Assembly: GCF_051903065.1 (NCBI RefSeq)
Contig: NZ_CP178440.1
From: Escherichia coli
GTDB taxonomy: Bacteria; Pseudomonadota; Gammaproteobacteria; Enterobacterales; Enterobacteriaceae
Reading direction: 5' to 3' (one strand)
Length of the DNA stretch: 64,000 nt
Shown: piece by piece, positions 1 through 64,000 of the stretch
Layout: each line of letters begins with the position of its first letter
Position numbering within the stretch: the stretch's first letter is position 1
Translations under genes and position numbers: made by a program
The notes under the pieces: model-generated
The model's input: the letters and a program-made list of their open reading frames with translations, nothing else
Told to the model about the DNA's origin: nothing
Database searches by the model: none

Positions 1-119
1 AGAACCAGGAACCACGGAGCTTATGGCCTGGTATGCGCAAGCGCAGGTGGGCGACAGCACTTTTGCCGTCTAAGGCGATAAACAAAAACGGAATGAGTTT
101 CCCCATTCCGTTTCCGCTA

Positions 120-1049
<930 letters not shown>

Positions 1050-1122
1050 TTACCTGAAGCGAGCCACAACGCGTCCGATTTTATGCTTCCGAAAGGCAAA
1101 TACGGACGTCGCCAGAATGAAA

Positions 1123-1364
1123 CCTAAATTCCACGTGTGTTTTTTATTAGCTTCAAAAATCACTATTTCACGAAGAATTTAGACTGCTTCTCACACATTG
1201 TAACATTATTTACAACCACCTTTCAATCATTTTTGATAAATCATTGATTTCATCTTTGCTGCAATGATACTTAATAAACTCTGCAAGTTATCCACAGAGC
1301 AACACTCAATTTTATTGATGATATTCTTATTATACCAGACATTTTTCATACACTCCCTTGTACG
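1123..1364 (-). mobile_element. Truncated ISEcp1 right end (IRR cctaaattccacgt at 1123-1136) supplying the outward promoter for bla; 127-bp spacer (996-1122) to the bla start; cut at 1364/1365 by IS26
   Basis: IRR motif read directly; spacer length counted from coordinates; 127-bp spacer is a known CTX-M-3/55 configuration. Confidence 0.75.
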
Positions 1365-2184
1365 GGCACTGTTGCAAAGTTAGCGATGAGGCAGCCTTTT
1401 GTCTTATTCAAAGGCCTTACATTTCAAAAACTCTGCTTACCAGGCGCATTTCGCCCAGGGGATCACCATAATAAAATGCTGAGGCCTGGCCTTTGCGTAG
1501 TGCACGCATCACCTCAATACCTTTGATGGTGGCGTAAGCCGTCTTCATGGATTTAAATCCCAGCGTGGCGTTGATTATCCGTTTCAGTTTGCCATGATCG
1601 CATTCAATCACGTTGTTCCGGTACTTAATCTGTCGGTGTTCAACGTCAGACGGGCACCGGCCTTCGCGTTTGAGCAGAGCAAGCGCGCGACCATAGGCGG
1701 GCGCTTTATCCGTGTTGATGAATCGCGGGATCTGCCACTTCTTCACGTTGTTGAGGATTTTACCCAGAAACCGGTATGCAGCTTTGCTGTTACGACGGGA
1801 GGAGAGATAAAAATCGACAGTGCGGCCCCGGCTGTCGACGGCCCGGTACAGATACGCCCAGCGGCCATTGACCTTCACGTAGGTTTCATCCATGTGCCAC
1901 GGGCAAAGATCGGAAGGGTTACGCCAGTACCAGCGCAGCCGTTTTTCCATTTCAGGCGCATAACGCTGAACCCAGCGGTAAATCGTGGAGTGATCGACAT
2001 TCACTCCGCGTTCAGCCAGCATCTCCTGCAGCTCACGGTAACTGATGCCGTATTTGCAGTACCAGCGTACGGCCCACAGAATGATGTCACGCTGAAAATG
2101 CCGGCCTTTGAATGGGTTCATGTGCAGCTCCATCAGCAAAAGGGGATGATAAGTTTATCACCACCGACTATTTGCAACAGTGCC
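1365..2184 (-). mobile_element. IS26 copy 1 (820 bp), 14-bp terminal inverted repeats ggcactgttgcaaa / tttgcaacagtgcc
   Basis: Exact terminal repeats at both ends; internal ORF is Tnp26; flanking 8-mers cttgtacg and tctcaaaa differ, so no target site duplication. Confidence 0.95.
1417..2121 (-). CDS. tnpA: IS26 transposase (DDE, IS6 family)
   Basis: ORF translation [31 protein letters not shown]... identical in all three IS26 copies; ORF-track start lies 6 codons upstream of the usual Met. Confidence 0.95.
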
Positions 2185-2252
2185 TCTCAAAATCGGTGGA
2201 GCTGCATGACAAAGTCATCGGGCATTATCTGAACATAAAACACTATCAATAA

Positions 2253-2765
2253 GTTGGAGTCATTACCAAACAGGGATTATTTATTCTCTCAGGCGAGAAT
2301 AAAATAGACGAAGAATGTTTCATTAATATAGTCCAAACGGCTGTCGCCATAAATAACATCGGTAGAGAATCTAATGGTTATATTTTAGTTGGTGTTTCCG
2401 ATACCAAAGCTACGGCAGACAGAGTTAAGACTTTATATGGTGTTACCCCTATTGAGTGCAATGGCTATTATATCAATGGAATTGATCATGAAGCTGTAAT
2501 TCAATCAAAAAACATAGATAATTACTTTCTGTTCATAAAACAAAAAATAGAATCATTTAATTTTAATGAGGCTTTGAAACAACAAATACTAAAAGATATT
2601 TCATTATGTTCATATGAAGGACTGCATGTTTTAAAAATCGAAATAAAAAGTGTCGGAGAAGTCTGTCATTTTGAAAATAGGTATTATATAAGACAAGGAA
2701 CAGCTACGCATTTAATCACTGACGGTGAAGCAATTAGTAGTTTACACAGATTATATTACTCATAA
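2253..2765 (+). CDS. Hypothetical protein with an AlbA_2/Schlafen-like motif pattern (FINIVQTAVAINNIGRESNGYILVGVSD); no in-frame ATG at the 5' end, possibly non-canonical start or 5'-truncated
   Basis: Open frame from stop at 2250-2252 to stop at 2763-2765, translated by hand; AT-rich codon usage unlike the backbone. Confidence 0.3.
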   Translation, partial: VGVITKQGLFILSGENKIDEECFINIVQTAVAINNIGRESNGYILVGVSDTKATADRVKTLYGVTPIECNGYYINGIDHEAVIQSKNIDNYFLFIKQKIESFNFNEALKQQILKDISLCSYEGLHVLKIEIKSVGEVCHFENRYYIRQGTATHLITDGEAISSLHRLYYS

Positions 2766-4062
2766 TTACTTAAGCACTATGAAGGTATCATACACCTTCA
2801 TAGTGTACTTTTTTACTGCGCTTTGGGGCTAAATTGTTTTTGTGAATAGCCAGAATATCGTGGCTACGGCGGCAATGGAAATATATGATCTCTGCTGCCA
2901 GAGACTGGAGATGTAATTGGGGGCAGTTTGGATATCGAAAATTATTGTACTATAAGGGGTCCGCTTGAGGGGGCCGCTTGGAAAACGGAAATTTTCCCAC
3001 GCTAAGAGAATTGAGTTGAACGAGTGGTTACATCTAGGCCAGCTAACTCACTGAACGTAAAGGCTGTACGAAATGTTCCGACCGTCCGATAACCATTTGG
3101 CTTACTTCCGTACATTTCCTTGCGTAGATGTACAGAATTGTACGATTTCGGACACCAAAACTGCTGTTGTCCCGGTGCATGAAGCTACTTTCCGGGTTGG
3201 TGGTACTGACTTTGGTGTTCTTAACGACGACGTTTTCAACTCTGAAAATCGCCTCTCTGCACGGGGATTTTTACCCCCCCATAGAGCCGTCATATAAATT
3301 CAAATTATTAACTTTGATGGTAGAATTATCTTAGGTTTGATAAAATTTTGAGCCGTCGCCGTTTACTTCACAGGATTCAATATAATGGCTAAATATACAG
3401 TTTGTGATTACCAATAAACTATTAGAAATAATGGGAATGGTTGTGCCAATCTCTATCTGGAGGTCTTATTGCAGGGAACATCCACCCCATCGTTACACCA
3501 ATACAGAATTGCCCCCGATACAAGACATCCAGACATTAACCTAATAAAAGCGCACCTTGACGAGGGCTTTCAGCAGGCAAAGTCTGAGGGATTAAAAGTA
3601 GAGATTTCAGATTATAAAGAACGTCTTTACCTGTACATTAGAACACCTGGTAATAACCTAATGCAATATTCTGGTTGCAGAGAAAAATAATACAGTCGCG
3701 CTGGATACTCTGACATTGACGCAGTTATATGATTTTCTGGCGTTGGTCAGTAAACCAGCTGCAGCCAGAACGGTGTAGTCCCTGACACAGGCGCCGGTCA
3801 TTCTGTTAACTCATCCACGTATGGGATGAACAGTTGTTTCAGTTTGAAACCAGGGATGCCAGACGGATTTTTGCTGGCGAGTACGAAATCCGTTACGAAC
3901 TTAATGGCCAGACTATTTATGTATTGCGCCTGTGACACACACGAGAAAACAGGTAGATTGTGTGTGAGGGCAACTTTAACATAGCCTGCAGGTGTTAATT
4001 CAGGAGCATTGTTATCAGACCAAATATTTTTCATTCCATTAAATAGTCTTGTAGGGGATAAA

Positions 4063-4344
4063 ATGAATTACGATGAAATAACGAAAATCACTGCAGAACG
4101 TATTAGCGACTACATGACTGAAGCGGTTAATACAGACTCTAAATCTGTTGCGGAAATGTTTCATAACGCTGCATGGGGAGTGCTATCATTGTGGTTTGAA
4201 CTCGTCACAAAAATAGATCTGGATATACATAAAAAGAACAGGTATGCAAGTTATGATTTTAGAAGAAAAATCGAAATGCAGCATGAAGAGTTTCAGAAAA
4301 TGACAGAGCGTGAGCAAGTGCCTTTATTGAAATTGCCTGAATAA
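4063..4344 (+). CDS. Hypothetical protein (93 aa), convergent with parR
   Basis: ORF with ATG at 4063; no family recognised. Confidence 0.4.
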
Positions 4345-4466
4345 CAGAGACAGTGCAAACGATTATTTCATAATAACGATTATGTAATGACTGGTAAGAA
4401 AATAACTTGATTGAGTTCCCTTTATCCAGCCTGATAGTGGATAAAGGGAACTCAATAATAATTGAA

Positions 4467-4820
4467 TTAATTTATTAGCTTCATCGCATTTTTTTTGGTC
4501 TCTTCATCACTTTTTTGCTCTTGTTGTGAAGAGGATTGAGTAACTATTGAAGAATTAAAATCGGCCATCTCTTTTGGAAATAGCGATCTCAATATATTCA
4601 CGATATCTGAAAATGTGGTTTCTTTCGTCAGCAGCTCACATAAAAGGAAAGGGGTCCGGGGATCTTGTCTGTATAAGGCCAGACCTGCCGTCAGTGCGGC
4701 CCGGTTAAGGCGGCTTCGTTCCCCTTGCGGGATACTGTCCAGTGTATCACAAACAATTTTATCTGTTTGATTTACATCTGGATTTAGTTTGAAGGCAATG
4801 GTTCTGCGCTTGTCCATCAT
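4467..4820 (-). CDS. parR: Plasmid partition adaptor ParR (StbB), type II partition system
   Basis: 117-aa ORF immediately downstream of and overlapping parM; matches R1/R100 ParR from memory. Confidence 0.8.
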   Translation of the reverse strand: MMDKRRTIAFKLNPDVNQTDKIVCDTLDSIPQGERSRLNRAALTAGLALYRQDPRTPFLLCELLTKETTFSDIVNILRSLFPKEMADFNSSIVTQSSSQQEQKSDEETKKNAMKLIN

Positions 4821-5782
4821 TAATTACCTATGAGATACATACCGTTAACTAAATCATATTGAGAGTTATTGGTTTTGAAAAAACGTTCATCACGAATCTG
4901 TGTGTGTTTTTTTACTGCATCGCATATTAATTCTGCGCCACCGCCTATAACCATAACATGAGTATAACCAGAAAATTCATTGAGCGTATTTAATACACGT
5001 TGCTCAAGTTTACGAAGTGCGTCATTCATTGCTTCGGTGACTATTGATATTTTGTTCTCATCATTAATTCGTTGCTTCAGATAGTTGTTGTCTTTTCTGT
5101 GAATAATTATATCGTCAGCAAGATAGCTACTTCCTTTTGTTCTCGCAAGAGAAAGTGCATCTTTTACTGCAGATGTGACCAGAGATACACCAAGAGATGA
5201 GTCTCCGTATATTTTACTGATCCCCGATAATTTCCCCATTACCTGAGAAATATCTAATGTGGTGCCCCCGAGATCTATAATTAATAAAGAATCTAACTCA
5301 TCCAGTTCTTGTAGAACTTCATAACCTGCCGGTATAGATTCAGGCATGACTTTTACATCTTTTATTGTGAATGTATCCCCACCATTTAATGTAATTTTTT
5401 TCCGGAAGTTTGCTTTCTTACGCTCAATATTTTCCGTATTGGGTTGGTTATTTCTGTCGTAATACTCTGTCAGAGGAAGTGTGCAAACAATATCCACTTC
5501 GCTTACCGGCAGACCACTGGTCAGTAAGGCGTGGTGCACCGCAACGACATTAACGTCGCTGTATTGCCATGCGATATTGGTTGTGACTACAGCATCCGGG
5601 CTGATTGGATCAAATGAATACTGTTCGCCGTTCAGTGTGTAGTTAAAGACCTTTTTATCACCAAAAGAGACTGCCCACTCGCGTTTGAAGCTGTTCGGGC
5701 TAATGTGCTGTTTAATTGTTCCGTCGTTTTCCTGCCACTGTAGTTTGATGTTTGTTGAACCGTCATCAATGAATACCAACAT
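4820..5782 (-). CDS. parM: Actin-like segregation ATPase ParM (StbA)
   Basis: 320-aa [20 protein letters not shown]... with DLGGTTLD phosphate-binding motif; near-identical to R1 ParM as recalled. Confidence 0.9.
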
Positions 5783-5960
5783 TTATAAAACTCCTTATGG
5801 TGTTTTTTTGGTGTGTGTTTGGGTATGTTTTGGGTTTTAAGTGGGTTTATTTGTCAAGTTTACCCCATTTTAACCATCAATCAATGATTATTTGTCTTGT
5901 TTTGGTGTTTTATTGGGTTGGGTGTGGGTTGTTTTTGGGTTTTGTTTGGCGGGTAACAAA
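5783..5960. promoter_or_regulatory. parC-like centromere/promoter region upstream of parM (GT-rich short direct repeats)
   Basis: Repeated ttttgg / gggtt(t) units on both sides of the presumed promoter, position relative to parM. Confidence 0.5.
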
Positions 5961-6295
5961 AGATGTCGCCGGGCTCCTCTTTTTACTGCGCCGGCTGACG
6001 CGGCGCGGCAGGAACGCTGCCTGTGGTCAGTGTCCCGCGTCCGGCGGGCACGGGACGGGCGCTTTTACCGCTCCCGGCTGGCGTCAGTGACAGTGTACGC
6101 CAGCCAGTCGCCCTTTCTGATGAACGCCCTTCAAGCCGCTTTCGCGGCATAGCCTTGCCGTCAAACAGACGACGGCTGCGGTATTCCACGGTCGGCCTGA
6201 CCCGTTACCGGACGCGGTGAACAGCCCACAGGCAGCGGGGAACGGGCACCACAGGGGTGCCCTCCCGGTGCCCTCTGTAAGAGAAGGAGGCTTTT

Positions 6296-6979
6296 ATGTC
6301 CCGTTTTATCCTGGGTGACTGCGTGCGAGTTATGGCCACGTTTCCGGACAATGCTGTCGATTTCATCCTCACCGACCCGCCGTATCTCGTCGGTTTCCGT
6401 GACCGTTCCGGGCGCACCATTGCCGGTGACGTTAACGATGACTGGCTGCAACCTGCCAGTAATGAGATGTACCGCGTACTCAAAAAAGACGCGCTGATGG
6501 TGAGTTTCTATGGCTGGAACCGTATTGACCGCTTTATGGCAGCCTGGAAACGCGCCGGATTCAGCGTTGTAGGGCATCTCGTCTTCACCAAAAACTACAC
6601 ATCGAAGGCCGCATATGTGGGCTATCGCCACGAATGCGCCTATATCCTGGCAAAAGGCCGTCCACGTCTGCCACAAAACCCGCTGCCGGACGTGCTGGGC
6701 TGGAAATATTCAGGCAACCGCCATCACCCGACGGAAAAGCCTGTTACCAGCCTGCAACCACTGATTGAGAGCTTCACACACCCGAACGCGATTGTGCTGG
6801 ACCCGTTTGCAGGCAGCGGCTCAACCTGCGTCGCCGCCCTTCAGTCCGGACGCCGGTATATCGGTATCGAGCTGCTTGAACAGTATCACCGTGCCGGACA
6901 GCAACGACTGGCCGCCGTGCAACGGGCCATGCAGCAGGGGGCCGCGAATGATAACTGGTTTGAACCGGAGGCTGCGTAA
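6296..6979 (+). CDS. Orphan DNA methyltransferase, beta-class (DPPY motif near N-terminus, FAGSGST AdoMet motif near C-terminus), N6-adenine or N4-cytosine
   Basis: Motif order IV then I read in translation; no adjacent restriction endonuclease gene. Confidence 0.75.
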   Translation: MSRFILGDCVRVMATFPDNAVDFILTDPPYLVGFRDRSGRTIAGDVNDDWLQPASNEMYRVLKKDALMVSFYGWNRIDRFMAAWKRAGFSVVGHLVFTKNYTSKAAYVGYRHECAYILAKGRPRLPQNPLPDVLGWKYSGNRHHPTEKPVTSLQPLIESFTHPNAIVLDPFAGSGSTCVAALQSGRRYIGIELLEQYHRAGQQRLAAVQRAMQQGAANDNWFEPEAA

Positions 6980-7201
6980 ATGAACTATGCCGGACACGAA
7001 AAACTTCGCGCCGACGTGGCGGAGGTGGCCAACACCATGTGTGACCTTCGGGCCAGGCTGAACGATATGGAGCATCGCTGTCGCTTTGATTCCGATGTGC
7101 TTGTTGAACGCCTGACACGCCAGACGCTGTATCGCGCCAATCGCCTGTTTATGGAGGCGTATACCGAAATTCTGGAACTGGATTCCTGCTTCAAAGATTG
7201 A
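6980..7201 (+). CDS. Hypothetical small protein (73 aa), start overlaps methyltransferase stop (taaATG)
   Basis: ORF; translational coupling geometry. Confidence 0.4.
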   Translation: MNYAGHEKLRADVAEVANTMCDLRARLNDMEHRCRFDSDVLVERLTRQTLYRANRLFMEAYTEILELDSCFKD

Positions 7202-7214
7202 GAAGGAGACGAGA

Positions 7215-7649
7215 ATGTACGGAACATGCGAAACGCTCTGCCGGGAGCTGGCAGCGCAGTATCCGGGAGACGCGCCGCTGATGCTGGTTGTCTGGTCCCC
7301 GGAAGAGATCCAGGCCCTCGCTGACGGAATGGATATTTCCCTGTCCGATCATGAAATCAGGACCGTCCTGGCGCGCCTGGAGGACATCCCGGAAGACCAG
7401 CGAATTGAGTCCGGTATTTCTTCCGCCGCGGCGATGGAGATTATCAGCAACGTGAGCGAAAACCGCCAGGTGACCGTTCCGGCTGAACTGCTGGCGTCCC
7501 TGATTCAGACCGCTGAACAGGCATTGTGGAAACGTGAATGGGCCGCCCGGGATCATGGCCTCGCCGTCCCGGAATGCGTCACCCGCCGTCAGGCGGTGGT
7601 TAATCAGGCCCGCACCCTGCTGAAAAACAACACACGCGAAAACGACTGA
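7215..7649 (+). CDS. Hypothetical leading-region protein (144 aa)
   Basis: ORF with RBS gaaggagacgagaATG; conserved-hypothetical of IncF leading regions as far as I recall. Confidence 0.5.
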   Translation: MYGTCETLCRELAAQYPGDAPLMLVVWSPEEIQALADGMDISLSDHEIRTVLARLEDIPEDQRIESGISSAAAMEIISNVSENRQVTVPAELLASLIQTAEQALWKREWAARDHGLAVPECVTRRQAVVNQARTLLKNNTREND

Positions 7650-7693
7650 TGTTATCGCCGCCTGCGGGCGGCGATTCAGGGAGACCATGAATC

Positions 7694-8464
7694 ATGAACG
7701 AAACGCTGAATGCACTGATTTGTCGCCACGCCCGTAACCTGCTGCTGGCGCAGGGCTGGCCGGAAGAGACGGATGTTGACCAGCGAAATCCGAACCATCC
7801 GGGCTGGATCAGCATTTACGTGCGGCTGGATGCGCCCCGGCTGGCGACATTACTCGTTAACCGCCACGATGGCGTGCTGCCGCCGCACCTGGCCTCCGCC
7901 ATTCAGAAACTGACCGGAACCGGGGCGGAGCTGGTACTGTCCGGCAGTCAGTGGCAGTCGCTGCCGGTACTTCCGGCAGACGGAACGCAGGTGTCTTTCC
8001 CGTATGCCGGTGAGTGGCTGGCAGAGGACGAAATCAGGGCAGTTCTTGATGCGGTACGCGATGCAGTACGCTGTGTCAGTTACCAGGTGGCAGAAGATAC
8101 GCGGCGTATCCGGGCGGCGCTGACCACAACCGGTCAGACGTTACTGACCCGCCAGACGCGCCGCTTTCGCCTGGTTGTGAAGGAAAGCGATCACCCCTGC
8201 TGGCTCGATGAGGACGACGAAAACCTGCCCGTGGTGCTCGATGCCATCCTGAACCGGGGCGCACGTTTTTCGTCGGTGGAAATGTATCTGGTCAGTGAGT
8301 GTATTGAGCATATCCTGTCCAGTGGGCTGGCCTGCGATGTGCTGCGTATACCGGATGAACCGCCCCGCCGCTGGTTTGACCGTGGTGTTCTGCGGGAGGT
8401 GGTCCGGGAAGCCCGGACCGAAATCCGCAGCATGGCGGATGCCCTGGCAAAAATCCGGAAATGA
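7694..8464 (+). CDS. Hypothetical leading-region protein (256 aa)
   Basis: ORF; no recognised motif. Confidence 0.5.
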
Positions 8465-8879
8465 TGACACTGGCGGGGTAAATCCCCGCCTTTTTCCTGC
8501 CGGTCCCCGGACAGAGCACAAAGGAAGTCGCCGCCGGCTCCGCTTTACCCGGCCATGCAGAGCATGGCCTTGTGGTTTTTCAGTTATGTGGCCTCAGCGT
8601 CGTGTGCGGGCTGTGCCGTGCCTCCATCTTAGCCGGGCTGGCGTTGATGCAAGGGTACGCTTCGCCGCTGCGGTCACCCGGTCCCTCCTTCCCGTCTGCC
8701 GTGATTTTCCGGTCGTTCGCCCGCTCAGGTTTCGCGGCCTCACCCTGCAACTCCCGCCAGCCGTGTGCGTCAGGCTGCGGCTTCCCTTGCGCCCCTGCAT
8801 CCCCGCCTTATCGCCCGGCTTTTATGGAGGCACGGCACCGCCCGGTGTCGCGGAATATGTGAACAACGGAGGAAATCCC

Positions 8880-9305
8880 ATGCAGTATGCGAAACCTGTC
8901 ACTCTGAACGTTGAAGAGTGCGACCGTCTCTCCTTTCTGCCTTACCTGTTTGGCAACGATTTTCTGTATGCCGAGGCGTATGTGTACGCGCTGGCGCAAA
9001 AAATGATGCCGGAATATCAGGGCGGCTTCTGGCACTTCATCCGCCTGCCGGACGGTGGCGGTTACATGATGCCGGATGGCGACCGTTTCCACATGGTGAA
9101 CGGTGCAAACTGGTTTGACCGTACCGTGAGTGCTGATGCCGCAGGCATCATCCTGACCTCCCTTGTGATTAACCGCCAGTTGTGGCTGTACCACGACAGC
9201 GGGGATGCAGGACTGACCCAGCTTTACCGGATGCGCGATGCGCAGTTGTGGCGTCACATCGAATTTCACCCCGAATGCAACGCGATTTACGCGGCTCTGG
9301 ACTGA
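8880..9305 (+). CDS. Antirestriction protein, KlcA/ArdB family
   Basis: 141-aa protein from ATG 8880 (RBS aacggagg); DRLSFLP and [15 protein letters not shown] segments resemble KlcA; the 336-aa ORF-track version is an N-terminal over-extension through GC-rich non-coding DNA. Confidence 0.7.
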
Positions 9306-9351
9306 TTAACGGACGGGGCGGCAATGCCGCCCCTGTAAAGGAGACGAGAAC

Positions 9352-9774
9352 ATGTACTGTACTGTTAAAGAAATCATCCGCGATGTACTGGATACAGACG
9401 TGCCGGACAGTGAATGTGTTTTTGCCGTGGTGCTGACCCGTGGGGATGTGCGTCACATAGCCCAGGACTGGAACCTGTCAGACGATGAGCTGGAAACCGT
9501 CATGCAGCGGCTGGACGATGCCTTTGAGCATGGTGCGGATGTCAGCGTTGTTCACGACGTTGTTCGTGAACTGATGGAAGAAAAGCGCGCCAGCCGTCAT
9601 GTGACAGTCCCGGCGGTGATGCTGGAAAAAGTGATGGCGCTGGCAGGCAGTGAAATGAAGCGCCTGTATGCCGTCGGGAGTGAGAACGGGGGCGACGGTG
9701 ACGCATTCGTCAGGGAGGAACGCGAAGCAATGGACGTTGTGTTACAGGCGCTGGACGGGGAGACGATGTCATGA
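9352..9774 (+). CDS. Hypothetical leading-region protein (140 aa), acidic C-terminus
   Basis: ORF with RBS aaaggagacgagaacATG. Confidence 0.5.
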   Translation: MYCTVKEIIRDVLDTDVPDSECVFAVVLTRGDVRHIAQDWNLSDDELETVMQRLDDAFEHGADVSVVHDVVRELMEEKRASRHVTVPAVMLEKVMALAGSEMKRLYAVGSENGGDGDAFVREEREAMDVVLQALDGETMS

Positions 9775-9962
9775 ATATCAGCACAGAAACCCGCGAAATT
9801 CTGCGTAATTACAGGGCCGTGATTAATGCGCGGCGTCGTGAAATGGGGCAGAAACCGCTCACCACCGCGCAGATTGTTGATGAAATCTGCGATTTTGTGG
9901 CGAATCAGCAGGCGGTTTTCCTGGGCGGTCACTACATCTTACAGGGCAGCAGAAACAGGTGA
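9771..9962 (+). CDS. Hypothetical small protein (63 aa), start overlaps upstream stop
   Basis: ORF; ATGA overlap with preceding gene. Confidence 0.4.
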   Translation: MNISTETREILRNYRAVINARRREMGQKPLTTAQIVDEICDFVANQQAVFLGGHYILQGSRNR

Positions 9963-10155
9963 TACAGGGGCAGGCGGTGGAGGCCGCCTGTCAGCCCGCG
10001 CGAAAACCCCTGGCAGGCTGACGCCTGCCGGAAGGGAAGCGGGCCACGCTGGCGCGTCGCCCGTTACCCTTCCCGTCTGTGATGTGTCTGACTCAGGAGT
10101 GTTTCTTTCTTATGTTGCGGAACTGTTCCTGATGTTGTTGTTGTTCCTTTATCTG

Positions 10156-10763
10156 CTGCTCTGATTCTGACTACTGCAGTGTTGTTCTGTCTGCCGGGCG
10201 CACCTTCGGCTCCCGGCTGCCTGGCGGCATCCGGTCGTCAGGCCCGACTCCGACAGGCAGCTGCTGGCGCACCTGCCAGTCTCCGCCGAACCCGCTGGCG
10301 CGGCTTCGGGCTGCCGCTACGGTCCGATGCGTGAAAACCCCGGGCTTGCAGCGACCGTTCCGGTCGCGCCGCCTCTGTCGCGCCGTGGCCTGCGCTCCTG
10401 GCATCCCGGCAAAAGGCCGCCGGGATGTAAGGGGCAACGCCGTTTCGCGCACGCGCTCTCCGTCGTTGCGGCGGGTCCCTGCTCATTGCCTGCCGGGTGC
10501 CACACACCCGTATGAGTCCCTGTCGCCGGGGGCTGATACAGCCACAACCTGCCGCACTGACTGTCCAGGGTAAATGAACAGCCCACAAAATTTTTTACCC
10601 AAAACCCGGTAAAAAATTTTGCGTTCTGCCCAGGACAGGTGCGTCAGGCCGTGGCAGTGATGCCCCTTGCGGCGAAGGTTCTCAAACGGGTGAAGTTCAT
10701 ACCACAGGGAATACAGCAGCAGGTTCCCGCGAAACGTCAAAACCGCGGCTCCCGAAACTCAAC
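10156..10763 (+). promoter_or_regulatory. Frpo/ssi-like structured repeat, copy A (candidate single-strand promoter / priming element)
   Basis: About 608 bp sharing long identical blocks with copies B and C; contains a 14-bp perfect inverted repeat at 10585-10598 / 10608-10621; ORFs called inside on both strands are artefacts. Confidence 0.65.
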
Positions 10764-11003
10764 GGGTGATGTTCTTTAAAAATCAGGATTTATTTCAGGC
10801 TCCGGCAATACGCATTTATTTGTTCTGTCAGTCATCCGGCTGGCAGGTAATGAGAACGCAGGAACAGAAGGAGGAAAACACCGTAGAACGTCAGACGCAG
10901 ATATGAAAAAAGCAGGTCAGGGACCTGCTTAATCCACGCCGTAAGAATTGCGCAACCAATTTTGACGGCATTGTTAACCAATTTGTCATAAGGAGTTTCA
11001 TTT

Positions 11004-11234
11004 ATGACAGTAAGTATTGTTTCACCTTCCGCAGCGGCTGTAAAGCCCCGCCGTCATCCCCGTTTCAGACGCGAAGACATCCCCGCGCCGGAAATTGACC
11101 CCGTGCTGAAAGCCTTCGGGCGACACATTGCCCGGAGTTTTCACCGGGGGCGTGGTGTACACATCCCCGCCATGAAAAACACGGCCTTCGGGCAGGTGCT
11201 CCGCACACTCGAACTGAAACGCGCTTTTAACTGA
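11004..11234 (+). CDS. Hypothetical small basic protein (76 aa) first gene after repeat copy A
   Basis: ORF with RBS aaggag 9 nt upstream of ATG. Confidence 0.4.
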   Translation: MTVSIVSPSAAAVKPRRHPRFRREDIPAPEIDPVLKAFGRHIARSFHRGRGVHIPAMKNTAFGQVLRTLELKRAFN

Positions 11235-11285
11235 TGAGGTGAGCCGCCCCGCGAGGGGCGGCAACAGACGGAAGGAGAACATTTT

Positions 11286-12647
11286 ATGACATTAGCAGCC
11301 ATCACCATGACCGCCCCGGAAGCCGCCAGCCCTGTGCAGATGTACCGCGCGACCTACTCACCGGATGACAACAAACTGCGCCTGTATGCCGCGTCACGCC
11401 TCGACCCGGAGACGTATAAAAAAGTGCATGATGCTGGTTTTCGCTGGGCACCCAAACAGGCGCTGTTTGTCGCGCCGGCCTGGACACCGGGCCGGGAAGA
11501 CGTGCTCCTCTCACTTGCCGGAGAGATTGAGGATGAAGACAGCACGCTCGCTGAACGTCAGGAAGCACGGGCGGAGCGGTTTACCGGATACAGCGGAAAG
11601 CGGGCCAGTGAATCCGCACAGGCACTTGATGAAGTGGAAAGACTGGCCGCGATGATCCCGCCCGGTCAGCCCATTCTTGTGGGGCATCACAGCGAACGCC
11701 GCGCCCGTCGTGATGCGCAGCGTATTGAAAACGGCATGAAACGTGCCGTGATGCTCTTTGAACGTGCGGAATACTGGGAAGAACGCGCGCGGTCGGCACT
11801 GCTTCACGCGAAGTATAAAGAACGTCCGGACGTTCGCTGGCGTCGTATCAAAAAAATCGAAGCTGATTTGCGCAAGGCTGAAAAGACCATTGCACAGTCG
11901 CAGAAATATCTGACGATGTGGCGGGCTGAATCGCTGGATCTGAATATGGCAAAACTCATCAGCAGTCATGACCATATCAGCGCCTGTTTCCCGCTGGATA
12001 CGTATCCGCGCCCGGCAGAAAAAAGCCAGTATGAAGGAAGTCGATCGTTATGGTCGGCCCTGGATGATGACATCATCACCACGGAGCAGGCCCGCGAAAT
12101 TGCGATCCGCTGTCATGAACGGCAGATCCAGCGTCAGCAACGCTGGGTTAACCACTATCAGAACCGCCTGATCTATGAGCGTGCCATGCTGGACGAAAGC
12201 GGCGGCGTGGTTACCCGGACACAGGATTTTGAGCCGGGCGGACAGGTTTTCAGCCGGGGCGAGTGGCTGACCATCATCCGTGTGAACAAAAGCAACGGGG
12301 CGGTGAGTTCAGTCACAACGCCAAATTACAGTTTTCTCGGGTACAGCGGCACGATGAAAGTGACGCCCGATCGCATCACGGACTACAAAGCACCATCGGC
12401 AGAAGAGGCTGCCGTCGCCAGTCAGGCCGCGAAGCGTCCGCCGGTAGTCAACTATCCGGGGGAAGGTTTCCGGGAAATGACAAAGGCACAGTGGGCCGCC
12501 CTGCCCCGGGACTGTAAGGCCGTGCGCAGTGTGGCAGAAGCAGAAGACCACGGGGCATACCGCTACCGCCGCACAATGGACAATAATTTCCGCCTGGTGA
12601 ATGTGTATATCACCGACATGAAAATCACGGAAATTCCACAGAAATAA
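11286..12647 (+). CDS. Hypothetical large leading-region protein (453 aa)
   Basis: ORF with RBS ggaaggagaacattttATG; conserved in IncF leading regions as far as I recall; function unknown. Confidence 0.6.
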   Translation: MTLAAITMTAPEAASPVQMYRATYSPDDNKLRLYAASRLDPETYKKVHDAGFRWAPKQALFVAPAWTPGREDVLLSLAGEIEDEDSTLAERQEARAERFTGYSGKRASESAQALDEVERLAAMIPPGQPILVGHHSERRARRDAQRIENGMKRAVMLFERAEYWEERARSALLHAKYKERPDVRWRRIKKIEADLRKAEKTIAQSQKYLTMWRAESLDLNMAKLISSHDHISACFPLDTYPRPAEKSQYEGSRSLWSALDDDIITTEQAREIAIRCHERQIQRQQRWVNHYQNRLIYERAMLDESGGVVTRTQDFEPGGQVFSRGEWLTIIRVNKSNGAVSSVTTPNYSFLGYSGTMKVTPDRITDYKAPSAEEAAVASQAAKRPPVVNYPGEGFREMTKAQWAALPRDCKAVRSVAEAEDHGAYRYRRTMDNNFRLVNVYITDMKITEIPQK

Positions 12648-12694
12648 GGTATATCCCCCCGGGAAAATCCCCGGGGGATGACGGAGATAATGAC

Positions 12695-13258
12695 ATGCAC
12701 AGTCAGTTAAGAGAACGTATCCGGCTGATGCGCGCAAGGCTGGATAACGCCGCGCCGGTTGCTGAAATCCGGGCTGAATCTCAGCTTTTTGTGACTCCTG
12801 CCCCGGTCTGTGATCGCCTGGTGATGCTGGCGGAGATCAGCAACCGTGATCACATTCTGGAACCCTCTGCCGGCACCGGGGCCATACTGCGGGCGATTCG
12901 GGATACCGCGCCGGGGGCCATGTGTGATGCGGTGGAAATCAACAGCGGGCTGGTCCGGTATCTGCGGGAAAATTTTAACGGTGTCAGGGTTCAGTGTGGC
13001 GACTTCATGGAATGGCAGCCGGCGCAGTATTACAGCCGGGTTATCATGAATCCGCCGTTCAGCCACGGGCAGGATATCCGGCATATCCTGCGGGCCTTTT
13101 CCCTGTTGCGTCCGGGTGGCGTGCTGGTCGCCGTCTGTCTCAACGGACCACGCCAGCAGGAGAAGCTGTTACCGTTTTCTGACGTCCGCGAGGAGCTGCC
13201 GCGCGGCACGTTTGCTTATACCGATGTCCCGACGATGATTATTCGTCTGCGTGCCTGA
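12695..13258 (+). CDS. Small putative AdoMet-dependent methyltransferase (187 aa), gamma-like motif order (EPSAGTG then NPPF)
   Basis: Motifs read in translation; too short to include an obvious target-recognition domain. Confidence 0.6.
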   Translation: MHSQLRERIRLMRARLDNAAPVAEIRAESQLFVTPAPVCDRLVMLAEISNRDHILEPSAGTGAILRAIRDTAPGAMCDAVEINSGLVRYLRENFNGVRVQCGDFMEWQPAQYYSRVIMNPPFSHGQDIRHILRAFSLLRPGGVLVAVCLNGPRQQEKLLPFSDVREELPRGTFAYTDVPTMIIRLRA

Positions 13259-13464
13259 AGACGCCGGGCAGGCGGGAGGATAAATGCCCGTCTGCCCGCG
13301 CCGGGAAAAGACCGCGCGCCGGTGGCGCTGAAAGGGGCCGCGCTCACGCGCCGCCCCTTTCATTACGCGGACGTTCTGATGGGGGCTTCTGTTTCTTCAT
13401 GCCTGTCATTTGTCTGTTACTGATGTTGTTGTTCCTGCTACTGCTACTGTTCTTCTTTTTCCTG

Positions 13465-14074
13465 CTGCTCTGATTCTGACTACTGCAGTGTTGTCCCGTC
13501 TGCCGGGCGCACCTTCGGCTCCCGGCTGCCTGGCGGCATCCGGTCGTCAGGCCCGACTCCGACAGGCAGCTGCTGGCGCACCTGCCAGTCTCCGCCGAAC
13601 CCGCTGGCGCGGTTTCGGGCTGTCGCTACGGTCCGATGCGTGAAAACCCCGGGCTTGCAGCGACCGTTCCGGTCGCGCCGCCTCTGTCGCGCCGTGGCCT
13701 GCGCTCCTGGCATCCCGGCAAAAGGCCGCCGGGATGTAAGGCGCAACGCCGTTTCGCAAACCGCGCTTCACGTCGTTGCGGCGGGTCCCTGCCCGTTGTT
13801 GTGTCCGGTGCCATTCACCTGTTTAAGCCCCTGTCGCCGGGGGCATAGACAGCCACAACCGTCTCCGCCAGTCCAGGGGTGAAATGCACATCCCGCAAAA
13901 CTTTTTGCCCGGAAGCAGGCAAAAACTTTTGCGGTCTGCCCCCGGACAGTCGTTTCCGGCCGTGGCAGTGATGCCCCTTGCGGCGAAGGTTCTCAAACAG
14001 GTGATGGTGAATACCGGAGGGAACAAAGAGCAGGTCCCCGCAAAACGTCAAAACCGCGGCTCCCGAAACTCAAC
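13465..14074 (+). promoter_or_regulatory. Frpo/ssi-like structured repeat, copy B, immediately upstream of ssb
   Basis: 610 bp, nearly identical to copy C (a few mismatches), more diverged from copy A; inverted repeat cgcaaaactttttgcc / ggcaaaaacttttgcg. Confidence 0.65.
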
Positions 14075-14115
14075 AGATGATGGGGGCTGAAAACATCAAC
14101 AGAAGGAGACACATC

Positions 14116-14951
<836 letters not shown>

Positions 14952-15016
14952 GAGAGGTGCCGGACGGGGACACGTCCGGCAGACAATCATTATTACCGTT
15001 TTGGGAGGTACTAACT

Positions 15017-15591
15017 ATGTCAGTTACAGAGTCTAAGGCAAAAACGGAGCGTAAATCCAGCCGTAAACCTGCAAAAACGCAGGAAACAGTCCTGTCTGCC
15101 CTGCTGGCGGAGACGGCTGAAGTGAGCGTGCCGCTGGCCTCGCTGATTAAGTCACCGCTGAATGTGCGCACGGTGCCGTATTCTGCGGAGTCCGTCAGCG
15201 AACTGGCAGAGTCCATTAAAGGTGTCGGCCTGCTGCAGAATCTGGTTGTCCATGCCCTGCCTGGTGACCGTTACGGTGTCGCCGCAGGTGGTCGCAGGCT
15301 GGCGGCACTCAATATGCTGGCAGAGCGTGGCATCCTTCCGGCTGACTGGCCTGTCCGCGTGAAGGTCATCCCGCAGGAACTGGCGACGGCGGCATCGATG
15401 ACCGAGAACGGTCATCGTCGGGATATGCACCCTGCCGAACAGATTTCCGGATTCCGTGCAATGGCGCAGGAAGGCAAAACACCTGCACAAATCGGTGATT
15501 TGCTGGGCTATTCACCCCGCCATGTCCAGCGAATGCTGAAACTGGCAGACCTTGCGCCTGTCATCCTCGATGCGCTGGCAGAAGACCGCAT
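15017..15591 (+). pseudogene. ParB-like leading-region gene, N-terminal fragment interrupted by IS26 copy 2
   Basis: ORF runs without a stop into the IS26 left inverted repeat at 15592; remainder resumes in frame at 20742. Confidence 0.6.
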
Positions 15592-16411
15592 GGCACTGTT
15601 GCAAATAGTCGGTGGTGATAAACTTATCATCCCCTTTTGCTGATGGAGCTGCACATGAACCCATTCAAAGGCCGGCATTTTCAGCGTGACATCATTCTGT
15701 GGGCCGTACGCTGGTACTGCAAATACGGCATCAGTTACCGTGAGCTGCAGGAGATGCTGGCTGAACGCGGAGTGAATGTCGATCACTCCACGATTTACCG
15801 CTGGGTTCAGCGTTATGCGCCTGAAATGGAAAAACGGCTGCGCTGGTACTGGCGTAACCCTTCCGATCTTTGCCCGTGGCACATGGATGAAACCTACGTG
15901 AAGGTCAATGGCCGCTGGGCGTATCTGTACCGGGCCGTCGACAGCCGGGGCCGCACTGTCGATTTTTATCTCTCCTCCCGTCGTAACAGCAAAGCTGCAT
16001 ACCGGTTTCTGGGTAAAATCCTCAACAACGTGAAGAAGTGGCAGATCCCGCGATTCATCAACACGGATAAAGCGCCCGCCTATGGTCGCGCGCTTGCTCT
16101 GCTCAAACGCGAAGGCCGGTGCCCGTCTGACGTTGAACACCGACAGATTAAGTACCGGAACAACGTGATTGAATGCGATCATGGCAAACTGAAACGGATA
16201 ATCAACGCCACGCTGGGATTTAAATCCATGAAGACGGCTTACGCCACCATCAAAGGTATTGAGGTGATGCGTGCACTACGCAAAGGCCAGGCCTCAGCAT
16301 TTTATTATGGTGATCCCCTGGGCGAAATGCGCCTGGTAAGCAGAGTTTTTGAAATGTAAGGCCTTTGAATAAGACAAAAGGCTGCCTCATCGCTAACTTT
16401 GCAACAGTGCC
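15592..16411 (+). mobile_element. IS26 copy 2 (820 bp)
   Basis: Exact 14-bp terminal inverted repeats; flanking 8-mers gaccgcat and ttgtgaac. Confidence 0.95.
15655..16359 (+). CDS. tnpA: IS26 transposase
   Basis: Identical translation to the other copies. Confidence 0.95.
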   Translation: MNPFKGRHFQRDIILWAVRWYCKYGISYRELQEMLAERGVNVDHSTIYRWVQRYAPEMEKRLRWYWRNPSDLCPWHMDETYVKVNGRWAYLYRAVDSRGRTVDFYLSSRRNSKAAYRFLGKILNNVKKWQIPRFINTDKAPAYGRALALLKREGRCPSDVEHRQIKYRNNVIECDHGKLKRIINATLGFKSMKTAYATIKGIEVMRALRKGQASAFYYGDPLGEMRLVSRVFEM

Positions 16412-16907
16412 TTGTGAACCTTATTGATGATCGTACCGATGATATTTTGTATGGAAGGCCATGGTACAAAAAATGGACGATGGGGAGAATGATCTCATTT
16501 AACACATCTTCGCCTTACGCCAATGCTAATGGAAGATTAAGAAAGTGGGCAAAAAATAATAATATCAGTTTAAAGTAAGCATCAGAATGAAATTATATGG
16601 ACGAAAAATTTCTCTATTAACTGCACCATGGCTGGTAAAATCTCTTACCCTTGATGAAAATACAGGTTCCGTTACTGTTACGGTCGGAATCGCTGAAAAT
16701 ACCTATAACCATCGTAAATGGTTCCACTTTGATACCTGCCTGTTCATTACCCAGTGCGCCGTAAAGCCCCGTCCTTCAGGGCGTGGAGGATGTCAAATTA
16801 GTAGAAGCCGATGCTGGGAGCAATGTTCCACTACGGGAAGCTGAATATGGCGTTCTGAGCCTTCCTACAATTATCGGGGAAGCCCCATCTGCGTACTCCG
16901 GATTTTT

Positions 16908-17035
16908 GTTTATATGATCATGGGATTATATGATTATATCATTTTGTAACTATTTGATTATGTAATTTTATGATTGCATAATTTTATGAATATGAGATTA
17001 TTTGAATACTTGGCAGAGGTACTATTTGAACAAAG
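16908..17035. promoter_or_regulatory. Array of about 7 degenerate AT-rich direct repeats (TT(A/T)TGA(T/A)T) upstream of parA; candidate centromere/operator
   Basis: ttatatgatca, ttatatgattat, tttgattatgt, ttttatgattg, ttttatgaata, ttatttgaata, tatttgaaca read at roughly 11-12 bp spacing. Confidence 0.5.
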
Positions 17036-17046
17036 GGGAGAGGTGA

Positions 17047-17670
17047 ATGCCTAACGTGATAGCATTTTTAAATGGTAAGGGGGGGGTGTCTAAGACAACC
17101 TCGGCAGTTAATATTGCTACTGCTCTTGCTCGTAAGGGTTACAAAGTTGTTGTTGTGGATACCGATCCCCAGGGAAGTGTTAGTAACTGGTATGATGACA
17201 GTAAGTGTGTTTTTGATGTAGCGGAAGCTACGGCAGAAAAAGAAATTTACCGTTTGCGGAAGGCGCTTCCTTTGCACGATTTTATCATTATTGATGGTGC
17301 TGCTGCGATTTCGGCGATATCGGCGGCTGCTGTTATGGTTTCTGATCTTGTTATTATTCCAGTTACTCCTTCGCCGCTTGATTTTGCTGCGTGTGGCGCG
17401 ATATTGGCAGTGATAGAAGCTCGTCAGGATTTACGCCCGGTGATTGCTCGCTTTTTGATTACTAAAAAAGTACAGCAAACGCATATGTTATCTTTGCTGA
17501 AAGAATCTATTGCAGAAACAAGCATACCAGCATTAAAAACAGGAACGTCGTACAGGCAGTCATATATAAGATCTATGCTGGATGGTGGTACTATATTTGA
17601 TACAAAAGATAGTGCTGCTAAAGGTGAAATATCAGTTATTACAGAAGAAATACTTGGACTATTAAAATGA
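17047..17670 (+). CDS. ParA-family partition ATPase (small, type Ib-like)
   Basis: Deviant Walker [11 protein letters not shown] at N-terminus, 207 aa. Confidence 0.85.
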
Positions 17671-17873
17671 GTAAAATGAAACTTGGGAATCATAAGGCAA
17701 CAAACACTGCTCTGGATGCACTGAAGAAACCTGCGGGAGCAACCAGAAAGTTACAAATGAATATTCCAGAAGAGTTACATCTTGCATTTAAATTAGCTTG
17801 TGTGGAAGATGGCATTGATATGACACAGGTAAATATAGAACTCATTCAAAACTGGTTAAAGAGTCGTAACTGA
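17667..17873 (+). CDS. Small partition partner protein (ParG-like, probable ribbon-helix-helix centromere binder)
   Basis: 68-aa ORF overlapping parA stop; basic N-terminal tail then short structured domain. Confidence 0.5.
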
Positions 17874-18182
17874 TAGTGTTTCAGCCAGTCGTAATCTGCG
17901 ACGCAAACAAAAAGCGCTGTCCCGCAAGCTCAATGCGGCACTCAACATCCGGCAAAAAGGAATACAGGAACTACAGGCGACGGGACTCGTCGTCACTGCC
18001 CATGGAGACCAGCGTAAATCCGTCGTACAGAAGAGGATAAAATGGGAGAGCAGTTATCGATTCCCTATCCGGGCAGCCCGTTTACGGGCCGTAAGTAACG
18101 AAGTTGGATGCAAATGTCAGATCGTGTGCGCCTGTTAGGGCGCGGCTGGTAAGAGAGCCTTATAGGCGCATTTGAAAAACCT

Positions 18183-18206
18183 CCGGCTATGCCGGAGGAT
18201 ATTTAT
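18183..18206. terminator. Bidirectional rho-independent terminator hairpin (cctccggc ... gccggagg) flanked by A/T runs
   Basis: Perfect stem with T-run on the minus strand about 80 nt downstream of the adhesin stop. Confidence 0.5.
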
Positions 18207-18284
18207 TTATCGAGTTCGGTGACCGCCTGGACGGTCACTTCTGAGACAAGGCATTTACACAGAATCTTAAACAGGCTCGCTAAT

Positions 18285-19775
18285 TTACCACCCAATGGCA
18301 AAACCAGCTCCTAAGTTTGTATCACCACCATTGTTCCATGATGTGTTGACTCGTATGTTAGCATTCTGGCTCACTTTATATTGAACTCCGGCTGCGATTG
18401 CTTGAGCATCACGATAATGCCCCACGCCCATACCAAATGAAAAGCGCTCATTATTAACATAAGGAATTGATGAAATAGCGGTAACTCCGGCAATACCCGC
18501 ATTAGCACGCTTTTCGACTCTATCTATTTTTTTATTCATTTGTGAGAATCTTTGCTCATTTTTCTGCTGTAAATCATTTAATGTTTTATTGAAGTTTTTA
18601 CCTAATGTATCAACGCTAGATGCAGTATATTTGTTTGCCATTTCTAGAGTGTTTAAATCACCTTGTTCACGGAGTCTTTTCTCTTCATTGATTGCACTTG
18701 TTCTGGCTTTTTTTTCTTCATTTATTCTTGCAACTACTGATTTGCTGGGGTCTTTTTCTATATTTTTAATTTCATCTTCACTCATGCCTATAGCTTTAGT
18801 GACAACATCTAATTGGGACATATTCACAGCATCTGTAGGATTTACGCCCCCGGCAAGATTCGTGATTCTTCTGTTTATCATGGGCTCTGTCGTTGTTGCT
18901 TCCCTTCCTAAAGATACAACACCATTCTTACTATCTGTGTTCTCTACAGCGGTATATTTAGATACAGTATCATCATATTGATTATGCGTTTTCGATCTTG
19001 CCCCAAGAGCAATACTGCCTTTTGAATTAGACTCAGATAAATATCCAATGGAAACAGAATCAGTTTCCTGAGAGGCTGAATATGATCCTAATGCAATACT
19101 ATTTTTACCAATGGAATGAGACTCTAATCCTATGGCAGAACTGCCAGAGCCAATTGATAATGATTGACTACCCAATGCTGTACCAAATTCACCAACCACC
19201 GTCGAAAAGGAACCTACTGCCGTTCCTTCAATATTGTGGGAACTTGATTTATATCCCATTACAGATGACGCATATTGATTCCCATATTTCTCCTTAGCAT
19301 GAGGATCAACAGATGAGTCAACAGAAATATGTCCATCAGCGGATACTGTTATTTTTTTACCACTCACATCTAAGGATGAATTATTTTCAGGCAATTTAGT
19401 TACTGAAGCTTTGTTACCGATTAAAGTTGAATAGTTTCCTTCTGAATCAATTTTCGATCTGGATCCAACTATAGTCGAAAAAGTCCCTGCTTCTGTTGCA
19501 GAATCGTATCCTATTACTACTGATGCTCCTGCTCCTCCTTTTTCTGGTATATTCAAAGACTTAGAATTTGGACCTATTACTACTGAGAAATTTTGTTCTG
19601 ATCTTGTAGCATCACCAATTCCCTTACCAATAGCGATACTGCCAATACCTGAAGATTCTGTATTATCCGCACCAATAGCTATAGATGAGTAGCCTTTAGG
19701 ATTAGCAGCAAAAGAACAAAGGCTAACACCAGATAATGTTAATAGTATAGATGATAAAATTAATTTATTATTCAT
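18285..19775 (-). CDS. Trimeric autotransporter adhesin (YadA-like head repeats, coiled-coil stalk, C-terminal beta-barrel anchor)
   Basis: Signal peptide MNNKLILSSILLTLSGVSLCSFA, repetitive SIAIG/SxGxxS head motifs, heptad-rich stalk, C-terminal anchor ending GAGFAIGW. Confidence 0.8.
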   Translation of the reverse strand: MNNKLILSSILLTLSGVSLCSFAANPKGYSSIAIGADNTESSGIGSIAIGKGIGDATRSEQNFSVVIGPNSKSLNIPEKGGAGASVVIGYDSATEAGTFSTIVGSRSKIDSEGNYSTLIGNKASVTKLPENNSSLDVSGKKITVSADGHISVDSSVDPHAKEKYGNQYASSVMGYKSSSHNIEGTAVGSFSTVVGEFGTALGSQSLSIGSGSSAIGLESHSIGKNSIALGSYSASQETDSVSIGYLSESNSKGSIALGARSKTHNQYDDTVSKYTAVENTDSKNGVVSLGREATTTEPMINRRITNLAGGVNPTDAVNMSQLDVVTKAIGMSEDEIKNIEKDPSKSVVARINEEKKARTSAINEEKRLREQGDLNTLEMANKYTASSVDTLGKNFNKTLNDLQQKNEQRFSQMNKKIDRVEKRANAGIAGVTAISSIPYVNNERFSFGMGVGHYRDAQAIAAGVQYKVSQNANIRVNTSWNNGGDTNLGAGFAIGW

Positions 19776-19921
19776 AGCAACATATCCCACCAAAGTAGAT
19801 AGATTATCGTTATTCCTCGATAAATAAATTGCAATGTAAGATACATTAATCTTAACAATGTGTTAACATAAGAGGCTGTTAACACATTTAGTTTATAACA
19901 TAAAACATCATAAATATTAAG

Positions 19922-20741
19922 GGCACTGTTGCAAATAGTCGGTGGTGATAAACTTATCATCCCCTTTTGCTGATGGAGCTGCACATGAACCCATTCAAAG
20001 GCCGGCATTTTCAGCGTGACATCATTCTGTGGGCCGTACGCTGGTACTGCAAATACGGCATCAGTTACCGTGAGCTGCAGGAGATGCTGGCTGAACGCGG
20101 AGTGAATGTCGATCACTCCACGATTTACCGCTGGGTTCAGCGTTATGCGCCTGAAATGGAAAAACGGCTGCGCTGGTACTGGCGTAACCCTTCCGATCTT
20201 TGCCCGTGGCACATGGATGAAACCTACGTGAAGGTCAATGGCCGCTGGGCGTATCTGTACCGGGCCGTCGACAGCCGGGGCCGCACTGTCGATTTTTATC
20301 TCTCCTCCCGTCGTAACAGCAAAGCTGCATACCGGTTTCTGGGTAAAATCCTCAACAACGTGAAGAAGTGGCAGATCCCGCGATTCATCAACACGGATAA
20401 AGCGCCCGCCTATGGTCGCGCGCTTGCTCTGCTCAAACGCGAAGGCCGGTGCCCGTCTGACGTTGAACACCGACAGATTAAGTACCGGAACAACGTGATT
20501 GAATGCGATCATGGCAAACTGAAACGGATAATCAACGCCACGCTGGGATTTAAATCCATGAAGACGGCTTACGCCACCATCAAAGGTATTGAGGTGATGC
20601 GTGCACTACGCAAAGGCCAGGCCTCAGCATTTTATTATGGTGATCCCCTGGGCGAAATGCGCCTGGTAAGCAGAGTTTTTGAAATGTAAGGCCTTTGAAT
20701 AAGACAAAAGGCTGCCTCATCGCTAACTTTGCAACAGTGCC
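19922..20741 (+). mobile_element. IS26 copy 3 (820 bp), same orientation as copy 2
   Basis: Exact terminal inverted repeats; flanking 8-mers atattaag and accggaag. Confidence 0.95.
19985..20689 (+). CDS. tnpA: IS26 transposase
   Basis: Identical translation to the other copies. Confidence 0.95.
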   Translation: MNPFKGRHFQRDIILWAVRWYCKYGISYRELQEMLAERGVNVDHSTIYRWVQRYAPEMEKRLRWYWRNPSDLCPWHMDETYVKVNGRWAYLYRAVDSRGRTVDFYLSSRRNSKAAYRFLGKILNNVKKWQIPRFINTDKAPAYGRALALLKREGRCPSDVEHRQIKYRNNVIECDHGKLKRIINATLGFKSMKTAYATIKGIEVMRALRKGQASAFYYGDPLGEMRLVSRVFEM

Positions 20742-22029
20742 ACCGGAAGTACAGACCATTCGTCGTCTGGTGACCGAAAGTGAAGTGGCGGTGGCGGGGA
20801 ACAGTAAATTCCGCTTCGTGGGGGCTGATGCCTTCTCGCCAGACGAACTGCGCACCGATTTGTTCAGCGATGACGGGGACGGTTATGTCGACCGCGTGGC
20901 GCTCGATGCTGCCCTGCTGGAAAAACTCCAGGCTGTCGCAGAGTTCCTTCGGGAAGCCGAGGGCTGGGGATGGTGCGCCGGACGCATGGAGCCTGTCGGT
21001 GAATGCCGTGAAGATGCCCGGGCATACCGCAACCTGCCGGAGCCGGAAGCGGTGCTGACGGAGGCGGAAGAAGAACACCTGAACGAACTGATGGCACGTT
21101 ACGACGCGCTGGAAAACCAGTGTGAGGAATCTGACCTGCTGGCAGCAGAAATGAAGCTGATTGACTGCATGGCGAAGGTCAGGGCGTGGACGCCGGAGAT
21201 GCGTGCCGGAAGTGGCGTGGTGGTGTCCTGGCGTTACGGTAATGTGTGTATCCAGCGTGGTGTGCAGTTGCGCAGTGAGGATGATGTGGCTGACGACGCT
21301 GACCGCACGGAACAGGGGCTGGAGAGCGCGTCAGTGGAGGAAATCAGTCTGCCGTTGCTGACTAAACTGACCTCAGAGCGCACGCTGGCAGTCCAGGCAG
21401 CACTGATGCAGCAACCGGACAAATCCCTGGCACTGCTGGCATGGACGCTCTGCCTGAATGTGTTTGACAGCAAAGCGCACTGTAGTCCCGCCAGAATTCG
21501 CCTGGCATGTGAGCATTATGCGCTGACCAGCGATGCACCGTCGGGGAAGGAAGGTGCCGCATTCATGGCGCTGATGGCAGAACACTCTCGTTTTGCTGCC
21601 CTGCTGCCGGAAGGATGGGAACGGGATATGACGACGTTCCTGTCACTCAGCCAGGAGGTGCTGTTATCCCTGCTCAGCTTCTGTACCGCGTGCAGTCTTA
21701 ACGGTGTCCAGACCCGAGAGTGTGGTCACACGTCACGCAGTCCGCTTGACTCGCTGGAAACCGCCATCGGCTTTCACATGCGCGACTGGTGGCAGCCGAC
21801 AAAAGCAAACTTCTTCGGACACCTGAAAAAGCCGCAGATTATCGCAGCTCTGAATGAGGCAGGACTGTCCGGTGCCGCACGGGACGCGGAGAAGATGAAG
21901 AAAGGCGATGCGGCTGAACATGCAGAGTTCCATATGAAAGACAACCGCTGGGTGCCTGGCTGGATGTGTGCACCACGTCCACAGACGGATACCACTGAAC
22001 GCACCGATAACCTGGCTGATGCCGCCTGA
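20742..22029 (+). pseudogene. ParB-like leading-region gene, C-terminal fragment (continues the frame interrupted at 15591)
   Basis: Open frame begins exactly at the IS26 boundary; joining 15591 to 20742 gives codon ata and an uninterrupted frame. Confidence 0.6.
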
Positions 22030-22083
22030 TGAACAACCACACCGCCCCGCCGGAGACGGGGCGGCAGCAAGGGAGATACCGTG

Positions 22084-22518
22084 ATGAAAACTGAACTGAC
22101 CCTGAATGTATTACAGACCATGAGTGCACAGGAATATGAAGATATCCGGGCTGCCGGAAGTGATGAACGCCGTGAGCTGACACACGCCGTGATGCGGGAA
22201 CTGGATGCGCCGGACAACTGGACGATGAATGGCGAGTACGGCAGCGAGTTCGGCGGCTTTTTCCCCGTCCAGGTCCGTTTCACGCCTGCCCACGAACGTT
22301 TTCACCTGGCGTTATGTTCACCGGGCGATGTCTCTCAGGTCTGGGTGCTGGTTCTGGTGAATGCCGGTGGTGAGCCGTTTGCGGTGGTTCAGGTGCAGCG
22401 GCGGTTTGCACCGGAAGCTGTCAGCCATTCACTGGCACTGGCGGCGTCACTGGATGCGCAGGGGTACAGCGTTAACGACATCATTCATATCCTGATGGCG
22501 GAAGGAGGTCAGGCATGA
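22084..22518 (+). CDS. psiB: Plasmid SOS inhibition protein PsiB
   Basis: [32 protein letters not shown]... matches PsiB as recalled. Confidence 0.9.
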
Positions 22519-23234
22519 GCGCACGTTCACAGGCACTGGTTCCTCTCAGCACAGAGCAACAGGCCGCATGGCGGGCGGTGGCGGAGACCGAAAAACGCCG
22601 CCATCAGGGTAACACGCTGGCTGAATATCCGTATGCGGGTGCGTTTTTCCGCTGTCTGAACGGAAGCCGCAGGATATCGCTGTCTGACCTGCGATTTTTC
22701 ATGCCGTCCCTGACCGCAGAAGAACTGCACGGCAACCGTCTTCAGTGGCTGTATGCCATCGATGTGCTGATTGAAACACAGGGCGAGGTCTGCCTCCTTC
22801 CCCTTCCCGGCGATGCAGCAGAGCGCTTGTTCCCGTCGGTGCGGTTTCGTGTCAGGGAACGCAGTCGCCATAAATCCGCGCTGGTCATGCAGAAGTACAG
22901 CCGCCAGCAAGCGAGGGAGGCAGAGCAGAAAGCCCGTGCGTACCAGGTGCTGGTTGCTCAGGCTGAAATCGAACTGGCATTTCATTCACCGGAAACAGTC
23001 GGAAGCTGGCATGCACGCTGGAGTGACCGGGTGGCAGAGCATGACCTGGAACCCCTGTTCTGGCAGTGGGGCGAGCGTTTTCCGTCACTGGCCGGAATGG
23101 AACGCTGGCAGTGGCAGGATATGCCATTCTGGCAGGTTATCGCGGAAGCCAGTCTGGCAGCCAGAGAGGCCGGTCATGCTGTCCGTGAGATGGAGCGGTG
23201 GATGGTGCCGAACAAACTCCGGGAGGCAGCGTGA
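22515..23234 (+). CDS. psiA: PsiA
   Basis: 239-aa ORF overlapping psiB stop, conserved psiB-psiA arrangement. Confidence 0.85.
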
Positions 23235-23455
23235 TGCGGCAATAATCACACGGATTACCCGTGAACTGGTTGAACGACCAGATTATTTTCAGGGAAAGTG
23301 AGTGTGGTCAGCGTGCAGGGATATGAGCTATGATGTGCCCGGCGCTTGAGGCTTTCTGCCTCATGACGTGAAGGTGGTTTGTTGCCGTGTTGTGTGGCAG
23401 AAAGAAGATAGCCCCGTAGTAAGTTAATTTTCATTAACCACCACGAGGCATCCCT

Positions 23456-23668
23456 ATGTCTAGTCCACATCAGGATAGCCTCTTACCGCGCTTTGCGCAA
23501 GGAGAAGAAGGCCATGAAACTACCACGAAGTTCCCTTGTCTGGTGTGTGTTGATCGTGTGTCTCACACTGTTGATATTCACTTATCTGACACGAAAATCG
23601 CTGTGCGAGATTCGTTACAGAGACGGACACAGGGAGGTGGCGGCTTTCATGGCTTACGAATCCGGTAA
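23456..23668 (+). CDS. mok: Mok (modulation of killing) reading frame overlapping hok
   Basis: 70-aa ORF in alternate frame spanning hok. Confidence 0.55.
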
Positions 23669-23672
23669 GTAG
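23514..23672 (+). CDS. hok: Hok toxin (52 aa), host-killing membrane peptide of the hok/sok post-segregational killing locus
   Basis: Hand translation [52 protein letters not shown]; absent from ORF track because under 60 aa; the antisense Sok RNA should lie on the minus strand just upstream but was not mapped. Confidence 0.85.
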
Positions 23673-23943
23673 CAACCTGGAGGCGGGCGCAGGCCCGCCT
23701 TTTCAGGACTGATGCTGGTCTGACTACTGAAGCGCCTTTATAAAGGGGCTGCTGGTTCGCCGGTAGCCCCTTTCTCCTTGCTGATGTTGTACGGGCATGA
23801 ACAACCTGACTTCAGGAAGGTCGTTTCCCTTCAGGAACGGGGATGAACGCGCGCCTGCGGCGCCCGTTCTTTTCCCCCGCCTTCTCTGGTTATGGCCTGT
23901 CAAAAATCACATCACCTTCCCTGTGATTATTCTCTTTTTCTTC

Positions 23944-24553
23944 CTGCTCTGATTCTGACTACTGCAGTGTTGTCCTGTCTGCCGGGCGCACCTTCGGCTC
24001 CCGGCTGCCTGGCGGCATCCGGTCGTCAGGCCCGACTCCGACTGGCAGCTGCTGGCGCACCTGCCAGTCTCCGCCGAACCCGCTGGCGCGGTTTCGGGCT
24101 GTCGCTACGGTCCGATGCGTGAAAACCCCGGGCTTGCAGCGACCGTTCCGGTCGCGCCGCCTCTGTCGCGCCGTGGCCTGCGCTCCTGGCATCCCGGCAA
24201 AAGGCCGCCGGGATGTAAGGCGCAACGCCGTTTCGCAAACCGCGCTTCACGTCGTTGCGGCGGGTCCCTGCCCGTTGTTGTGTCCGGTGCCATTCACCTG
24301 TTTAAGCCCCTGTCGCCGGGGGCATAGACAGCCACAACCGTCTCCGCCAGTCCAGGGGTGAAATGCACATCCCGCAAAACTTTTTGCCCGGAAGCAGGCA
24401 AAAACTTTTGCGGTCTGCCCCCGGACAGTCGTTTCCGGCCGTGGCAGTGATGCCCCTTGCGGCGAAGGTTCTCAAACAGGTGATGGTGAATACCGGAGGG
24501 AACAAAGAGCAGGTCCCCGCAAAACGTCAAAACCGCGGCTCCCGAAACTCAAC
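23944..24553 (+). promoter_or_regulatory. Frpo/ssi-like structured repeat, copy C
   Basis: 610 bp nearly identical to copy B (offset 10479 bp); followed by an RBS and an ORF. Confidence 0.65.
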
Positions 24554-24593
24554 AGATGATGGGGGCTGAAAACCAGAGAGAGGAGAAAGCAGG

Positions 24594-24881
24594 ATGAGTA
24601 CCCGAAATATCCACGTTAACACCGCGTCGTACACGCTTCTTGTTGCCGGGAAGAAAAAAAACACCGGGGAAGAGTGGGACGTCCTGGAATTCAGCAGCCT
24701 GACTGAGCTGAAAAAATATCGCAAAAGCCACCCGGAAAAGATGGCCTTCAGTTATAGCTACGCGCTCAGTCAGGGTGTGGATAAGCAGTTCCGCCATATC
24801 AACATTGCGGAAGCCGATCACTTCAAACAGTTCCTGCGTCAGATTAAGCGTGCCGGCCTCGATATCCGGGCGATCTGCTGA
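24594..24881 (+). CDS. Hypothetical protein (95 aa), first gene after repeat copy C
   Basis: ORF with RBS gagaggagaaagcaggATG. Confidence 0.45.
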   Translation: MSTRNIHVNTASYTLLVAGKKKNTGEEWDVLEFSSLTELKKYRKSHPEKMAFSYSYALSQGVDKQFRHINIAEADHFKQFLRQIKRAGLDIRAIC

Positions 24882-24998
24882 CCGGATGTGATGAATATCC
24901 CTCCTGATTGTTGCAATCTTGTTAATGGTGGCCGGGAGGGATGATATTAAGCGGAAAATTTTTTATTAAATTTATTCTTTCATAAAGGAGTAGCTGTT

Positions 24999-25820
24999 AT
25001 GCGATTAGCTTCCCGTTTTGGTCGGTATAATTCCATCCGCCGTGAACGTCCTTTAACGGATGATGAATTAATGCAGTTCGTGCCTTCGGTATTTTCCGGT
25101 GATAAACATGAGTCCCGGAGTGAACGTTATACGTATATTCCAACAATCAATATCATCAATAAGTTACGTGATGAAGGTTTCCAGCCATTCTTTGCCTGTC
25201 AGAGTCGGGTTCGTGATTTGGGACGTCGCGAATACAGTAAACATATGTTACGTCTTCGCAGGGAAGGGCATATTAACGGGCAGGAAGTTCCTGAAATTAT
25301 CCTGCTTAATTCACATGATGGTTCATCCAGTTATCAGATGATCCCCGGAATTTTTCGTTTTGTCTGCACAAATGGCCTGGTGTGCGGAAATAATTTTGGC
25401 GAAATCCGCGTTCCACATAAAGGTGATATTGTCGGGCAGGTTATCGAGGGAGCGTATGAAGTGCTCGGTGTCTTTGATAAGGTCACTGATAATATGGAGG
25501 CGATGAAAGAAATTCATCTTAACAGTGACGAGCAACATTTATTTGGCAGAGCTGCACTGATGGTCAGGTATGAAGATGAAAATAAAACGCCAGTGACACC
25601 TGAACAGATAATTACTCCCCGTCGTCGGGAAGACAAACAGAACGATCTCTGGACAACCTGGCAGCGGGTTCAGGAGAATATGATAAAAGGTGGATTATCG
25701 GGGCGAAGTGCCTCCGGGAAAAATACCAGGACAAGAGCCATTACAGGTATTGATGGTGATATAAGAATCAACAAGGCGTTATGGGTGATTGCCGAACAGT
25801 TCAGAAAGTGGAAGTCATGA
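24999..25820 (+). CDS. Hypothetical leading-region protein (273 aa)
   Basis: ORF with RBS aaaggag; conserved near oriT in F-like plasmids as far as I recall. Confidence 0.55.
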   Translation: MRLASRFGRYNSIRRERPLTDDELMQFVPSVFSGDKHESRSERYTYIPTINIINKLRDEGFQPFFACQSRVRDLGRREYSKHMLRLRREGHINGQEVPEIILLNSHDGSSSYQMIPGIFRFVCTNGLVCGNNFGEIRVPHKGDIVGQVIEGAYEVLGVFDKVTDNMEAMKEIHLNSDEQHLFGRAALMVRYEDENKTPVTPEQIITPRRREDKQNDLWTTWQRVQENMIKGGLSGRSASGKNTRTRAITGIDGDIRINKALWVIAEQFRKWKS

Positions 25821-25830
25821 TAATATAAGT

Positions 25831-25858
25831 AAAGCCCCGAAAAAATTTTCGGGGCTTT
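25831..25858. terminator. Rho-independent terminator hairpin aagccccgaaaa / ttttcggggctt
   Basis: Perfect 12-bp stem directly after the 24999-25820 gene stop. Confidence 0.6.
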
Positions 25859-26116
25859 ACTTATATTATCATTTTTCGGCATTGCTGTGTCGTCTGATAT
25901 ACCTCAATTTCATCAACCGGCTTTCCGGTTGTCTGTAAATATTGTGCCCGCGAAAAATGGTCTGGCAGGAGGCTGCGCAGTTACCGGGTATATATAAGAT
26001 GGGTTCCCGCTTCGCGGGGCTTCGGCCAGTCAGTATTGTCACTCATATGATATTTTTGTGTGTGGCCTTCCATGCCGCTTTTGCGGCATAACCGGTATCT
26101 GACAATGTCTGTAAGA

Positions 26117-26626
26117 TTAATTGTTCTGCACGCTGTTAATTTCCGGAAGTGATTTCTTCGTGGCCGGAAGCCGGATACCTTTACTGCTTTTTATCCCGGT
26201 ATAAATCCGGTAAACCTCTGATGCGTAGGCAAGACGTCTCTGGTTCTGGCGTTCGGATTTCCTGAATCCTGCATTGTATGCACCAACGGCCTCCCAGGTG
26301 ACGCCCCATTTTTTAAATGCTATTGCCAGATAATAAGCACCGGTATAAATGTTCATGCAGGGATCTGTTGTCAGATGTTCCGGCTTAATTCCGTAGCGGG
26401 CCAGTTCGTTAAAATGCTGGGAATCTACCTGCATCAGTCCGCTGCCATATCCCGTTACCGGATTAATACCGATGGCATTAACCCGGTAACGGGATTCTTT
26501 CCATGATATTGCTCTCAGTAAATCAGGATCTATTTTGTAATCCCGGCCTGCAAGATCAAAGCAATCAGTGGCATGGCAGATCTCATTTATAAACATCAGG
26601 CAGATGGCTAACATCCATTTTTTCAT
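26117..26626 (-). CDS. Lytic transglycosylase (F gene X / orf169 homologue), signal peptide plus SLT domain
   Basis: 169 aa from [11 protein letters not shown] with RBS gaggtgg; SLT-type motifs in translation; ORF-track 215-aa version over-extends across oriT. Confidence 0.8.
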
Positions 26627-27040
26627 TTTTCCACCTCTGGTGACTTTATCCGTAAATAATTTAACCCACTCCACAAAAAGGCTCAACAGGTTGGTGGTTC
26701 TCACCACCAAAAGCACCACACCCCACGCAAAAACAAGTTTTTGCTGATTTGCTTTTTGAATCATTAGCTTATGTTTTAAATAATGTATTTTAATTTATTT
26801 TACATTATTAAATAGGGGCGTTGACGACCCTATGGCGACCCTATGGCGACCCTTGTTAGGGTCAGTACTGACAAATTTTATGAAAAACATTTGGATATAT
26901 TAGGGCCGCCCCTAGCAGCGCCGTGCGTTTTTTTATAGTATGCCCCTAGGGGCGCTGCTAGGGGTGCTCTTCTTTTTTCAGACCAAACTATGAGTAAATG
27001 AAATAAAACACTTGTTTCAGAATATAAAAGGTACTGTCTT
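26627..27040. other. Origin of transfer (oriT) region between gene X and traM, with direct repeats cgaccctatgg x2 and inverted repeats (ctagcagcgcc / ggcgctgctag)
   Basis: Position, nic 22-mer, repeat architecture typical of relaxosome accessory-protein binding sites. Confidence 0.8.
26710..26731 (-). other. oriT nic region, minus-strand 5'-tttgcgtggggtgt/ggtgcttt-3'; predicted nick between 26718 and 26717
   Basis: Exact match to the F TraI ssDNA recognition 22-mer as I recall it; the 5' end at the nick leads into the leading region. Confidence 0.7.
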
Positions 27041-27424
27041 ATGGCCAGAGTAAATCTGTATATCAGTAATGAGGTTCATGAAAAAATTAACATGATTGTT
27101 GAAAAGCGTCGTCAGGAGGGAGCAAGAGATAAAGATATAAGCCTTTCAGGAACTGCTTCAATGCTTCTTGAATTGGGGCTTCGCGTATATGATGCACAGA
27201 TGGAGCGTAAAGAGTCTGCGTTTAACCAGACAGAGTTTAATAAACTTCTTCTTGAATGTGTTGTAAAAACACAGTCAACGGTGGCAAAGATTTTAGGTAT
27301 TGAGTCTCTCAGTCCTCATGTCTCCGGAAACCCGAAGTTTGAATATGCCAGTATGGTTGACGATATCAGAGAGAAAGTGTCTGTTGAGATGGACCGGTTT
27401 TTTCCAAAAAATGATGATGAATAA
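27041..27424 (+). CDS. traM: Relaxosome accessory protein TraM
   Basis: 127-aa ORF MARVNLYISNEVHEKINMIVEKRRQEGA...; first gene after oriT. Confidence 0.9.
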   Translation: MARVNLYISNEVHEKINMIVEKRRQEGARDKDISLSGTASMLLELGLRVYDAQMERKESAFNQTEFNKLLLECVVKTQSTVAKILGIESLSPHVSGNPKFEYASMVDDIREKVSVEMDRFFPKNDDE

Positions 27425-27539
27425 ATGAAAATGAAGTTTGAGTTGGTTCAAATATAAGAATTTTTATGATTCAAAAAGATGACAATACGTCAGATAATTA
27501 GTATATTAATTACGTGGTTAATGCCACGTTAAAAATTGA

Positions 27540-27615
27540 AACTGAAAATCGCCGATGCAGGGAGGTCTGAACTCCCTGCATCGACTGTCCATAGAATCCT
27601 TAACGGAGGTTCCTA
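27540..27615 (-). ncRNA. finP: FinP antisense RNA (approximate), complementary to the traJ leader and RBS
   Basis: Stem-loop gatgcagggag-gtctgaact-ccctgcatc at about 27555-27583 in the traJ 5' leader; ends not determined. Confidence 0.4.
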
Positions 27616-28301
27616 TGTGTGCGCTGGATCGTAGAGAAAGGCCACTTAACAGTCAATCTGTAAATAAGTACATCCTTAACGTTCAGAATATCTACAGAAA
27701 TTCTCCCGTTCCGGTTTGTGTCCGTAACAAAAACCGGAAAATCCTTTATGCCAATGGGGCTTTTATTGAACTCTTTTCCAGAGAAGATAAACCCTTATCC
27801 GGAGAGAGTTATATACGTCTGCAGGTTGAAATTTTTCTTTCATCACTTGAATTGGAATGCCAGGCTCTTGGACATGGCTCTGCATTTTGTCGTCGTTTTA
27901 ATTTTCATGGCGAAATCTATCAGATAAGGATGGAGAATGTTTCTTTTTATAATGACGAATCTGTTGTTTTATGGCAAATTAATCCGTTTCCTGATTATCC
28001 ATTTTTTGCGTTAAGTCAGAGTGGAAGTAATACAAATACTTCTGATAAATTAACGATATGGAATGATCTTTCCCCCGGGACATTGCTTGTTTTCTCTTTT
28101 TATATGCTGGGTGTTGGTCATGCAACAATTGCCAGAGAATTGGGTATTACAGACAGAGCATCTGAGGATCGAATTAAACCAGTTAAACGGAAAATAAAAG
28201 AATTTTTTGAACACTTTGATTTATTCAGAGTGTCATGTATCTATAAAGGGAAAATAGATTTGCTATTAAATATAATTCGTGAATTTTATAGCGTTAAGTA
28301 A
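27615..28301 (+). CDS. traJ: Transfer operon activator TraJ
   Basis: ORF from ATG after RBS ggagg; position between traM and traY; ORF-track start is 20 codons upstream. Confidence 0.8.
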
Positions 28302-28394
28302 ATGTTAAATAAGGCACGCCAATTTTGGCGTGTTTTTTTTCGTCGGTTTCTGTGCAATCATAATTTTATTAGTCGGGAAACAGAGGTGAATTGA

Positions 28395-28622
28395 GTGAGG
28401 AGGCGTAACGCGAGAGGCGGTATAAGCAGAACAGTCTCGGTGTATCTCGATGAAGATACAAATAACCGACTTATTAAGGCCAAAGATCGTAGTGGAAGAA
28501 GTAAAACGATAGAAGTCCAGATCCGTCTCAGAGATCATCTGAAACGATTTCCTGATTTCTATAACGAAGAAATATTCAGGGAGGTGACCGAAGAGAGCGA
28601 GTCAACATTTAAAGAACTTTAG
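28395..28622 (+). CDS. traY: TraY, oriT-binding ribbon-helix-helix protein (GTG start)
   Basis: 75-aa ORF, position before traA. Confidence 0.75.
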   Translation: MRRRNARGGISRTVSVYLDEDTNNRLIKAKDRSGRSKTIEVQIRLRDHLKRFPDFYNEEIFREVTEESESTFKEL

Positions 28623-28655
28623 TTTTTATCTATCAATATTAAACAGAGGAATCAT

Positions 28656-29021
28656 ATGGACGCCGTTTTAAGTGTTCAGGGTGCTTCTGCGCCCGTCAAA
28701 AAGAAGTCGTTTTTTTCCAAATTCACTCGTCTGAATATGCTTCGCCTGGCTCGCGCTGTGATCCCGGCTGCTGTTCTGATGATGTTCTTCCCGCAACTGG
28801 CGATGGCCGCTAGCAGCAGTGGTCAGGACCTGATGGCAAGTGGTAACAACACGGTTAAGGCGACCTTCGGTAAGGACTCCAGTATTGTTAAATGGGTTGT
28901 TCTGGCTGAAGTTCTGGTCGGTGCGGTCATGTACATGATGACCAAAAACGTCAAGTTCCTGGCCGGTTTCGCCATCATCTCTGTATTTATTGCTGTGGGT
29001 ATGGCCGTCGTTGGCCTCTGA
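28656..29021 (+). CDS. traA: Propilin TraA
   Basis: 121 aa, long leader then hydrophobic mature pilin; near-identical to F pilin with substitutions in the mature N-terminal region. Confidence 0.95.
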
Positions 29022-29035
29022 CAGGAAATAAAACG

Positions 29036-29347
29036 ATGTCGGGAGACGAGAATAAACTTAAGAAATATCGTTTCCCGGAAACACTGACCAACCAGAGCCG
29101 CTGGTTTGGCCTGCCACTGGATGAACTGATCCCCGCAGCAATCTGTATTGGCTGGGGTATCACAACATCGAAATATCTGTTCGGTATTGGTGCAGCGGTT
29201 CTGGTTTATTTCGGGATTAAAAAACTGAAAAAAGGGCGGGGCAGTTCCTGGTTACGTGACCTGATTTACTGGTATATGCCAACAGCCCTGCTGCGCGGTA
29301 TTTTTCATAATGTTCCCGATTCGTGTTTCCGGCAGTGGATTAAATAG
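29036..29347 (+). CDS. traL: TraL pilus assembly protein
   Basis: ORF and gene order. Confidence 0.85.
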
Positions 29348-29368
29348 AACTGATACCAGGATTGTTAT

Positions 29369-29935
29369 ATGGAACACGGTGCCCGTTTAAGTACCAGTCG
29401 TGTAATGGCCATCGCCTTTATATTTATGTCAGTGCTTATTGTTCTCAGCCTCTCTGTTAACGTCATTCAGGGGGTGAATAACTACCGTCTTCAGAATGAG
29501 CAACGCACTGCCGTGACGCCAATGGCATTTAATGCCCCCTTTGCCGTGTCACAGAACAGTGCCGACGCCTCTTATTTACAGCAGATGGCGCTGTCATTTA
29601 TTGCCCTCCGTCTGAATGTTTCATCAGAAACCGTCGACGCCTCACATCAGGCGCTTCTGCAATATATCCGCCCGGGCGCACAGAACCAGATGAAAGTTAT
29701 TCTGGCTGAAGAAGCGAAGCGTATTAAAACCGATAACGTGAACTCAGCCTTTTTCCAGACCAGTGTTCGTGTCTGGCCTCAGTATGGCCGTGTGGAAATT
29801 CGTGGTGTGCTTAAAACCTGGATTGGTGATTCAAAACCTTTCACTGATATCAAACATTACATCCTTATTCTGAAGCGGGAAAACGGGGTGACCTGGCTGG
29901 ATAATTTCGGGGAAACAGACGATGAGAAAAAATAA
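29369..29935 (+). CDS. traE: TraE pilus assembly protein
   Basis: ORF and gene order. Confidence 0.85.
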
Positions 29936-30650
29936 TACGGCAATAATATTCGGCAGCCTGTTTTTTTCCTGCAGCGTGATGGCCGCAAACGGTACGCTGG
30001 CCCCCACCGTGGTGCCAATGGTGAACGGTGGTCAGGCCAGTATTGCCATCAGCAATACCAGCCCGAATCTGTTTACCGTTCCCGGTGACCGGATTATCGC
30101 CGTGAACAGTCTGGATGGTGCCCTGACCAATAATGAGCAGACCGCCTCCGGCGGTGTGGTGGTGGCCACCGTCAACAAAAAGCCCTTTACGTTCATTCTG
30201 GAAACAGAACGTGGTCTGAATCTTTCCATTCAGGCCGTTCCCCGTGAAGGCGCGGGGCGTACCATTCAGCTGGTCAGTGACCTGCGCGGAACCGGAGAAG
30301 AAGCCGGTGCGTGGGAAACGTCCACGCCTTACGAATCCCTGCTTGTGACCATCAGCCAGGCCGTCCGTGGCGGAAAATTACCCGCAGGCTGGTATCAGGT
30401 CCCGGTGACAAAGGAAACCCTGCAGGCCCCGGCGGGGCTGTCTTCAGTGGCAGATGCCGTATGGACGGGGAATCACCTGAAGATGGTCCGCTTTGCCGTG
30501 GAAAATAAAACGCTGTCTGCCCTGAATATCCGGGAAAGTGATTTCTGGCAGCCGGGAACCCGTGCCGTGATGTTCAGCCAGCCTGCCAGCCAGTTACTGG
30601 CAGGTGCGCGCATGGATGTGTATGTCATCCGTGACGGGGAGGGCAACTGA
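29922..30650 (+). CDS. traK: TraK secretin-like pilus assembly protein
   Basis: ORF and gene order. Confidence 0.85.
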
Positions 30651-32077
30651 TGGCCAGTATCAATACCATTGTGAAACGCAAGCAGTACCTGTGGCTGGGG
30701 ATTGTGGTTGTCGGTGCAGCCTCCGCGATTGGTGGTGCACTGTATCTGTCTGATGTGGACATGTCCGGTAACGGTGAGGCCGTGGCTGAACAGGAACCCG
30801 TGCCGGATATGACCGGTGTGGTGGATACGACCTTTGATGACAAGGTGCGTCAGCATGCCACCACAGAGATGCAGGTGACGGCAGCGCAGATGCAGAAGCA
30901 GTATGAGGAAATCCGTCGCGAGCTGGATGTCCTGAACAAACAGCGCGGTGATGACCAGCGTCGTATTGAAAAGCTGGGACAGGATAATGCCGCCCTGGCA
31001 GAGCAGGTGAAAGCCCTGGGTGCTAATCCCGTCACGGCGACCGGTGAGCCTGTACCGCAGATGCCTGCCTCACCGCCCGGCCCGGAAGGCGAACCACAGC
31101 CAGGAAACACCCCCGTATCCTTCCCGCCGCAGGGCAGCGTTGCTGTTCCACCGCCGACGGCGTTTTATCCCGGGAATGGTGTCACGCCACCACCACAGGT
31201 GACGTACCAGTCTGTGCCGGTGCCTAACCGGATACAGCGTAAGGTGTTTACCCGTAATGAGGGAAAACAGGGACCATCACTGCCGTACATTCCGTCAGGA
31301 AGTTTTGCGAAAGCCATGCTGATTGAAGGGGCGGATGCCAATGCGTCAGTCACCGGTAATGAATCCACGGTGCCGATGCAGCTGCGTATCACCGGTCTGG
31401 TGGAAATGCCGAACAGCAAAACGTATGACGCAACGGGATGTTTTGTGGGGCTGGAAGCCTGGGGGGATGTGTCCAGTGAACGTGCCATTGTACGCACCCG
31501 CAATATCAGCTGCCTGAAGGACGGCAAAACCATTGATATGCCGATTAAGGGGCATGTCAGCTTCCGGGGTAAAAACGGTATCAAGGGCGAAGTGGTGATG
31601 CGTAACGGCAAAATCCTCGGCTGGGCATGGGGCGCGGGATTTGTTGACGGTATCGGTCAGGGAATGGAGCGCGCCTCCCAGCCGGCTGTCGGGCTGGGTG
31701 CCACAGCCGCTTACGGGGCTGGTGATGTCCTGAAAATGGGTATCGGTGGCGGCGCATCGAAAGCCGCACAGACGCTCAGTGACTACTACATCAAACGTGC
31801 CGAACAGTATCACCCGGTGATACCGATTGGTGCGGGCAACGAAGTGACCGTGGTGTTCCAGGACGGCTTCCAGCTGAAAACCGTGGAAGAGATGGCGCTG
31901 GAACGCACGCAGAGCAGAGCGGAAGAAGAGAATCAGGAAAGTCCGGTTCCTGTTCCGCCATCGGCTGAAAGTCATCTTAACGGCTTTAATACTGACCAGA
32001 TGCTGAAGCAGCTGGGCAACCTGAATCCGCAGCAGTTTATGTCCGGCAGCCAGGGAGGGGGCAACGATGGCAAATAA
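30650..32077 (+). CDS. traB: TraB (VirB10-like)
   Basis: 475-aa ORF with Pro-rich region; gene order. Confidence 0.9.
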   Translation: MASINTIVKRKQYLWLGIVVVGAASAIGGALYLSDVDMSGNGEAVAEQEPVPDMTGVVDTTFDDKVRQHATTEMQVTAAQMQKQYEEIRRELDVLNKQRGDDQRRIEKLGQDNAALAEQVKALGANPVTATGEPVPQMPASPPGPEGEPQPGNTPVSFPPQGSVAVPPPTAFYPGNGVTPPPQVTYQSVPVPNRIQRKVFTRNEGKQGPSLPYIPSGSFAKAMLIEGADANASVTGNESTVPMQLRITGLVEMPNSKTYDATGCFVGLEAWGDVSSERAIVRTRNISCLKDGKTIDMPIKGHVSFRGKNGIKGEVVMRNGKILGWAWGAGFVDGIGQGMERASQPAVGLGATAAYGAGDVLKMGIGGGASKAAQTLSDYYIKRAEQYHPVIPIGAGNEVTVVFQDGFQLKTVEEMALERTQSRAEEENQESPVPVPPSAESHLNGFNTDQMLKQLGNLNPQQFMSGSQGGGNDGK

Positions 32078-32657
32078 TATGTCGTCCCGTCAGGCGTGCC
32101 ATGCCGCCCGGTATGTTGTCGCCCGGGTTCTGCGAGGACTGTTCTGGTGTCTGAAGTACATCGTCATTCTGCCACTGGCCACAATGGCCCTGATGGCTCT
32201 GTTTGTTTTATGGAAGGACAACACCACGCCGGGGAAATTACTGGTTAAGGAGATTAACTTCGTAAGACAAACAGCACCTGCCGGACAGTTCCCGGTCAGT
32301 GAATGCTGGTTTTCTTCCTCTGATTCTTCAGGCAGATCAGAAATACAGGATATCTGCCATTACCGCGCGGCTGATGCTGCAGATTATGTCAGGGAGACTG
32401 ACCGGTCACTGATGCAACTGGTCACCGCATTATGGGCAACACTGGCACTGATGTATGTCTCGCTGGCAGCGATCACCGGGAAATATCCGGTGCTGCCCGG
32501 AAAAATGAAATGTATCCGGGTGGTAACCGCAGATGAATATCTGAAGGACGTTTATACGGAAGACGCTTCCCTGCCGGGAAAAATCAGGAAATGCCCTGTT
32601 TATCTTCCTGATGACAGAACAAACAGAAACAACGGAGATAAAAATGAACATGCGTAA
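32067..32657 (+). CDS. traP: TraP
   Basis: ORF and gene order. Confidence 0.75.
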   Translation: MANNMSSRQACHAARYVVARVLRGLFWCLKYIVILPLATMALMALFVLWKDNTTPGKLLVKEINFVRQTAPAGQFPVSECWFSSSDSSGRSEIQDICHYRAADAADYVRETDRSLMQLVTALWATLALMYVSLAAITGKYPVLPGKMKCIRVVTADEYLKDVYTEDASLPGKIRKCPVYLPDDRTNRNNGDKNEHA

Positions 32658-32841
32658 TATTAATGTTATTACAGCCCTCTCTGTGCCGGGTAAAACCGTG
32701 TCAGATGATTTTATGCATGCTGTTCTCAGTAACTGCGCCACAAGAATCGTACTTCCTGCACCGGAGAAATTCGGTTCTGAGTCATTGCCGGACAATTTTA
32801 ATATGACTGCTGTCGGTGTGATGAAGAATTCAGAAATATAA
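32644..32841 (+). CDS. trbD: TrbD
   Basis: 65 aa from MNMRNINV; gene order. Confidence 0.65.
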   Translation: MNMRNINVITALSVPGKTVSDDFMHAVLSNCATRIVLPAPEKFGSESLPDNFNMTAVGVMKNSEI

Positions 32842-32852
32842 GGAACCCTTCG

Positions 32853-33104
32853 ATGAATAAGCTGGTTTCTGATGGCAGCGTCAAAAAAATAAATTATCCG
32901 GTGCTGTATGAGTCCGGAATAACACCTCCGTTATGTGAAGTCAGTGCACCAGAGCCTGATGCGGGTGGGAAACGCATTGTGGCATATGTTTATAAATCAT
33001 CACGGAATACGGTTTTTGAAAATCCTGACATTGTAAAAACCTGTACGGTCAGGGATTTGAAGAATGATTTTGTGAACTGCGATGAGAAAGGTGAGGGACA
33101 GTGA
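32853..33104 (+). CDS. trbG: TrbG
   Basis: ORF and gene order. Confidence 0.65.
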   Translation: MNKLVSDGSVKKINYPVLYESGITPPLCEVSAPEPDAGGKRIVAYVYKSSRNTVFENPDIVKTCTVRDLKNDFVNCDEKGEGQ

Positions 33105-33616
33105 AACAGATTTCTTTATTTATTCCTCTGCTGGGGACCTTATTACTTTCCGGCTGTGCCGGAACCAGTACGGAATTTGAGTGTAACGCCACCACATCCG
33201 ATACCTGTATGACGATGGAGCAGGCCAATGAGAAGGCCAAAAAACTGGAGCAGTCCTCAGAAGCAAAGCCGGTTGCGGCATCACTGCCGCGCCTGGCTGA
33301 AGGGAACTTCCGGACAATGCCGGTGCAGACCGTCACCGCGACCACTCCGTCCGGCAGCAGACCTGCGGTGACAGCACATCCGGAGCAGAAACTGCTGGCA
33401 CCACGCCCGCTGTTTACCGCTGCCCGGGAAGTGAAAACGATTGTTCCGGTCAGTTCAGTTGCGCCGGTAACACCTCCCCGTCCGCTAAGAACGGGTGAGC
33501 AGACGGCTGCATTATGGATAGCGCCTTATATTGATAATCAGGATGTTTATCATCAGCCATCCAGCGTGTTTTTTGTTATTAAACCGTCTGCGTGGGGAAA
33601 ACCACGTATTAATTAA
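33101..33616 (+). CDS. traV: TraV outer-membrane lipoprotein
   Basis: Lipobox LLSGC; gene order. Confidence 0.85.
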   Translation: MKQISLFIPLLGTLLLSGCAGTSTEFECNATTSDTCMTMEQANEKAKKLEQSSEAKPVAASLPRLAEGNFRTMPVQTVTATTPSGSRPAVTAHPEQKLLAPRPLFTAAREVKTIVPVSSVAPVTPPRPLRTGEQTAALWIAPYIDNQDVYHQPSSVFFVIKPSAWGKPRIN

Positions 33617-33750
33617 CTGGCCCTGAAGTTGTATATCAGCCGGCAATGCCGGCGGGCTTTCTGTATTCAAAATCTGCCTGTAAAACGAGTGCCCTGTGCG
33701 TGAAAAGGGATGGGCGGTAGCGTGTCAGAACATGTCGGGAGGAATATTCC

Positions 33751-33972
33751 GTGAGTGATGAAGCCGATGAAGCATATTCAGTGACAGAACAACTGACCAT
33801 GACAGGAATAAACCGGATACGCCAGAAAATAAATGCTCATGGTATTCCTGTTTATCTCTGTGAAGCATGCGGAAATCCTGTTCCGGAAGCCCGGCGGAAA
33901 ATATTTCCCGGTGTGACGTTGTGCGTTGAATGTCAGGCGTATCAGGAAAGACAGAGAAAACATTATGCATAA
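33751..33972 (+). CDS. traR: TraR (DksA/TraR C4 zinc-finger family)
   Basis: CEACGNP ... CVEC motif. Confidence 0.85.
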   Translation: MSDEADEAYSVTEQLTMTGINRIRQKINAHGIPVYLCEACGNPVPEARRKIFPGVTLCVECQAYQERQRKHYA

Positions 33973-34131
33973 GTCAGTCGCAGAACATAGTGATTTAACT
34001 CCGGATGAACATGAGTGGATATTCAGAAAACAGAAATCTTTGTATATGCGCCGGGAAATGGCGCGTTAATTACAGGTATTCCCTTCATGGCTACCGCATT
34101 TCTCGCTTTATTTTTCAACTAAGGAATTCAT

Positions 34132-36759
34132 GTGAATAACCCACTTGAGGCCGTCACTCAGGCGGTTAACTCCCTCGTCACAGCACTGAAACTGCCTGAC
34201 GAATCCGCAAAGGCCAATGAAGTTCTGGGCGAAATGAGCTTCCCGCAGTTCAGCCGTCTGCTGCCGTACCGTGATTACAACCAGGAATCCGGTCTGTTCA
34301 TGAATGACACCACGATGGGCTTTATGCTGGAAGCCATTCCCATCAATGGGGCGAATGAGTCCATTGTGGAGGCGCTCGACCACATGCTGCGCACCAAACT
34401 GCCGCGCGGAGTGCCGTTCTGCATCCATCTGATGTCCAGTCAGCTTGTTGGTGACAGGATTGAATACGGGCTGCGTGAGTTCTCCTGGTCAGGTGAACAG
34501 GCTGAACGGTTTAACGCCATTACCCGTGCCTATTATATGAACGCGGCAGCGACACAGTTTCCGCTGCCGGAGGGGATGAATCTGCCCCTGACCCTGCGCC
34601 ATTACCGGGTATTCTTCTCGTACTGTTCTCCCTCGAAGAAAAAAAGCCGGGCTGACATTCTGGAAATGGAAAACCTGGTGAAAATCATCCGGGCGTCGTT
34701 ACAGGGGGCCAGTATCACCACACAGGCGGTGGATGCACAGGCCTTTATCGATATTGTCGGGGAGATGATTAACCATAACCCGGACTCCCTGTACCCGAAA
34801 AGACGTCAGCTGGACCCGTATTCTGATCTGAATTATCAGTGTGTGGAGGACAGTTTTGATCTGAAGGTCCGGGCGGATTACCTGACGCTGGGGCTGCGTG
34901 AGAACGGCAGGAACAGCACAGCCCGTATCCTGAATTTCCATCTGGCCCGTAACCCGGAAATCGCCTTCCTGTGGAACATGGCCGATAACTACAGCAATCT
35001 GCTGAACCCGGAAATGTCCATTTCCTGCCCGTTCATCCTGACGCTGACACTGGTGGTGGAAGATCAGGTGAAAACCCACAGTGAAGCCAACCTGAAGTAC
35101 ATGGACCTGGAGAAAAAGTCGAAGACCTCCTATGCCAAATGGTTTCCGTCCGTGGAGAAAGAAGCTAAGGAGTGGGGGGAACTGCGCCAGCGGCTGGGCT
35201 CCGGTCAGTCTTCTGTCGTGTCCTACTTCCTTAACATCACAGCATTCTGCAAGGATAACAATGAAACGGCTCTGGAAGTGGAGCAGGACATTCTGAACAG
35301 CTTTCGTAAAAACGGTTTTGAGCTGATTTCACCGCGCTTTAACCACATGCGCAATTTCCTGACCTGCCTGCCCTTTATGGCCGGGAAAGGGCTGTTTAAA
35401 CAGCTGAAAGAGGCCGGTGTGGTTCAGCGCGCAGAGAGCTTTAATGTGGCCAACCTGATGCCGTTAGTGGCGGATAACCCCCTGACACCGGCAGGCCTGC
35501 TGGCACCCACCTACCGTAACCAGCTGGCGTTTATCGATATCTTCTTTAAGGGGATGAATAACACCAACTACAACATGGCGGTCTGTGGAACATCCGGGGC
35601 CGGTAAAACCGGGTTGATACAGCCACTTATCCGCAGCGTGCTGGACTCCGGGGGCTTTGCCGTGGTGTTCGACATGGGGGATGGCTACAAGTCTTTGTGT
35701 GAGAACATGGGGGGCGTATATCTGGACGGTGAAACCCTGCGCTTTAACCCGTTTGCGAACATCACTGATATTGACCAGTCAGCGGAGCGTGTCCGTGACC
35801 AGTTGTCGGTGATGGCCAGCCCCAACGGTAACCTGGATGAAGTGCATGAAGGTCTGTTGCTGCAGGCGGTCAGAGCCTCCTGGCTGGCTAAAAAGAAGCA
35901 GGCGCGCATTGATGATGTGGTGGATTTCCTGAAAAACGCCCGTGATAACGACCAGTATGTCGAGTCACCGACCATCCGCAGCCGTCTGGACGAAATGATT
36001 GTGCTGCTTGACCAGTACACTGCCAACGGCACTTACGGCCGGTATTTTAACTCTGATGAACCGTCCCTGCGGGATGATGCCAGAATGGTGGTGCTGGAGC
36101 TGGGTGGGCTGGAAGACCGTCCGTCACTGCTGGTTGCGGTGATGTTCAGCCTTATCATTTACATCGAGAACCGGATGTACCGCACGCCGCGTAACCTCAA
36201 GAAACTGAACGTCATTGATGAAGGCTGGCGTCTGCTGGACTTCAAAAATCGTAAAGTTGGTGAGTTTATTCAAAAAGGTTACCGCACCTGTCGCCGTCAT
36301 ACCGGTGCCTATATCACCATCACACAGAACATCGTCGACTTTGACTCTGACAAGGCATCCAGCGCAGCCCGCGCGGCATGGGGTAACTCCTCCTACAAAA
36401 TTATCCTCAAACAGAGTGCGAAGGAGTTCGCGAAATACAACCAGCTGTATCCGGACCAGTTCCTGCCACTGCAGCGCGACATGATTGGTAAGTTTGGTGC
36501 GGCCAAAGACCAGTGGTTCAGTTCCTTCCTGCTGCAGGTGGAGAACCACTCCTCCTGGCACCGTCTGTTTGTGGACCCGTTAAGCCGCGCCATGTACAGC
36601 TCTGACGGCCCGGATTTTGAGTTTGTGCAGCAGAAGCGTAAAGAGGGGCTGAGTATTCATGAGGCGGTGTGGCAGCTGGCGTGGAAGAAGTCAGGGCCGG
36701 AGATGGCTTCGCTGGAAGCCTGGCTGGAAGAACATGAGAAATACAGGAGTGTTGCATGA
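34132..36759 (+). CDS. traC: TraC (VirB4-like type IV secretion ATPase)
   Basis: 875-aa ORF with Walker A GTSGAGKTG. Confidence 0.95.
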   Translation: MNNPLEAVTQAVNSLVTALKLPDESAKANEVLGEMSFPQFSRLLPYRDYNQESGLFMNDTTMGFMLEAIPINGANESIVEALDHMLRTKLPRGVPFCIHLMSSQLVGDRIEYGLREFSWSGEQAERFNAITRAYYMNAAATQFPLPEGMNLPLTLRHYRVFFSYCSPSKKKSRADILEMENLVKIIRASLQGASITTQAVDAQAFIDIVGEMINHNPDSLYPKRRQLDPYSDLNYQCVEDSFDLKVRADYLTLGLRENGRNSTARILNFHLARNPEIAFLWNMADNYSNLLNPEMSISCPFILTLTLVVEDQVKTHSEANLKYMDLEKKSKTSYAKWFPSVEKEAKEWGELRQRLGSGQSSVVSYFLNITAFCKDNNETALEVEQDILNSFRKNGFELISPRFNHMRNFLTCLPFMAGKGLFKQLKEAGVVQRAESFNVANLMPLVADNPLTPAGLLAPTYRNQLAFIDIFFKGMNNTNYNMAVCGTSGAGKTGLIQPLIRSVLDSGGFAVVFDMGDGYKSLCENMGGVYLDGETLRFNPFANITDIDQSAERVRDQLSVMASPNGNLDEVHEGLLLQAVRASWLAKKKQARIDDVVDFLKNARDNDQYVESPTIRSRLDEMIVLLDQYTANGTYGRYFNSDEPSLRDDARMVVLELGGLEDRPSLLVAVMFSLIIYIENRMYRTPRNLKKLNVIDEGWRLLDFKNRKVGEFIQKGYRTCRRHTGAYITITQNIVDFDSDKASSAARAAWGNSSYKIILKQSAKEFAKYNQLYPDQFLPLQRDMIGKFGAAKDQWFSSFLLQVENHSSWHRLFVDPLSRAMYSSDGPDFEFVQQKRKEGLSIHEAVWQLAWKKSGPEMASLEAWLEEHEKYRSVA

Positions 36760-37142
36760 CCACAACGCAAAAAACGACTGATGTTACAGCCCGTCGATGC
36801 AGCCACTGGTGGTGGACGGTGCCGGGATGCCTGGCAATGGTGTTACTGAACGCAGCCGTCAGTTACGGCATTGTCAGACTGAACGCACCGGTGACTGTCG
36901 CCTTCAACATGAAGCAGACCGTGGATGCGTTTTTTGACAGCGCCAGTCAGAAACAACTGTCAGAAGCACAGTCAAAAGCCCTTTCAGCGCGTTTTAATAC
37001 GGCACTGGAAGCCAGCCTGCAGGCGTGGCAGCAGAAACACCACGCGGTCATTCTGGTGTCGCCTGCCGTGGTACAGGGGGCACCGGATATCACCCGGGAA
37101 ATCCAGCAGGATATCGCCCGGCGAATGAGGGCGGAACCATGA
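36756..37142 (+). CDS. trbI: TrbI
   Basis: ORF and gene order. Confidence 0.8.
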   Translation: MTTTQKTTDVTARRCSHWWWTVPGCLAMVLLNAAVSYGIVRLNAPVTVAFNMKQTVDAFFDSASQKQLSEAQSKALSARFNTALEASLQAWQQKHHAVILVSPAVVQGAPDITREIQQDIARRMRAEP

Positions 37143-37771
37143 GATGCCGGGGGCTGATTGCCCTGCTGATATGGGGGCAGAGTGTGACCGCCGCCGATCT
37201 TGGTACCTGGGGCGATCTGTGGCCGGTAAAGGAGCCGGACATGCTGACGGTGATCATGCAGCGCCTGACGGCACTGGAGCAGTCCGGTGAGATGGGCCGG
37301 AAAATGGATGCCTTTAAGGAGCGGGTGATCCGCAACAGTCTGCGGCCCCCTGCCGTGCCCGGTATCGGACGCACGGAGAAATACGGCAGCCGGTTGTTTG
37401 ACCCGTCCGTCAGACTGGCTGCGGATATCCGGGATAACGAAGGGCGGGTGTTTGCCCGTCAGGGTGAAGTGATGAATCCGCTGCAGTATGTTCCTTTTAA
37501 CCAGACGCTGTATTTCATCAATGGCGATGATCCGGCGCAGGTGGCCTGGATGAAACGCCAGACGCCGCCCACACTGGAGAGCAAAATTATCCTCGTGCAG
37601 GGCAGTATCCCGGAGATGCAGAAGTCTCTGGACAGCCGTGTTTACTTTGACCAGAACGGTGTGCTCTGCCAGCGCCTCGGCATTGATCAGGTCCCGGCAC
37701 GGGTGAGCGCCGTTCCCGGCGATCGCTTCCTGAAGGTGGAATTTATTCCGGCAGAGGAGGGCAGAAAATGA
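37139..37771 (+). CDS. traW: TraW
   Basis: Start ATG overlaps trbI stop (ATGA); ORF-track version over-extended upstream. Confidence 0.85.
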   Translation: MRCRGLIALLIWGQSVTAADLGTWGDLWPVKEPDMLTVIMQRLTALEQSGEMGRKMDAFKERVIRNSLRPPAVPGIGRTEKYGSRLFDPSVRLAADIRDNEGRVFARQGEVMNPLQYVPFNQTLYFINGDDPAQVAWMKRQTPPTLESKIILVQGSIPEMQKSLDSRVYFDQNGVLCQRLGIDQVPARVSAVPGDRFLKVEFIPAEEGRK

Positions 37772-38760
37772 AGCGAAGCCTGTGGCTGCTGATGTTATTC
37801 CTTCTCGCCGGTCATGTCCCTGCAGCGTCTGCGGATTCTGCCTGTGAAGGGCGTTTTGTAAACCCGATCACGGATATCTGCTGGAGCTGTATTTTCCCGC
37901 TCTCGCTGGGCAGTATCAAAGTCAGTCAGGGTAAGGTCCCCGACACGGCGAACCCGTCGATGCCCATTCAGATTTGTCCGGCACCGCCGCCGCTGTTCAG
38001 GCGTATCGGGCTGGCCATTGGTTACTGGGAGCCGATGGCGCTGACGGATGTCACCCGGTCACCGGGATGCATGGTGAACCTGGGCTTCAGCCTGCCAGCT
38101 TTTGGTAAAACGGCACAGGGAACGGCGAAAAAGGATGAGAAGCAGGTGAACGGGGCGTTCTATCACGTTCACTGGTACAAATACCCGCTGACGTACTGGC
38201 TGAACATCATCACATCGCTGGGCTGTCTGGAAGGTGGTGACCTGGATATCGCTTATCTTTCTGAAATTGACCCCACCTGGACGGACAGCAGCCTGACCAC
38301 CATTCTCAATCCGGAAGCTGTCATCTTTGCCAATCCGATAGCACAGGGGGCCTGTGCAGCAGATGCCATTGCCAGCGCCTTTAATATGCCTCTCGATGTT
38401 CTGTTCTGGTGTGCCGGTTCGCAGGGCAGCATGTACCCGTTCAATGGCTGGGTGAGTAATGAGTCCAGTCCGTTGCAGTCCTCCCTGCTGGTCAGTGAAC
38501 GCATGGCGTTCAAGCTGCACCGTCAGGGCATGATTATGGAAACCATCGGGAAAAATAACGCCGTCTGTAATGAATATCCGTCCCCAATCCTGCCCAAAGA
38601 ACGCTGGCGTTATCAGATGGTGAATATGTATCCGGACAGCGGACAGTGCCACCCGTTCGGGCGCAGTGTGATGCGCTGGGAGACGGGAAAAAATCCGCCC
38701 AACACAAAGAAAAACTTCGGCTACCTGATGTGGCGTAAACGTAACTGTGTATTTCTGTAA
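37768..38760 (+). CDS. traU: TraU
   Basis: 330-aa ORF with signal peptide; gene order. Confidence 0.9.
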   Translation: MKRSLWLLMLFLLAGHVPAASADSACEGRFVNPITDICWSCIFPLSLGSIKVSQGKVPDTANPSMPIQICPAPPPLFRRIGLAIGYWEPMALTDVTRSPGCMVNLGFSLPAFGKTAQGTAKKDEKQVNGAFYHVHWYKYPLTYWLNIITSLGCLEGGDLDIAYLSEIDPTWTDSSLTTILNPEAVIFANPIAQGACAADAIASAFNMPLDVLFWCAGSQGSMYPFNGWVSNESSPLQSSLLVSERMAFKLHRQGMIMETIGKNNAVCNEYPSPILPKERWRYQMVNMYPDSGQCHPFGRSVMRWETGKNPPNTKKNFGYLMWRKRNCVFL

Positions 38761-38786
38761 CTTAAACAAAAAGAGGAATATTTTAA

Positions 38787-39095
38787 ATGGAAAAGAAATT
38801 AAGCAGTAAATACATTCATATGTATATGAGTATATCCCGAGTGTTCATTCGTTTGACAGGAAATGTATTAAAACTGTTTCCTTTTGCTATGGTGATATGC
38901 CCTGTGGTGTGGTTTTATCTTTGCCCTGAACATATTATCTCAGACATTGTTAACGACTGGCAGGATGCAGATACACTGGAAAAAATACTGCTTGTCAAAC
39001 TGTATCTGAAGACGGTTCTTATTCTGACAGTGGTAAGCGTTGTTGTCTTGTATCTTTCGTCAGATAAGTTTATGCCTGTTAAACGCAGGAAATGA
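38787..39095 (+). CDS. Hypothetical small membrane protein (two predicted hydrophobic helices), AT-rich
   Basis: ORF; hydrophobic stretches LKLFPFAMVICPVVWFYL and LKTVLILTVVSVVVLYL. Confidence 0.5.
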   Translation: MEKKLSSKYIHMYMSISRVFIRLTGNVLKLFPFAMVICPVVWFYLCPEHIISDIVNDWQDADTLEKILLVKLYLKTVLILTVVSVVVLYLSSDKFMPVKRRK

Positions 39096-39157
39096 GTCTG
39101 GTGGTTCTCATAAATATAACTGTGTGTGCATGTGTACAATATAAGTAAAGGTGCGTT

Positions 39158-39679
39158 ATGGGATTTTTCTCGTTTTTACGAAAGATAAGTAATAAAGAAA
39201 AAGGGGTGGTTATCTATGAGAAGCAGTGGTTCTCACTGCTGGAAAAGGTGAGTGCTTTTGATGAGGTCAGACAATGGGCTGAAAGTAATGGTGGAGCATA
39301 TTATCCTCTGCTGGAGTGTCGTCGGCTTACAGACAGTGAAAATGTCAGGAAATCAGAGGATATACTGAACCGACTGGAGTTTATTGACAGAAGATTTCGG
39401 GAATTCATCAGCATTATGTCTGAACATATTAATAATGATAAAACTAAATCCATGTGGGAGAGGGAATTGTCTGAATATCCACCGGAAAAAATATACCAGG
39501 TCCGGAGAGAGGGAGAACATCTGTCATTAAAAAATTATGGTGATGATATTACTCTGAACAGAGATACCGCCGTGGCTACGGTGCAGATTACTGTCAGCAG
39601 AAAATGCATTACTCAGGAAGAAATGGATGAATTATATGCATTGTCTGAGAGACTGAAAGAAAAGTGCGCCGGTAATTAA
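39158..39679 (+). CDS. Hypothetical soluble protein (173 aa), AT-rich
   Basis: ORF; no recognised motif. Confidence 0.5.
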   Translation: MGFFSFLRKISNKEKGVVIYEKQWFSLLEKVSAFDEVRQWAESNGGAYYPLLECRRLTDSENVRKSEDILNRLEFIDRRFREFISIMSEHINNDKTKSMWERELSEYPPEKIYQVRREGEHLSLKNYGDDITLNRDTAVATVQITVSRKCITQEEMDELYALSERLKEKCAGN

Positions 39680-39690
39680 ATTATATCACT

Positions 39691-40344
39691 GTGCCGGGAG
39701 ATGATATGAGCCGGAAAATATTTGAACTTTTTGCCCTGACAGCAGGACTGTTTATTTCTGCCCACGCTTCGGAAAATGTGAATACACCCGAAAACCGCCA
39801 GTTCCTGAAGCAGCAGGAAACACTGAGTCAGCAGTTACGTGAAAAACCGGACACACAGCTGCAGGCATGGGCAGAACAGCAGGTCAGGGCGAATCCCCTT
39901 CAGCATTCCGATAACCAGTTTCTCGATGAACTGGTCCGTAAACAGCAGGCTGCTCAGAAGGATAAACCACAGCAGGGTGCCGTGTATTTTGTGTCGTTTT
40001 CCATACCCGAAGAGGGGCTGAAACGGATGCTGGGAGAAACCCGGCACTACGGTATTCCGGCCACACTGCGGGGTATGGTGAACAACGACCTGAAAGCCAC
40101 GGCTGAAGCAGTGCTGTCTCTGGTGAAAGACGGTGCGACCGATGGTGTTCAGATTGACCCGACGCTGTTTTCACAGTACGGCATTCGCAGCGTGCCGGCT
40201 CTGGTGGTGTTCTGCAGCCAGGGGCACGACATCATCCGGGGAAATCTGCGCGTCAGACAGGCGCTGGAGAAAGTGGCCGCCACAGGAGACTGCCGGCAGG
40301 TGGCTCAGGGACTGCTGGACGGCACCGGGGATAAGTCGCAATGA
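39691..40344 (+). CDS. trbC: TrbC
   Basis: ORF with signal peptide; gene order. Confidence 0.8.
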   Translation: MPGDDMSRKIFELFALTAGLFISAHASENVNTPENRQFLKQQETLSQQLREKPDTQLQAWAEQQVRANPLQHSDNQFLDELVRKQQAAQKDKPQQGAVYFVSFSIPEEGLKRMLGETRHYGIPATLRGMVNNDLKATAEAVLSLVKDGATDGVQIDPTLFSQYGIRSVPALVVFCSQGHDIIRGNLRVRQALEKVAATGDCRQVAQGLLDGTGDKSQ

Positions 40345-40712
40345 GTTTACCTGCAGGCTATTACCGGATTGACCCGGACATCCGTGCACTGGTGGCCGCG
40401 ATGAACGTTCACGGATTTCGTACATATGCGTCCTGTCAGGGGCATGGTTTCCCTGTTACAAAGCTGCCGCCTTATATCGCCTTTGCCTGTCCGGTAAAAA
40501 TGGCTGCCCTTCTGGAGCAGCGACTGCGGCAGGATGCTGAATCAGCAATACCACGTCTGACATGGGGATGGTCGGTGAAGGGGACTTTTAACAGTGATTT
40601 TCAGCTTTGCTTCCGGCTTCAGCCTGAAGGCCCTCATCACTGGTATCACCGGTACTGTCGCCGCTCACTGCGTGCAGACTTCAGGACGCTGGTCCGATTA
40701 GTGAATCCGTAA
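40341..40712 (+). CDS. Hypothetical protein (123 aa) between trbC and traN
   Basis: ORF, translationally coupled to trbC. Confidence 0.5.
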   Translation: MSLPAGYYRIDPDIRALVAAMNVHGFRTYASCQGHGFPVTKLPPYIAFACPVKMAALLEQRLRQDAESAIPRLTWGWSVKGTFNSDFQLCFRLQPEGPHHWYHRYCRRSLRADFRTLVRLVNP

Positions 40713-40734
40713 ATCTGTTCCCGTTAAGGAGGCA

Positions 40735-41160
40735 TTGATGGCGCTGACAAAGAAACAGCGGGAAAAACTGCGTATGAAATTCGGTGGCCGTTGTGCGTAC
40801 TGCGGCTGTGAACTGCCGGAGAAAGGATGGCATGCCGACCATGTTCAGGCGGTGCTCCGCAAGTCAGAGCAGTGCATGAAGGCTGCAGAAAAGCGCATTT
40901 TCAGGCTGAAATCCACCGGTGATGTTTTCAGACCGGAGGCCGACTGTCCGGAAAACCTCGTCCCGGCCTGTGCGCCGTGCAACCTGCTGAAAACAACATA
41001 TTCGCTGGAGATGTTCAGAACGCAGGTGTCCCTGCAGGTTGAACGGGGGCGAAGAAGCAGCGTGAATTTCAGGACCGCAGAACGGTTCGGGCTGATTCAG
41101 GTGGTGAACAAACCAGTCGTGTTCTGGTTTGAGCAATATCAGAGGGAGAGTGAGGTATGA
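40735..41160 (+). CDS. HNH endonuclease-family protein
   Basis: CAYCGC ... HADH ... CAPCN zinc/HNH motif pattern. Confidence 0.7.
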   Translation: MMALTKKQREKLRMKFGGRCAYCGCELPEKGWHADHVQAVLRKSEQCMKAAEKRIFRLKSTGDVFRPEADCPENLVPACAPCNLLKTTYSLEMFRTQVSLQVERGRRSSVNFRTAERFGLIQVVNKPVVFWFEQYQRESEV

Positions 41161-43007
41161 AACGTCTTCTGCCATTGCTGCTGGGGCTGGCAGTCAGTGT
41201 GGCACAGGCTGACAGCAACAGTGATTACCGGGCGGGTTCTGATTTTGCCCGTCAGATTCAGGGGCAGGGTACAGGCAGTATTCAGGGCTTTAAGCCACAG
41301 GAGAGTATCCCCGGCTATAACGCTAATCCGGACGAGACAAAATATTACGGTGGTGTGACTGCTGGCGGGGATGGCGGCCTGAAAAATGACGGCACCACGG
41401 AATGGGCGACCGGTGAAACCGGAAAAACTATCACAGAGTCATTCATGAACAAGCCGAAAGACATTCTGTCACCGGATGCACCGTTCATTCAGACCGGCAG
41501 GGATGTGGTGAACAGGGCTGACAGCATTGTAGGAAACACAGGCCAGCAGTGTAGTGCACAGCAGATAAACCGCAGTGAATTTACAAACTATACCTGTGAA
41601 CGGGACACGATGGTGGAGGAGTTCTGCACACGGACTGCCAGGATCACCGGAGACTGGAAATACACGGATGAATATCGTGAGGTGACGATACCGCACTCAC
41701 AGTTCCGGTTCAGTATGAACGGGCTGAAACTGGTGTTCAGTGTCACGGCTCCGGTAACCGGTACAGTGGAAAGTGCATCATTGTCTGTATACGCCGCTTT
41801 TTTCTTCCTGAATTCTCGTTATACCTTCATGAATTCAACGTTCAATGTTGGCCTGGTAAACGGGCAGTCGGGTACTTTCCCCTTGTCCGGGGCGACAGGT
41901 TTGCAGGTGACACAGGGGCAGGTACTGACCGGCAGTGGCTGTACTGCTAACGGTAACTGTCTTTCTGGCGGGAACGGTGACCGACAGGTTTATGAGAAAC
42001 TAGCCAGCGGCGCGTCCACCTTTACGCTGAAACTCAGGATGAAGGTCCGTGATAAAGAATGGGTTCCACGGGTGGAGTGGGTGGAGAGTTGTCCGTTTAA
42101 TAAAGCGGATGGCGTGCTGAAAGGTACTGAGTGTTCAGAGCCGGGTGGTACGAAAACCGGAGTGATGGAAGGTAAACCCTGGAGCATCACACAGGCATGC
42201 TGGGCATACCGGGATAAATATGTCACTCAGTCCGCAGATAACGGCACCTGTCAGAAATATGTCGATAATCCGGCCTGTACGCTGGCCTCACGTCAGTGCG
42301 CGTTTTATTCCGATGAGGGAACCTGTCTGCATGAGTATGCCACGTATTCCTGCGAGTCAAAAACATCAGGAAAAGTGATGGTCTGTGGTGGTGATGTCTT
42401 CTGCCTTGACGGTGAATGCGATAAGGCACAGAGCGGAAAAAGCAGTGATTTTGGTGAGGCAGTATCACAGCTGGCTGCGCTTGCCGCCGCAGGTAAGGAT
42501 GTTGCCGCCCTGAATGGTGTGGATGTCAGGGCTTTCACGGGCGAGGCGAAATTCTGCCGTAAGGCCGCAGCCGGCTTCAGTAACTGCTGTAAGGATGGTG
42601 GCTGGGGTCAGGATGTGGGGCTGGCGAAGTGCAACAGTGAAGAAAAGGCACTGGGAAAGGCAAAGGACAACAAACTGACGGTGAGTGTGGGCGAGTTCTG
42701 TTCGAAAAAGGTGCTGGGCGTCTGCCTGCAGAAAAAGCGCAGCTACTGCCAGTTTGATTCGAAGCTGGCGCAGATAGTCCAGCAGCAGGGGCGTAACGGG
42801 CAGTTGCGTATCGGGTTTGGCAGCGCCAAAAGTCCTGACTGTCGGGGGATTACGGTTGATGAGCTGCAGAAAATTCAGTTCGACAGACTGGATTTCACTA
42901 ACTTCTACGAAGACCTGATGAATAACCAGAAAATCCCGGACAGTGGCGTTCTGACGCAGAAAGTGAAAGAGCAGATTGCTGACCAGCTGAAACAGGCAGG
43001 GCAGTAA
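41157..43007 (+). CDS. traN: TraN mating-pair stabilisation outer-membrane protein
   Basis: 616-aa Cys-rich ORF with signal peptide. Confidence 0.9.
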   Translation: MKRLLPLLLGLAVSVAQADSNSDYRAGSDFARQIQGQGTGSIQGFKPQESIPGYNANPDETKYYGGVTAGGDGGLKNDGTTEWATGETGKTITESFMNKPKDILSPDAPFIQTGRDVVNRADSIVGNTGQQCSAQQINRSEFTNYTCERDTMVEEFCTRTARITGDWKYTDEYREVTIPHSQFRFSMNGLKLVFSVTAPVTGTVESASLSVYAAFFFLNSRYTFMNSTFNVGLVNGQSGTFPLSGATGLQVTQGQVLTGSGCTANGNCLSGGNGDRQVYEKLASGASTFTLKLRMKVRDKEWVPRVEWVESCPFNKADGVLKGTECSEPGGTKTGVMEGKPWSITQACWAYRDKYVTQSADNGTCQKYVDNPACTLASRQCAFYSDEGTCLHEYATYSCESKTSGKVMVCGGDVFCLDGECDKAQSGKSSDFGEAVSQLAALAAAGKDVAALNGVDVRAFTGEAKFCRKAAAGFSNCCKDGGWGQDVGLAKCNSEEKALGKAKDNKLTVSVGEFCSKKVLGVCLQKKRSYCQFDSKLAQIVQQQGRNGQLRIGFGSAKSPDCRGITVDELQKIQFDRLDFTNFYEDLMNNQKIPDSGVLTQKVKEQIADQLKQAGQ

Positions 43008-43030
43008 GGTATGGGAAACAACCGGGGGAA

Positions 43031-43291
43031 ATGATGAAGGTCATATTCACGTCGAACCGTTTTATTGATTTTCTTATCCGGCTTTTGATTACAGCGATTG
43101 TCATTTCCCCGGTAATTATCTGGTCGTGGGATACGGTAAAAGAAACCACGGCAAACGGGATGCTTGCCGCTGCTTTCGTTATCCTTTACTCCGGTGTGCT
43201 CCTGTTTATTCTGTATTTTTGTTTTTCTGCCCTGACTGACCTGCAGAAACCTGATGAAAGAAAAAATGATGAAAGGAATGAAGATGAATAA
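43031..43291 (+). CDS. trbE: TrbE
   Basis: ORF and gene order. Confidence 0.7.
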   Translation: MMKVIFTSNRFIDFLIRLLITAIVISPVIIWSWDTVKETTANGMLAAAFVILYSGVLLFILYFCFSALTDLQKPDERKNDERNEDE

Positions 43292-44027
43292 AGCATTACT
43301 GCCACTGTTACTCTGCTGCTTTATTTTTCCGGCGTCAGGGAAAGATGCAGGCTGGCAGTGGTATAACGAGAAAATAAATCCGAAGGAAAAAGAAAATAAA
43401 CCTGTACCTGCAGCCCCCCGTCAGGAGCCGGATATTATGCAGAAACTGGCCGCGCTGCAGACGGCAACAAAGCGGGCGCTGTACGAAGCCATTCTGTATC
43501 CCGGTGTGGATAATTTTGTGAAATATTTCCGGCTGCAGAATTACTGGACTCAGCAGGCCGGGCTTTTCACCATGAGTGCTAAAAAGGCCATGCTGGCACA
43601 TCCCGAACTGGACTATAACCTGCAGTACAGCCATTACAACGGCACGGTACGGAACCAGCTGGCAGCAGACCAGGCGCAGCAGCGACAGGCGATTGCCAGA
43701 CTGGCAGAGCATTACGGCATTATGTTTTTTTACCGGGGGCAGGAACCCATCGACGGGCAGCTGGCGCAGGTCATTAATGGCTTCAGGGATACCTATGGTC
43801 TGAGTGTTATTCCCGTTTCCGTGGATGGCGTGATTAATCCGCTGTTGCCGGATTCCCGGACTGACCAGGGGCAGGCGCAGCGCCTCGGCGTGAAATATTT
43901 CCCGGCCATGATGCTGGTTGACCCGAAACAGGGCAGTGTTCGTCCGTTATCATACGGTTTTATTTCGCAGGACGACCTGGCAAAACAGTTCCTGAACGTT
44001 TCTGAAGATTTTAAACCGAACTTCTGA
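43284..44027 (+). CDS. traF: TraF (thioredoxin-fold pilus assembly protein)
   Basis: 247 aa from MNKALLPLLLCC, matches F TraF as recalled. Confidence 0.9.
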   Translation: MNKALLPLLLCCFIFPASGKDAGWQWYNEKINPKEKENKPVPAAPRQEPDIMQKLAALQTATKRALYEAILYPGVDNFVKYFRLQNYWTQQAGLFTMSAKKAMLAHPELDYNLQYSHYNGTVRNQLAADQAQQRQAIARLAEHYGIMFFYRGQEPIDGQLAQVINGFRDTYGLSVIPVSVDGVINPLLPDSRTDQGQAQRLGVKYFPAMMLVDPKQGSVRPLSYGFISQDDLAKQFLNVSEDFKPNF

Positions 44028-44142
44028 ATTACGGATATTTTCCGTTCGTCAGTAAATTCCATTAATTCTGAACCTGGTAATAATTCACCATTTATTCCGG
44101 TAGTCCCTTATTTAATTCTCTGTATGACAGGAGAGTTTTACT

Positions 44143-44424
44143 GTGCATAAATATAAATTCTCTTTACCCCGGCTTGATATTACGGGAATGTGGGTATTTT
44201 CCCTGGGTGTCTGGTTTCATATCGTCGCCCGTCTTGTTTACAGCAAACCCTGGATGGCTTTTTTTCTGGCGGAGTTGATTGCGGCCATCCTTGTGCTGTT
44301 CGGCGCATACCAGGTGCTGGATGCATGGATTGCCCGTGTCAGCCGGGAAGAGCGTGAGGCACTGGAAGCCAGGCAACAGGCCATGATGGCAGAGCAGCAG
44401 GAGGGCGGACATGTCTCTCACTAA
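44143..44424 (+). CDS. traQ: TraQ pilin chaperone (small inner-membrane protein); trbA appears absent
   Basis: 93-aa ORF with hydrophobic helices directly before trbB. Confidence 0.6.
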   Translation: MHKYKFSLPRLDITGMWVFSLGVWFHIVARLVYSKPWMAFFLAELIAAILVLFGAYQVLDAWIARVSREEREALEARQQAMMAEQQEGGHVSH

Positions 44425-44956
44425 ATTACTGCCGGTCATTTTGTTGATGATGGCCACAGGTGTGCAGGCCTCCACCCGGGATGAAATTGAACGACTCTGG
44501 AATCCGCAGGGTATGGCCGCGCAGCCTGCACAACCGGCAGCAGACACGTCAGCCAGGACAGAAAAGCCGGCTCCCCGCTGGTTCCGCCTCAGCAACGGCA
44601 GGCAGGTTAACCTGGCCGACTGGAAGGTGGTGCTGTTTATGCAGGGGCATTGCCCTTACTGCCACCAGTTTGACCCGGTACTGAAGCAGTTGGCACAGCA
44701 GTACGGCTTTTCCGTTTTTCCCTACACCCTGGATGGTCAGGGGGATACCGCCTTTCCGGAAGCATTACCGGTGCCACCGGACGTGATGCAGACCTTCTTC
44801 CCGAATATCCCGGTGGCCACACCGACCACCTTCCTGGTCAACGTCAACACGCTTGAGGCATTACCGCTTTTACAGGGGGCAACGGATGCCGCCGGTTTTA
44901 TGGCGCGGATGGATACCGTTCTGCAGATGTACGGAGGAAAAAAAGGTGCGAAATAA
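44411..44956 (+). CDS. trbB: TrbB thioredoxin-like disulfide isomerase
   Basis: CPYC motif, signal peptide. Confidence 0.85.
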   Translation: MSLTKLLPVILLMMATGVQASTRDEIERLWNPQGMAAQPAQPAADTSARTEKPAPRWFRLSNGRQVNLADWKVVLFMQGHCPYCHQFDPVLKQLAQQYGFSVFPYTLDGQGDTAFPEALPVPPDVMQTFFPNIPVATPTTFLVNVNTLEALPLLQGATDAAGFMARMDTVLQMYGGKKGAK

Positions 44957-45260
44957 GCAGGTGGTGTTACTCATTGCCGGAATATCCGGCATCGCGACGG
45001 GAATAATCGTCAGCCTGAATATCCCCTTTATCCGTCAGGGGCTTTTTTATCCCGCCAGCCCTGTAGAAATAGTCGTTTCGCTGTGTCTTACCTTTTCTGT
45101 TTCTGTTGTGTTTTTTGTGGGGGCAATTGTGGGATGGATTTTGGTGTCTGAAATATATTACAGCCGCATGACCGGTCTGAATGAATCATCAGTAATATCA
45201 GAGGAAACTTATAATGACAGCAAACAAAAAGAATCAGGAATTCAAAATCAGAAAAATTAG
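44946..45260 (+). CDS. trbJ: TrbJ (GTG start)
   Basis: In-frame GTG within ORF 44853-45260; hydrophobic small protein; start not certain. Confidence 0.5.
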   Translation: MRNKQVVLLIAGISGIATGIIVSLNIPFIRQGLFYPASPVEIVVSLCLTFSVSVVFFVGAIVGWILVSEIYYSRMTGLNESSVISEETYNDSKQKESGIQNQKN

Positions 45261-45606
45261 ACGGAATATTGAGTATAGTTTCAGGGATTCTGACAGATAT
45301 TTTGATTTGTTTATTGTTTTCCTTGTTGCCGGAATTGTTTTATGGGCAGTTATGCACGTTATTTTCGATGTCTGTATTGATTCATGGATGGCCGACCCGA
45401 AATTACTTAATTTCCAGTATATGTGGAATGTTCTGATGAAAGTCATTCCGTTTACGTTATGGGCGCTGGCAGCAGGGTTTCTTGTTACATTTTTTCTGTC
45501 CCCAATGTGCGAATTAATATTCGGAAATATCATGATATTCCTGCTGAAACGCCGTATGCGCCGGGAGAACACATTAAGGGAGGGCAGCAATAATGCTTCG
45601 CATTAA
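45214..45606 (+). CDS. trbF: TrbF
   Basis: ORF and gene order. Confidence 0.7.
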   Translation: MTANKKNQEFKIRKIRRNIEYSFRDSDRYFDLFIVFLVAGIVLWAVMHVIFDVCIDSWMADPKLLNFQYMWNVLMKVIPFTLWALAAGFLVTFFLSPMCELIFGNIMIFLLKRRMRRENTLREGSNNASH

Positions 45607-46966
45607 GCCTCTTTTTATTCTTTGTGCCGCCTTACTGACGGTGACGCCTGCAGCGTCAGCGGATGTGAACAGCGACATGAATCAGTTCTTTAACAAGCTG
45701 GGCTTCGCCTCCAATACCACACAGTCGGGCGTCTGGCAGGGGCAGGCTGCCGGCTATGCTTACGGCGGCTCCCTGTATGCCCGTACTCAGGTCAAAAATG
45801 TTCAGCTGATTTCCATGACGCTGCCGGATATCAATGCCGGATGTGGCGGCATCGATGCCTACCTCGGTTCGTTCAGTTTTATTAATGGCGAGCAGCTGCA
45901 GCGTTTTGTTAAGCAGATTATGAGCAATGCTGCCGGTTACTTTTTTGACCTTGCCCTGCAGACAACGGTGCCGGAAATCAAAACCGCAAAAGACTTCCTG
46001 CAGAAAATGGCAAGCGACATTAACAGTATGAACCTCAGTTCCTGCCAGGCGGCGCAGGGGATTATTGGCGGGCTTTTCCCCCGGACGCAGGTGTCCCAGC
46101 AAAAAGTCTGTCAGGACATTGCCGGTGAGAGCAATATTTTTGCTGACTGGGCGGCTTCCCGGCAGGGATGTACCGTTGGCGGGAAATCTGACAGTGTCAG
46201 GGATAAAGCCAGCGACAAGGATAAGGAGCGGGTGACCAAAAACATCAACATCATGTGGAATGCGCTTTCCAAAAACAGAATGTTTGACGGCAACAAAGAG
46301 CTGAAAGAGTTTGTGATGACGCTGACCGGCTCACTGGTGTTTGGTCCCAACGGCGAAATCACACCGCTGTCAGCCAGAACCACTGACCGCTCAATTATCC
46401 GGGCCATGATGGAAGGCGGCACAGCAAAAATTTATCACTGCAACGATTCTGATAAATGCCTGAAAGTGGTGGCAGACACACCGGTGACCATCAGCCGGGA
46501 TAATGCACTGAAGTCTCAGATTACTAAACTTCTGGCCAGCATTCAGAACAAGGCGGTCAGTGACACGCCTCTGGATGACAAGGAAAAAGGCTTTATTTCC
46601 AGTACCACCATCCCCGTCTTCAAATACCTGGTTGACCCGCAGATGCTCGGAGTTTCCAACAGCATGATTTACCAGCTGACGGACTATATCGGTTACGACA
46701 TCCTGCTGCAGTACATTCAGGAGCTGATACAGCAGGCCCGGGCGATGGTGGCCACAGGAAATTATGACGAAGCAGTTATCGAACATATTAACGACAACAT
46801 GAATGATGCCACCCGGCAGATTGCGGCGTTTCAGTCACAGGTGCAGGTACAGCAGGATGCGCTGCTGGTTGTCGATCGTCAGATGAGCTACATGCGTCAG
46901 CAGCTTTCCGCCCGCATGCTCAGTCGTTACCAGAACAACTATCACTTCGGAGGGAGCACGCTGTGA
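45593..46966 (+). CDS. traH: TraH
   Basis: 457-aa ORF with signal peptide. Confidence 0.9.
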   Translation: MLRIKPLFILCAALLTVTPAASADVNSDMNQFFNKLGFASNTTQSGVWQGQAAGYAYGGSLYARTQVKNVQLISMTLPDINAGCGGIDAYLGSFSFINGEQLQRFVKQIMSNAAGYFFDLALQTTVPEIKTAKDFLQKMASDINSMNLSSCQAAQGIIGGLFPRTQVSQQKVCQDIAGESNIFADWAASRQGCTVGGKSDSVRDKASDKDKERVTKNINIMWNALSKNRMFDGNKELKEFVMTLTGSLVFGPNGEITPLSARTTDRSIIRAMMEGGTAKIYHCNDSDKCLKVVADTPVTISRDNALKSQITKLLASIQNKAVSDTPLDDKEKGFISSTTIPVFKYLVDPQMLGVSNSMIYQLTDYIGYDILLQYIQELIQQARAMVATGNYDEAVIEHINDNMNDATRQIAAFQSQVQVQQDALLVVDRQMSYMRQQLSARMLSRYQNNYHFGGSTL

Positions 46967-49779
46967 ATGAAGTTTATGTGATTGCCGGTGGTGAGTGGTT
47001 GCGGAATAACCTGAACGCCATTGCCGCCTTTATGGGAACCAGGACGTGGGATTCCATTGAAAAAATTGCGCTCACATTGTCTGTTCTCGCGGTGGCCGTG
47101 ATGTGGGTACAGCGGCACAACGTGATGGATTTGCTGGGCTGGGTGGCCGTGTTTGTGCTTATCAGCCTGCTGGTTAATGTCCGCACATCGGTGCAGATTA
47201 TTGATAACAGTGACCTGGTCAAAGTTCACCGGGTGGATAATGTACCGGTCGGACTGGCGATGCCACTTTCACTGACGACCCGTATCGGGCATGCGATGGT
47301 GGCAGGTTATGAGATGGTGTTCGCTCAGCCTGACAGCGCCACCTACAGCAAGACAGGCATGCTGTTCGGGGCGAACCTGATTGTGAAAAGCACCGATTTC
47401 CTGTCCCGGAATCCGGAAATCATCAATCTGTTTCAGGACTACGTCCAGAACTGCGTGCTGGGTGATATTTACCTGAACCACAAATACACGCTGGAAGACC
47501 TGATGGCCTCCGGTGACCCCTACACGCTGATTTTTTCCCGGCCCAGCCCGCTACGGGGCGTTTATGACAGCAATAATAATTTCATAACCTGTAAAGATGC
47601 GTCGGTCACGCTGAAAGACAGGCTGAATCTCGATACAAAGACGGGAGGCAAGACCTGGCATTATTATGTGCAGCAGATATTTGGCGGCAGGCCGGACCCT
47701 GACCTGTTATTCAGACAACTGGTGAGTGACAGTTACAGTTATTTCTACGGCTCCAGCCAGTCTGCCAGCCAGATTATGCGCCAGAACGTCACCATGAATG
47801 CCCTGAAAGAGGGTATCACCAGTAATGCGGCCCGTAACGGTGATACCGCCAGCCTGGTCAGTCTGGCCACGACTTCGTCGATGGAGAAACAGCGTCTGGC
47901 ACATGTCTCCATTGGTCATGTGCTGATGCGAAACCTGCCGATGGTGCAGACCATTCTGGTGGGCATTACCATTGGTATCTTCCCGCTCCTGGTACTGGCG
48001 GCTGTCTTCAACAGACTGACGCTGTCTGTTCTGAGAGGCTATGTGTTTGCTCTGATGTGGTTCCAGACCTGGCCGTTGCTGTATGCCATTCTGAACAGTG
48101 CCATGACATTCTATGCAAAGCAGAATGGTGCACCGGTCGTGCTCTCTGAACTCTCTCAGATACAGCTGAAATACTCCGACCTGGCGTCCACTGCCGGATA
48201 TATATCTGTCATGATACCCCCGTTGTCATGGATGATGGTAAAAGGCCTTGGCGCAGGTTTTTCCAGCGTGTACAGCCATTTCGCTTCCTCTGCTATCAGT
48301 CCAACTGCCAGTGCGGCAGGTAGTGTGGTTGACGGTAATTACTCCTACGGCAACATGCAGACGGAAAACGTGAACGGCTTCAGCTGGAGCACCAACAGCA
48401 CCACGTCGTTTGGTCAGATGATGTACCAGACCGGCAGTGGCGCAACCGCCACACAGACCCGTGACGGTAATATGGTGATGGATGCAAGCGGAGCTATGTC
48501 CCGGTTACCGGTCGGCATCAATGCAACGCGTCAGATTGCGGCAGCACAACAGGAAATGTCCCGGGAAGCATCGAACAGAGCAGAAAGTGCCCTGCATGGG
48601 TTCAGCAGCAGTATTGCCAGTGCCTGGAACACGCTCAGTCAGTTTGGTTCTAACCGGGGGAGCAGTGATTCTGTCACAGGTGGTGCTGACAGCACCATGA
48701 GCGCACAGGACTCCATGATGGCCAGCCGTATGCGCAGTGCAGTGGAAAGCTATGCGAAGGCGCATAATATCAGTAATGAGCAGGCGACAAGAGAACTGGC
48801 ATCGAGAAGTACAAATGCGTCGCTTGGCCTTTACGGTGATGCTTATGCTAAAGGGCATTTAGGCATAAGTGTATTGGGTAACGGTGGAGGGGTTGGTCTC
48901 CAGGCCGGAGCTAAGGCAAGCATTGATGGCAGTGATCTTGACTCACATGAAGCCAGTAGTGGTTCACGGGCCAGCCATGATGCTCGTCATGATATCGATG
49001 CCAGAGCTACACAAGACTTTAAAGAGGCCAGCGATTACTTTACCAGCCGCAAAGTCAGTGAATCCGGCAGCCATACTGACAATAATGCCGATTCCCGCGT
49101 GGACCAGCTGTCTGCAGCCCTGAACTCAGCGAAACAGAGTTACGACCAGTACACGACGAATATGACCCGCAGCCATGAATATGCTGAAATGGCATCCCGT
49201 ACTGAAAGCATGAGTGGGCAGATGAGTGAAGATCTGTCGCAACAGTTTGCACAGTATGTGATGAAACACGCACCGCAGGATGCCGAAGCTATTCTGACAA
49301 ACACCAGTTCACCGGAGATTGCAGAACGCCGCCGGGCGATGGCGTGGTCTTTTGTGCAGGAACAGGTGCAGCCTGGTGTTGATAATGCCTGGCGTGAATC
49401 CCGTGGCGATATTGGTAAAGGAATGGAGAGCGTACCTTCGGGTGGTGGCAGCCAGGATATTATTGCTGACCATCAGGGGCATCAGGCCATTATTGATCAA
49501 AGAACGCAGGACAGTAATATCCGGAATGATGTAAAACATCAGGTTGATAATATGGTCACAGAATATAAAGGGAATATAGGTGATACTCAGAACAGTATCC
49601 GTGGCGAGGAAAATATTGTAAGAGGGCAGTATTCTGAACTACAAAATCATCATAAAACAGAAGCATTAACTCAGAATAATAAATATAATGAAGAAAAGCT
49701 GGCTCAGGAAAGAATACCTGGTGCTGATAGTCCGAAAGAGCTTTTAGAGAAAGCAAAGAGTTACCAGCATAAAGAATAA
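46963..49779 (+). CDS. traG: TraG (mating-pair stabilisation / entry-exclusion determinant)
   Basis: 938-aa ORF, N-terminal membrane domain. Confidence 0.9.
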   Translation: MNEVYVIAGGEWLRNNLNAIAAFMGTRTWDSIEKIALTLSVLAVAVMWVQRHNVMDLLGWVAVFVLISLLVNVRTSVQIIDNSDLVKVHRVDNVPVGLAMPLSLTTRIGHAMVAGYEMVFAQPDSATYSKTGMLFGANLIVKSTDFLSRNPEIINLFQDYVQNCVLGDIYLNHKYTLEDLMASGDPYTLIFSRPSPLRGVYDSNNNFITCKDASVTLKDRLNLDTKTGGKTWHYYVQQIFGGRPDPDLLFRQLVSDSYSYFYGSSQSASQIMRQNVTMNALKEGITSNAARNGDTASLVSLATTSSMEKQRLAHVSIGHVLMRNLPMVQTILVGITIGIFPLLVLAAVFNRLTLSVLRGYVFALMWFQTWPLLYAILNSAMTFYAKQNGAPVVLSELSQIQLKYSDLASTAGYISVMIPPLSWMMVKGLGAGFSSVYSHFASSAISPTASAAGSVVDGNYSYGNMQTENVNGFSWSTNSTTSFGQMMYQTGSGATATQTRDGNMVMDASGAMSRLPVGINATRQIAAAQQEMSREASNRAESALHGFSSSIASAWNTLSQFGSNRGSSDSVTGGADSTMSAQDSMMASRMRSAVESYAKAHNISNEQATRELASRSTNASLGLYGDAYAKGHLGISVLGNGGGVGLQAGAKASIDGSDLDSHEASSGSRASHDARHDIDARATQDFKEASDYFTSRKVSESGSHTDNNADSRVDQLSAALNSAKQSYDQYTTNMTRSHEYAEMASRTESMSGQMSEDLSQQFAQYVMKHAPQDAEAILTNTSSPEIAERRRAMAWSFVQEQVQPGVDNAWRESRGDIGKGMESVPSGGGSQDIIADHQGHQAIIDQRTQDSNIRNDVKHQVDNMVTEYKGNIGDTQNSIRGEENIVRGQYSELQNHHKTEALTQNNKYNEEKLAQERIPGADSPKELLEKAKSYQHKE

Positions 49780-49811
49780 TCGTAACATGTTGGGTAGGGT
49801 ATGGAGAGGCC

Positions 49812-50333
49812 ATGATTACACAACAAATTATCAGTAGTGAGTTGGAAGTTTTAAAGAAACATATTGACTCAGGAGATATTAGAATTCCGTCACTATGGCA
49901 GGGATTAAAACCCGGGTTTATAATCATGGGATGGATGATTTTTTGTCCCTTACTAATGTCATTTCTAATAACACAAAAGACAAGTGAAACACTCACTGCT
50001 GTGTTAGCCGGAGGATGGCTTGGACTTATTATTCTGTTTATTGTGGCAAGGATTAGAATGTTATATTTCTCTCTGCCGGAAGAATTCCTAAAGACATCAT
50101 CCGTAATGAGGATTATATCATCAAAACTGAAAGTGTATTTCATTGTGTATATGGGAATTATATTTTTATGGTCTTTTTTAGGTGGAGGGATTATATACGG
50201 TTTTGGTGCAATTTTAGTGACGGTTATTATGGCGTTCTTGATTCAATTAGATATCGGTAGATATCAATTTGTTGGTGTTATTGATGCAATCAATAGTTAC
50301 GTCAAAAACAAGAAGTTATCAAGAGTAAAATAA
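49812..50333 (+). CDS. traS: TraS entry exclusion inner-membrane protein
   Basis: Hydrophobic 173-aa ORF, AT-rich, between traG and traT. Confidence 0.75.
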   Translation: MITQQIISSELEVLKKHIDSGDIRIPSLWQGLKPGFIIMGWMIFCPLLMSFLITQKTSETLTAVLAGGWLGLIILFIVARIRMLYFSLPEEFLKTSSVMRIISSKLKVYFIVYMGIIFLWSFLGGGIIYGFGAILVTVIMAFLIQLDIGRYQFVGVIDAINSYVKNKKLSRVK

Positions 50334-50354
50334 AAGATATTAGAGAGTAAATAT

Positions 50355-51089
50355 ATGATGAAAACAAAAAAACTAATGATGGTTGCACTGGTCAGTTCCA
50401 CTCTGGTCCTTTCAGGGTGTGGTGCGATGAGCACAGCAATCAAGAAGCGTAACCTTGAGGTGAAGACTCAGATGAGTGAGACCATCTGGCTTGAACCCGC
50501 CAGCGAACGCACGGTATTTCTGCAGATCAAAAACACGTCTGATAAAGACATGAGTGGGCTGCAGGGCAAAATTGCTGATGCTGTGAAAGCAAAAGGATAT
50601 CAGGTGGTGACTTCTCCGGATAAAGCCTACTACTGGATTCAGGCGAATGTGCTGAAGGCCGATAAGATGGATCTGCGGGAATCTCAGGGATGGCTGAACC
50701 GTGGTTATGAAGGCGCAGCAGTTGGTGCAGCGTTAGGTGCCGGTATCACCGGATATAATTCCAGTTCTGCCGGTGCCACACTCGGTGTGGGCCTTGCTGC
50801 CGGTCTGGTGGGTATGGCTGCAGATGCGATGGTGGAAGATGTGAACTATACCATGATCACGGATGTGCAGATTGCAGAGCGTACTAAGGCAACGGTGACA
50901 ACGGATAATGTTGCCGCCCTGCGTCAGGGCACATCAGGTGCGAAAATTCAGACCAGTACTGAAACAGGTAACCAGCATAAATACCAGACCCGTGTGGTCT
51001 CAAATGCGAACAAGGTTAACCTGAAATTTGAAGAGGCGAAGCCTGTTCTCGAAGACCAGCTGGCCAAATCAATCGCAAATATTCTCTGA
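50355..51089 (+). CDS. traT: TraT surface exclusion / serum-resistance lipoprotein
   Basis: Lipobox LSGC; near-identical to F TraT as recalled. Confidence 0.95.
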
Positions 51090-51291
51090 ACCTCGTCAGG
51101 AGGCTGGTCTGACCGGCCTCCTTGCTGACGCCTCGCGTTGCTCGTTGTCCAACCCCGGGACGTAACAAAATAAATTTTGTCACTTCCCGACGTTTCCGAA
51201 ATAAATATGAAAACACTGAGCGGTTGTGCAAATTCTTTGTGCGACCGTGAAGTGTTGCCGGCGAAGCCGGGATCTTCCGGAGAAAGTCATT

Positions 51292-52029
51292 ATGACATCA
51301 GACAATATCGCTGAATATGTTGGTGAGAATAATCAATTTACTGAGAAGCCTGTAACTGAATACCCCCCGGTGATACAGAATAATACAGTGACCACTAAAG
51401 ACTATCTGTACAGCAATAATATTGATACTGACCTTTTAGTGGTTATCGGAGGGCTTATTGTTATATTGTTTCTCATGATGCTTATCATGTACTTTATTAA
51501 TTCTCTCAGGCATAAGGAATTAACTGAAATACTGACAAAAATATCTTTTCCTGAAAAATCCGGGAGCAATTCGCTTAAACCGGAAGCGGTCAGCTGTAAT
51601 TTGTTGTCCCTGTGTGTGCTGGCACCGGTATTCTTTACACCCAGAAAGCTGGCTGAAGTTTCCAGGGAGATCATCGTGGCGAGTGCGCAGGAAATTGCAT
51701 GGACGCCGGGGAGCAGTCGTATTGATGGCCACCAGGCGGAGAATATCACCTGGGCGATTTCATCGCAGTCTCCTGCCGATAAGTATGATCTCATCAATAA
51801 AACGTCCCGTGTTTCTCCTGACAGTGGCCGTTTTTATGAACCGGACACAGTTCTGGATCACCGTGAGCGGGTACGCCTTTTTGTTCAGATCCAGTTTCCG
51901 CATGGGAGTGACTGGTCTGAAGTATTGCGCCTGACTGACATTGTTACAGAGAAGGTCTCTTCCGGCAGGGCTGCAGGCGGGTATCACCACCGGCATACAG
52001 GGTACACCTGGTCTGTTTCTGTGAATTAA
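51292..52029 (+). CDS. Hypothetical protein (about 245 aa, one predicted transmembrane helix) between traT and traD
   Basis: ORF from ATG 51292; not part of the core F tra gene set as I recall. Confidence 0.5.
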
Positions 52030-52079
52030 CCCCACATCATCCTTTTCTGCCCTGTTCCAGATTTTCCCGGAGTTTCATC

Positions 52080-54341
52080 ATGAGTTTTAACGCAAAGGAT
52101 ATGACCCAGGGCGGTCAGATTGCGTCCATGCGTATCCGCATGTTCAGCCAGATCGCCAATATCATGCTTTACTGCCTGTTTATTTTTTTCTGGATACTCG
52201 TTGGTCTGGTTTTATGGGTAAAAATAAGCTGGCAGACGTTTGTGAACGGCTGTATTTACTGGTGGTGTACCACGCTGGAAGGCATGCGGGATTTAATCAA
52301 GTCCCAGCCGGTCTATGAGATCCAGTATTACGGCAAAACCTTCCGGATGAATGCTGCTCAGGTACTGCATGATAAATATATGATCTGGTGCGGAGAGCAG
52401 CTATGGTCCGCATTCGTTCTGGCCACAGTTGTGGCACTGGTTATTTGCCTGATTACCTTCTTTGTTGTCTCCTGGATTCTGGGGCGTCAGGGTAAACAAC
52501 AGAGCGAAAATGAAGTCACAGGTGGTCGTCAGCTGACAGACAATCCGAAAGACGTTGCCCGGATGCTGAAAAAAGACGGCAAGGACTCCGATATCCGGAT
52601 TGGCGACCTGCCGATTATCCGGGATTCTGAAATCCAGAACTTCTGTCTGCACGGCACGGTCGGGGCCGGTAAGTCGGAAGTTATCCGTCGTCTGGCCAAC
52701 TACGCCCGTCAGCGCGGTGATATGGTGGTGATTTATGACCGTTCAGGGGAATTTGTTAAAAGTTACTATGATCCCTCCATCGATAAGATCCTGAATCCGC
52801 TGGATGCCCGCTGTGCCGCCTGGGATTTATGGAAGGAGTGTCTGACACAGCCGGATTTTGATAATACGGCAAATACCCTGATCCCGATGGGCACAAAAGA
52901 GGACCCGTTCTGGCAGGGTTCAGGACGTACCATTTTTGCGGAAGCGGCGTACCTGATGCGTAATGACCCCAACCGCAGCTACAGCAAACTGGTGGACACA
53001 CTGCTTTCCATCAAAATCGAAAAACTGCGTACCTTCCTGCGTAATTCACCGGCGGCCAACCTGGTGGAAGAGAAAATTGAGAAAACGGCGATTTCCATCC
53101 GTGCTGTGCTGACCAACTACGTGAAAGCCATCCGTTACCTGCAGGGGATTGAGCATAACGGTGAGTCTTTTACCATCCGTGACTGGATGCGGGGTGTCCG
53201 GGAAGATCAGAAAAACGGCTGGCTGTTTATCTCGTCGAATGCCGACACCCATGCCTCCCTGAAGCCGGTGATCTCCATGTGGCTGTCCATTGCCATTCGT
53301 GGTCTGCTGGCAATGGGAGAAAACCGTAACCGTCGTGTGTGGTTTTTCTGTGATGAGCTACCCACGTTACACAAACTGCCGGACCTGGTGGAGATCCTGC
53401 CGGAAGCCCGTAAGTTCGGTGGCTGTTATGTGTTTGGTATCCAGTCCTATGCCCAGCTGGAAGATATCTACGGTGAGAAAGCGGCTGCCACGCTGTTTGA
53501 CGTCATGAACACCCGTGCCTTTTTCCGTTCTCCCAGCCATAAGATTGCAGAGTTCGCTGCCGGTGAGATTGGTGAGAAAGAGCACCTGAAAGCCAGCGAG
53601 CAGTACTCCTACGGTGCTGATCCGGTACGTGACGGGGTATCGACCGGTAAGGATATGGAGCGCCAGACGCTGGTCAGTTATTCCGACATTCAGTCTCTGC
53701 CGGATTTGACCTGTTATGTCACCCTGCCCGGACCGTATCCGGCAGTAAAACTCTCACTGAAATATCAGGCACGTCCGAAGGTTGCCCCTGAGTTTATTCC
53801 GCGTGACATCAACCCGGAAATGGAGAACCGCCTGAGCGCCGTACTTGCCGCAAGGGAAGCAGAAGGTCGTCAGATGGCCAGCCTCTTCGAACCGGATGTG
53901 CCGGAAGTTGTTTCCGGAGAAGACGTGACTCAGGCTGAACAGCCGCAACAGCCGCAACAGCCGCAACAGCCGCAACAGCCGCAACAGCCGCAACAGCCGC
54001 AACAGCCGCAACAGCCGCAACAGCCGCAACAGCCGCAACAGCCGCAACAGCCGCAACAGCCGGTGTCTCCCGCCATCAACGATAAGAAGTCAGATTCAGG
54101 TGTGAATGTTCCGGCAGGGGGGATCGAGCAGGAGCTGAAAATGAAACCGGAAGAAGAGATGGAACAGCAACTGCCACCCGGGATCAGTGAATCCGGTGAA
54201 GTGGTGGATATGGCCGCTTATGAGGCATGGCAACAGGAAAATCATCCGGACATCCAGCAGCAGATGCAGCGTCGTGAAGAGGTGAACATTAATGTGCACC
54301 GGGAGCGCGGGGAGGATGTTGAGCCGGGAGATGATTTCTGA
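52080..54341 (+). CDS. traD: TraD type IV coupling protein
   Basis: 753-aa ORF, Walker [10 protein letters not shown]-terminal QPQ repeat and acidic tail. Confidence 0.95.
53940..54062 (+). repeat. Tandem 9-bp repeat cagccgcaa, about 13.7 copies, in-frame within traD (QPQ repeats)
   Basis: Counted directly in sequence. Confidence 0.95.
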
Positions 54342-57300
54342 TGATGAGTATCGCGCAGGTCAGATCGGCCGGAAGTGCCGGTAACTATTATACCGACAAG
54401 GATAATTACTATGTGCTGGGCAGCATGGGAGAACGCTGGGCCGGCAGGGGGGCTGAACAGCTGGGACTGCAGGGCAGTGTCGATAAGGATGTTTTTACCC
54501 GTCTTCTGGAGGGAAGGCTGCCGGACGGAGCGGATCTAAGCCGCATGCAGGATGGCAGTAACAGGCATCGTCCCGGCTACGACCTGACCTTCTCCGCCCC
54601 CAAAAGTGTCTCCATGATGGCCATGTTAGGTGGCGATAAGCGCCTGATTGATGCACATAACCAGGCCGTGGACTTTGCTGTTCGTCAGGTGGAGGCGCTG
54701 GCCTCCACACGGGTGATGACGGACGGACAGTCAGAAACGGTGCTGACCGGTAATCTGGTGATGGCACTGTTTAACCACGACACTAGTCGCGATCAGGAAC
54801 CACAGTTACACACGCATGCGGTGGTGGCTAATGTCACGCAGCATAACGGTGAGTGGAAGACACTGAGCAGTGACAAAGTGGGGAAAACGGGGTTCATTGA
54901 GAATGTGTACGCTAATCAGATTGCCTTTGGCAGGCTCTATCGGGAAAAACTGAAAGAGCAGGTTGAGGCGCTGGGCTATGAAACCGAAGTGGTGGGTAAG
55001 CACGGTATGTGGGAGATGCCGGGCGTACCGGTGGAGGCCTTTTCCGGACGCTCACAGGCTATCCGAGAGGCCGTCGGGGAAGATGCCTCGCTAAAATCCC
55101 GGGATGTGGCGGCACTGGATACGCGAAAATCCAAACAGCACGTCGATCCTGAAGTCAGAATGGCTGAATGGATGCAGACGCTGAAGGAAACCGGGTTCGA
55201 CATCCGGGCATATCGTGACGCGGCGGATCAGCGTGCGGAGACCCGCACGCAGGCGCCCGGGGCTGTTTCACAGGAGGGGCCGGATGTGCAGCAGGCGGTG
55301 ACACAGGCGATTGCCGGATTAAGTGAACGAAAAGTGCAGTTTACGTACACGGACGTGCTGGCCAGAACAGTCGGCATACTGCCGCCGGAAAATGGTGTGA
55401 TTGAACGGGCACGCGCCGGTATCGATGAGACCATCAGCCGTGAGCAACTCATCCCCCTTGACCGTGAGAAGGGGCTGTTCACGTCCGGGATTCATGTGCT
55501 CGATGAACTGTCAGTCCGGGCACTCAGTCGCGATATCATGAAACAGAACCGGGTGACCGTACATCCGGAGAAAAGTGTCCCCCGGACGGCCGGCTACAGT
55601 GATGCCGTCAGTGTTCTGGCACAGGACCGTCCGTCGCTGGCCATTGTGTCCGGGCAGGGCGGTGCAGCCGGGCAGCGTGAGCGGGTGGCTGAACTGGTCA
55701 TGATGGCCCGGGAGCAGGGGCGGGAGGTGCAGATTATCGCTGCTGACCGTCGCTCGCAGATGAACCTGAAGCAGGATGAACGGCTGTCCGGTGAGCTGAT
55801 AACCGGACGTCGTCAGCTGCCGGAAGGCATGGCCTTCACGCCGGGCAGTACTGTTATCGTTGACCAGGGCGAAAAACTCTCCCTGAAAGAGACGTTAACC
55901 CTGCTAGACGGTGCCGCACGTCATAACGTACAGGTCCTGATAACCGACAGCGGGCAGCGAACCGGTACAGGCAGTGCGCTGATGGCCATGAAGGATGCCG
56001 GGGTTAACATATATCGCTGGCAGGGCGGAGAGCAACGACCGGCAACCATCATCAGTGAACCGGACCGTAATGTCCGCTATGCCCGGCTGGCCGGGGACTT
56101 TGCGGCCAGCGTGAAAGCCGGAGAAGAGAGCGTGGCACAGGTCAGCGGGGTACGGGAACAGGCCATACTGACACAGGCCATTCGCAGTGAGCTGAAAACA
56201 CAGGGCGTGCTCGGACACCCGGAGGTAACCATGACCGCCCTGTCACCGGTCTGGCTGGACAGCCGGAGCCGTTATCTGCGGGATATGTACCGCCCGGGAA
56301 TGGTGATGGAGCAGTGGAACCCGGAGACACGCAGTCATGACCGCTATGTTATCGACCGGGTGACGGCGCAGAGTCACAGCCTGACCCTGCGGGATGTGCA
56401 GGGCGAAACGCAGGTGGTGCGTATTTCCTCCCTGGACAGCAGCTGGTCGCTGTTCCGGCCGGAAAAAATGCCGGTGGCAGACGGCGAGCGACTGAGGGTG
56501 ACCGGGAAAATTCCCGGACTCCGAGTCTCCGGCGGTGACCGCCTGCAGGTGGCATCCGTCAGTGAAGATGTGATGACGGTTGTTGTGCCGGGGCGGGCTG
56601 AACCGGCCTCCCTGCCTGTGAGCGATTCACCGTTCACGGCACTGAAGCTGGAGAATGGCTGGGTGGAAACGCCCGGGCATTCCGTCAGCGACAGTGCGAA
56701 GGTTTTTGCCTCCGTCACACAGATGGCAATGGACAAGGCCACCCTGAACGGTCTGGCCCGCAGCGGTCGTGATGTCCGGCTGTATTCCTCACTGGATGAA
56801 ACCCGTACTGCGGAAAAACTTGCCCGCCATCCGTCCTTTACGGTGGTTTCTGAGCAGATAAAGGCGCGGGCCGGTGAGACATCGCTGGAAACGGCTATCA
56901 GTCATCAGAAGTCCGCACTTAACACGCCGGCACAGCAGGCCATTCATCTTGCCCTTCCGGTGGTGGAAAGTAAAAACCTGGCCTTCAGCCATGTGGACCT
57001 GCTGACAGAGGCAAAGTCGTTTGCTGCAGAAGGAACCAGTTTTGCTGACCTGGGGCGGGAAATCGATGCGCAGATAAAACGGGGCGATTTACTGCATGTG
57101 GATGTGGCAAAAGGTTATGGCACAGACCTGCTGGTTTCCCGTGCGTCGTATGAGGCTGAAAAAAGCATTCTTCGCCATATTCTCGAAGGTAAGGAGGCGG
57201 TCACGCCGCTGATGGAGAGAGTACCTGGCGAACTCATGGAGAAACTGACATCAGGACAGCGCGCCGCCACCCGCATGATACTGGAAACGCCCGACCGTTT

Positions 57301-59611
57301 CACGGTGGTGCAGGGCTATGCCGGTGTGGGTAAGACCACACAGTTCCGGGCGGTGATGTCAGCCGTGAACATGCTGCCGGAGAGTGAGCGTCCCCGTGTC
57401 GTTGGGCTGGGCCCCACGCACCGTGCGGTCGGGGAGATGCGCAGCGCCGGCGTGGATGCACAGACACTGGCGTCCTTTCTGCATGACACGCAACTGCAGC
57501 AGCGCAGCGGAGAAACGCCGGATTTCAGCAACACGCTGTTCCTGCTCGATGAGAGCTCAATGGTGGGCAATACCGACATGGCACGGGCATACGCCCTGAT
57601 TGCGGCCGGTGGTGGTCGTGCCGTGGCCAGCGGTGACACGGACCAGCTGCAGGCCATCGCGCCCGGTCAGCCTTTCCGTCTCCAGCAGACGCGCAGTGCT
57701 GCCGATGTGGCCATCATGAAGGAGATTGTGCGTCAGACGCCGGAACTGCGGGAGGCGGTATACAGCCTGATTAACCGGGATGTGGAAAGGGCACTGTCCG
57801 GGCTTGAGAGTGTGAAACCGTCTCAGGTGCCACGTCAGGAGGGCGCATGGGCACCGGAGCACTCCGTGACGGAGTTCAGTCACAGCCAGGAAGCAAAACT
57901 GGCAGAAGCGCAGCAGAAGGCGATGCTGAAAGGCGAGGCTTTCCCGGATGTCCCCATGACACTGTATGAAGCCATTGTCCGCGACTATACCGGCAGGACA
58001 CCGGAAGCACGGGAGCAGACGCTGATTGTCACGCACCTGAATGAGGACCGGCGCGTGCTGAACAGCATGATTCATGATGCACGGGAAAAGGCCGGTGAGC
58101 TGGGAAAAGAGCAGGTCATGGTGCCTGTCCTGAACACAGCGAATATACGTGACGGAGAACTGCGTCGTCTTTCCACCTGGGAGACACATCGGGACGCACT
58201 TGCCCTGGTGGATAATGTGTATCACCGGATTGCCGGTATCAGCAGGGATGACGGGCTGATAACCCTGCAGGATGCGGAAGGTAACACGCGGCTGATTTCG
58301 CCCCGGGAGGCGGTGGCTGAAGGTGTCACACTGTACACCCCGGACAAAATCCGGGTGGGGACCGGTGACCGGATGCGCTTCACGAAGAGTGACCGGGAGC
58401 GTGGTTATGTGGCCAACAGCGTCTGGACGGTGACAGCGGTATCCGGTGACAGTGTCACGCTGTCGGACGGACAGCAGACCCGGGTGATTCGCCCCGCCCA
58501 GGAGCAGGCAGAGCAACATATTGACCTGGCCTATGCCATCACCGCCCACGGTGCGCAGGGTGCGAGTGAAACCTTTGCCATTGCGCTTGAAGGCACGGAA
58601 GGTAACCGGAAACTGATGGCCGGCTTTGAGTCAGCCTACGTGGCCCTGTCGCGTATGAAGCAGCATGTGCAGGTGTACACCGATAACCGTCAGGGCTGGA
58701 CGGATGCCATTAACAATGCCGTACAGAAAGGAACTGCCCACGATGTGCTGGAGCCGAAACCGGACCGGGAGGTCATGAATGCAGAGCGGCTGTTCAGTAC
58801 GGCGCGGGAGCTGCGGGACGTGGCGGCAGGGCGTGCCGTTCTTCGTCAGGCGGGGCTTGCCGGGGGAGACAGTCCTGCACGGTTTATTGCACCGGGGCGT
58901 AAATATCCACAGCCGTATGTGGCACTGCCGGCGTTTGACCGTAACGGCAAATCAGCCGGTATCTGGCTGAACCCGCTGACCTCGGATGATGGAAACGGGC
59001 TGCGGGGATTCAGTGGTGAAGGCCGTGTGAAAGGCAGCGGGGATGCGCAGTTCGTGGCCCTGCAGGGCAGCCGTAACGGAGAAAGCCTGCTGGCTGATAA
59101 TATGCAGGATGGTGTCCGGATTGCCCGTGATAATCCTGACAGTGGTGTGGTGGTAAGAATCGCCGGTGAAGGCCGTCCGTGGAATCCCGGTGCCATCACC
59201 GGTGGCCGCGTGTGGGGGGATATCCCGGACAACAGCGTCCAGCCGGGAGCCGGAAATGGCGAGCCGGTCACGGCAGAGGTACTGGCACAGCGGCAGGCTG
59301 AAGAGGCCATCCGCCGTGAAACGGAACGCCGTGCGGATGAAATTGTCCGTAAAATGGCAGAGAACAAACCTGACCTGCCGGATGGCAAAACAGAGCAGGC
59401 TGTCAGGGAGATTGCCGGGCAGGTGCGTGAGCGGGCTGCCATAACTGAACGGGAAACTGCGCTGCCGGAGAGTGTGCTGCGTGAACCACAACGGGAGCGG
59501 GAAGCGGTCCGGGAGGTTGCCCGGGAAAATCTGCTGCAGGAGCGTCTGCAGCAGATGGAGCGGGATATGGTCCGTGACCTGCAGAAAGAGAAAACCCTGG
59601 GCGGAGACTGA
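54341..59611 (+). CDS. traI: TraI relaxase-helicase
   Basis: 1756-aa ORF; start overlaps traD stop. Confidence 0.95.
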   Translation: MMSIAQVRSAGSAGNYYTDKDNYYVLGSMGERWAGRGAEQLGLQGSVDKDVFTRLLEGRLPDGADLSRMQDGSNRHRPGYDLTFSAPKSVSMMAMLGGDKRLIDAHNQAVDFAVRQVEALASTRVMTDGQSETVLTGNLVMALFNHDTSRDQEPQLHTHAVVANVTQHNGEWKTLSSDKVGKTGFIENVYANQIAFGRLYREKLKEQVEALGYETEVVGKHGMWEMPGVPVEAFSGRSQAIREAVGEDASLKSRDVAALDTRKSKQHVDPEVRMAEWMQTLKETGFDIRAYRDAADQRAETRTQAPGAVSQEGPDVQQAVTQAIAGLSERKVQFTYTDVLARTVGILPPENGVIERARAGIDETISREQLIPLDREKGLFTSGIHVLDELSVRALSRDIMKQNRVTVHPEKSVPRTAGYSDAVSVLAQDRPSLAIVSGQGGAAGQRERVAELVMMAREQGREVQIIAADRRSQMNLKQDERLSGELITGRRQLPEGMAFTPGSTVIVDQGEKLSLKETLTLLDGAARHNVQVLITDSGQRTGTGSALMAMKDAGVNIYRWQGGEQRPATIISEPDRNVRYARLAGDFAASVKAGEESVAQVSGVREQAILTQAIRSELKTQGVLGHPEVTMTALSPVWLDSRSRYLRDMYRPGMVMEQWNPETRSHDRYVIDRVTAQSHSLTLRDVQGETQVVRISSLDSSWSLFRPEKMPVADGERLRVTGKIPGLRVSGGDRLQVASVSEDVMTVVVPGRAEPASLPVSDSPFTALKLENGWVETPGHSVSDSAKVFASVTQMAMDKATLNGLARSGRDVRLYSSLDETRTAEKLARHPSFTVVSEQIKARAGETSLETAISHQKSALNTPAQQAIHLALPVVESKNLAFSHVDLLTEAKSFAAEGTSFADLGREIDAQIKRGDLLHVDVAKGYGTDLLVSRASYEAEKSILRHILEGKEAVTPLMERVPGELMEKLTSGQRAATRMILETPDRFTVVQGYAGVGKTTQFRAVMSAVNMLPESERPRVVGLGPTHRAVGEMRSAGVDAQTLASFLHDTQLQQRSGETPDFSNTLFLLDESSMVGNTDMARAYALIAAGGGRAVASGDTDQLQAIAPGQPFRLQQTRSAADVAIMKEIVRQTPELREAVYSLINRDVERALSGLESVKPSQVPRQEGAWAPEHSVTEFSHSQEAKLAEAQQKAMLKGEAFPDVPMTLYEAIVRDYTGRTPEAREQTLIVTHLNEDRRVLNSMIHDAREKAGELGKEQVMVPVLNTANIRDGELRRLSTWETHRDALALVDNVYHRIAGISRDDGLITLQDAEGNTRLISPREAVAEGVTLYTPDKIRVGTGDRMRFTKSDRERGYVANSVWTVTAVSGDSVTLSDGQQTRVIRPAQEQAEQHIDLAYAITAHGAQGASETFAIALEGTEGNRKLMAGFESAYVALSRMKQHVQVYTDNRQGWTDAINNAVQKGTAHDVLEPKPDREVMNAERLFSTARELRDVAAGRAVLRQAGLAGGDSPARFIAPGRKYPQPYVALPAFDRNGKSAGIWLNPLTSDDGNGLRGFSGEGRVKGSGDAQFVALQGSRNGESLLADNMQDGVRIARDNPDSGVVVRIAGEGRPWNPGAITGGRVWGDIPDNSVQPGAGNGEPVTAEVLAQRQAEEAIRRETERRADEIVRKMAENKPDLPDGKTEQAVREIAGQVRERAAITERETALPESVLREPQREREAVREVARENLLQERLQQMERDMVRDLQKEKTLGGD

Positions 59612-59630
59612 TACAGGAAGGCAAACGCTG

Positions 59631-60377
59631 ATGACAACGGATAACACGAACACGACACGTAACGATTCACTGGCTGCCCGGACCGATACCTGGTTGCAGT
59701 CGTTGCTGGTCTGGTCACCCGGACAGCGGGATATCATCAAAACGGTGGCACTGGTGCTGATGGTACTGGACCACATCAATCTGATATTCCAGCTGAAGCA
59801 GGAATGGATGTTTCTGGCCGGGCGTGGAGCCTTTCCGCTGTTTGCCCTGGTGTGGGGGCTGAATCTGTCCCGTCATGCGCATATCCGGCAACCGGCCATT
59901 AACCGGCTGTGGGGATGGGGGATTATTGCCCAGTTCGCATATTATCTGGCAGGCTTTCCCTGGTATGAGGGGAATATCCTGTTTGCCTTTGCAGTGGCGG
60001 CACAGGTGCTGACGTGGTGTGAAACGCGCAGTGGGTGGCGTACAGCAGCGGCCATTCTTCTGATGGCGCTGTGGGGGCCTTTGTCCGGCACCAGTTACGG
60101 CATTGCCGGGCTGCTGATGCTGGCAGTCAGCCACCGGCTGTACCGGGCGGAAGACAGAGCGGAACGTCTGGCGCTGGTCGCCTGCCTGCTGGCTGTTATT
60201 CCGGCGCTTAACCTTGCCACCAGTGATGCAGCGGCGGTGGCCGGTCTTGTGATGACGGTGCTGACCGTTGGTCTGGTGTCGTGTGCAGGAAAATCATTAC
60301 CCCGTTTCTGGCCCGGGGATTTTTTCCCGGTATTCTACGCCTGTCATCTGGCTGTGCTGGGCGTTCTGGCGCTGTGA
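59631..60377 (+). CDS. traX: TraX pilin N-acetylase (membrane protein)
   Basis: 248 aa from ATG 59631; ORF-track version over-extended. Confidence 0.85.
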   Translation: MTTDNTNTTRNDSLAARTDTWLQSLLVWSPGQRDIIKTVALVLMVLDHINLIFQLKQEWMFLAGRGAFPLFALVWGLNLSRHAHIRQPAINRLWGWGIIAQFAYYLAGFPWYEGNILFAFAVAAQVLTWCETRSGWRTAAAILLMALWGPLSGTSYGIAGLLMLAVSHRLYRAEDRAERLALVACLLAVIPALNLATSDAAAVAGLVMTVLTVGLVSCAGKSLPRFWPGDFFPVFYACHLAVLGVLAL

Positions 60378-60431
60378 CGGGTGTGGTATCTTTGACCGCA
60401 AGAGGATGATTCGTCAGAGGCAGAACACAGC

Positions 60432-60992
60432 ATGACAGAGCAGAAGCGACCGGTACTGACACTGAAGCGGAAAACGGAAGGGGAGACGCCTGTCCGCAGG
60501 CGGAAAACCATCATCAATGTCACCACGCCACCAAAGTGGAAGGTGAAAAAGCAGAAGCTGGCCGAGAAAGCAGCCCGGGAAGCAGAGCTGGCGGCAAAAA
60601 AAGCGCAGGCCAGACAGGCACTGTCCATTTATCTGAATCTGCCCACGCTGGATGAGGCCGTGAATACCCTGAAACCCTGGTGGCCGGGATTGTTTGACGG
60701 TGACACGCCCCGGCTTCTGGCCTGCGGTATCCGGGACGTGTTACTGGAAGACGTGGCGCAGCGGAATATCCCGCTCTCGCATAAAAAACTGCGCAGGGCG
60801 CTGAAGGCCATCACCCGTTCAGAAAGCTATCTGTGTGCCATGAAAGCCGGTGCCTGCCGGTATGACACGGAAGGGTATGTGACGGAGCATATTTCTCAGG
60901 AGGAGGAAGCGTATGCGGCAGCGCGTCTGGATAAAATCCGCCGCCAGAACCGGATAAAGGCAGAACTTCAGGCCGTGCTTGATGAGAAATAA
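60432..60992 (+). CDS. finO: FinO fertility inhibition RNA chaperone
   Basis: 186-aa basic ORF after traX. Confidence 0.9.
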
Positions 60993-61123
60993 AAAAAAGC
61001 CTCCATCAGAGAGGAGGCAGGGAAATAAGGCTTAAAAGGAAATAACTTCCGTACCCGAAAGGAAGCCAATTCAGTAGATTATTTAACACCATAATACTGA
61101 CGGGTTAAAGAGGAGTGATAAAG

Positions 61124-61324
61124 ATGAATGGATTCAGAAACAGTTCACGGAACGGTCAGGTCTGGCGCTGGCAGCGTGCCGGAAGCCGTGCCGTCAGCCT
61201 GGAGGTCAGGGGATTCCGGAAGGAGGCCGCTGAAGCGTGGCTCCTGGCTGCCCGTGTTGCTCCCCGTACAGACTGGCAGCAGTTTGCACGGCAGAGAGCC
61301 GAACGCTGTCAGCGACGGAGATAA
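61124..61324 (+). CDS. Hypothetical small basic protein
   Basis: ORF with RBS aagaggag. Confidence 0.35.
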   Translation: MNGFRNSSRNGQVWRWQRAGSRAVSLEVRGFRKEAAEAWLLAARVAPRTDWQQFARQRAERCQRRR

Positions 61325-61709
61325 TGAAAAAAAACGGCAAAAAAAAGACTTCCCCTGAGCAAAGGAGGCCAAAAATCATTCATAGCGTATTACTGACATT
61401 GAATGAATGCTCTGTACATCAACCCTGTGAAGCTACCACCGGTTAATGCCGGGAGGTTGCGGGAAGAAAGATAATACACAGTCATTACGTGGTTAATATC
61501 TGTCAGAATGTTTTTTGTGACCATAAACTGTCAGATGGATAAAAAAGACCGTCATGTGACGGTCAGTGTTGTCCTGTCAGGGACAAATGCATTCAGTAAG
61601 GAGAGCAAAATAATAACATCACGTTGCCCGGCTGTTAATATCAGGCGATGTTAAGTGTTATTTATGACTCTTTTATCTGGTTGTGAAGTCTGTTAATCAG
61701 GAAGAGAAA

Positions 61710-62309
61710 ATGGCGACCGGAAAATCAGAGAAGCAACAGGTGATTGCCTTTATCGATTACGAGAACTGCAGTAACCTGACAGAAATTTCCTTAAATATAT
61801 ATACGGAGTTAATTATATTCGCGGGTGCGAAACAGAATAATGTGGCACTGCCAGTAAACGCTTTCCCTGAAGCAGTAAAAATCACACTCCGGCATGTCAG
61901 TGAAGTCTCCCGGAACAATGTTGATTTTCATCTGGTGCTGGAGCTGGGGCAGTGTGTATGCCACTACGGGCCGGAGAAGGAATACCATATTGTTTCCGCT
62001 GACAAGGGATATGACGGTATTGTCCGGACACTGCAGGCGCGCGGGATTCGCTGCCGTCGCGTCTCCCCGGATAAGGCGTCATCAGTAAAGATGGCTGCAC
62101 CCGACATGGATATCGTTATCCGGTGGGCAAACAAAATTCAACAGGCAGCGCGGGAGGTTCGTAATATGCCGGTAACAGAAAAGACATTTAATAATTATTT
62201 AAAATCACAGATGCGCGGTGAATGGCGTGATGTCCTGACCAGAGGTATCCGGGATGAACTGGTCCGTCGCGGGGTAATGAAAATTCAGGGGAATAAAATC
62301 ATCTGGTAA
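61710..62309 (+). CDS. Hypothetical protein with NYN/PIN-like nuclease motif pattern (VIAFIDYENC ... IVSADKGYDGIV)
   Basis: Motif pattern in translation; start chosen at ATG with RBS ggaagag. Confidence 0.5.
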   Translation: MATGKSEKQQVIAFIDYENCSNLTEISLNIYTELIIFAGAKQNNVALPVNAFPEAVKITLRHVSEVSRNNVDFHLVLELGQCVCHYGPEKEYHIVSADKGYDGIVRTLQARGIRCRRVSPDKASSVKMAAPDMDIVIRWANKIQQAAREVRNMPVTEKTFNNYLKSQMRGEWRDVLTRGIRDELVRRGVMKIQGNKIIW

Positions 62310-62370
62310 GACTGCCAGAATAAAATGATATTTATTTTATTTATAAAAACAGAAAGGTCGAAAATCAATA

Positions 62371-62703
62371 ATGGCATTTATTTCCATGACAAGACAGAAA
62401 GCGCCGTACAGATATGCAAGCAAGACCCGGTTATCGATAAGACGAACAGACTCAGGCTCTGCCGGGTGTTATGTGACGGTTGCCGTTCGGGGGAAGCAGG
62501 AATTTATTATTGCTGAACTTGATTCAGAAATCCGGAAAATCAGGCTGAAACTGACGGACTCCTATGAAGAAGGGGTAAGGCTGTCTTCGGGCACGTTTAC
62601 GCTTCCGGCCAGATTCTGCCGGGAAATACTGCCGGACGACGTCAGGAGTATCACCATTATTCTGGAAAAAAGCGACGATGAGTGGTGGTACGGGAGTTAC
62701 TGA
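62371..62703 (+). CDS. Hypothetical protein (110 aa)
   Basis: ORF only. Confidence 0.4.
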   Translation: MAFISMTRQKAPYRYASKTRLSIRRTDSGSAGCYVTVAVRGKQEFIIAELDSEIRKIRLKLTDSYEEGVRLSSGTFTLPARFCREILPDDVRSITIILEKSDDEWWYGSY

Positions 62704-62952
62704 TATGTGGCAGAACTCCGGACACTGACGCCTTCGCGTTGCTCAGTTGTCCAACCCCGGAAACGGGAAAAAGCAAGTTTTCCCCGCTCCCGGCGTTTCT
62801 GCAATAAAAAGCAGGGGCATGGAGGTCGTCGTAACCAGACAGGAATGTGGTATTATCGCGGCGGGTGTCTGAGCCTTTCTGGTTCAGGCAAGACGCAGGT
62901 ACCAGAAATGCGAAGACCCCACTCGTTAATCCATTAACTCGTGAGGTCTGCA

Positions 62953-63012
62953 TGAAGTACTTAGCACTACTGATTGTAGCCTCTTCTTTGCAGAGAGGTC
63001 AAAGTTTATGAC
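62953..63012 (+). CDS. Leader reading frame (19 aa) translationally coupled to the hok-family toxin (mok/pndC-like)
   Basis: ATG 62953, stop overlaps toxin start as ATGA. Confidence 0.4.
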
Positions 63013-63158
63013 GAAATATGCCCTTATCGGGTTGCTCGCCGTGTGTGCCACGGTATTGTGTTTTTCACTGATATTCAGGGAACGGTTATGTGAACTGAAT
63101 ATTCACAGGGGAAATACAGTGGTGCAGGTAACTCTGGCCTACGAAGCACGGAAGTAAG
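63009..63158 (+). CDS. Hok-family toxin, SrnB/PndA type (49 aa)
   Basis: Hand translation MTKYALIGLLAVCATVLCFSLIFRERLCELNIHRGNTVVQVTLAYEARK; not in ORF track (under 60 aa). Confidence 0.75.
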
Positions 63159-63440
63159 CTGCCGGGCGGGGACGGAAGTCCCCGCTTTCCGGAAGTGTGA
63201 GGTATTTCAGGGGCAGACACCCGACATGCCAGAAACAGCCGGTCCCGCCCGGGGCCGGCATCCAGGTTAAGGCATTTCCTGTTTTTCAGTCATTTCATCA
63301 TCAAAATCACATTAAACGGTCGTAATCAGACATGATTTGTGCGCCAACACAGATCATCATCACAACTTTCAAGTCGCTGATTTCAAAAAACTGTAGTATC
63401 CTCTGCGAAACGATCCCTGTTTGAGAATTGAGGAGGCGAG

Positions 63441-63689
63441 ATGTCGCAGACAGAAAATGCAGTGACTTCCTCATCAGGTACAAAGCGAGCATACCGAAAA
63501 GGTAATCCTCTGACGCTTGCAGAACGTCAGCAGGCATCTCTGGCAAGAAAACGTGCCACACATAAAGAACTCAGAGTGTTCATTCCTGCTGCGTTAAAAG
63601 CGCAATTACAGGAGATGTGTGACGCTGAAGGTGTTACTCAGGCTGAGATGATTGCTGAACTGATAAAGCAGAAGAGTGCTTTCAGCTAA
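63441..63689 (+). CDS. copB: CopB (RepA2) transcriptional repressor of the FII replicon
   Basis: 82-aa [27 protein letters not shown]... resembles R1/R100 CopB. Confidence 0.85.
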
Positions 63690-63933
63690 CTAAAATGTAG
63701 CGACATCACATTCTTGCCTGTTTGTGGTGTGCGTGATAGATTGCTGATCGTTTAAGGAATTTTGTGGCTGGCCACGCCATAAGGTGGCAGGGAACTGGTT
63801 CTGATGTGGATGTACAGGAGCCAGAAAAGCGAAAACCCCGATAATCTTCTTTAACTTTGGCGAGTCAGAAAGATTACCGGGGCTAACAAGAAACTGCATA
63901 GAAGCTGTTGCTCTATGCGGGGAGTATAGTTAT

Positions 63934-64000
63934 ATGCCCGGAAAAGTTCAAGACTTCTTTCTGTGCTCACTCCTTCTGTGCAACATAAGTGCAGGATGGT
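63934..64000 (+). CDS. Start of repA leader peptide (tap), truncated by window end; the antisense CopA RNA region would lie just upstream on the minus strand
   Basis: [22 protein letters not shown] read from ATG 63934. Confidence 0.4.

What the first reader, a model, noticed from the sequence alone, without database searches (positions are those of the whole stretch)
38787..39679. AT-rich two-gene insertion inside the tra operon between traU and trbC
In the core F gene order traU is followed by trbC. Here a small two-helix membrane protein (102 aa) and a 173-aa soluble protein sit between them, visibly AT-rich against the GC-richer flanking tra genes, suggesting horizontally acquired cargo. 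Membrane-plus-soluble pairs embedded in transfer operons could act in exclusion, defence or anti-defence during mating. I recall similar hypothetical ORFs in some IncFII backbones, but none with assigned function.
Basis: partly seen in the sequence, partly recalled or inferred. Interest (0 to 1): 0.5.

Follow-up and report, generated by a model that had tools for sequence, protein, structure and literature searches.

The report
Variable gene slot between traU and trbC
Two uncharacterised genes, a small inner-membrane hairpin protein and a cytoplasmic orphan protein, fill a swap-prone slot inside the mating operon of a common resistance plasmid; they are real, fast-evolving genes, not known pilus genes, and their function is still unknown.

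Summary
ORFs of 102 aa (38787-39095) and 173 aa (39158-39679) lie between the traU stop and the trbC start. Their GC is 0.39, against 0.55 in the flanks. The window is a pHN7A8-type IncFII plasmid.

- **Comparison with F and R100.** F has 8 nt at this junction. R100 has one 101-aa homologue of ORF1.
- **A cassette slot.** The junction holds at least seven different contents across F-like plasmids, all with the same boundaries.
- **ORF1.** It belongs to a diverse two-transmembrane hairpin family, found in about 2,000 PLSDB plasmids.
- **ORF2.** It is an orphan. An exhaustive search of 1.84 billion representative proteins found only two full-length clusters, both at this junction.
- **Link between the two.** In sister plasmids the ORF2 domain is fused to a second hairpin copy, giving a 259-aa protein. 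ORF2 here looks like a detached version of that protein.
- **Evolution and expression.** dN/dS is 0.2-0.8 for both ORFs and 0.02-0.18 for traU and trbC. Neither ORF has a + strand promoter or terminator of its own.
- **Database and structure searches.** No Pfam, NCBIfam, PADLOC, PHROG, PDB or TraS similarity was found. AlphaFold models were unusable.

Best reading: a dispensable, membrane-tethered accessory module expressed with the transfer machinery, probably related to conflict between mobile elements. That function is inferred, not shown. Interest is moderate.

The parts
37768..38760 (+). traU, the conserved left boundary of the slot. All alleles diverge immediately after its stop codon.
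   Evidence: Annotated as traU in pHN7A8, which is 100% identical here. Boundary shown by alignment A2. dN/dS 0.00-0.08.
38771..38777 (+). Shine-Dalgarno-like AAGAGGA, 9 nt upstream of the ORF1 ATG.
   Evidence: Read directly from the sequence.
38787..39095 (+). ORF1, 102 aa: a two-transmembrane hairpin protein. Predicted topology is N-in/C-in, with a basic N-tail, an acidic loop and a basic KRRK C-terminus. It belongs to the family found at this junction in R100, pO86A1 and pSLT-type plasmids.
   Evidence: ORF. Hydropathy. Homologues 40-59% identical at the same site. Invariant residues K29, P32, F33, V36, W58, L72, Y73, L74. 176 clusters at 90% identity. Present in 2,024 PLSDB plasmids. dN/dS 0.23-0.64. 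No Pfam, NCBIfam, PADLOC or PHROG hit.
39096..39157 (+). Spacer between the ORFs. Relative to the fusion allele it stands in for about 300 nt: a 41-nt traU 3' duplicate plus most of a second hairpin gene. Its 3' part aligns weakly to the coding sequence of that gene's second transmembrane helix. Contains a Shine-Dalgarno-like AAAGGTG at 39147-39153.
   Evidence: Alignment with L007. BLAST layout. Sequence. No + strand promoter or terminator.
39158..39679 (+). ORF2, 173 aa: a soluble, presumably cytoplasmic orphan domain. Its N-terminus MGFFSFLRKISNKEKG corresponds to the hairpin-domain linker of the 259-aa fusion protein.
   Evidence: ORF. Fusion proteins P0012/P0019 and locus L007. Only 2 full-length clusters among 1.84e9 representative proteins. 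32% identical 150-aa relative in pFORC_081_1, paired there with a small P-loop ATPase. Present in 802 PLSDB plasmids. dN/dS 0.35-0.84. No Pfam, NCBIfam, PADLOC, PHROG or PDB hit.
39706..40344 (+). trbC, the conserved right boundary of the slot. GGGAG lies 5 nt upstream of its ATG.
   Evidence: PGAP annotation in pHN7A8. Sequence. dN/dS 0.02-0.18.

Best explanation
**Shown**
1. The traU-trbC junction of F-like plasmids is a cassette slot. Its boundaries are fixed at the traU stop and the trbC start, and its content is exchanged by recombination.
2. In this pHN7A8-type plasmid the slot holds two genes: ORF1, a member of the R100-type two-transmembrane hairpin family, and ORF2, an orphan soluble domain.
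3. In sister plasmids the ORF2 domain is covalently fused to the C-terminus of a second hairpin copy.
4. The slot has no + strand promoter or terminator of its own.
5. Both proteins evolve several-fold faster than their neighbours but are kept as intact ORFs.

**Inferred**
1. The fusion and the positive-inside rule place the ORF2 domain on the cytoplasmic face of the inner membrane. It would be tethered there by a hairpin, or by its leftover hydrophobic-basic N-terminus.
2. The pair is made only when the tra operon is transcribed, that is, in transfer-proficient, piliated cells.
3. It is dispensable for pilus assembly and DNA transfer, because F lacks it and other plasmids carry unrelated genes in its place.
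4. Its most likely role is an accessory one in competition between mobile elements: exclusion-like, inhibition of rival elements, or protection of piliated cells. It is less likely to be part of the core machine. The molecular target is unknown.
For: **Slot**
- Seven or more contents share identical boundaries: empty (F), a 101/102-aa hairpin (R100, pO86A1, pSLT-type), a truncated hairpin plus remnant, hairpin + 173 aa (here), 59 aa + hairpin + 173 aa, hairpin + 259-aa fusion, P-loop ATPase + 150 aa, and three membrane-anchored ORFs in IncFIIK.
- Recombination breakpoints fall at the boundaries. Between this window and R100, traU has dS 0.056 and dN 0, while ORF1 has dS 1.14 and dN 0.47.
- L007 carries a 41-nt duplicate of the traU 3' end between its two cassettes.

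**Functional link between the two ORFs**
- 259-aa hairpin-domain fusions occur in several diverged variants and on many contigs.

**Real genes**
- ORF1 length and motifs persist down to about 40% identity.
- The ORF2 family persists down to 32% identity.
- The two-ORF layout occurs in at least three alleles with 86-88% identical ORF2.
- dN/dS is below 1 in every pair compared.

**Fast evolution**
- dN/dS is 0.23-0.84 for the two ORFs, against 0.00-0.18 for traU and trbC.

**Other points**
- Operon-coupled expression: no + strand promoter or terminator.
- Not core machinery: no Tra/Trb model hit and no homologue in the F transfer region.
- Analogy: SXT/R391 elements have intergenic hotspots with fixed boundaries inside an F-type transfer backbone (PMC2791158). 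One of these carries phage defence (bioRxiv 10.1101/2020.12.16.423150).
Against: - There is no experimental or homology evidence for any function.
- No PADLOC hit and no TraS similarity were found.
- Raised dN/dS is equally compatible with relaxed constraint. No region of ORF1 exceeds pN/pS 1. A single ORF2 pair is not significantly below neutrality by my rough count.
- ORF1 and ORF2 alleles reassort. L017 has an ORF1 identical to the window's but an ORF2 only 84% identical. The two are therefore not a tightly co-adapted pair.
- The hairpin occurs without the soluble domain (R100), and the domain occurs without a hairpin (pFORC_081_1 type).
- Low GC is shared with accepted trb genes.
- ORF2 here may be a truncated remnant.
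Confidence: 0.45

Rival explanations
1. Lineage-specific tuning factors of the F-type secretion machine. ORF1, with ORF2 as an add-on, would be a non-essential inner-membrane accessory comparable to TrbI, TraP, TrbE or TrbJ/TrbF. It would modulate pilus dynamics or mating efficiency in R100-type backbones.
For: - The ORF1 family keeps a fixed position in about 2,000 plasmids, about 95% of which are typed as conjugative.
- Motifs are conserved at the helix ends and in the loop.
- It is co-transcribed with pilus genes.
- Its low GC matches that of the other small trb genes.
- The IncFIIK junction also encodes membrane-anchored proteins.
Against: - It is absent from F, which transfers efficiently.
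- It is replaced by unrelated genes in other plasmids.
- dN/dS is several-fold above that of the flanking assembly genes.
- Truncated alleles exist in plasmids still typed as conjugative.
- No similarity to any Tra/Trb model was found.
Confidence: 0.25
2. Functionless or decaying passenger DNA. The cassettes would persist by hitch-hiking in a position that tolerates insertions, and ORF2 would be a leftover of a broken fusion gene.
For: - ORF2 lacks the hairpin that its relatives carry, and the spacer looks like decayed coding sequence.
- dN/dS reaches 0.84.
- Truncated or frameshifted alleles exist (L004; P0037).
- The many 100%-identical copies reflect clonal spread of one successful plasmid lineage.
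Against: - Intact ORFs are kept across alleles that differ by 12-14% in protein sequence.
- The ORF2 family is recognisable at 32% identity, with colinear conserved motifs.
- dN/dS is below 1 in all 16 pairwise comparisons of the two ORFs.
- Ribosome-binding motifs are retained.
Confidence: 0.15
3. A toxin/antitoxin-like or abortive module. The two-helix membrane protein would be a holin-like toxin, held in check or triggered by the soluble partner. It would stabilise the tra operon or kill infected donor cells.
For: - ORF1 is a small N-in/C-in two-helix protein with a strongly basic C-terminus, which resembles class II holins and membrane toxins (topology; the comparison is from my own knowledge).
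- The partner differs between alleles: hairpin, fusion or ATPase.
- Toxin-antitoxin genes do occur between tra genes; PGAP calls vapBC between traD and traI in F.
Against: - The hairpin occurs alone in R100 and pSLT-type plasmids.
- There is no promoter of its own for autoregulation.
- No PHROG holin hit and no PADLOC hit were found.
- ORF1 and ORF2 alleles reassort freely.
Confidence: 0.08
4. Anti-defence or another effector delivered to, or acting for, the recipient during mating.
For: Only the general context of a conjugative plasmid. No specific result supports it.
Against: - The position is deep in the tra operon. By established knowledge of F transfer this region enters the recipient late, whereas known anti-defence genes cluster in the leading region.
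- ORF1 is an integral membrane protein.
- Relatives of ORF2 are membrane-anchored fusions.
Confidence: 0.03

Closest known systems
The single 101-aa ORF between traU and trbC of R100 (WP_000224416) and pO86A1; the pSLT-type 102-aa ORF
   Same: ORF1 has the same position and length, the same two-helix hydropathy, and the shared motifs LKLFPF, FYF-P, W and LYL. Identity is 40-46%.
   Different: Those plasmids lack ORF2. The sequences are far more diverged than the flanking genes: between the window and R100, traU has dN 0 while ORF1 has dN 0.47. None has an assigned function.
259-aa hairpin-domain fusion proteins (P0012, P0019) in sister F-like plasmids (L007-L009)
   Same: The C-terminal 170 residues are 86% identical to ORF2. 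The locus and flanks are the same, and a free hairpin ORF precedes the fusion.
   Different: There the domain is covalently joined to its own hairpin, and a 41-nt traU 3' duplicate separates the two cassettes. Here about 300 nt are missing and ORF2 starts at a new ATG.
Intergenic variable-DNA hotspots of SXT/R391 integrative conjugative elements
   Same: Variable genes sit between conserved genes of an F-type transfer backbone. Boundaries are fixed, contents are shared and shuffled by recombination between elements, and transfer genes are not interrupted (PMC2791158; here).
   Different: The slot here is much smaller, 0-2 kb, and is read through as part of a single long operon. No known defence, resistance or toxin-antitoxin genes have been identified in it so far.
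TraS entry-exclusion protein of F-like plasmids
   Same: Both are small, AT-rich, highly variable inner-membrane proteins encoded inside the tra operon.
   Different: There is no sequence relationship: hhalign probability 0.4%. TraS has about four hydrophobic segments against two in ORF1. TraS lies between traG and traT. This plasmid already has its own traS.

Membership tests
Established F-type Tra/Trb pilus-assembly and mating-pair proteins | Match to a curated Tra/Trb family model (NCBIfam or Pfam), or a homologue in the F transfer region | tested here: not met
   ORF1 and ORF2 had no significant NCBIfam or Pfam hit; the best E-values were 0.03-0.08 to unrelated families. tblastn against the F transfer region gave nothing below E = 0.9.
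Established F-type Tra/Trb pilus-assembly and mating-pair proteins | Required for pilus formation or transfer | not testable with these tools
   Indirect only. F lacks both genes, and other plasmids typed as conjugative carry unrelated genes at the site.
TraS-type entry exclusion | Sequence or profile similarity to TraS | tested here: not met
   hhalign of the ORF1 family and the ORF2 family against this plasmid's TraS gave probabilities of 0.4% and 0.2%.
TraS-type entry exclusion | Reduces entry of a related plasmid when expressed in the recipient | not testable with these tools
   This needs an exclusion-index assay.
Known anti-phage defence systems (PADLOC-DB 2.0) | Match to a defence-system protein model | tested here: not met
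   No hits for ORF1, ORF2, the 259-aa fusion or the free hairpin. Among the alternative cargo, the 153-aa ATPase gave only weak P-loop-level hits, E about 1e-3 to 1e-4.
Hotspot for variable DNA in a conjugative-element backbone (SXT/R391 sense) | Intergenic site between conserved core genes, with fixed boundaries and differing content | tested here: met
   All alleles diverge right after the traU stop and rejoin at the trbC start. At least seven contents were seen.
Hotspot for variable DNA in a conjugative-element backbone (SXT/R391 sense) | Contents exchanged between elements by recombination (mosaicism) | tested here: met
   dS changes sharply at the boundaries. The ORF1 N-terminal segment comes in two types that are swapped between alleles. 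ORF1 and ORF2 reassort. Cassette order differs between L004 and L018, and L007 carries a traU 3' duplicate.
Type II toxin-antitoxin module | Adjacent toxin and antitoxin that always occur together, with a promoter of their own | tested here: not met
   No + strand promoter. The hairpin occurs alone and the soluble domain occurs without a hairpin.
Class II holin-like small membrane proteins | Two transmembrane helices, N-in/C-in, charged C-terminus; membership in a holin family | tested here: inconclusive
   Hydropathy and charge distribution fit (and the sequence itself). No PHROG or Pfam holin family matches. Lysis activity was not tested.

The most novel reading that the evidence does not exclude
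The traU-trbC junction, and perhaps the neighbouring trbC-traN and traT-traD junctions, could be a conflict hotspot wired into the transfer operon. Its cargo would be made exactly when the cell is piliated. The hairpin plus orphan-domain module would then be a new membrane-tethered system. It would protect donors against pilus-dependent phages or rival conjugative elements, or set a second layer of plasmid-plasmid exclusion.
Probability: 0.15. Interest if true: 0.7.

Novelty: new member of a known kind. Interest (0 to 1): 0.4.

Why it matters
- **Clinical relevance.** F-like plasmids are the main carriers of resistance and virulence genes in Enterobacteriaceae. This exact pair rides on the epidemic pHN7A8-type backbone found in E. 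coli and Klebsiella pneumoniae.
- **A correction to how tra operons are read.** The tra operon is usually treated as a fixed machine. Here it contains a swap-prone cassette slot, which points to gene content that annotation pipelines label 'hypothetical'.
- **A testable hypothesis.** The fusion links a membrane hairpin to an orphan domain, which gives something concrete to test.
- **Possible consequences.** If the module affects transfer, exclusion or phage sensitivity, it would help explain differences in spread between closely related plasmids. If it does nothing, it marks a neutral landing site that could be useful for engineering.

Tried and rejected
- **Family libraries.** Pfam, NCBIfam, PADLOC and PHROGs gave no significant hit for ORF1, ORF2, the fusion or the alternative cargo. 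The exception was a marginal AAA_14/P-loop match for the 153-aa partner.
- **Solved structures by sequence.** A profile search of the PDB found nothing below E = 0.08.
- **Structure prediction.** AlphaFold2 on the ORF2 family gave pLDDT 54, and on the 259-aa fusion with a 31-sequence alignment gave pLDDT 46. Both are unusable.
- **Homology to TraS or to any F transfer-region product.** Rejected.
- **RNA element in the AT-rich stretch.** No Rfam match at E of 1 or below.
- **Own promoter or terminator.** None on the + strand. The counts found do not exceed the shuffled expectation.
- **Read-through or frameshift joining ORF1 to ORF2 in this window.** Rejected. The two frames differ and stop codons intervene in all frames.
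- **Literature.** Searches on the traU-trbC junction, F-like comparative genomics, IncFII plasmid papers and plasmid-dependent phages found no description of these ORFs.
- **Regional pN/pS along ORF1.** No segment exceeds 1, so there is no positive-selection signal at this resolution.

Full report
**1.

The window matches plasmid pHN7A8 (IncFII, F33:A-:B- type) at 100% identity across this region.

- traU ends at 38760. ORF1 (102 aa) runs 38787-39095, ORF2 (173 aa) runs 39158-39679, and trbC starts at 39706.
- ORF1 has two hydrophobic segments. ORF2 has none.
- The two ORFs together (38787-39679) have GC 0.386. traU has 0.548 and trbC 0.556. That puts the stretch in the lowest 4.4% of same-size windows in the tra region.
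- In F, traU and trbC are 8 nt apart.
- One caveat applies. Several accepted small tra/trb genes in this operon are equally AT-rich: traM/J/Y, trbD/G, trbE, trbJ/F and traS. Base composition alone does not prove recent acquisition.

**2. The junction is a cassette slot**

I joined 600 nt of traU 3' sequence to 600 nt of trbC 5' sequence and searched PLSDB with it. Different plasmids showed different spacings. Fetching examples gave the following contents:

| Content of the junction | Example |
|---|---|
| Nothing | F; L006 |
| One 101/102-aa ORF | R100, pO86A1, pSLT-type |
| Truncated 92-aa ORF plus about 280 nt of remnant | L004 |
| 102/103 aa + 172/173 aa | this window, L013-L017 |
| 59 aa + 103 aa + 173 aa | L018 |
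| 103 aa + 259 aa | L007-L009 |
| 153-aa P-loop ATPase + 150 aa | pFORC_081_1, L019 |
| Three other membrane-anchored ORFs, one on the opposite strand | IncFIIK plasmid, L010 |

- In every allele divergence begins right after the traU stop codon and ends at the trbC start.
- Substitution rates change abruptly at those boundaries. Between the window and R100, traU has dS 0.056 and dN 0, whereas ORF1 has dS 1.14 and dN 0.47.
- L007 carries a 41-nt duplicate of the traU 3' end between its two cassettes. This looks like a scar of unequal recombination between two plasmids with different cargo.
- The 59-aa cassette DNA lies before the hairpin in L018 and after the truncated hairpin in L004, so cassette order shuffles.

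**3. ORF1**

- It is 40-59% identical to the single ORFs of R100/pO86A1, 05-3629 and pSLT-type plasmids.
- A profile search found 176 clusters at 90% identity, all 90-127 aa. All that carry an organism name come from Escherichia or Salmonella, and none has a Pfam domain.
- tblastn finds the family in 2,024 PLSDB plasmids, 1,931 of them typed as conjugative.
- Invariant or nearly invariant positions lie at the helix ends and in the loop: LKLFPF, FY..P, W58, D62 and LYL.
- The basic N-tail, acidic loop and basic KRRK C-terminus predict an N-in/C-in hairpin. This is inferred from the positive-inside rule.
- N-terminal segments come in two types that are recombined onto different bodies.

**4. ORF2**

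- A word-indexed search found only close relatives.
- An exhaustive HMMER search of 1.84 billion representative proteins, using a family profile, found 19 hits. Only two are full-length clusters: this one and the 150-aa pFORC_081_1 type, which is 32% identical. The rest are fragments.
- tblastn finds the family in 802 PLSDB plasmids.
- The representative of its cluster is a 259-aa protein. The N-terminal 90 or so residues of that protein are a hairpin-family member, 57% identical to the R100 type. The remainder is 86% identical to ORF2.
- This fusion exists in several diverged variants and on many contigs. It always lies between a free 103-aa hairpin gene and trbC.
- Alignment shows that the window lacks about 300 nt present in L007: the traU duplicate plus most of the second hairpin. 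The ORF2 N-terminus MGFFSFLRKISNKEKG corresponds to the fusion's linker YLFSVLRKGGNKEKG.
- I therefore read ORF2 as a detached cytoplasmic domain. The direction of the change is inferred, not proven.
- The detached layout is not a one-off. It occurs in at least three alleles whose ORF2 proteins differ by 12-14%.

**5. Selection and expression**

Nei-Gojobori estimates:

| Gene | dN/dS range |
|---|---|
| traU | 0.00-0.08 |
| trbC | 0.02-0.18 |
| ORF1 | 0.23-0.64 |
| ORF2 | 0.35-0.84 |

- Both ORFs are constrained (always below 1, frames kept) but much less so than their neighbours.
- No ORF1 segment exceeds pN/pS 1.
- There is no + strand promoter-like or terminator-like site inside the slot, and both ORFs have ribosome-binding motifs. 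Expression should therefore follow the tra operon; this is inferred.
- ORF1 and ORF2 alleles reassort. L017 has the window's ORF1 protein but an ORF2 only 84% identical.

**6. What it is not**

- Neither ORF matches Pfam, NCBIfam (including Tra/Trb models), PADLOC or PHROGs.
- There is no homologue in the F transfer region or elsewhere in the window.
- There is no relation to this plasmid's TraS.
- There is no PDB sequence match and no Rfam element.
- AlphaFold2 gave low-confidence models, pLDDT 54 and 46. A fold search on the first was empty.
- Source databases call the proteins 'hypothetical' or give a position-based 'conjugative transfer protein'.
- I found no paper describing them.

**7. 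Interpretation**

The firm conclusions are structural and evolutionary:
- the junction is a recombination-driven cassette slot;
- ORF1 belongs to a resident hairpin family;
- the ORF2 domain is linked to that hairpin by a natural fusion.

Function is inferred. The best reading is a dispensable module at the cytoplasmic face of the inner membrane, made when the transfer genes are on. Given its turnover and rate of change, it is more likely an accessory involved in competition between mobile elements than a part of the machine.

The main rivals are a lineage-specific tuning factor of the secretion system and functionless passenger DNA. A toxin-like module and an anti-defence effector are less likely.

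The closest documented analogy is the set of intergenic hotspots in the F-type backbone of SXT/R391 elements (PMC2791158). One of those hotspots carries phage defence (bioRxiv 10.1101/2020.12.16.423150). That is a resemblance in architecture, not evidence of the same function.

**8. Verdict**

The genes themselves are already present, unnamed, in thousands of database records. What is new here is the slot architecture, the hairpin-domain fusion and the orphan status of ORF2. Interest is moderate (0.4). It would rise sharply if a phenotype were found.

Noticed in passing
window 40341-41160: The next junction, trbC-traN, is also filled. It holds a 123-aa ORF with no family hit (40341-40712) and an HNH endonuclease (40735-41160; phrog_2118 at 2e-58; weak PtuB and retron-HNH hits). 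F and R100/pO86A1 have nothing there. An IncFIIK plasmid has a homologue of the 123-aa ORF in the same place (L010 6775-7158).
   Followed up: partly
window about 51292-52029 (L011 28875-29612): A 245-aa hypothetical ORF lies between traT and traD. It is also present in R100 and has no NCBIfam or PADLOC hit. This may be a third accessory slot in the operon.
   Followed up: partly
window 27042-28791, 32542-33141, 33742-34141, 43042-43341, 43892-44291, 44992-45591, 49392-50591, 51142-51691: These are further low-GC islands (0.38-0.43) in the tra operon. They coincide with traM/J/Y, trbD/G, traR, trbE, the traF-traQ gap, trbJ/F, the traG 3' end with traS, and the traT-downstream region. The small or variable genes are systematically AT-rich.
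   Followed up: partly
window about 43990-44190 (traF-traQ gap; L011 21611-21770): pHN7A8 has a roughly 160-nt gap between traF and traQ with no annotated gene. F carries trbA and artA there, and R100 carries trbA.
   Followed up: no
L020 27967-28592 (F plasmid NC_002483): RefSeq annotation of F places a vapBC toxin-antitoxin pair on the opposite strand between traD and traI. This is another example of accessory genes lodged between transfer genes.
   Followed up: no
L003 926-1387 and L019 731-1192: The alternative partner of the ORF2-type domain is a minimal 153-aa P-loop protein with Walker A GEEDTGKST. Pfam AAA_14 matches at 9e-4, and there are weak hits to anti-phage ATPase models (DS8, mad8). 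The 150-aa type occurs in about 287 PLSDB plasmids.
   Followed up: partly
L010 4115-5986 (IncFIIK pEGKP4.1): The Klebsiella IncFIIK traU-trbC junction holds three unrelated ORFs of 182, 229 (opposite strand) and 200 aa. Each has 2-3 hydrophobic segments plus a soluble part. GC is 0.44 against 0.58 in the flanks, and none has a family hit.
   Followed up: partly
L018 592-771 and L004 about 1300-1450: A 59-aa soluble ORF cassette lies before the hairpin gene in L018. The same DNA lies after the truncated hairpin in L004, so cassette order within the slot is not fixed.
   Followed up: partly

Follow-up and report, generated by a model that had tools for sequence, protein, structure and literature searches.

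In a stretch of Escherichia coli DNA of 64,000 nucleotides (contig NZ_CP178440.1; hereafter the window), two small genes lie between trbC and traN, within the transfer (tra) operon of an F-like plasmid. One is an open reading frame of 123 codons (ORF123) and the other carries the motifs of an HNH nuclease. The locus raises the questions of whether both are real genes, whether they belong together, and what either would do amid genes for pilus assembly and mating-pair stabilisation. The source plasmid is of the IncFII type and has 100% identity to plasmids of the pHN7A8 type. These IncFII plasmids and the Salmonella plasmid pSLT rank among the chief carriers of genes for resistance and virulence, and the co-expressed genes of their transfer operon are therefore of practical interest.

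Organisation of the trbC/traN region

The sequence-only reading of the window had placed ORF123 and the HNH gene between trbC and traN. Its coordinates were reproduced, with both genes on the + strand:

39706..40344, + strand: trbC, the upstream core gene of F-type pilus assembly (NCBIfam PRK13730, E=1.7e-126; pHN7A8 RefSeq annotation)
40341..40712, + strand: ORF123, 123 aa from an ATG start
40726..40732, + strand: strong Shine-Dalgarno sequence AAGGAGG, read from the sequence, 5 nt before the HNH ATG
40738..41160, + strand: HNH (His-Me finger) nuclease gene, 140 aa from its ATG, family phrog_2118
41157..43007, + strand: traN, the downstream core gene of mating-pair stabilisation (open reading frame; pHN7A8 RefSeq annotation)

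The trbC stop overlaps the ORF123 start in an ATGA at 40341-40344, and a second ATGA at 41157-41160 joins the HNH stop to the traN start. The spacer between ORF123 and the HNH gene is 25 nt long and contains the AAGGAGG of the latter. The trbC frame has an alternative upstream GTG start at 39691. Read from a TTG at 40735, the HNH frame gives 141 aa, the length originally reported for it. Both genes already appear in the pHN7A8 RefSeq annotation, as WP_000056336.1 (ORF123) and WP_001229309.1 (HNH). A partly imprecise literature search found no paper on either ORF or on HNH genes in F-like tra operons, and the searchable literature gave no biochemical or genetic tests of the two proteins.

Selection and transcription

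ORF123 and the HNH gene are genuine genes and not chance open reading frames. Both are under purifying selection, with dN/dS values of 0.085 and 0.059 for the HNH gene and 0.19-0.20 for ORF123, which are comparable to those of tra genes. No promoter-like or terminator-like site was found on the + strand within the two-gene stretch, so both are apparently co-transcribed with the tra operon. A separate transcription unit for the pair was rejected on the same ground.

It is barely credible that the two ORFs are in decay and no longer serve any function. F-type conjugation proceeds without them, their distribution is patchy and occasional copies look disrupted, such as one record matching 71% of the query in two places, all of which would fit decay. 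Yet the frames are intact with dN/dS well under 1 for both genes, all HNH catalytic residues are invariant, the ORF123 signature varies little or not at all among 60 diverse members, and the structure models of both proteins are confident. The earlier suggestion that the HNH gene could be left over from a homing endonuclease fails in the same way, as the gene is intact, has a dN/dS of 0.06-0.09 and is conserved at full length from plasmids to T4-like phages.

A variable slot and the question of a pair

Plasmid F has neither gene and its trbC overlaps traN directly, which bears out the statement in the sequence-only reading that such a nuclease lies outside the core F set. The same direct overlap is seen in a further empty allele (L012). 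Four states of the junction were found: empty, HNH only, ORF123 only and both genes. The trbC-traN region is matched by approximately 4,611 plasmid records, with any part of the insert in only 873 and at least 80% of it in 537. In pSLT, the HNH gene is found without a full ORF123, of which a 6-codon stub remains (ATGACATTCCCTGCGGAATAA). Other F-like plasmids have ORF123 only, followed by a different antisense ORF.

This distribution bears on whether the two genes act as one. A two-gene module could resemble restriction-modification, in which a TYW3-like methyltransferase (see below) protects and the HNH enzyme cuts, or toxin/immunity, in which the nuclease is neutralised by ORF123. In approximately 537 plasmids the genes are direct neighbours on one strand with 25 nt between them, and a methyltransferase-like fold stands beside a nuclease. 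The pSLT stub hints at an old pairing, and the two-gene arrangement looks old because pSLT keeps this remainder of ORF123. Against the module, the HNH gene occurs without ORF123 in hundreds of pSLT records and is therefore tolerated alone, while ORF123 occurs alone in other plasmids. No ORF123 relative was found within 4-6 kb in any of approximately 90 other HNH-family loci, and no HNH gene in the 11 other ORF123-family loci. The module is very unlikely, and its distribution has already largely refuted it.

Among 106 loci compared, 92 have an HNH-family gene and 14 an ORF123-family gene, and both occur together only in the pHN7A8 lineage. With a single lineage holding both, an obligate functional pair was rejected. 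The two genes had been described as coupled; this stands for position and translation, but not for function, as they occur apart in pSLT and in other F-like plasmids. The persistence of both in more than 500 plasmids may reflect some weak functional interplay.

The HNH nuclease

The motifs first quoted for this protein, C19AYCGC, H32ADH35 and C78APCN82, are exact. Its catalytic elements are located as follows:

40792..40992, + strand: HNH catalytic core, with residues invariant in alignments
40792-40803, + strand: C19xxC22, CxxC pair of the zinc site
40831-40842, + strand: H32-A-D34-H35, catalytic DH element
40954-40956, + strand: N73, catalytic core residue
40969-40992, + strand: C78xxC81-N82..K85, second CxxC with Asn and Lys

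Across 41 sequences, with identities down to 37%, the residues C19, C22, D34, H35, N73, C78, C81, N82 and K85 do not vary, and the same nine are invariant in 72 distinct close relatives. Degeneracy of the catalytic residues on alignment, proposed at the outset as a check on the nuclease, was found at none of them. The protein has the features of its class, namely the catalytic DH (D34, H35), the Asn pair N73/N82 and a [CxxC]2 site. In such nucleases the His is the general base within a beta-hairpin, the residues of the second and third motifs position hairpin and metal, and the two CxxC pairs form a structural zinc site. Its structure model is confident, has the beta-beta-alpha-metal fold and matches Cas9-type HNH domains, with Gme HNH and GVE2 HNH among the fold matches. 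Residues 36-72 form a variable insert between the DH and N elements, and the C-terminal helical part is conserved (NFRTAERFG...FWFE). The [CxxC]2 zinc arrangement has been described in small phage HNH enzymes, and those tested are site- and strand-specific nickases (PMC3592412).

The protein matches phrog_2118 with E=9e-58. This family is spread through phages and plasmids, and full-length phage matches have 27-87% aa identity. In the Bas77 phage a relative adjoins the gene for the terminase large subunit, a P22-like phage has one in its ea region, and others are found beside ligase, helicase or primase genes. Relatives are also present in IncHI2 and MOBH plasmids. A recent capture from a phage was rejected, the dS to the closest phage gene being saturated (1.5) despite 87% protein identity. 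A packaging role for the plasmid HNH was also rejected, because adjacency to terminase is limited to one phage group (Bas77-like); the plasmid neighbours are trbC and traN. The gene is an intact one for a predicted zinc-finger HNH nuclease. The tight sequence constraint on its family, from plasmids to highly dissimilar phages, points to one specific conserved job and counts against the passenger explanation proposed below.

One possible role is homing. The protein would be a free-standing homing endonuclease that cuts the empty trbC/traN junction of related F-like plasmids in the same cell and whose gene enters during recombinational repair of the break, with ORF123 a mere neighbour. The junction has the presence/absence polymorphism at a fixed site by which homing genes are recognised; one exact position is involved, and the ATGA overlaps are kept on both sides from IncFII to pSLT backbones. 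Between the window and pSLT, the dS of the HNH gene is 0.55, lower than that of traU, trbC, traN and traF (0.85-1.43). Members of the family are scattered over phages and plasmids that are not related to each other, and some carry a homing-endonuclease annotation. Expression of the tra genes is transiently de-repressed in new transconjugants, which is the moment when a plasmid could meet a resident allele.

A sliding-window comparison of the window with pSLT gave 90-93% identity only in the 5′ two-thirds of the HNH gene, with 70-84% in the immediate flanks. Protein constraint would give the same identity peak over the catalytic half. Homing is opposed by the finding that similarity is not raised in the parts of trbC and traN next to the HNH gene; this one pair shows no co-conversion tract, and its old divergence makes the test weak. 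The 140-aa protein has no recognisable sequence-reading module. The same family is found at many unrelated sites, and every Krischvirus record listed in the spread sample has it, so that its presence there is not sporadic. A gene that is purely selfish would also be expected to have a higher dN/dS than 0.06-0.09. Entry exclusion and incompatibility limit how far related F-like plasmids can share a cell, which restricts the opportunity for homing. As an account of the HNH gene, homing is considered unlikely.

The HNH enzyme could alternatively have a dedicated job tied to conjugation, either in DNA processing in the donor or new transconjugant, or in shielding piliated cells from pilus-specific or other incoming DNA. 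Protection linked to the pilus would explain the co-regulation of the gene with it. In more than 800 plasmids, the HNH gene lies among pilus and mating-pair genes and is coupled to them in translation. It is also subject to strong purifying selection and has weak matches to the defence effectors PtuB and retron HNH. However, the PADLOC/NCBIfam matches are far under the family thresholds and reflect generic HNH motifs only. F and most F-like plasmids conjugate without the gene, and most family members belong to phages or to parts of plasmids that have no connection with transfer. Such a dedicated role is distinctly unlikely.

ORF123 and its family

ORF123 is the more informative of the two genes, a point missed when the window was first read. 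It encodes a cytoplasmic protein of 123 aa with a predicted TYW3/Taw3-like fold, and the structure model is confident. The TYW3/Taw3 fold is an alpha/beta fold composed of an N-terminal extension, SHS2 and RAGNYA. ORF123 itself gave nothing usable against Pfam, NCBIfam, PHROGs, PADLOC or PDB sequences. For its family, the best PDB sequence-profile match is to TYW3 chains, and Pfam PF02676 gave weak matches in 15 of 60 relatives (best E=0.0034, all under the curated cut-off). The following sites were located:

40371-40373, + strand: acidic residue D11, conserved in the family
40422..40445, + strand: signature T28-Y-A-S-C32-Q-G-H35, counterpart of the TYW3 motif (S/T)xSSCxGR

In TYW3 enzymes, the defining residues are D25 of SsTaw3, which contacts the SAM sulfonium, H73, which binds the SAM carboxylate, and the signature (S/T)xSSCxGR, in which Cys and Arg are essential (PMC5311493). 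Among 60 diverse members of the ORF123 family, the signature T is present in 57, S in 57, C in 58 and G in 59. The full TYW3 signature is not retained, as Arg is replaced by His (H in 58/60, R in 2/60) and the first Ser by Ala (52/60). The N-terminal Asp has its counterpart in D11, which is D or E in 56/60 and lies in an 'IDPDI' that aligns with the 'LDPDI' of SsTaw3. No conserved counterpart of H73 was found, the aligned column of ORF123 (approximately residues 49-51) being variable across the family. With this His missing, Arg changed to His and a length of approximately 60% of TYW3, SAM use by ORF123 is a guess.

The family is unannotated and comprises at least 450 sequence clusters. Ten longer members were searched for fusion partners and had no Pfam domain. 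Genomic contexts come from a small sample of 12 individual look-ups, several of which fell on short contigs with little information, and approximately nine loci were informative. In F-type tra operons, members were found at three positions: in the window, at a second locus (L104) and at a third with two tandem copies (L102). One member shares a contig with a TrwC relaxase and TraG/TraH/TraF. Others come last in a type IV pilus operon, next to PilI, and adjoin TraI_2_C, or lie in integrase islands. In conjugative plasmids and integrative elements alike, members of the family occur repeatedly within mating-pair-formation operons, at positions that differ. A partly imprecise literature search gave no paper on bacterial TYW3-like proteins.

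The family could be an active SAM-using offshoot of TYW3 that is expressed alongside the mating apparatus, modifies nucleic acid or protein and so influences transfer or establishment. Candidate substrates would be host tRNA, the transferred DNA strand or a pilus component. This activity is unlikely on present evidence; if true, it would be the first bacterial branch of the TYW3 class carried by mobile elements.

Proposed explanation and significance

The explanation preferred here, to which slightly better than even chances are given, is that ORF123 and the HNH gene are two independent, non-essential passengers in the variable trbC/traN slot. Both would be expressed within the long tra transcript, with translation coupled to their neighbours. 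The HNH protein would be a metal-dependent enzyme for nicking or cutting DNA, produced at any time when the tra operon is active, the burst of expression in fresh transconjugants included. It would not be a part of the mating machine, and may be retained because it acts on DNA when mobile elements compete, or because it serves DNA processing. ORF123 may bind SAM or a related nucleotide, with Cys32 driving group transfer onto some substrate.

The result for the HNH gene is mostly a clarification, judged from its sequence to be an ordinary, active-looking nuclease of a phage and plasmid family in a variable slot. ORF123 is the useful lead and the only modestly new observation of the two. The predicted TYW3-like fold with its conserved Cys loop is a first structural handle on an unannotated family that turns up repeatedly in conjugation operons of unrelated elements. 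If ORF123 is an enzyme, it would be a new activity among the accessories of conjugative elements and would extend a rare methyltransferase class to bacteria.

Comparison with known systems

The known proteins closest to ORF123 are the tRNA-yW N4-methyltransferases TYW3/Taw3 (PF02676; PDB 1TLJ, 2DRV, 2DVK, 2QG3). Shared features are the acidic residue of the N-terminal 'xDPDI' and the alignment of T-x-x-S-C-x-G with (S/T)xSSCxGR. ORF123 differs in its length of 123 aa, compared with approximately 190-210 aa for TYW3, in the family-wide His at the position of the essential Arg, in the Ala at the first Ser of the motif, and in having no conserved equivalent of H73 of SsTaw3, the ligand of the SAM carboxylate. 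The hosts also differ, TYW3 being found in archaea and eukaryotes and ORF123 on bacterial mobile elements. To our knowledge, wybutosine is not made by bacteria.

The HNH protein shares two CxxC pairs and the DH...N...N arrangement with the small zinc-site HNH proteins of phages (the nickases N.phiGamma and Gme HNH, and the HK97 gp74 type that neighbours terminase). In Dhillonvirus-like phages, the gene for an 81%-identical HNH protein lies directly upstream of the terminase genes. By contrast, the plasmid gene is in a transfer operon with no terminase nearby, and most of its relatives are in early, replication or accessory regions instead of beside terminase. In the plasmid protein, approximately 37 residues are also inserted between the DH and N elements, and the helical part at the C terminus is conserved. 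Like the free-standing HNH homing endonucleases (I-HmuI and the T-even mob genes), it stands alone, wedged between conserved genes, with variable presence at one site and a spread over unrelated mobile elements. It differs from these in having no recognisable DNA-binding extension or visible co-conversion tract, and in its strong purifying selection.

F itself also has small, non-essential genes in its tra operon, among them trbA, artA, trbE, trbJ and trbH. They are likewise scattered between the essential genes for pilus and mating pair, vary from one F-like plasmid to another and are not required for transfer (PMC5102898). ORF123 and the HNH gene differ in being absent from F and in having recognisable enzymatic folds, and their families reach far outside the F-like plasmids.

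Organization of the trbC-traN interval

The transfer operon of the IncFII F-like plasmid in the window carries two small genes between trbC and traN, ORF123 (123 aa) and an HNH nuclease gene. The best reading is that the two are unrelated passengers occupying a tra-operon hot spot, that selection maintains each of them and that F-type mating can do without either. Both ORFs recognised in the sequence-only reading are present at the locus, and the HNH motifs quoted there (CAYCGC, HADH, CAPCN) are exact. The RefSeq labels are 'hypothetical protein' for ORF123 and 'HNH endonuclease signature motif containing protein' for its neighbour.

Features of the interval
40341-40712: ORF123, 123 aa; start ATG overlaps the trbC stop as ATGA
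40726-40732: strong Shine-Dalgarno AAGGAGG, within the 25-nt spacer from ORF123 to the HNH gene
40738-41160: HNH gene, 140 aa; stop overlaps the traN start as ATGA

No promoter-like or terminator-like sites were found on the + strand within the stretch, so the long tra transcript is taken to include both genes. Over its 820 bp the stretch shows 100% identity with pHN7A8 and with many plasmids of E. coli, Klebsiella and Salmonella.

A variable slot with independent cargo

In plasmid F, trbC directly overlaps traN and neither gene is found, which bears out the earlier suggestion that the HNH gene lies outside the core F set. The same direct overlap, lacking both genes, is seen in an empty allele (plasmid p2 of strain W224N). 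The trbC-traN region is matched by approximately 4,611 plasmid records, with at least some of the insert present in 873 and at least 80% of it in 537. Searched alone, ORF123 matches 715 plasmid records and the HNH gene 2,591 (at least 80% of the gene covered in 854).

The Salmonella plasmid pSLT contains HNH only, the nuclease being tolerated there without ORF123. Right after trbC is a six-codon stub, ATGACATTCCCTGCGGAATAA (L002, about 3461-3481), which looks like the beginning of ORF123. The stub seems to be the scar of a deletion, suggesting an old two-gene state from which pSLT lost ORF123; the arrangement would therefore predate the pSLT/IncFII split. In ORF123-only F-like plasmids, ORF123 is followed by a different, antisense ORF before traN, so the cargo of the slot differs between lineages. 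The spacer before traN is similar in the two such loci, L003 and L004.

L004 3870-4091, minus strand: 73-aa ORF combining a zinc ribbon (CxxC...CxxC) with a membrane helix

When profiles of both families were run over all 106 loci gathered, an HNH relative was found in 92 and an ORF123 relative in 14, with both only in the pHN7A8 lineage. An obligate pair, whether toxin/immunity or restriction/modification, is ruled out by this separate occurrence.

In some copies the region seems to be interrupted (plasmid records H55, NZ_CP084498.1, and H101, NZ_CP053082.1). The match in one Klebsiella plasmid ends at query position 582 and resumes elsewhere in the record, and an IS3-family transposase is annotated beneath the trbC-traN match of one E. 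coli plasmid. Two further passenger ORFs occupy the traU-trbC gap of the window. Both are absent from plasmid F, where traU to trbC is 8 bp, and neither matched Pfam, NCBIfam, PHROGs or PADLOC.

38787-39095: 102-aa hydrophobic ORF, 36.9% GC (neighbouring tra genes ~55%)
39158-39679: 173-aa ORF, 39.8% GC (neighbouring tra genes ~55%)

Selection on both genes

Both are real genes. The dN/dS of HNH is 0.085 against pSLT and 0.059 against Salmonella phage g341c; that of ORF123 is 0.19-0.20 against two ORF123-only plasmids. In the same plasmid comparisons, traU, trbC, traN and traF give 0.03-0.18. The earlier interpretation holds in part: because of these values against diverged relatives, the proposal of a remnant is unsupported (0.059-0.085 for HNH), while the recognition of an HNH gene outside the core F set stands.

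The HNH nuclease

HNH scores slightly below the Pfam threshold and is matched by phrog_2118 (E=8.7e-58). The databases contain 1,343 homologues, and 178 phage genomes give matches. Across 41 aligned sequences, down to 37% identity and including phages of Burkholderia, Acinetobacter, Vibrio, Caulobacter and Streptococcus and the T4-like RB49, residues C19, C22, D34, H35, N73, C78, C81, N82 and K85 are invariant and none is degenerate. AlphaFold gives a confident model (pLDDT 92), and on all criteria of sequence and fold HNH is predicted to be a competent nuclease. Where small phage HNH enzymes sharing this [CxxC]2 site have been assayed biochemically, they nick DNA in a site- and strand-specific manner (PMC3592412), which is considered the most likely activity of HNH. 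As a passenger nuclease, HNH may nick DNA in inter-element conflict or DNA processing.

Bas77-like coliphages encode a relative at 81% identity immediately 5' of the terminase genes, an arrangement that has been described for HNH enzymes associated with packaging. It is curious that proteins so nearly identical occur both in a tra operon of a plasmid and in a packaging module of a phage. A P22-like phage carries a relative at 87% identity in its non-essential ea region, and in other phages relatives adjoin ligase, helicase, primase or methyltransferase genes. Relatives in IncHI2 and large MOBH plasmids lie outside the transfer genes, amid establishment-type genes (PAPS-reductase family protein, Dam methyltransferase, RdgC, DnaN, DUF2726, DUF4942).

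L013 1-2678, Escherichia phage Bas77: HNH relative (81%) as first gene of the genome, followed by two small ORFs and then by the gene for the terminase large subunit
L105 5879-6412 and L106 5962-6390: HNH relatives of IncHI2/large MOBH plasmids

Recent capture from the closest phage was rejected, as synonymous sites are saturated (dS 1.5) although the proteins are 87% identical. The main rival reading, that HNH is a homing endonuclease, is considered unlikely. In its favour stand the presence/absence polymorphism at the exact site and a synonymous divergence from pSLT of 0.55, lower than the 0.85-1.43 of the surrounding genes. However, in a sliding-window comparison identity rises solely over the catalytic part of HNH and does not extend into the flanks; the protein lacks an evident sequence-reading module, members of the family occupy many different sites, and selection on HNH is strong.

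The ORF123 family and its probable TYW3-like fold

Single-sequence searches with ORF123 gave no match in Pfam, NCBIfam, PHROGs, PADLOC or the PDB. Searching 1.84 billion representatives with a profile returned 450 clusters at E<=0.001, 186 of them at E<=1e-10. Approximately seven of nine informative family contexts are conjugation-related, and this recurrence at differing positions in mating-apparatus operons is the most interesting result.

Contexts of ORF123-family members
L104: between traU and trbC of another F-type operon
L102 6648-6971 and 7001-7405: two paralogues in tandem, shortly before traH, in a third, diverged F-type operon
L103 1164-2183: P0176 (339 aa), two fused ORF123-like stretches adjoining a TraI_2_C relaxase fragment
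Other members: on a contig that also encodes TraG/TraH/TraF and a TrwC relaxase; terminal in a type IV pilus operon; adjoining PilI; in integrase islands

Slightly further upstream of the L102 paralogues, a RelB/ParE-type toxin-antitoxin pair is embedded. No Pfam domains were found in P0176 and nine other long members.

The literature search turned up no paper on either gene, and a comparative study of F-like conjugation regions mentions neither. The finding as a whole is of modest interest. Sequence comparison and modelling show an HNH nuclease gene and, for ORF123, point to a TYW3-like fold.

Conservation in ORF123 centres on T28-x-x-S31-C32-x-G34-H35, with D/E11, P44-Y45, F48, W77 and D113, and the AlphaFold model is confident (pLDDT 91). 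The best PDB match of the family profile is the TYW3-like AF_2059 (E=0.026), with the 'DPDI' element and SC-x-G loop in register; 15 of 60 members give weak Pfam TYW3 matches. Foldseek against viral models found similar folds in uncharacterised jumbo-phage proteins. ORF123 might catalyse SAM- or nucleotide-dependent group transfer via Cys32.

Judged by the defining residues of TYW3 (PMC5311493), the N-terminal Asp is common to both and the loop (S/T)xSSCxGR is partly kept as TxxSCxGH, whereas the SAM-carboxylate His is not kept and ORF123 has only ~60% of the length. ORF123 therefore probably uses a TYW3-like scaffold and should not be classed within the TYW3 family itself. HNH is familiar both as a type of gene and in its type of location; ORF123 represents a new and reduced form within a known fold class, and the genomic settings in which it recurs are suggestive.

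Follow-up and report, generated by a model that had tools for sequence, protein, structure and literature searches.

yhfA, a gene between traT and traD of R100-type and related plasmids, predicted to encode a single-pass inner-membrane protein of a three-clade orphan family

In plasmid F, full exclusion is obtained from traS and traT alone. Exclusion by SXT/R391 elements involves Eex, a protein of the inner membrane that has its specificity region in the cytoplasm. The F tra operon also encodes the small membrane proteins TrbA, TrbH, TrbJ, TrbF and TraP, which are dispensable for transfer, and the fertility-inhibition factors Osa, PifC and FipA act on T4CPs. Between traT and traD, F has no annotated gene: in its sequence (NC_002483) traT ends at position 89551 and traD starts at 89804, leaving a gap of 252 nt, which an earlier, sequence-only reading of the DNA analysed here had rightly taken to be short and non-coding. 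R100 carries a gene, yhfA, in this interval. The window, that is, the whole 64,000-nt stretch of Escherichia coli DNA that was analysed, carries the same gene in the same position, and its product differs from the R100/NR1 protein (WP_000199905.1) by few substitutions. The two are of equal length and approximately 97% identical over 245 aa, and the 990-nt traT-traD spacers of the window and R100/NR1 show 98.7% nucleotide identity.

Likenesses to the other systems are of a more general sort. TraS of F-like plasmids resembles YhfA in its inner-membrane location, which for YhfA is predicted, in being AT-rich and fast-evolving with divergent alleles, and in lying within the traG-traD interval. However, TraS is small and mostly hydrophobic whereas YhfA combines one predicted transmembrane (TM) helix with a sizeable soluble domain, and the two share no sequence similarity. 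Eex, too, is an inner-membrane protein and acts through a cytoplasmic region, but no search revealed sequence similarity between it and YhfA, in which variation affects the N-terminal tail and TM segment and not the C-terminus, predicted to be cytoplasmic. TrbA, TrbH, TrbJ, TrbF and TraP of F are kindred in type only, as small, non-essential and variably present membrane proteins of the tra operon; Pfam and NCBIfam gave no homology between them and YhfA, and yhfA is missing from F. The R100 gene tir (transfer inhibition of RP4), also considered as a possible identity for yhfA, presumably lies elsewhere in R100, near the replication/pem region.

YhfA of R100 was named in a 2009 publication, which remarked that it has no counterpart in F (PMC2762410). 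A preprint on ST131 plasmids reports a co-selection link of traC with yhfA. Beyond the name, the 2009 remark and this one preprint, no functional work on yhfA was found in the literature searched. The gene is thus already catalogued and its absence from F has been known since at least 2009, so that its existence is no novelty; it has carried an annotation ever since the R100 sequence was determined. Three points seem to be absent from the literature searched: the membership of the gene in an orphan family of three clades, the topology and domain structure predicted for its product, and its weak constraint accompanied by recurrent loss.

The yhfA locus

The features of the traG-traI interval of the window are as follows.

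46963-49779, + strand: traG (ORF list of the window)
49812-50333, + strand: traS, F-type (NCBIfam TraS match, 1.4e-65)
50355-51089, + strand: traT (Pfam TraT match, PF05818, 3e-83)
51098..51122, + strand: GC-rich hairpin right after the traT stop codon (RNA fold)
51212..51270, + strand: two-hairpin element (51212-51256 and 51258-51270) just 5' of the yhfA ribosome-binding site (RNAalifold)
51279..51282, + strand: GGAG ribosome-binding site of yhfA, 9 nt before the ATG
51281..52066, no strand assigned: 786-nt segment of R100-type plasmids, where F-type plasmids have 48 unrelated nt instead
51292..52029, + strand: yhfA coding sequence, 245 aa plus stop (ORF list and R100/NR1 homologue)
51614..51934, + strand: alternative-frame ORF inside yhfA, 106 codons
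52030..52079, + strand: 50-nt spacer between yhfA and traD, with the traD ribosome-binding site (GGAG)
52080-54341, + strand: traD (ORF list)
54341-59611, + strand: traI (ORF list)

The sequence-only reading had reported an extra ORF in the traT-traD gap. This was borne out: the ORF is conserved in approximately 1,800 plasmid records and shows purifying selection in the annotated frame only. That reading had named a lack of conservation in related plasmids as one finding that would overturn its proposal, and the conservation just described is the opposite outcome. A chance ORF is untenable because the sequence is kept in so many records and because pN/pS falls below 1 in the annotated frame alone. 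The extent of the gene needed partial correction. The frame given originally, 51226-52029, exists, but 51226 is its GTG-extended limit (267 codons to 52029), and ATG 51292 is the putative start that the evidence supports, because a GGAG lies upstream of it, the alignment of homologue N-termini begins at its Met, and RefSeq annotates a 738-nt coding sequence in R100/NR1. From this codon, the product has the 245 aa that had been estimated. The GGAG is present in 11/11 alleles examined, including the pSE11-2 clade (see below), at 6-9 nt from the start. The ORF at 51614..51934, whose frame has a pN/pS above 1, is read from this substitution pattern as not being a gene.

Co-transcription of yhfA with traD is expected because the two genes lie on the same strand, 50 nt apart, and the spacer holds no terminator-like site. 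In the common allele L008, yhfA is longer because of a 10-nt deletion and shares 4 nt with the start of traD. Scans for promoter and terminator consensus sequences around yhfA yielded matches at chance level only. Upstream, the RNA of positions 51085-51300 folds at -82.8 kcal/mol (z = -5.7). RNAalifold, applied to 10 leaders from R100-, F-, pSLT- and IncFIIK-type plasmids, returned 21 pairs for the two-hairpin element, with compensatory changes in 3; 18 of the 21 pairs are intact in 10/10 leaders, and the three that break, each in one sequence, belong to the second hairpin (51258-51270). The element is probably part of a traT terminator/attenuator. The yhfA region has no match to an Rfam family.

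The possibility that the F-type gap is a simple deletion derivative of the R100-type gap was considered and rejected, as the 48 F-specific nt lack significant similarity to yhfA (score 19, against 17.5 +/- 2.5 for shuffles, in a global alignment of both gap types). Because these nucleotides are unrelated to yhfA, the F-type junction does not reveal the polarity of the change. Beyond the gap, TraD has the same first ~150 residues in the window, which carries yhfA, as in an F-type plasmid that does not; co-adaptation between YhfA and TraD was rejected for this N-terminal part.

Searches of PLSDB gave a measure of how widespread the gene is. The 990-nt spacer matches 4,030 records, 1,771 of which align over at least 80% of its length; most of the others cover the first ~180 nt only, corresponding to the shared leader. 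Searched by itself, the R100-type ORF has matches in 1,886 records, nearly complete in 1,798, and is nearly always annotated as "hypothetical protein". The gene is present in 1,209 of the 5,426 complete E. coli genomes (22%), with 1,398/1,402 copies on plasmids, again as "hypothetical protein" in the PGAP annotation.

Predicted protein and selective constraint

YhfA of the window can be divided into four parts.

51292..51432, + strand: N-terminal tail, aa 1-47, acidic (net charge -6), predicted periplasmic from the flank charges
51433..51489, + strand: TM helix, aa 48-66 (mean Kyte-Doolittle value 3.22)
51490..51585, + strand: basic juxtamembrane linker, aa 67-98 (Lys/Arg counts)
51586..52026, + strand: conserved C-terminal alpha/beta domain, aa 99-245, predicted cytoplasmic

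The sequence-only reading had noticed one hydrophobic segment, and residues 48-66 account for it. A single strongly hydrophobic segment per protein is found in all three clades of the family, and an AlphaFold model places residues 43-85 of YhfA in a helix, with pLDDT 75-82 at the TM segment. A weaker hydrophobic stretch at residues 99-117 (Kyte-Doolittle 1.74) is modelled as a beta-strand. YhfA is likely to be membrane-anchored. In seven divergent alleles from the three clades, the 15 residues preceding the TM helix contain 0-1 Lys/Arg and the 15 residues following it contain 2-6, and the N-terminal tail carries a net charge of -3 to -7 across alleles. By the positive-inside rule, and by that rule only, an N-out/C-in topology would be the more probable one. 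YhfA does not show the VirB8/TraE-like arrangement, in which an NTF2-like periplasmic domain follows an N-terminal TM helix and the N-terminus is cytoplasmic.

The C-terminal domain contains sixteen residues that are invariant across the three clades: L105, V109, P112, P139, G140, R143, D145, W154, G179, P184, Q201, L214, G229, G230, G237 and Y238. A full-length AlphaFold2 model built from 13 sequences was of low quality (pLDDT 46), the helix being its one confident element. For the C-domain, a model of moderate confidence was obtained from a shallow alignment of two clades (pLDDT 67, pTM 0.65); its secondary-structure elements run beta-alpha-beta-beta-beta-alpha-beta. A known fold with which it may be compared is the ferredoxin-like alpha+beta sandwich (ACT/RAM-like, ribosomal protein S6), whose core is beta-alpha-beta-beta-alpha-beta. 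Sequence-profile searches of the PDB gave no match; no fold match was found, nor any likeness in sequence or fold to a known conjugation protein.

Substitutions were analysed by Nei-Gojobori counts in ten yhfA alleles. In the annotated frame pN/pS is 0.43 (0.59 for codons 1-100 and 0.30 for codons 101-245), against 0.86-1.36 in the two other same-strand frames. Because of this frame-specific signal and the conserved ribosome-binding site, yhfA can be viewed as a coding sequence under purifying selection, and on these grounds it is very likely a real protein-coding gene. Values for yhfA and its neighbours compare as follows.

Window against five loci other than NR1: yhfA 0.29-0.57, traT 0.04-0.31, traD 0.07-0.14
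Deep pairs of the Klebsiella clade: yhfA 0.41-0.46, traT 0.04-0.06, traD 0.14
Close pairs: yhfA 0.62-1.26, traT 0.04-0.09, traD 0.05-0.09

Purifying selection on yhfA is thus 3-8 times weaker than on traT and traD, and two of the three close yhfA pairs stand at or above 1 (window against NR1, 1.03; L020 against L024, 1.26). Such weak constraint, and ratios near 1 for close alleles, could also be read as the mark of a conflict gene or of one on its way to being lost. Variation is concentrated in the N-terminal half, a hypervariable, AT-rich portion that includes the N-terminal tail (GC 0.37, against 0.52 for the C-terminal part and 0.34 for traS). Within the R100 clade, strongly divergent versions have been substituted for codons 11-100 (P0029, P0076), and identity in the C-domain is still 61-94%; in L009 and L010, these codons are saturated in both site classes (pN 0.54-0.61, pS 0.74-0.80).

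A three-clade family and its losses

Relatives of YhfA occupy the traT-traD slot in three F-like lineages, of R100, pSE11-2 and Klebsiella IncFIIK type, totalling approximately 3,500 of 72,556 plasmid records. The window protein belongs to the R100 family on the strength of full-length identity, same-strand position between traT and traD, and an architecture that includes the shared motifs. The pSE11-2 clade was reached through a weak HMMER match (P0139). Its protein, of 230 aa, is 28% identical to YhfA of the window; some 46 records carry it, and about 40 plasmids, from E. coli, E. albertii and E. marmotae, have an intact copy. In this clade, traG is followed by a traS-like gene, traT, the relative of yhfA, a DUF2726 gene and traD; identities to the proteins of the window are 46% for TraD, 36% for TraG and 80% for TraT.

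The Klebsiella IncFIIK clade was found by inspecting the DNA upstream of divergent traD genes, where a "hypothetical protein" of 217-230 aa is encoded between traT and traD. Its relationship to the family is indicated by hhalign against the family profile (probability 95.5%, E 1.4e-8) and by BLASTP against YhfA of the window (23% identity over 211 aa, E 2e-10), and its architecture is the same as that of R100-type YhfA. A tblastn search retrieved this clade from 2,322 records, with 1,670 nearly complete copies, mostly in Klebsiella and in some Serratia, Raoultella, Enterobacter and Citrobacter. The three clades are 19-28% identical to one another and their DNA is no longer alignable; besides the initiator Met, they share the 16 invariant residues listed above, including a PGxxRxD motif, a Trp, a GG and a GY.

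Outside these lineages, the searches ended without relatives. An HMMER search of 1.84 billion representatives with the family profile gave 55 matches, all of them YhfA family members or fragments, and missed even the Klebsiella clade. Word-seeded searches with three queries found nothing beyond the family, and a scan of 100,044 species-representative genomes returned only two contigs, 96% identical, with implausible taxon labels. Pfam and NCBIfam have no match for any of the three clades; PADLOC and PHROGs, searched with the window protein only, had none either. The homology and structure prediction recommended by the sequence-only reading as a check therefore had a mixed outcome: a family in three plasmid lineages and a moderate model of the C-domain, with no characterised relative among its members. 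Since the family keeps to one position in lineages that share only 46-72% TraD identity, yhfA would most simply be ancestral in F-like plasmids and its absence from F would reflect loss. Other lineages carry other cargo at this slot, namely DUF2726 and vapBC genes.

Loss has occurred in several forms. F-type and pSLT-like plasmids are devoid of yhfA, the latter without any remnant. Approximately 650 Klebsiella plasmids retain only codons 1-38, followed by a stop, some 50 nt before traD; this is a clear case of internal deletion and fixes the polarity of the change as loss in that lineage. Additional alleles are interrupted by IS1 or IS66-family insertions, or carry one of many independent frameshifts, after which the reading passes into the alternative frame (51614-51934) and the product has 213 aa. 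Deletions of the tra region with an endpoint in yhfA have generated chimeric ORFs, and a truncated allele of 180 aa represents 921 member sequences. PLSDB types yhfA-less F, pSLT-like and many Klebsiella plasmids as conjugative, and because of this YhfA would not be a building block of the conjugation machine. Since, in addition, the same TraD N-terminus is found with and without yhfA, the gene can be considered accessory. We conclude that yhfA is very probably a dispensable accessory gene.

Candidate functions

The explanation that we tentatively favour overall combines a real gene with a dispensable inner-membrane modulator of the transfer machinery. As the first gene after the traT hairpins, yhfA would be co-transcribed with traD-traI in the tra operon. 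Its product would be a single-pass inner-membrane protein made of a periplasmic acidic tail, a TM helix, a basic linker and a cytoplasmic alpha/beta domain. From the cytoplasmic side of this membrane, it may influence TraD or the inner-membrane platform of type IV secretion, and may tune transfer or host cost rather than exclude incoming plasmids. The analysis yielded no direct evidence tying YhfA to TraD or to any Tra protein, and we regard an action on the transfer machinery, taken by itself, as possible but doubtful.

The sequence-only reading had suggested an accessory function related to exclusion or to the envelope. Its accessory component stands, as does the envelope component in the form of a predicted inner-membrane location; for exclusion, the position of the gene was its only link. 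YhfA acting alongside TraS and TraT as a third exclusion factor, blocking the entry of related plasmids or the damage they cause, would be consistent with a membrane anchor and with the location of yhfA directly after traS-traT in all three clades. It would also agree with the fast evolution of the gene, whose N-terminal half is replaced between alleles (L009, L010) in the manner of traS allelic types and has a GC content near that of traS, and the cytoplasmic specificity of Eex offers a precedent. However, YhfA has no similarity to the models of TraS or TraT in NCBIfam and Pfam (no NCBIfam match to the TraS model NF010304 at E up to 1, no match to PF05818), and its acidic N-terminus includes no signal peptide-like segment. 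Nearly the same YhfA (~97% identity) accompanies an F-type TraS in the window and an R100-type TraS in NR1, and in a small sample the N-part allele is independent of the identity of the TraG C-terminus. Moreover, the large domain, predicted cytoplasmic, is the conserved part of the protein and not the variable one, and F excludes fully without yhfA. These findings make a role in exclusion improbable. Still less probable is a competition factor that would inhibit the fertility of co-resident plasmids or interfere with pilus phages through the cytoplasmic domain. In its favour, the gene is an accessory one, confined to plasmids, under weak constraint and present in some plasmids but not in others, it adjoins the gene for the coupling protein, the usual target of fertility inhibition, and the slot tolerates genes not concerned with transfer, such as the DUF2726 and vapBC genes of other lineages. 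Yet no known Fin or defence protein was matched in Pfam, NCBIfam, PADLOC or PHROGs, and synteny across lineages with 46-72%-identical TraD ties yhfA to the tra operon rather than to mobile cargo.

The rate data could also be taken to mean that yhfA, whether it once had a role or was always a passenger, is now functionless in most plasmids and persists by linkage to the tra operon while decaying. Ratios near 1 between close alleles (1.03 and 1.26) point in this direction, as do the frequent parallel losses (F-type replacement, the Klebsiella deletion leaving 38 codons, IS1/IS66 insertions, frameshifts) and the abundance of the 180-aa truncated allele. Against it, reading frames, 16 residues and the overall architecture have been kept intact across clades only 19-28% identical, the ribosome-binding site is conserved, deep comparisons give pN/pS of 0.3-0.46, clearly under the other frames, and a neutral ORF of 740 nt is not expected to stay open over such divergence. 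We rate decay as no likelier than exclusion. The idea that the DNA is conserved for an RNA or DNA role, for example as a leader or promoter of traD, draws on the strongly structured and conserved 200 nt upstream and on the fact that an alternative frame of 106 codons is open too. It can be practically dismissed: substitutions are frame-specific (pN/pS 0.43, against at least 0.86 in the other same-strand frames), the protein architecture persists where the DNA has become unalignable, traD is expressed in F-type plasmids that are without the yhfA stretch, and Rfam gave no match.

A bolder proposal, which we consider unlikely though not as improbable as exclusion alone, is that YhfA would be an ancestral, undescribed component of F-like transfer operons, perhaps with a new fold, serving as a regulator of TraD or as a third exclusion or competition factor. 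If so, it would have gone unstudied because F does not carry it, and the presence of yhfA would help explain differences in transfer or exclusion between F and the IncFII/IncFIIK plasmids. The data contain no evidence for a surprising mechanism; YhfA is a well-delimited and easily tested subject for study in plasmids that dominate in the clinic.

In E. coli and Klebsiella, ESBL and carbapenemase genes are carried mainly by IncFII and IncFIIK plasmids, whose transfer mechanism is known almost wholly from F, which is without yhfA. A gene with a fixed place in the tra operon and some 3,500 plasmid records, yet with no family model, represents a gap that can be tested cheaply. Should YhfA modulate transfer, exclusion or host cost, it would constitute a natural variable in plasmid epidemiology; should yhfA have no measurable effect, it would provide an example of a decaying operon passenger.

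Structured leader between traT and yhfA

The leader separating traT from yhfA contains the following structured elements (window positions):

51212-51270, two-hairpin element just 5′ of the yhfA ribosome binding site
51098-51122, a further hairpin

The leader in its entirety (51085-51300) has a folding z of −5.7. The two-hairpin element is kept across leaders of the R100, F, pSLT and Klebsiella IncFIIK types. Alignment of 10 leaders showed 18 of its 21 pairs to be present in all 10 sequences and three pairs to carry compensatory changes; within the second hairpin, each of three pairs is lost in one sequence. In plasmids lacking yhfA, the element lies directly 5′ of traD. It is probably the terminator or attenuator of traT.

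Variation of yhfA and of the traT-traD interval

Two features pertain to allelic variation of yhfA:

51614-51934, + strand, alternative-frame ORF of 106 codons
2501-3280 of related locus L008, common yhfA allele with a 10-nt deletion at the 3′ end

Many of the 213-aa "proteins" found in databases are yhfA alleles that shift into the frame of the alternative ORF. Since the shift occurs at differing points, comparison of these sequences indicates repeated and independent frameshifting, with some cases possibly reflecting assembly errors. The deletion in the L008 allele lengthens YhfA by 14 residues and brings the yhfA stop codon into a 4-nt overlap with the start codon of traD, an arrangement suggestive of possible translational coupling between the two genes in this variant.

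The traT-traD gap is a hot spot of insertion and deletion among related loci, as seen from variants in L003 (1-3000), L006 (2073-2333), L016 (6831-7851), L017 (6835-7203) and NZ_CP063761 (H1). Its contents include IS1, an IS66-family element, a DUF2726 gene, vapBC and an additional 86-aa ORF. The IS66-family element is ISEc8-like and produces a truncated 180-aa yhfA allele representing 921 member sequences. Furthermore, six predicted proteins (P0014, P0016, P0074, P0075, P0079 and P0096) are chimeras joining part of YhfA to FinO, TraX, TraI, TraU, TraT or TraK domains; these appear to mark deletions or rearrangements of the tra region with one end within yhfA. Copies of yhfA at 96% identity also occur in contigs assigned to a Lachnospiraceae metagenome-assembled genome and to Acinetobacter idrijaensis (L025, 5001-5735; L026, 3-410); mis-binning of, or contamination with, plasmid DNA from enterobacteria is the most likely explanation.

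The traD-traI junction and the plasmid backbone

Features of traD and its junction with traI are:

53946-54062, 13 tandem QQP repeats in the TraD C-terminal region (aa 623-661)
9967-10592 of L027 (plasmid F) and 5753-6378 of the relative L019, opposite strand, vapBC toxin-antitoxin pair between traD and traI, also found in the relatives L002, L006 and L014

No vapBC insert is present in the window, where traD and traI meet directly at 54341. The strand opposite the QQP repeats reads as a CAG/CTG-type repeat ORF.

The following RNA elements were found with Rfam:

47682-47767, − strand, AS-traG
57190-57266, − strand, AS-traI
10907-11009, − strand, AS-pc01
23340-23516 and 62863-63020, + strand, two sok RNAs
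27512-27621, traJ 5′ UTR/FinP
63827-63916, − strand, CopA

The antisense RNAs AS-traG, AS-traI and AS-pc01 have been described from pHK01. The window represents an IncFII plasmid resembling pHK01.

The traS gene of the window (49812-50333) matches the curated TraS equivalog model and encodes 173 aa, as in F, whereas R100/NR1 has at this position a 161-aa ORF annotated by PGAP as "hypothetical protein". The adjoining yhfA (51292-52029) is of the R100 type, approximately 97% identical to that of NR1. Judged from these sequence affinities, the backbone is a mosaic.

Follow-up and report, generated by a model that had tools for sequence, protein, structure and literature searches.

The whole stretch of DNA analysed here (the window, 64,000 nt) belongs to an F-like (IncFII) plasmid, in which the tra genes and the rep-side genes collected in Table 1 are all located on the plus strand. 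The nick-site sequence of the F oriT could be identified as an exact match on the minus strand, with the leading region at lower coordinates and with traM, traJ, and traY at higher coordinates on the plus strand. The presence of the F nick-site sequence on the minus strand, together with this layout of the flanking genes, therefore revealed the minus strand as the transferred strand (T-strand), which is the opposite of all tra and rep mRNAs. Two copies of a short intergenic element were found in the window, the second of which separates the last finO-distal gene from the edge of the hok/sok-repA2 replicon.

Table 1. Positions in the window of the two copies of the element, their parts, and the surrounding genes and features (CM, covariance model)
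Feature	Position	Strand	Remarks
oriT nick-site sequence GGGGTGT/GGTGCTTT	26710..26724	-	exact match; outside the element
traG	46963-49779	+	
traS	between traG and traT	+	
traT	50355-51089	+	
Copy 1 (type 1), 72-nt core	51125..51196	-	traT-traD intergenic; CM R1 53.7 bits, E 2e-14
Copy 1, small hairpin arm	51125..51143	-	minus strand = GAGCAACGCGAGGCGTCAG, ACGC/GCGT paired; folds
Copy 1, spacer GTTGTCC (minus: GGACAAC)	51144..51150	-	single-stranded; invariant in all variants
Copy 1, long hairpin	51151..51194	-	20 pairs, loop TTTA; minus-strand fold z -3.7
ORF, function not assigned	51292-52029	+	
traD	52080-54341	+	
traI	54341-59611	+	
traX, finO	finO 60432-60992	+	
PIN-domain ORF	61683-62309	+	
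110-aa ORF	62371-62703	+	
Copy 2 (type 2), 75-nt core	62725..62799	-	CM R1 104.2 bits, E 4e-30
Copy 2, small hairpin arm	62725..62745	-	minus strand = TGAGCAACGCGAAGGCGTCAG; folds
Copy 2, spacer GTTGTCC (minus: GGACAAC)	62746..62752	-	invariant
Copy 2, long hairpin	62753..62797	-	20 pairs, loop CTTGC; -49 kcal/mol, z -5.7
hok/sok-type locus	Rfam sok 62863-63020; Hok ORF 63008-63157	+	
repA2	63441-63689	+	
CopA	63827-63916	-	

The two copies and their limits

The first-pass annotation had described two homologous non-coding stretches of about 90 bp, one after traT and one after the 110-aa ORF, and both could be found at these places. When the two intergenic regions were aligned locally, the best result paired 51125-51205 with 62725-62808 at a score of 72, against 16.6 ± 2.4 (maximum 33) in 2000 dinucleotide shuffles; the similarity is thus far beyond chance (z = 23). 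The blocks CTGACGCC, TCGCGTTGCTC, and GTTGTCCAACCCCGG were the same in both copies save two single-base indels, and 59 of the 75 aligned positions of the core were identical, with three single-base gaps.

While the homology was confirmed, the length of about 90 bp had to be reduced. The similarity ends sharply across plasmids, which defines the conserved unit as the 72-nt and 75-nt cores of Table 1. Between type 1 and type 2 the similarity stops at CGTTTC, and the similar A/T-rich stretches that had been reported past this point were not kept in other plasmids.

A third copy could not be found in the 64-kb window, either by pattern searches or by a covariance model that combines structure and sequence. 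The next match of the covariance model (26420-26503, E 0.01) was an unrelated hairpin within a coding gene and was rejected as a copy. A coding role of the element was rejected as well: ORFs overlap both copies on both strands, but single-base indels, between the copies and in the hairpin, break every frame.

Distribution among other plasmids

The proposed search of other F-like plasmids recovered the element at both sites, one following traT and the other bordering the IncFII replicon on its left, and at least 5000 plasmid records matched when each copy was used as the query. Copy 1 follows traT in E. coli, in Salmonella including pSLT, and in the classical F plasmid, and the element as such is present in E. 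coli IncFII, Klebsiella IncFII(K), Citrobacter, and Salmonella pSLT plasmids. Its orientation was always that of tra and repA, and among metagenome contigs with two copies, both were located on the same strand in all ten of ten. A scan of a genome collection gave just 8 loci, several of them from contaminated assemblies. In classical F (NC_002483), the covariance model search revealed copy 1 at 89582-89663 (60.9 bits) and no copy 2, and the mini-F region gave no match in the same kind of search; the missing copy 2 indicates that this copy is not indispensable. The element goes unmentioned in the Five-shades-of-F, TraT structure, exclusion, and pEC958 papers, and it is not in the annotation of the plasmid records fetched. 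The IesR-1 antisense RNA of pSLT was considered as the element and rejected, being a different locus (tlpA-mig5).

Both flanks of copy 2 vary greatly. Thousands of records matched it only over 62725-62799, with 100% identity and with both flanks divergent. On its left, various plasmids carry a DUF2726 gene (in many plasmids its TGA stop falls inside CTGACGCC), the 110-aa ORF, a thermonuclease region, dsbA, or a pyocin immunity gene; on its right comes a nuclease gene of the phospholipase D family, the hok/sok locus, or, directly, the upstream region of repA2. In IncFII(K) plasmids, the next plus-strand gene starts 20-30 nt downstream of the element.

An identical core with abruptly diverging flanks, preceded by different genes as with a cassette-end, could also be produced by a recombination site or module joint, be it a site-specific target, a cruciform, an attC-like folded site, or an anchor for homologous recombination at mosaic boundaries. 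The attC site acts as a folded bottom strand, and GTCCAAC of the element fits the attC inverse-core RYYYAAC. However, the 3' side of the element reads GTTTCYR, which neither resembles GTTRRRY nor pairs with GTCC. The element has no linked recombinase, and a cruciform would lack the strand bias described below. A conserved functional island becomes a crossover anchor as a by-product, so that the mosaic structure needs no dedicated recombination system, and a recombination site as the primary function is considered highly improbable. The integron attC as a specific candidate was rejected: GTCCAAC fits R'', but GTTTCYR pairs via AAC/GTT only, and no integrase is found beside either copy.

Folding and the strand on which it is kept

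In plus-strand order, the element begins with a 19-21-nt arm that folds into a small hairpin. The spacer GTTGTCC separates this arm from a hairpin of 44-45 nt with 20 pairs, and TC comes last. Folding of the two copies, which had been suggested as a check, revealed stable hairpins for both on the minus strand, while the long hairpin of copy 2 reached only z -3.0 when folded as the plus strand. Three pairs of the latter hairpin are G.U/G.T on the minus strand and become A.C mismatches on the plus strand. In the long hairpin of copy 1, the fourth pair from the base is a G.G mismatch, and the apex is made of A/T only. At its base (AAC-C-CCGG ... CCGG-C-GTT) and at its A/T apex, the long stem is conserved; the mid-stem sequence is wholly different between the two types and among variants, with pairing still kept. 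The small hairpin is formed by ACGC-loop-GCGT and an outer CTG/CAG in the IncFII copies and by a continuous GACGCC/GGCGTC stem in the IncFII(K) copies, both solutions using the conserved 3' arm GGCGTC. Some variants (L008, L039, and L143) are perfect 20-bp palindromes. The motif AAGCGG, which we take to be common to the n' sites discussed below, occurs in L008, phiX174, and ColE1; it is not conserved across the plasmid variants and was therefore not used as a criterion.

A structure-aware alignment of 18 sequences was made on a model derived from ten plasmid copies of type 2. In this alignment, which was fitted to the model, 92.8% of the cells were standard pairs on the minus strand, and compensatory changes on both sides could be observed at 9 of the 20 pairs of the long hairpin. 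The covariation score was 0.369 compared to 0.176 ± 0.017 in shuffles, above all 500 of them, and slid partners gave at most 0.169; the sequences in this test are related, so the shuffle controls overstate the significance. The folded hairpin is conserved, as a phiX174-type primosome assembly site requires; such a fold is what would keep the site free of SSB. A relic duplication which is kept by linkage alone and has no function of its own would agree with the absence of copy 2 from classical F, and the hairpin is deleted in the rare natural variants L096 and L066. The compensatory changes argue against such a relic, as do the sharp ends kept while both flanks are replaced and the spread from E. 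coli IncFII to Klebsiella, Citrobacter, and Salmonella plasmids, and this is the least probable of the explanations considered. The description of a conserved, duplicated, and structured non-coding element was thus accurate.

The pairing is better on the minus strand. Among the 15 plasmid variants folded, the minus strand gave the better fold in every case, with mean energies of -35.3 compared to -26.5 kcal/mol for the plus strand under RNA parameters and of -20.0 compared to -15.2 kcal/mol under DNA parameters. In 41 distinct variants from plasmids and metagenomes, transition mismatches were scored with G.T and A.C treated alike: 76 cells were A.C on the plus strand and a wobble (G.U/G.T) on the minus strand, against 8 of the reverse kind. 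Counted by variant, 34 favoured the minus strand, and the plus strand was favoured by none. Rare variants account for most of the reverse cases. The remainder are located at the loop-closing pair or, in pSLT and L020, at a stem base that has decayed, whereas the abundant lineages have two or three wobbles on the minus strand. This asymmetry indicates that pairing is upheld on the minus strand and let lapse on the plus strand, although mutation bias due to single-strandedness of the T-strand may add to it. The folds and the asymmetry are computational evidence that selection on the element is specific to the minus strand, i.e., the T-strand; they are evidence of selection and not of activity. 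For copy 1, we infer that the minus (transferred) strand is the active strand.

A terminator or attenuator, a small RNA, and a protein-binding site had been offered as possible functions. As a plus-strand RNA, the element could act as a terminator, attenuator, or 3'-end stabilizer of traT and the distal tra transcripts and could insulate the replicon from read-through. Both copies follow a plus-strand stop codon, at places where one would expect a transcription unit to finish, and in many plasmids the DUF2726 stop even lies within the element. There is a short UUU after the stem, the window copies still fold as plus strands (-18 to -21 kcal/mol), and terminator activity after traT was reportedly found by Jalajakumari et al. 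in 1987. However, a U-tract is lacking (plus-strand tail CGUUUCY, minus-strand tail GGACAAC), and the terminator scan found nothing terminator-like at the two copies on either strand. Another GC-rich hairpin, separate from the element, is already present just after traT (51098-51122). The wobble bias runs the wrong way for a plus-strand RNA, the IncFII(K) copies lie shortly before a plus-strand start, and the likeness of the opposite strand to phage and ColE1 primosome sites would be left unexplained. With the hairpin upheld on the strand opposite to the tra and rep mRNAs, the terminator or attenuator was not borne out, and a plus-strand RNA function in general is regarded as unlikely.

The conserved pairing, G.U included, is also what a structured part of a minus-strand antisense RNA would display, for example one regulating traD, hok, or the downstream nuclease gene. 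The tra region has other antisense RNAs such as AS-traI, and, on the minus strand, the sequence right of copy 1 shows a weak promoter-like TTGCAC-N16-CATATT. Against this, no promoter is conserved among the differing right flanks, no promoter consensus was found at the element, and no U-tract follows either hairpin on the minus strand. A scan with Rfam 15 over 49000-64000 (E <= 1) returned sok, CopA, and AS-traI and nothing at 51125-51196 or 62725-62799. The G.T wobbles suit single-stranded DNA equally, as seen in the folds with DNA parameters, and the nearest relatives of the element are signals on DNA strands that enter cells single-stranded. The small RNA proposal was therefore not supported by any Rfam match, conserved promoter, or terminator on either strand, and a minus-strand antisense RNA appears quite improbable. 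The likeness to the primosome sites of phiX174, WA14, and ColE1 points to a signal on single-stranded DNA rather than a small RNA.

Relation to known primosome assembly sites

BLAST comparison of copy 2 against phage genomes gave no match. The likeness of the minus-strand sequence to the F-G intergenic region of phiX174 was tested by covariance model and Smith-Waterman alignment. The top match of CM R1, which was built solely from plasmid type-2 copies, in the whole phiX174 genome was 2301-2376 on the viral strand (19.4 bits, E 1e-4), a score only slightly above those of unrelated hairpins in larger searches (16.5-17.9 bits in 64-99 kb). The covariance model link to phiX174 thus leans on position, strand, and alignment z-scores. 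The phage site reads ...ATAACGCCGAAGCGGTAAAAATTTTAATTTTTGCCGCTGAGGGGTTGACCAAGCGAAGCGCGGTAGG on the viral strand, compared to GAAACGCCGGGAGCGGGGAAAACTTGCTTTTTCCCGTTTCCGGGGTTGGACAACTGAGCAACGCGAAGGCGTCAG on the minus strand of copy 2. Local alignment to this site gave z = 6.1 for the minus strand of copy 2 (0 of 2000 shuffles) and z = 4.5 for that of copy 1, compared to 3.1 and 1.4 for the plus strands, and the F-G site was the best-scoring place in the phiX174 genome by local alignment as well. The F-G intergenic region of phiX174 is important for the conversion of single- to double-stranded DNA, and T2305 lies within the primosome binding site (PMC3606162), which is a hairpin recognized by PriA (PMC5778457, PMC8246471). 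The highest phage score of CM R1 was obtained for the F-G intergenic region of WA14 (30.1 bits, E 4e-9).

Furthermore, CM R1 matched ColE1 at 1528-1610 (25.6 bits, E 1.5e-6), on the strand that also carries the nick sequence CTGG/CTTA (1469-1462), which lies about 60 nt 3' of the match. We take this sequence to be the mapped MbeA nick of ColE1, which would make that strand the transferred one, and the match is presumably the second, ori-distal primosome assembly site next to bom (ssiB/rriB), going by the pBR322 map. The other, ori-proximal site of ColE1 was missed by CM R1; known primosome assembly sites are heterogeneous, and this model does not find every one. ColE1-type replicons have two primosome assembly sites, the second of which is further from ori (PMC3167613), and a ColE1 primosome assembly site is thought to prime the transferred strand (PMC4595007).

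By sequence and structure, the element appears related to experimentally defined primosome assembly sites. Each copy is probably a phiX174-type primosome assembly site (n'-pas, a PriA-dependent ssi) on the T-strand, although the variant L096, which has lost the hairpin, speaks against this reading. The earlier suggestion of a protein-binding site would then hold in a loose sense, with PriA expected from homology to bind the folded single strand. Eleven ssi sites are said to have been cloned from F, R6K, R100, and ColE2 by Nomura et al. in 1991, and the assay in which an origin-less single-stranded phage (M13deltaE101-type) is converted to duplex was reportedly done for F and R100. The kind of element is classical, and the sites obtained from F and R100 in that work may already include one or both copies.

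By homology, the following course can be proposed for the recipient cell. SSB would coat the entering T-strand while both hairpins stay folded; PriA would bind the hairpins and, with PriB, DnaT, and DnaC, would load DnaB; DnaG would then lay primers, and Pol III would make the complementary strand. Copy 2 would enter just after the IncFII replicon and copy 1 in the middle of tra. Fragments begun at copy 2 would run back over repA2, repA1, and the origin, so that the replicon would become double-stranded early. The phiX-type primosome reportedly travels 5' to 3' on its template, opposite to chain growth (so described by Arai and Kornberg in 1981), and one loaded at copy 2 or copy 1 could therefore trail the entering tra region and prime repeatedly. 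The proposed mechanism fits the fixed place of copy 2 at the left edge of the replicon and the fixed orientation of both copies. To our knowledge, F-like plasmids have no primase of their own, which fits the loading of a primosome by PriA. The same sites could prime the lagging strand, only when a fork moves leftwards through them; the IncFII fork moves rightward, and the minus strand is then the leading-strand template.

A broader and more doubtful proposal is that a single portable PriA-loading module of 75 nt is common to F-like plasmids and microviruses. In the plasmids, its two fixed places on the T-strand would drive duplex conversion of the last-entering third, instead of or alongside the leading-region Frpo, and its core would also serve as the crossover anchor which makes the tra-replicon junction a hotspot of mosaicism. 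This is put forward tentatively.

The conversion of the F-type T-strand to duplex has been described almost wholly via the Frpo promoters of the leading region (PMC7690428, PMC9849209), and recent accounts of F establishment discuss Frpo alone. From a primer made in the leading region, the strand can be copied towards its 5' end only, until it has been recircularized. If the present reading is true, the priming that is missing for the replicon and tra would come from two PriA-type sites present in at least 5000 sequenced resistance and virulence plasmids, and plasmid establishment would depend on the replication-restart proteins of the recipient. If the sites are, in addition, not mapped before, a host-dependent step (PriA/DnaT) would be added to F-type establishment, and this step would be targetable. 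A very widespread 'intergenic' sequence would gain a concrete and testable function, the plasmid and microvirus origins of complementary-strand synthesis would be linked, and the sharp mosaic boundary beside the IncFII replicon would be explained.

Among the known systems, the Frpo/leading-region ssi of F and ColIb-P9 are alike in being folded T-strand signals of conjugative plasmids at which RNA synthesis or priming begins in the recipient (PMC7690428, PMC9849209). Frpo differs in its length of about 300 nt, in mimicking a -35/-10 duplex for RNA polymerase, and in its location in the leading region, whereas the element has 75 nt, carries no promoter hexamers, and is located within and after tra. 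The core motif (GGTTGGACAAC / GTTGTCCAACC) was absent from the published table of Frpo/ssi sequences. The G4-type primase-dependent origins (G4 oric; the G-site of R1/R100) are also ssi made of hairpins on single-stranded DNA. CM R1 found nothing at the G4 origin (3884-4019), its best match in that genome being 8.6 bits elsewhere, and a G4-type primase-only ssi was rejected as a candidate, with no similarity to G4 oric and no conserved CTG start site after the hairpins.

The ColE1 site shares CCGGAG-CGG, a CTTG loop, CCGGGAGC, GACAA, and GCGTCAG with the plasmid element. It differs in the sequence of the upper stem and in a higher number of mismatches there, and ColE1 needs primosome assembly sites for vegetative replication too. 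Moreover, ColE1 carries a single copy next to oriT, whereas the two copies of the F-like plasmid are located 24 and 36 kb from oriT.

The phiX174 site resembles the element in acting on a strand that enters the cell single-stranded, in the AAC-G.G-CC stem base, and in the apex of an A-run and a T-run. Its long hairpin is followed by GGGGTTG-AC-CAA and a GCGAAG mini-hairpin, as in the plasmid pattern. The differences are a 2x2 internal loop in place of the CCGG/CCGG of the plasmid, the spacer GACCAA rather than GGACAAC, a second hairpin that is nearer in the phage, and an overall identity which is modest; the strand of the site is also the mRNA sense in phiX174 and the antisense in the plasmid. 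In the G4 clade, the putative F-G sites of WA14, FL68, and Lilledu share with the plasmid the base AAACG, the G.G mismatch, GGTTGAACAA, and GCGAAGCGCG, and their ACAAA-TTTTA-ATTTGT is very like plasmid type 1, although G4, the type member of their group, has a primase-only origin. Common to phage and plasmid are a fourth pair mismatched as G.G, an apex built of an A-run and a T-run, GGTTG(G)AC(A)A following the stem, a mini-hairpin of the GCGAAG type, and wobbles that are valid only on the entering strand.

Sequence around the two copies of the element

In the interval between traT and traD, a GC-rich hairpin could be found directly 3' of the traT stop codon, ahead of the first copy of the element, the proposed primosome assembly site (type 1). 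This hairpin, too, has no good U-tract; it is more likely than the element to be the traT terminator. Immediately to the right of this copy, a stretch of approximately 80 nt (51197–51275) was nearly invariant from the E. coli plasmids through pSLT, and this conservation held even where the hairpin of the element had diverged. The conserved stretch may serve as the promoter or leader of traD; alternatively, it may represent a promoter on the minus strand (TTGCAC-N16-CATATT). In F, pSLT, and the comparison locus L018, it runs straight into traD with differing spacers. The ORF inserted before traD in the window was present in some plasmids (locus L019), and its search against Pfam gave no match.

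To the right of the second copy (type 2), the hok/sok-type locus (62800–63290) was revealed to be an insertion/deletion polymorphism among plasmids. In many plasmids (loci L001, L003, L006, L009, L011, and L012), the element directly abuts the repA2 upstream sequence, which corresponds to approximately 63290–63350 in the window.

Natural variants of both types could also be identified. The long hairpin of the element was precisely deleted in L096 (type 1; metagenome contig ERZ1031078.177) and partly deleted in L066 (type 2 variant). Both deletions apparently arose between the short repeats CCGGAAA and CCGAAA, and could reflect palindrome instability or dispensability of the site.

Other repeats and RNA-family matches

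The three non-coding modules of the leading region shared 97–99% identity across 300 nt. Their position and number suggest that they are candidate single-stranded DNA promoters of the Frpo type, known from the F leading region. Near oriT, the perfect inverted repeat lies in the gap separating a DUF932-like ORF from the transglycosylase gene and resembles a bidirectional terminator; it produced the top background scores with the hairpin model, in the window and in F alike. Two copies of the 820-nt repeat are direct and the third is inverted relative to them; they probably represent three occurrences of a single insertion sequence. A weak isrG match in traD was rejected as spurious, being produced by the tandem repeat of that gene.

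Features of the window and F-G sites of two phages
Feature	Coordinates	Description
820-nt repeat	1365–2184, 15592–16411, 19922–20741	three copies, 100% identical
Leading-region module	10145–10444, 13454–13753, 23933–24232	non-coding, approximately 600 nt, three direct copies
Families D4–D8	up to 10786/14097/24576	flanking the three intervals of the row above
Perfect inverted repeat	25817–25872	27 bp, 2-nt centre, …AAAGCCCCGAAAA/TTTTCGGGGCTTT…
GC-rich hairpin	51098–51122	AGGAGGCTGG-TCTGA-CCGGCCTCCT, separate from the element
Small hairpin	51259–51271	CCGGCGAAGCCGG, inside the conserved stretch
ORF	51292–52029	245 aa, between the element and traD
traD tandem repeat	53904–54083	14 CAGCCGCAA units, encoding a poly-Gln-Pro tract
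AS-traI (Rfam)	57190–57266	minus strand, antisense to traI, full-score match
WA14 F-G site (L149)	DQ079909 3835–3910	
G4 F-G site (L150)	NC_001420 3884–4019	

F-G intergenic regions of phages

The F-G intergenic region was found to vary among phages assigned to the species Gequatrovirus G4. In WA14, FL68, and Lilledu, this region contains a phiX174-like primosome-site sequence, whereas in G4 it contains the primase-only origin, a difference which suggests that the complementary-strand origin was swapped within the G4 clade.

What the first reader, a model, noticed from the sequence alone, without database searches (positions are those of the whole stretch)
53940..54062. Expanded 9-bp microsatellite (about 13.7 copies) encoding a QPQ tract in the TraD C-terminal region
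A perfect tandem array of cagccgcaa lies in-frame in traD just before the acidic C-terminal tail that contacts TraM. Perfect short tandem repeats are slippage-prone, so copy number probably varies between isolates and could tune the spacing or flexibility of the TraM-interacting tail and hence transfer efficiency. F has far fewer copies as I recall.
Basis: partly seen in the sequence, partly recalled or inferred. Interest (0 to 1): 0.35.

Follow-up and report, generated by a model that had tools for sequence, protein, structure and literature searches.

The report
Variable QQP repeat in TraD linker
A perfect 9-base repeat inside the conjugation gene traD encodes a floppy glutamine-proline spacer whose length differs widely between otherwise near-identical plasmids; it is real, but already described, and no effect of its length on plasmid transfer has been shown.

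Summary
Window 53938-54062 holds 13.7-13.9 perfect copies of CAGCCGCAA, in frame in traD (52080-54341, 753 aa). They encode a 41-residue (QQP)n tract at residues 621-661. Copy number is highly polymorphic. Arrays read directly range from 1.67 to 26.67 units, and all are internally pure. Fifty-five plasmids at least 99.9% identical to the window over 20 kb carry eight different alleles (6.67-14.67). About a quarter of F-like plasmids keep the 1.67-unit state seen in F. The tract lies in the middle of a poorly conserved, P/Q/A/S/T-rich segment with AlphaFold pLDDT below 50. This linker joins the ATPase body to the conserved TraM-binding C-terminal module, and its length ranges from 33 to 95 aa in other genera. 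The feature is already published, as the "QQP motif" variable region of F-like TraD (Lang 2011) and as a PCR-typed "9 bp VNTR in traD" of Salmonella pSLT (Hiley 2019). I confirmed the pSLT array has the same unit at the same residue. The most likely reading is a slippage-driven, frame-preserving length polymorphism in a disordered spacer that is largely tolerated. A role in tuning transfer efficiency is untested and not excluded. Side finding: draft assemblies systematically break at this array.

The parts
53938..54062 (+). Perfect 9-bp tandem array (CAGCCGCAA x13 + CAGCCG in codon phase from 53940) encoding the (QQP)n tract, TraD residues 621-661
   Evidence: TRF period 9, 13.9 copies, 100% match. 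Unit-by-unit read. Tract residues.
52080..54341 (+). traD, the type IV coupling protein (753 aa) that contains the array
   Evidence: ORF. Pfam TrwB_AAD_bind, TraD_N, TraG-D_C. Residues 161-573 match TrwB structures 1E9R/1GL6. Protein identical to the annotated TraD of NZ_CP032991.1.
53814..53864 (+). Predicted helix 579-595 in the conserved proximal part of the TraD C-terminal extension, the upstream boundary of the disordered linker
   Evidence: AlphaFold2 secondary structure H579-595. Residues 562-603 have a mean majority-residue share of 0.67 in 40 homologues.
53889..54116 (+). Hypervariable, predicted-disordered linker (residues 604-679, 76 aa) in which the array sits
   Evidence: Mean majority-residue share 0.24, against 0.60-0.67 in the flanking modules. 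Length 33-95 aa in 40 homologues. pLDDT below 50 for 588-697 and no secondary structure 596-701.
54117..54338 (+). Conserved distal module of TraD (residues 680-753). It includes the 38-residue TraM-binding segment (716-753, nt 54225-54338) and the terminal octapeptide DVEPGDDF (nt 54315-54338).
   Evidence: Length conserved at 65-88 aa, median 72. Helices 711-737. TraM-binding positions from the F numbering in PMC7555446, mapped.
27041..27421 (+). traM, the relaxosome protein that the TraD tail binds; present and intact in the window
   Evidence: tblastn hit, 127 aa. Pfam Tra_M 2.8e-52, full length.
54341..59611 (+). traI (relaxase/helicase), starting at the traD stop codon; genomic context
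   Evidence: 1756-aa ORF. Annotated traI in identical records.

Best explanation
The array is an in-frame variable-number tandem repeat. During replication the nine-base units misalign (strand slippage), so whole units are gained or lost. Because 9 is a multiple of 3, the reading frame and the downstream TraM-binding module are always preserved. Only the length of a Gln-Gln-Pro tract changes. That tract sits in the middle of an intrinsically disordered, poorly conserved linker. The linker tethers the conserved C-terminal TraM-docking module to the membrane-anchored hexameric ATPase body of the coupling protein TraD. The linker acts as a flexible leash whose exact length and sequence matter little, so most length variants are tolerated and copy number drifts quickly. 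Arrays with fewer than about two full units, as in F, are essentially stable. Once expanded, arrays change on the time scale of a few SNPs per 20 kb. Shown here: the array, its frame, its polymorphism, its purity, its position in a low-conservation and low-confidence segment, and the intact partner gene. Inferred: slippage as the mutational mechanism, the leash role, and near-neutrality.
For: Array and frame. Polymorphism: record spans differ from the query by multiples of 9 in systematic samples of 3,967 plasmid records and 3,202 E. coli records. Fifteen arrays from other records read directly have 1.67-26.67 units. Speed relative to point mutation: 55 records at least 99.9% identical over 20 kb carry 8 alleles, 6.67-14.67, while the record sharing the window's allele differs by 4 SNPs in 20,001 nt. 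Slippage signature: the E. coli-type arrays read are all internally pure, there are two lineage-specific units (CAGCCGCAA and CAGCCACAA), all changes are whole units, and no DNA secondary structure exceeds chance (z = +1.34). Threshold behaviour: 22-25% of records sit at exactly 1.67 units and the rest spread broadly; in pSLT, all 105 Clade I isolates had 1 repeat against 5-19 in Clade II. Disordered, unconstrained linker: pLDDT below 50 for 588-697 with no secondary structure. Conservation is 0.24 against 0.60-0.67 in the flanks, and linker length is 33-95 aa across 40 homologues, with Klebsiella-type TraD using unrelated P/A/S/T-rich sequence in the same slot. No solved structure exists beyond residue 573. 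Lang et al. call the extension unstructured. Independent wet-lab confirmation of length variation comes from PCR sizing of the homologous pSLT array.
Against: Near-neutrality is inferred and not measured; no isogenic copy-number series has been tested for transfer. In pSLT each host genotype keeps a characteristic range of repeat numbers. In the window's own lineage the alleles cluster at 8.67-10.67. Either pattern could reflect shared ancestry or stabilising selection. Some E. coli arrays (26.67 units, linker about 115 aa) exceed the 95-aa maximum linker length seen in other genera, so expansion may not be unconstrained. The composition is always Q/P rather than arbitrary, which a pure spacer model explains only through the history of the seed sequence. 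Copy numbers derived from record spans carry an uncertainty of about 1 unit in the roughly 91%-identity lineage.
Confidence: 0.7

Rival explanations
1. Adaptive tuning knob. Linker length sets the reach or effective local concentration of the TraM-binding tail around the TraD hexamer. Copy-number changes would then adjust relaxosome docking, and hence transfer efficiency or substrate specificity, and selection would act on the variants that slippage generates.
For: The tract lies between the ATPase body and the TraM-binding module. According to work cited by Lang et al., the C-terminal extension determines the specificity of substrate interaction. Lineage-specific modes of copy number exist: 8.67-10.67 in the window's lineage and genotype-specific ranges in pSLT. 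High mutability combined with frame preservation is the design expected of a quantitative 'knob'.
Against: No experiment links tract length to transfer. The linker is the least conserved region and varies about threefold in length across genera. F (5 residues) and R1 (23 residues) are both efficient conjugative plasmids (efficiency from general knowledge). Lineage-specific modes are equally expected from common descent.
Confidence: 0.2
2. Phage-driven diversification. F-specific RNA phages such as R17 require TraD for entry, so variation in the TraD C-terminal extension, including QQP length, would be selected because it alters phage susceptibility.
For: Lang et al. 2011 show that R17 infection depends on TraD. 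The dependence differs between F and R1: R1 also needs TraI and the relaxosome, and F does not. They suggest that TraD variation, explicitly naming the QQP motif, and phage resistance may drive this diversification.
Against: This is a speculation by the authors, described as 'under investigation', and I found no follow-up. F and R1 TraD differ at other positions too. TraD is cytoplasmic, so any effect would be indirect.
Confidence: 0.06
3. Assembly or sequencing artefact. The apparent copy number and its variation would come from mis-assembly of a short-period repeat rather than from biology.
For: Draft assemblies do fail here. Many 'partial' TraD proteins end at or within about 10 residues of the array start, and two of them occur on 299 and 139 contigs. 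Some long-read records carry homopolymer errors nearby.
Against: Variation is always in whole 9-bp units in complete records. Duplicate or derived records agree with each other, for example H140/H141, H175/H176 and MN101857/MN101858. The window's allele is reproduced exactly in an independent record. Older reference sequences differ: F has 5 residues and R1 has 23. PCR fragment sizing in 220 Salmonella isolates shows 5-19 repeats.
Confidence: 0.02
4. A nucleic-acid-level element. The repeat would act as DNA or RNA, for example as a structured element or a protein-binding array affecting traD-traI expression, rather than through the encoded peptide.
For: It lies about 280 nt upstream of the traI start within the same operon.
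Against: Folding is no better than shuffled controls (z = +1.34; 186 of 200 shuffles fold at least as well). The two unit alleles differ only at a synonymous third position (CCG/CCA), so the QQP peptide is conserved while the DNA changes. The antisense ORF is a by-product of the repeat.
Confidence: 0.02

Closest known systems
'QQP motif' variable region of F-like TraD coupling proteins (Lang et al. 2011, Mol Microbiol, PMC3245843)
   Same: Same protein, same position in the C-terminal extension and same Gln-Gln-Pro repeat. It is explicitly described as variable in length between related plasmids (F has 5 residues, R1 has 23).
   Different: The window's tract is longer, at 41 residues. That paper compared 17 reference plasmids at the protein level and did not describe the 9-bp DNA unit, its purity, the two unit alleles or variation among near-identical backbones.
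[quoted passage not shown] 2019, PLoS One, PMC6459517)
   Same: It is the homologous site. LT2 pSLT traD carries CAGCCGCAA x10 + CAGCCACAG starting at residue 621, and the published primers flank the linker. Copy number is 5-19 by PCR in Clade II and 1 in Clade I, which mirrors the bimodal pattern I see in E. coli plasmids.
   Different: pSLT TraD is only about 83% identical to the window's protein. There the VNTR was used as a lineage marker for a vertically inherited plasmid, whereas here it sits on an epidemic IncFII-type resistance-plasmid backbone found in several genera.
In-frame VNTRs in bacterial repeat-containing proteins (for example the Ser-Asp repeat region of staphylococcal SdrD; general class)
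   Same: Short units whose length is a multiple of three, length polymorphism between isolates, and repeats that encode low-complexity spacer regions.
   Different: Those are mostly surface-exposed proteins, where the repeats project a binding domain through the cell wall. TraD's tract is cytoplasmic. This comparison rests on general knowledge and I did not test it here.
Classical contingency loci (phase-variable simple sequence repeats)
   Same: Slippage-prone repeats inside or near a gene that generate heritable, reversible variation at high rate.
   Different: Those switch expression on and off by frameshift or promoter spacing. A 9-bp unit cannot shift the frame, so this array changes length only.

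Membership tests
F-type type IV coupling protein TraD (VirD4/TrwB family) | N-terminal TraD_N membrane region plus TrwB-like nucleotide-binding and all-alpha domains | tested here: met
   Pfam TraD_N 8.1e-35 and TrwB_AAD_bind 4.5e-117 over 172-561. phmmer match to TrwB 1E9R/1GL6, E = 3e-47, residues 161-573.
F-type type IV coupling protein TraD (VirD4/TrwB family) | C-terminal extension of about 150-200 aa ending in an acidic tail with a Gly and a terminal aromatic residue (...EPGDDF) that binds TraM | tested here: met
   The extension is about 180 aa (residues 574-753) and the protein ends ...[12 protein letters not shown]. The last 8 residues contain 4 acidic and 0 basic residues. Criteria as listed in PMC7555446. 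Binding itself was not tested.
F-type type IV coupling protein TraD (VirD4/TrwB family) | Operon context traT - traD - traI, with the cognate traM on the same replicon | tested here: met
   traT-like ORF at 50355-51089, traD at 52080-54341 and traI at 54341-59611. Same order in annotated identical records. traM at 27041-27421.
TraD QQP motif / traD 9-bp VNTR | Tandem Gln-Gln-Pro repeat encoded by a 9-bp unit, in frame, beginning at about residue 621 after ...(V/A)xQAE | tested here: met
   Window residues 621-661 follow ...VTQAE. Same start residue and same CAGCCGCAA unit in LT2 pSLT. Same position in F-type and R100-type cluster representatives.
TraD QQP motif / traD 9-bp VNTR | Copy number polymorphic among closely related plasmids | tested here: met
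   Eight alleles among 55 records at least 99.9% identical over 20 kb. Overall range 1.67-26.67 units.
Phase-variable contingency locus | A change in repeat number switches the gene on or off, by frameshift or altered promoter spacing | tested here: not met
   The unit length of 9 is a multiple of 3, and every array read keeps traD in frame. The only unannotated traD examined (CP044024) is broken by G-homopolymer deletions outside the array.
Intrinsically disordered flexible linker | Low-complexity composition, poor sequence and length conservation, no predicted or solved structure, flanked by conserved modules | tested here: met
   P + Q make up 61% of the window's linker. Conservation is 0.24 against 0.60-0.67 in the flanks, and length is 33-95 aa in homologues. 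pLDDT is below 50 for 588-697. No PDB coverage. Disorder is predicted, not measured.
Intrinsically disordered flexible linker | Function depends on tethering and is insensitive to exact length | not testable with these tools
   This needs isogenic length variants and mating assays. No such data were found in the literature.

The most novel reading that the evidence does not exclude
The QQP array is a quantitative 'evolvability knob' for the coupling protein. By rapidly resetting the reach of the TraM-docking tail, it lets epidemic F-like resistance plasmids adjust relaxosome recruitment when they enter new hosts or meet new competitors. The affected traits could be transfer rate, mobilisation of co-resident plasmids, or susceptibility to TraD-dependent RNA phages. 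The lineage-specific copy-number modes would then reflect selection rather than descent.
Probability: 0.15. Interest if true: 0.5.

Novelty: already known. Interest (0 to 1): 0.2.

Why it matters
Biologically it matters modestly. It is a clear example of a hypermutable, frame-preserving repeat inside a core conjugation protein, and whether linker length affects transfer of resistance plasmids remains an open but narrow question. It matters more in practice. Among plasmid backbones nearly identical to this one, differences in array length were the recurring difference seen over the 20 kb compared, so it could serve as a fine-scale marker for tracking plasmid transmission, as was done for pSLT. 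It is also a systematic breakpoint in short-read assemblies. That breakpoint truncates traD annotations in many hundreds of draft genomes at least, and could be misread as loss of conjugation ability.

Tried and rejected
1. The 90%-identity protein clusters could not give a copy-number distribution, because clustering collapses the length variants. I used record spans from systematic BLAST samples instead, calibrated by direct reads.

2. My first regex-based measurement of linker length failed, matching only 1 protein. I replaced it with alignment-based anchors at F603 and G680.

3. The older primary papers (Frost 1994 review, Beranek 2004, Sastre 1998) are not held in the library. Statements about the TraM-binding 38-mer and octapeptide therefore rest on the 2020 review and on Lang 2011.

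4. Literature searches on tandem repeat/IncF/in-frame, indel/IncF and slippage found nothing relevant.

5. I considered a DNA-structure role and rejected it.

6. The antisense 100-aa ORF (53754..54056, LRLLRLL...) is a translation artefact of the repeat.

7. I suspected interrupted or mixed arrays in the hits with intermediate identity. All of those arrays turned out to be pure, and the lower identity came from the flanks and from gaps.

8. The odd span of 449 in CP044024 is explained by homopolymer deletions outside the array, not by a partial unit. I had entered it as 450 in the tally.

9. The window's exact TraD sequence is absent from the 15-billion-protein collection but is present in RefSeq record NZ_CP032991.1. 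That absence therefore says nothing about novelty.

Full report
**1. The observation**

Window 53938-54062 contains a single tandem array of period 9 with 13.9 copies, 100% matches and no indels (TRF score 250). In codon phase this is CAGCCGCAA x13 followed by CAGCCG at 53940-54062, or 13.67 units. It is the only strong tandem repeat in the 64-kb window.

The array lies in frame in a 753-aa ORF at 52080..54341 on the + strand. That ORF is the F-type coupling protein TraD: Pfam TrwB_AAD_bind 4.5e-117, TraD_N 8.1e-35, TraG-D_C 2.8e-19. Residues 161-573 match the TrwB crystal structures. The encoded tract is a 41-residue (QQP)n run at residues 621-661.

**2. Context**

The window is an F-like (MOBF/MPF_F) conjugative plasmid backbone of the IncFII type. 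It matches p2_W2-5 of an E. coli river-water isolate (NZ_CP032991.1) with 4 SNPs in 20,001 nt and an identical TraD, array included.

- Gene order is traT, a hypothetical ORF, traD, traI, traX, finO.
- The partner gene traM is intact at 27041-27421.
- TraD ends in ...[12 protein letters not shown]. In F numbering, the last 8 residues contact the TraM tetramerisation domain and the last 38 are the conserved TraM-binding segment (PMC7555446).
- In the window those elements begin 84 and 54 residues after the tract ends. 'Just before the tail' is therefore only loosely right.

**3. Copy number is highly polymorphic**

I searched with a 423-nt query spanning the array. It hit 3,967 PLSDB plasmid records and 3,202 records from 2,794 of 5,426 complete E. 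coli genomes.

- In the evenly spaced samples of about 60 rows each, the record spans differ from 423 by multiples of 9. The one exception, CP044024, is explained by G-homopolymer deletions outside the array.
- I read 15 arrays directly from other records. They have 1.67, 7.67, 11, 11.67, 12.67, 13.67, 14.67, 16.67, 17.67, 18.67, 21.67 and 26.67 units.
- With spans calibrated by those reads, both samples give a median near 8 units and a range of 1.67-26.67.
- A spike of 22-25% sits at exactly 1.67 units, the F state. The window is at about the 80th percentile (uncertainty about 1 unit in the roughly 91%-identity lineage).

The variation outpaces point mutation. Among the 60 best matches to 20 kb of the window, 55 usable records are at least 99.9% identical. 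They carry eight alleles: 6.67, 7.67, 8.67, 9.67, 10.67, 12.67, 13.67 and 14.67, with a mode of 9.67-10.67. A plasmid with 100% identical 423-nt flanks has 18.67 units. Duplicate or derived records agree with each other, which argues against assembly noise.

**4. Anatomy of the arrays**

- Every E. coli-type array is internally pure.
- Two unit alleles exist: CAGCCGCAA in the window/F/R100-like lineage, and CAGCCACAA in a lineage about 91% identical that also has a 9-bp deletion upstream.
- The two units differ only at a synonymous third codon position. One array is CCA x16 ending in CAGCCG.
- Purity despite diverged flanks, whole-unit changes only, and a stable 1.67-unit state together form the signature of replication slippage with a length threshold.
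- The repeat strand folds no better than shuffled controls (z = +1.34). Slippage therefore needs no special DNA structure, and an RNA or DNA structural role is unlikely.

**5. Where the tract sits in the protein**

I aligned 40 diverse full-length TraD proteins, with identity down to 59%. The alignment divides the C-terminal extension into three parts.

| Part | Window residues | Mean majority-residue share | Length across homologues |
|---|---|---|---|
| Conserved proximal segment | 562-603 | 0.67 | not measured |
| Hypervariable linker | 604-679 | 0.24 | 33-95 aa, median 55.5 |
| Conserved distal module | 680-753 | 0.60 | 65-88 aa, median 72 |

- The linker is 40 aa in F and 76 aa in the window, and would be about 115 aa with 26.67 units.
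- A short QPQQP-type seed occurs at the same residue in E. coli, in Salmonella and in a group about 73-78% identical.
- Klebsiella-type TraD fills the slot with unrelated P/A/S/T-rich sequence instead.
- AlphaFold2 run on this alignment gives pLDDT below 50 and no secondary structure for residues 588-697, flanked by helices 579-595 and 711-737.
- No solved structure covers anything beyond residue 573.

The tract is therefore the expandable part of a disordered leash between the ATPase body and the TraM-docking module.

**6. Mechanism**

The best-supported reading is a slippage-driven, frame-preserving VNTR that changes the length of a flexible spacer, with most variants tolerated.

- Shown: the array, frame, polymorphism, purity, low conservation, predicted disorder and intact partner gene.
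- Inferred: slippage as the mechanism, the leash function and near-neutrality.

It is not excluded. Lineage-specific modes exist, both in the window's lineage and in pSLT genotypes. Those modes are equally expected from descent, and no functional test exists. Lang et al. speculated that TraD variation, naming the QQP motif, may underlie F/R1 differences in R17 phage infection and be driven by phage resistance. I found no follow-up.

**7. Comparison with what is known**

The feature is already described twice.

- Lang et al. [quoted passage not shown]
- Hiley et al. [quoted passage not shown] PCR sizing gave 5-19 repeats in 220 Clade II isolates and 1 repeat in 105 Clade I isolates, with genotype-specific ranges.

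I verified that the pSLT array is the same site. Their primers translate to DTEAVAP and GGVGQEL, which flank the linker. LT2 pSLT traD carries CAGCCGCAA x10 + CAGCCACAG starting at residue 621.

The array is not a phase-variation switch, because a 9-bp unit cannot shift the frame.

**8. Side finding**

Draft assemblies break at this array.

- Several 'partial' TraD clusters end at ...VTQA, the residue before the tract.
- Two independent contigs stop 3 nt before the array.
- In the main cluster, 13 of 14 listed non-representative members are full-start proteins that end at, or within about 10 residues after, the array start. Two of them were seen on 299 and 139 contigs.

Copy number should therefore be trusted only in complete, long-read or PCR data. 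Truncated traD calls in draft genomes should not be read as loss of function.

**9. Verdict**

Novelty: already known. Interest is low to moderate, at 0.2. The residual open question is whether linker length has any phenotype, and the isogenic series described under next steps would answer it directly.

Noticed in passing
window 53938-54062; loci L016 and L017 (contig ends); proteins P0017, P0018, P0102, P0118, P0135-P0148: Short-read draft assemblies systematically end contigs at this array. Many 'partial' TraD proteins start at Met1 and stop at ...VTQA or a few QQP units later (for example P0135 on 299 contigs and P0136 on 139 contigs). Two independent contigs stop 3 nt before the array.
   Followed up: yes
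L003, L004, L006, L007, L009, L010, L014 versus window 53940-54062: There are two lineage-specific unit alleles, CAGCCGCAA and CAGCCACAA (a synonymous Pro codon). Every array is internally pure. The CCA lineage also has a 9-bp deletion about 40-150 nt upstream. L007 is CCA x16 ending in CAGCCG.
   Followed up: partly
L010 (CP044024.1), downstream of the array: traD is unannotated in this record because of single-base deletions in G homopolymers (GGGGGG to GGGGG). This is probably long-read assembly error and is unrelated to the repeat.
   Followed up: yes
window 53754-54056, minus strand: A 100-aa antisense ORF ([10 protein letters not shown]...) exists only because the reverse complement of the repeat lacks stop codons. 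It is not a gene.
   Followed up: partly
window 51226-52029 (+): An ORF between traT and traD is annotated only as 'hypothetical protein' (WP_015059020.1, 738 nt) in the identical record. Its function is unknown.
   Followed up: no
L018 (pSLT) 8561-9280 and L011 (Shigella sonnei pINV) 870-1032: In pSLT and in Shigella pINV, a vapBC/mvpAT-type toxin-antitoxin module sits immediately downstream of traD. In the window traI follows traD directly.
   Followed up: no
window 26825-26853, 16924-17005, 13414-13466: There are other weak tandem repeats. One is an exact 11-bp x2.6 repeat about 190 nt upstream of traM, possibly within the oriT/TraM-binding region. Another is an AT-rich 16-bp x5.1 array, and the third is a 27-bp x2 repeat.
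   Followed up: no
window 52080-54338 (TraD protein): The exact 753-aa sequence is not in the 15-billion-protein collection, although an identical protein is annotated in RefSeq record NZ_CP032991.1. Absence from that collection is not evidence of novelty.
   Followed up: yes
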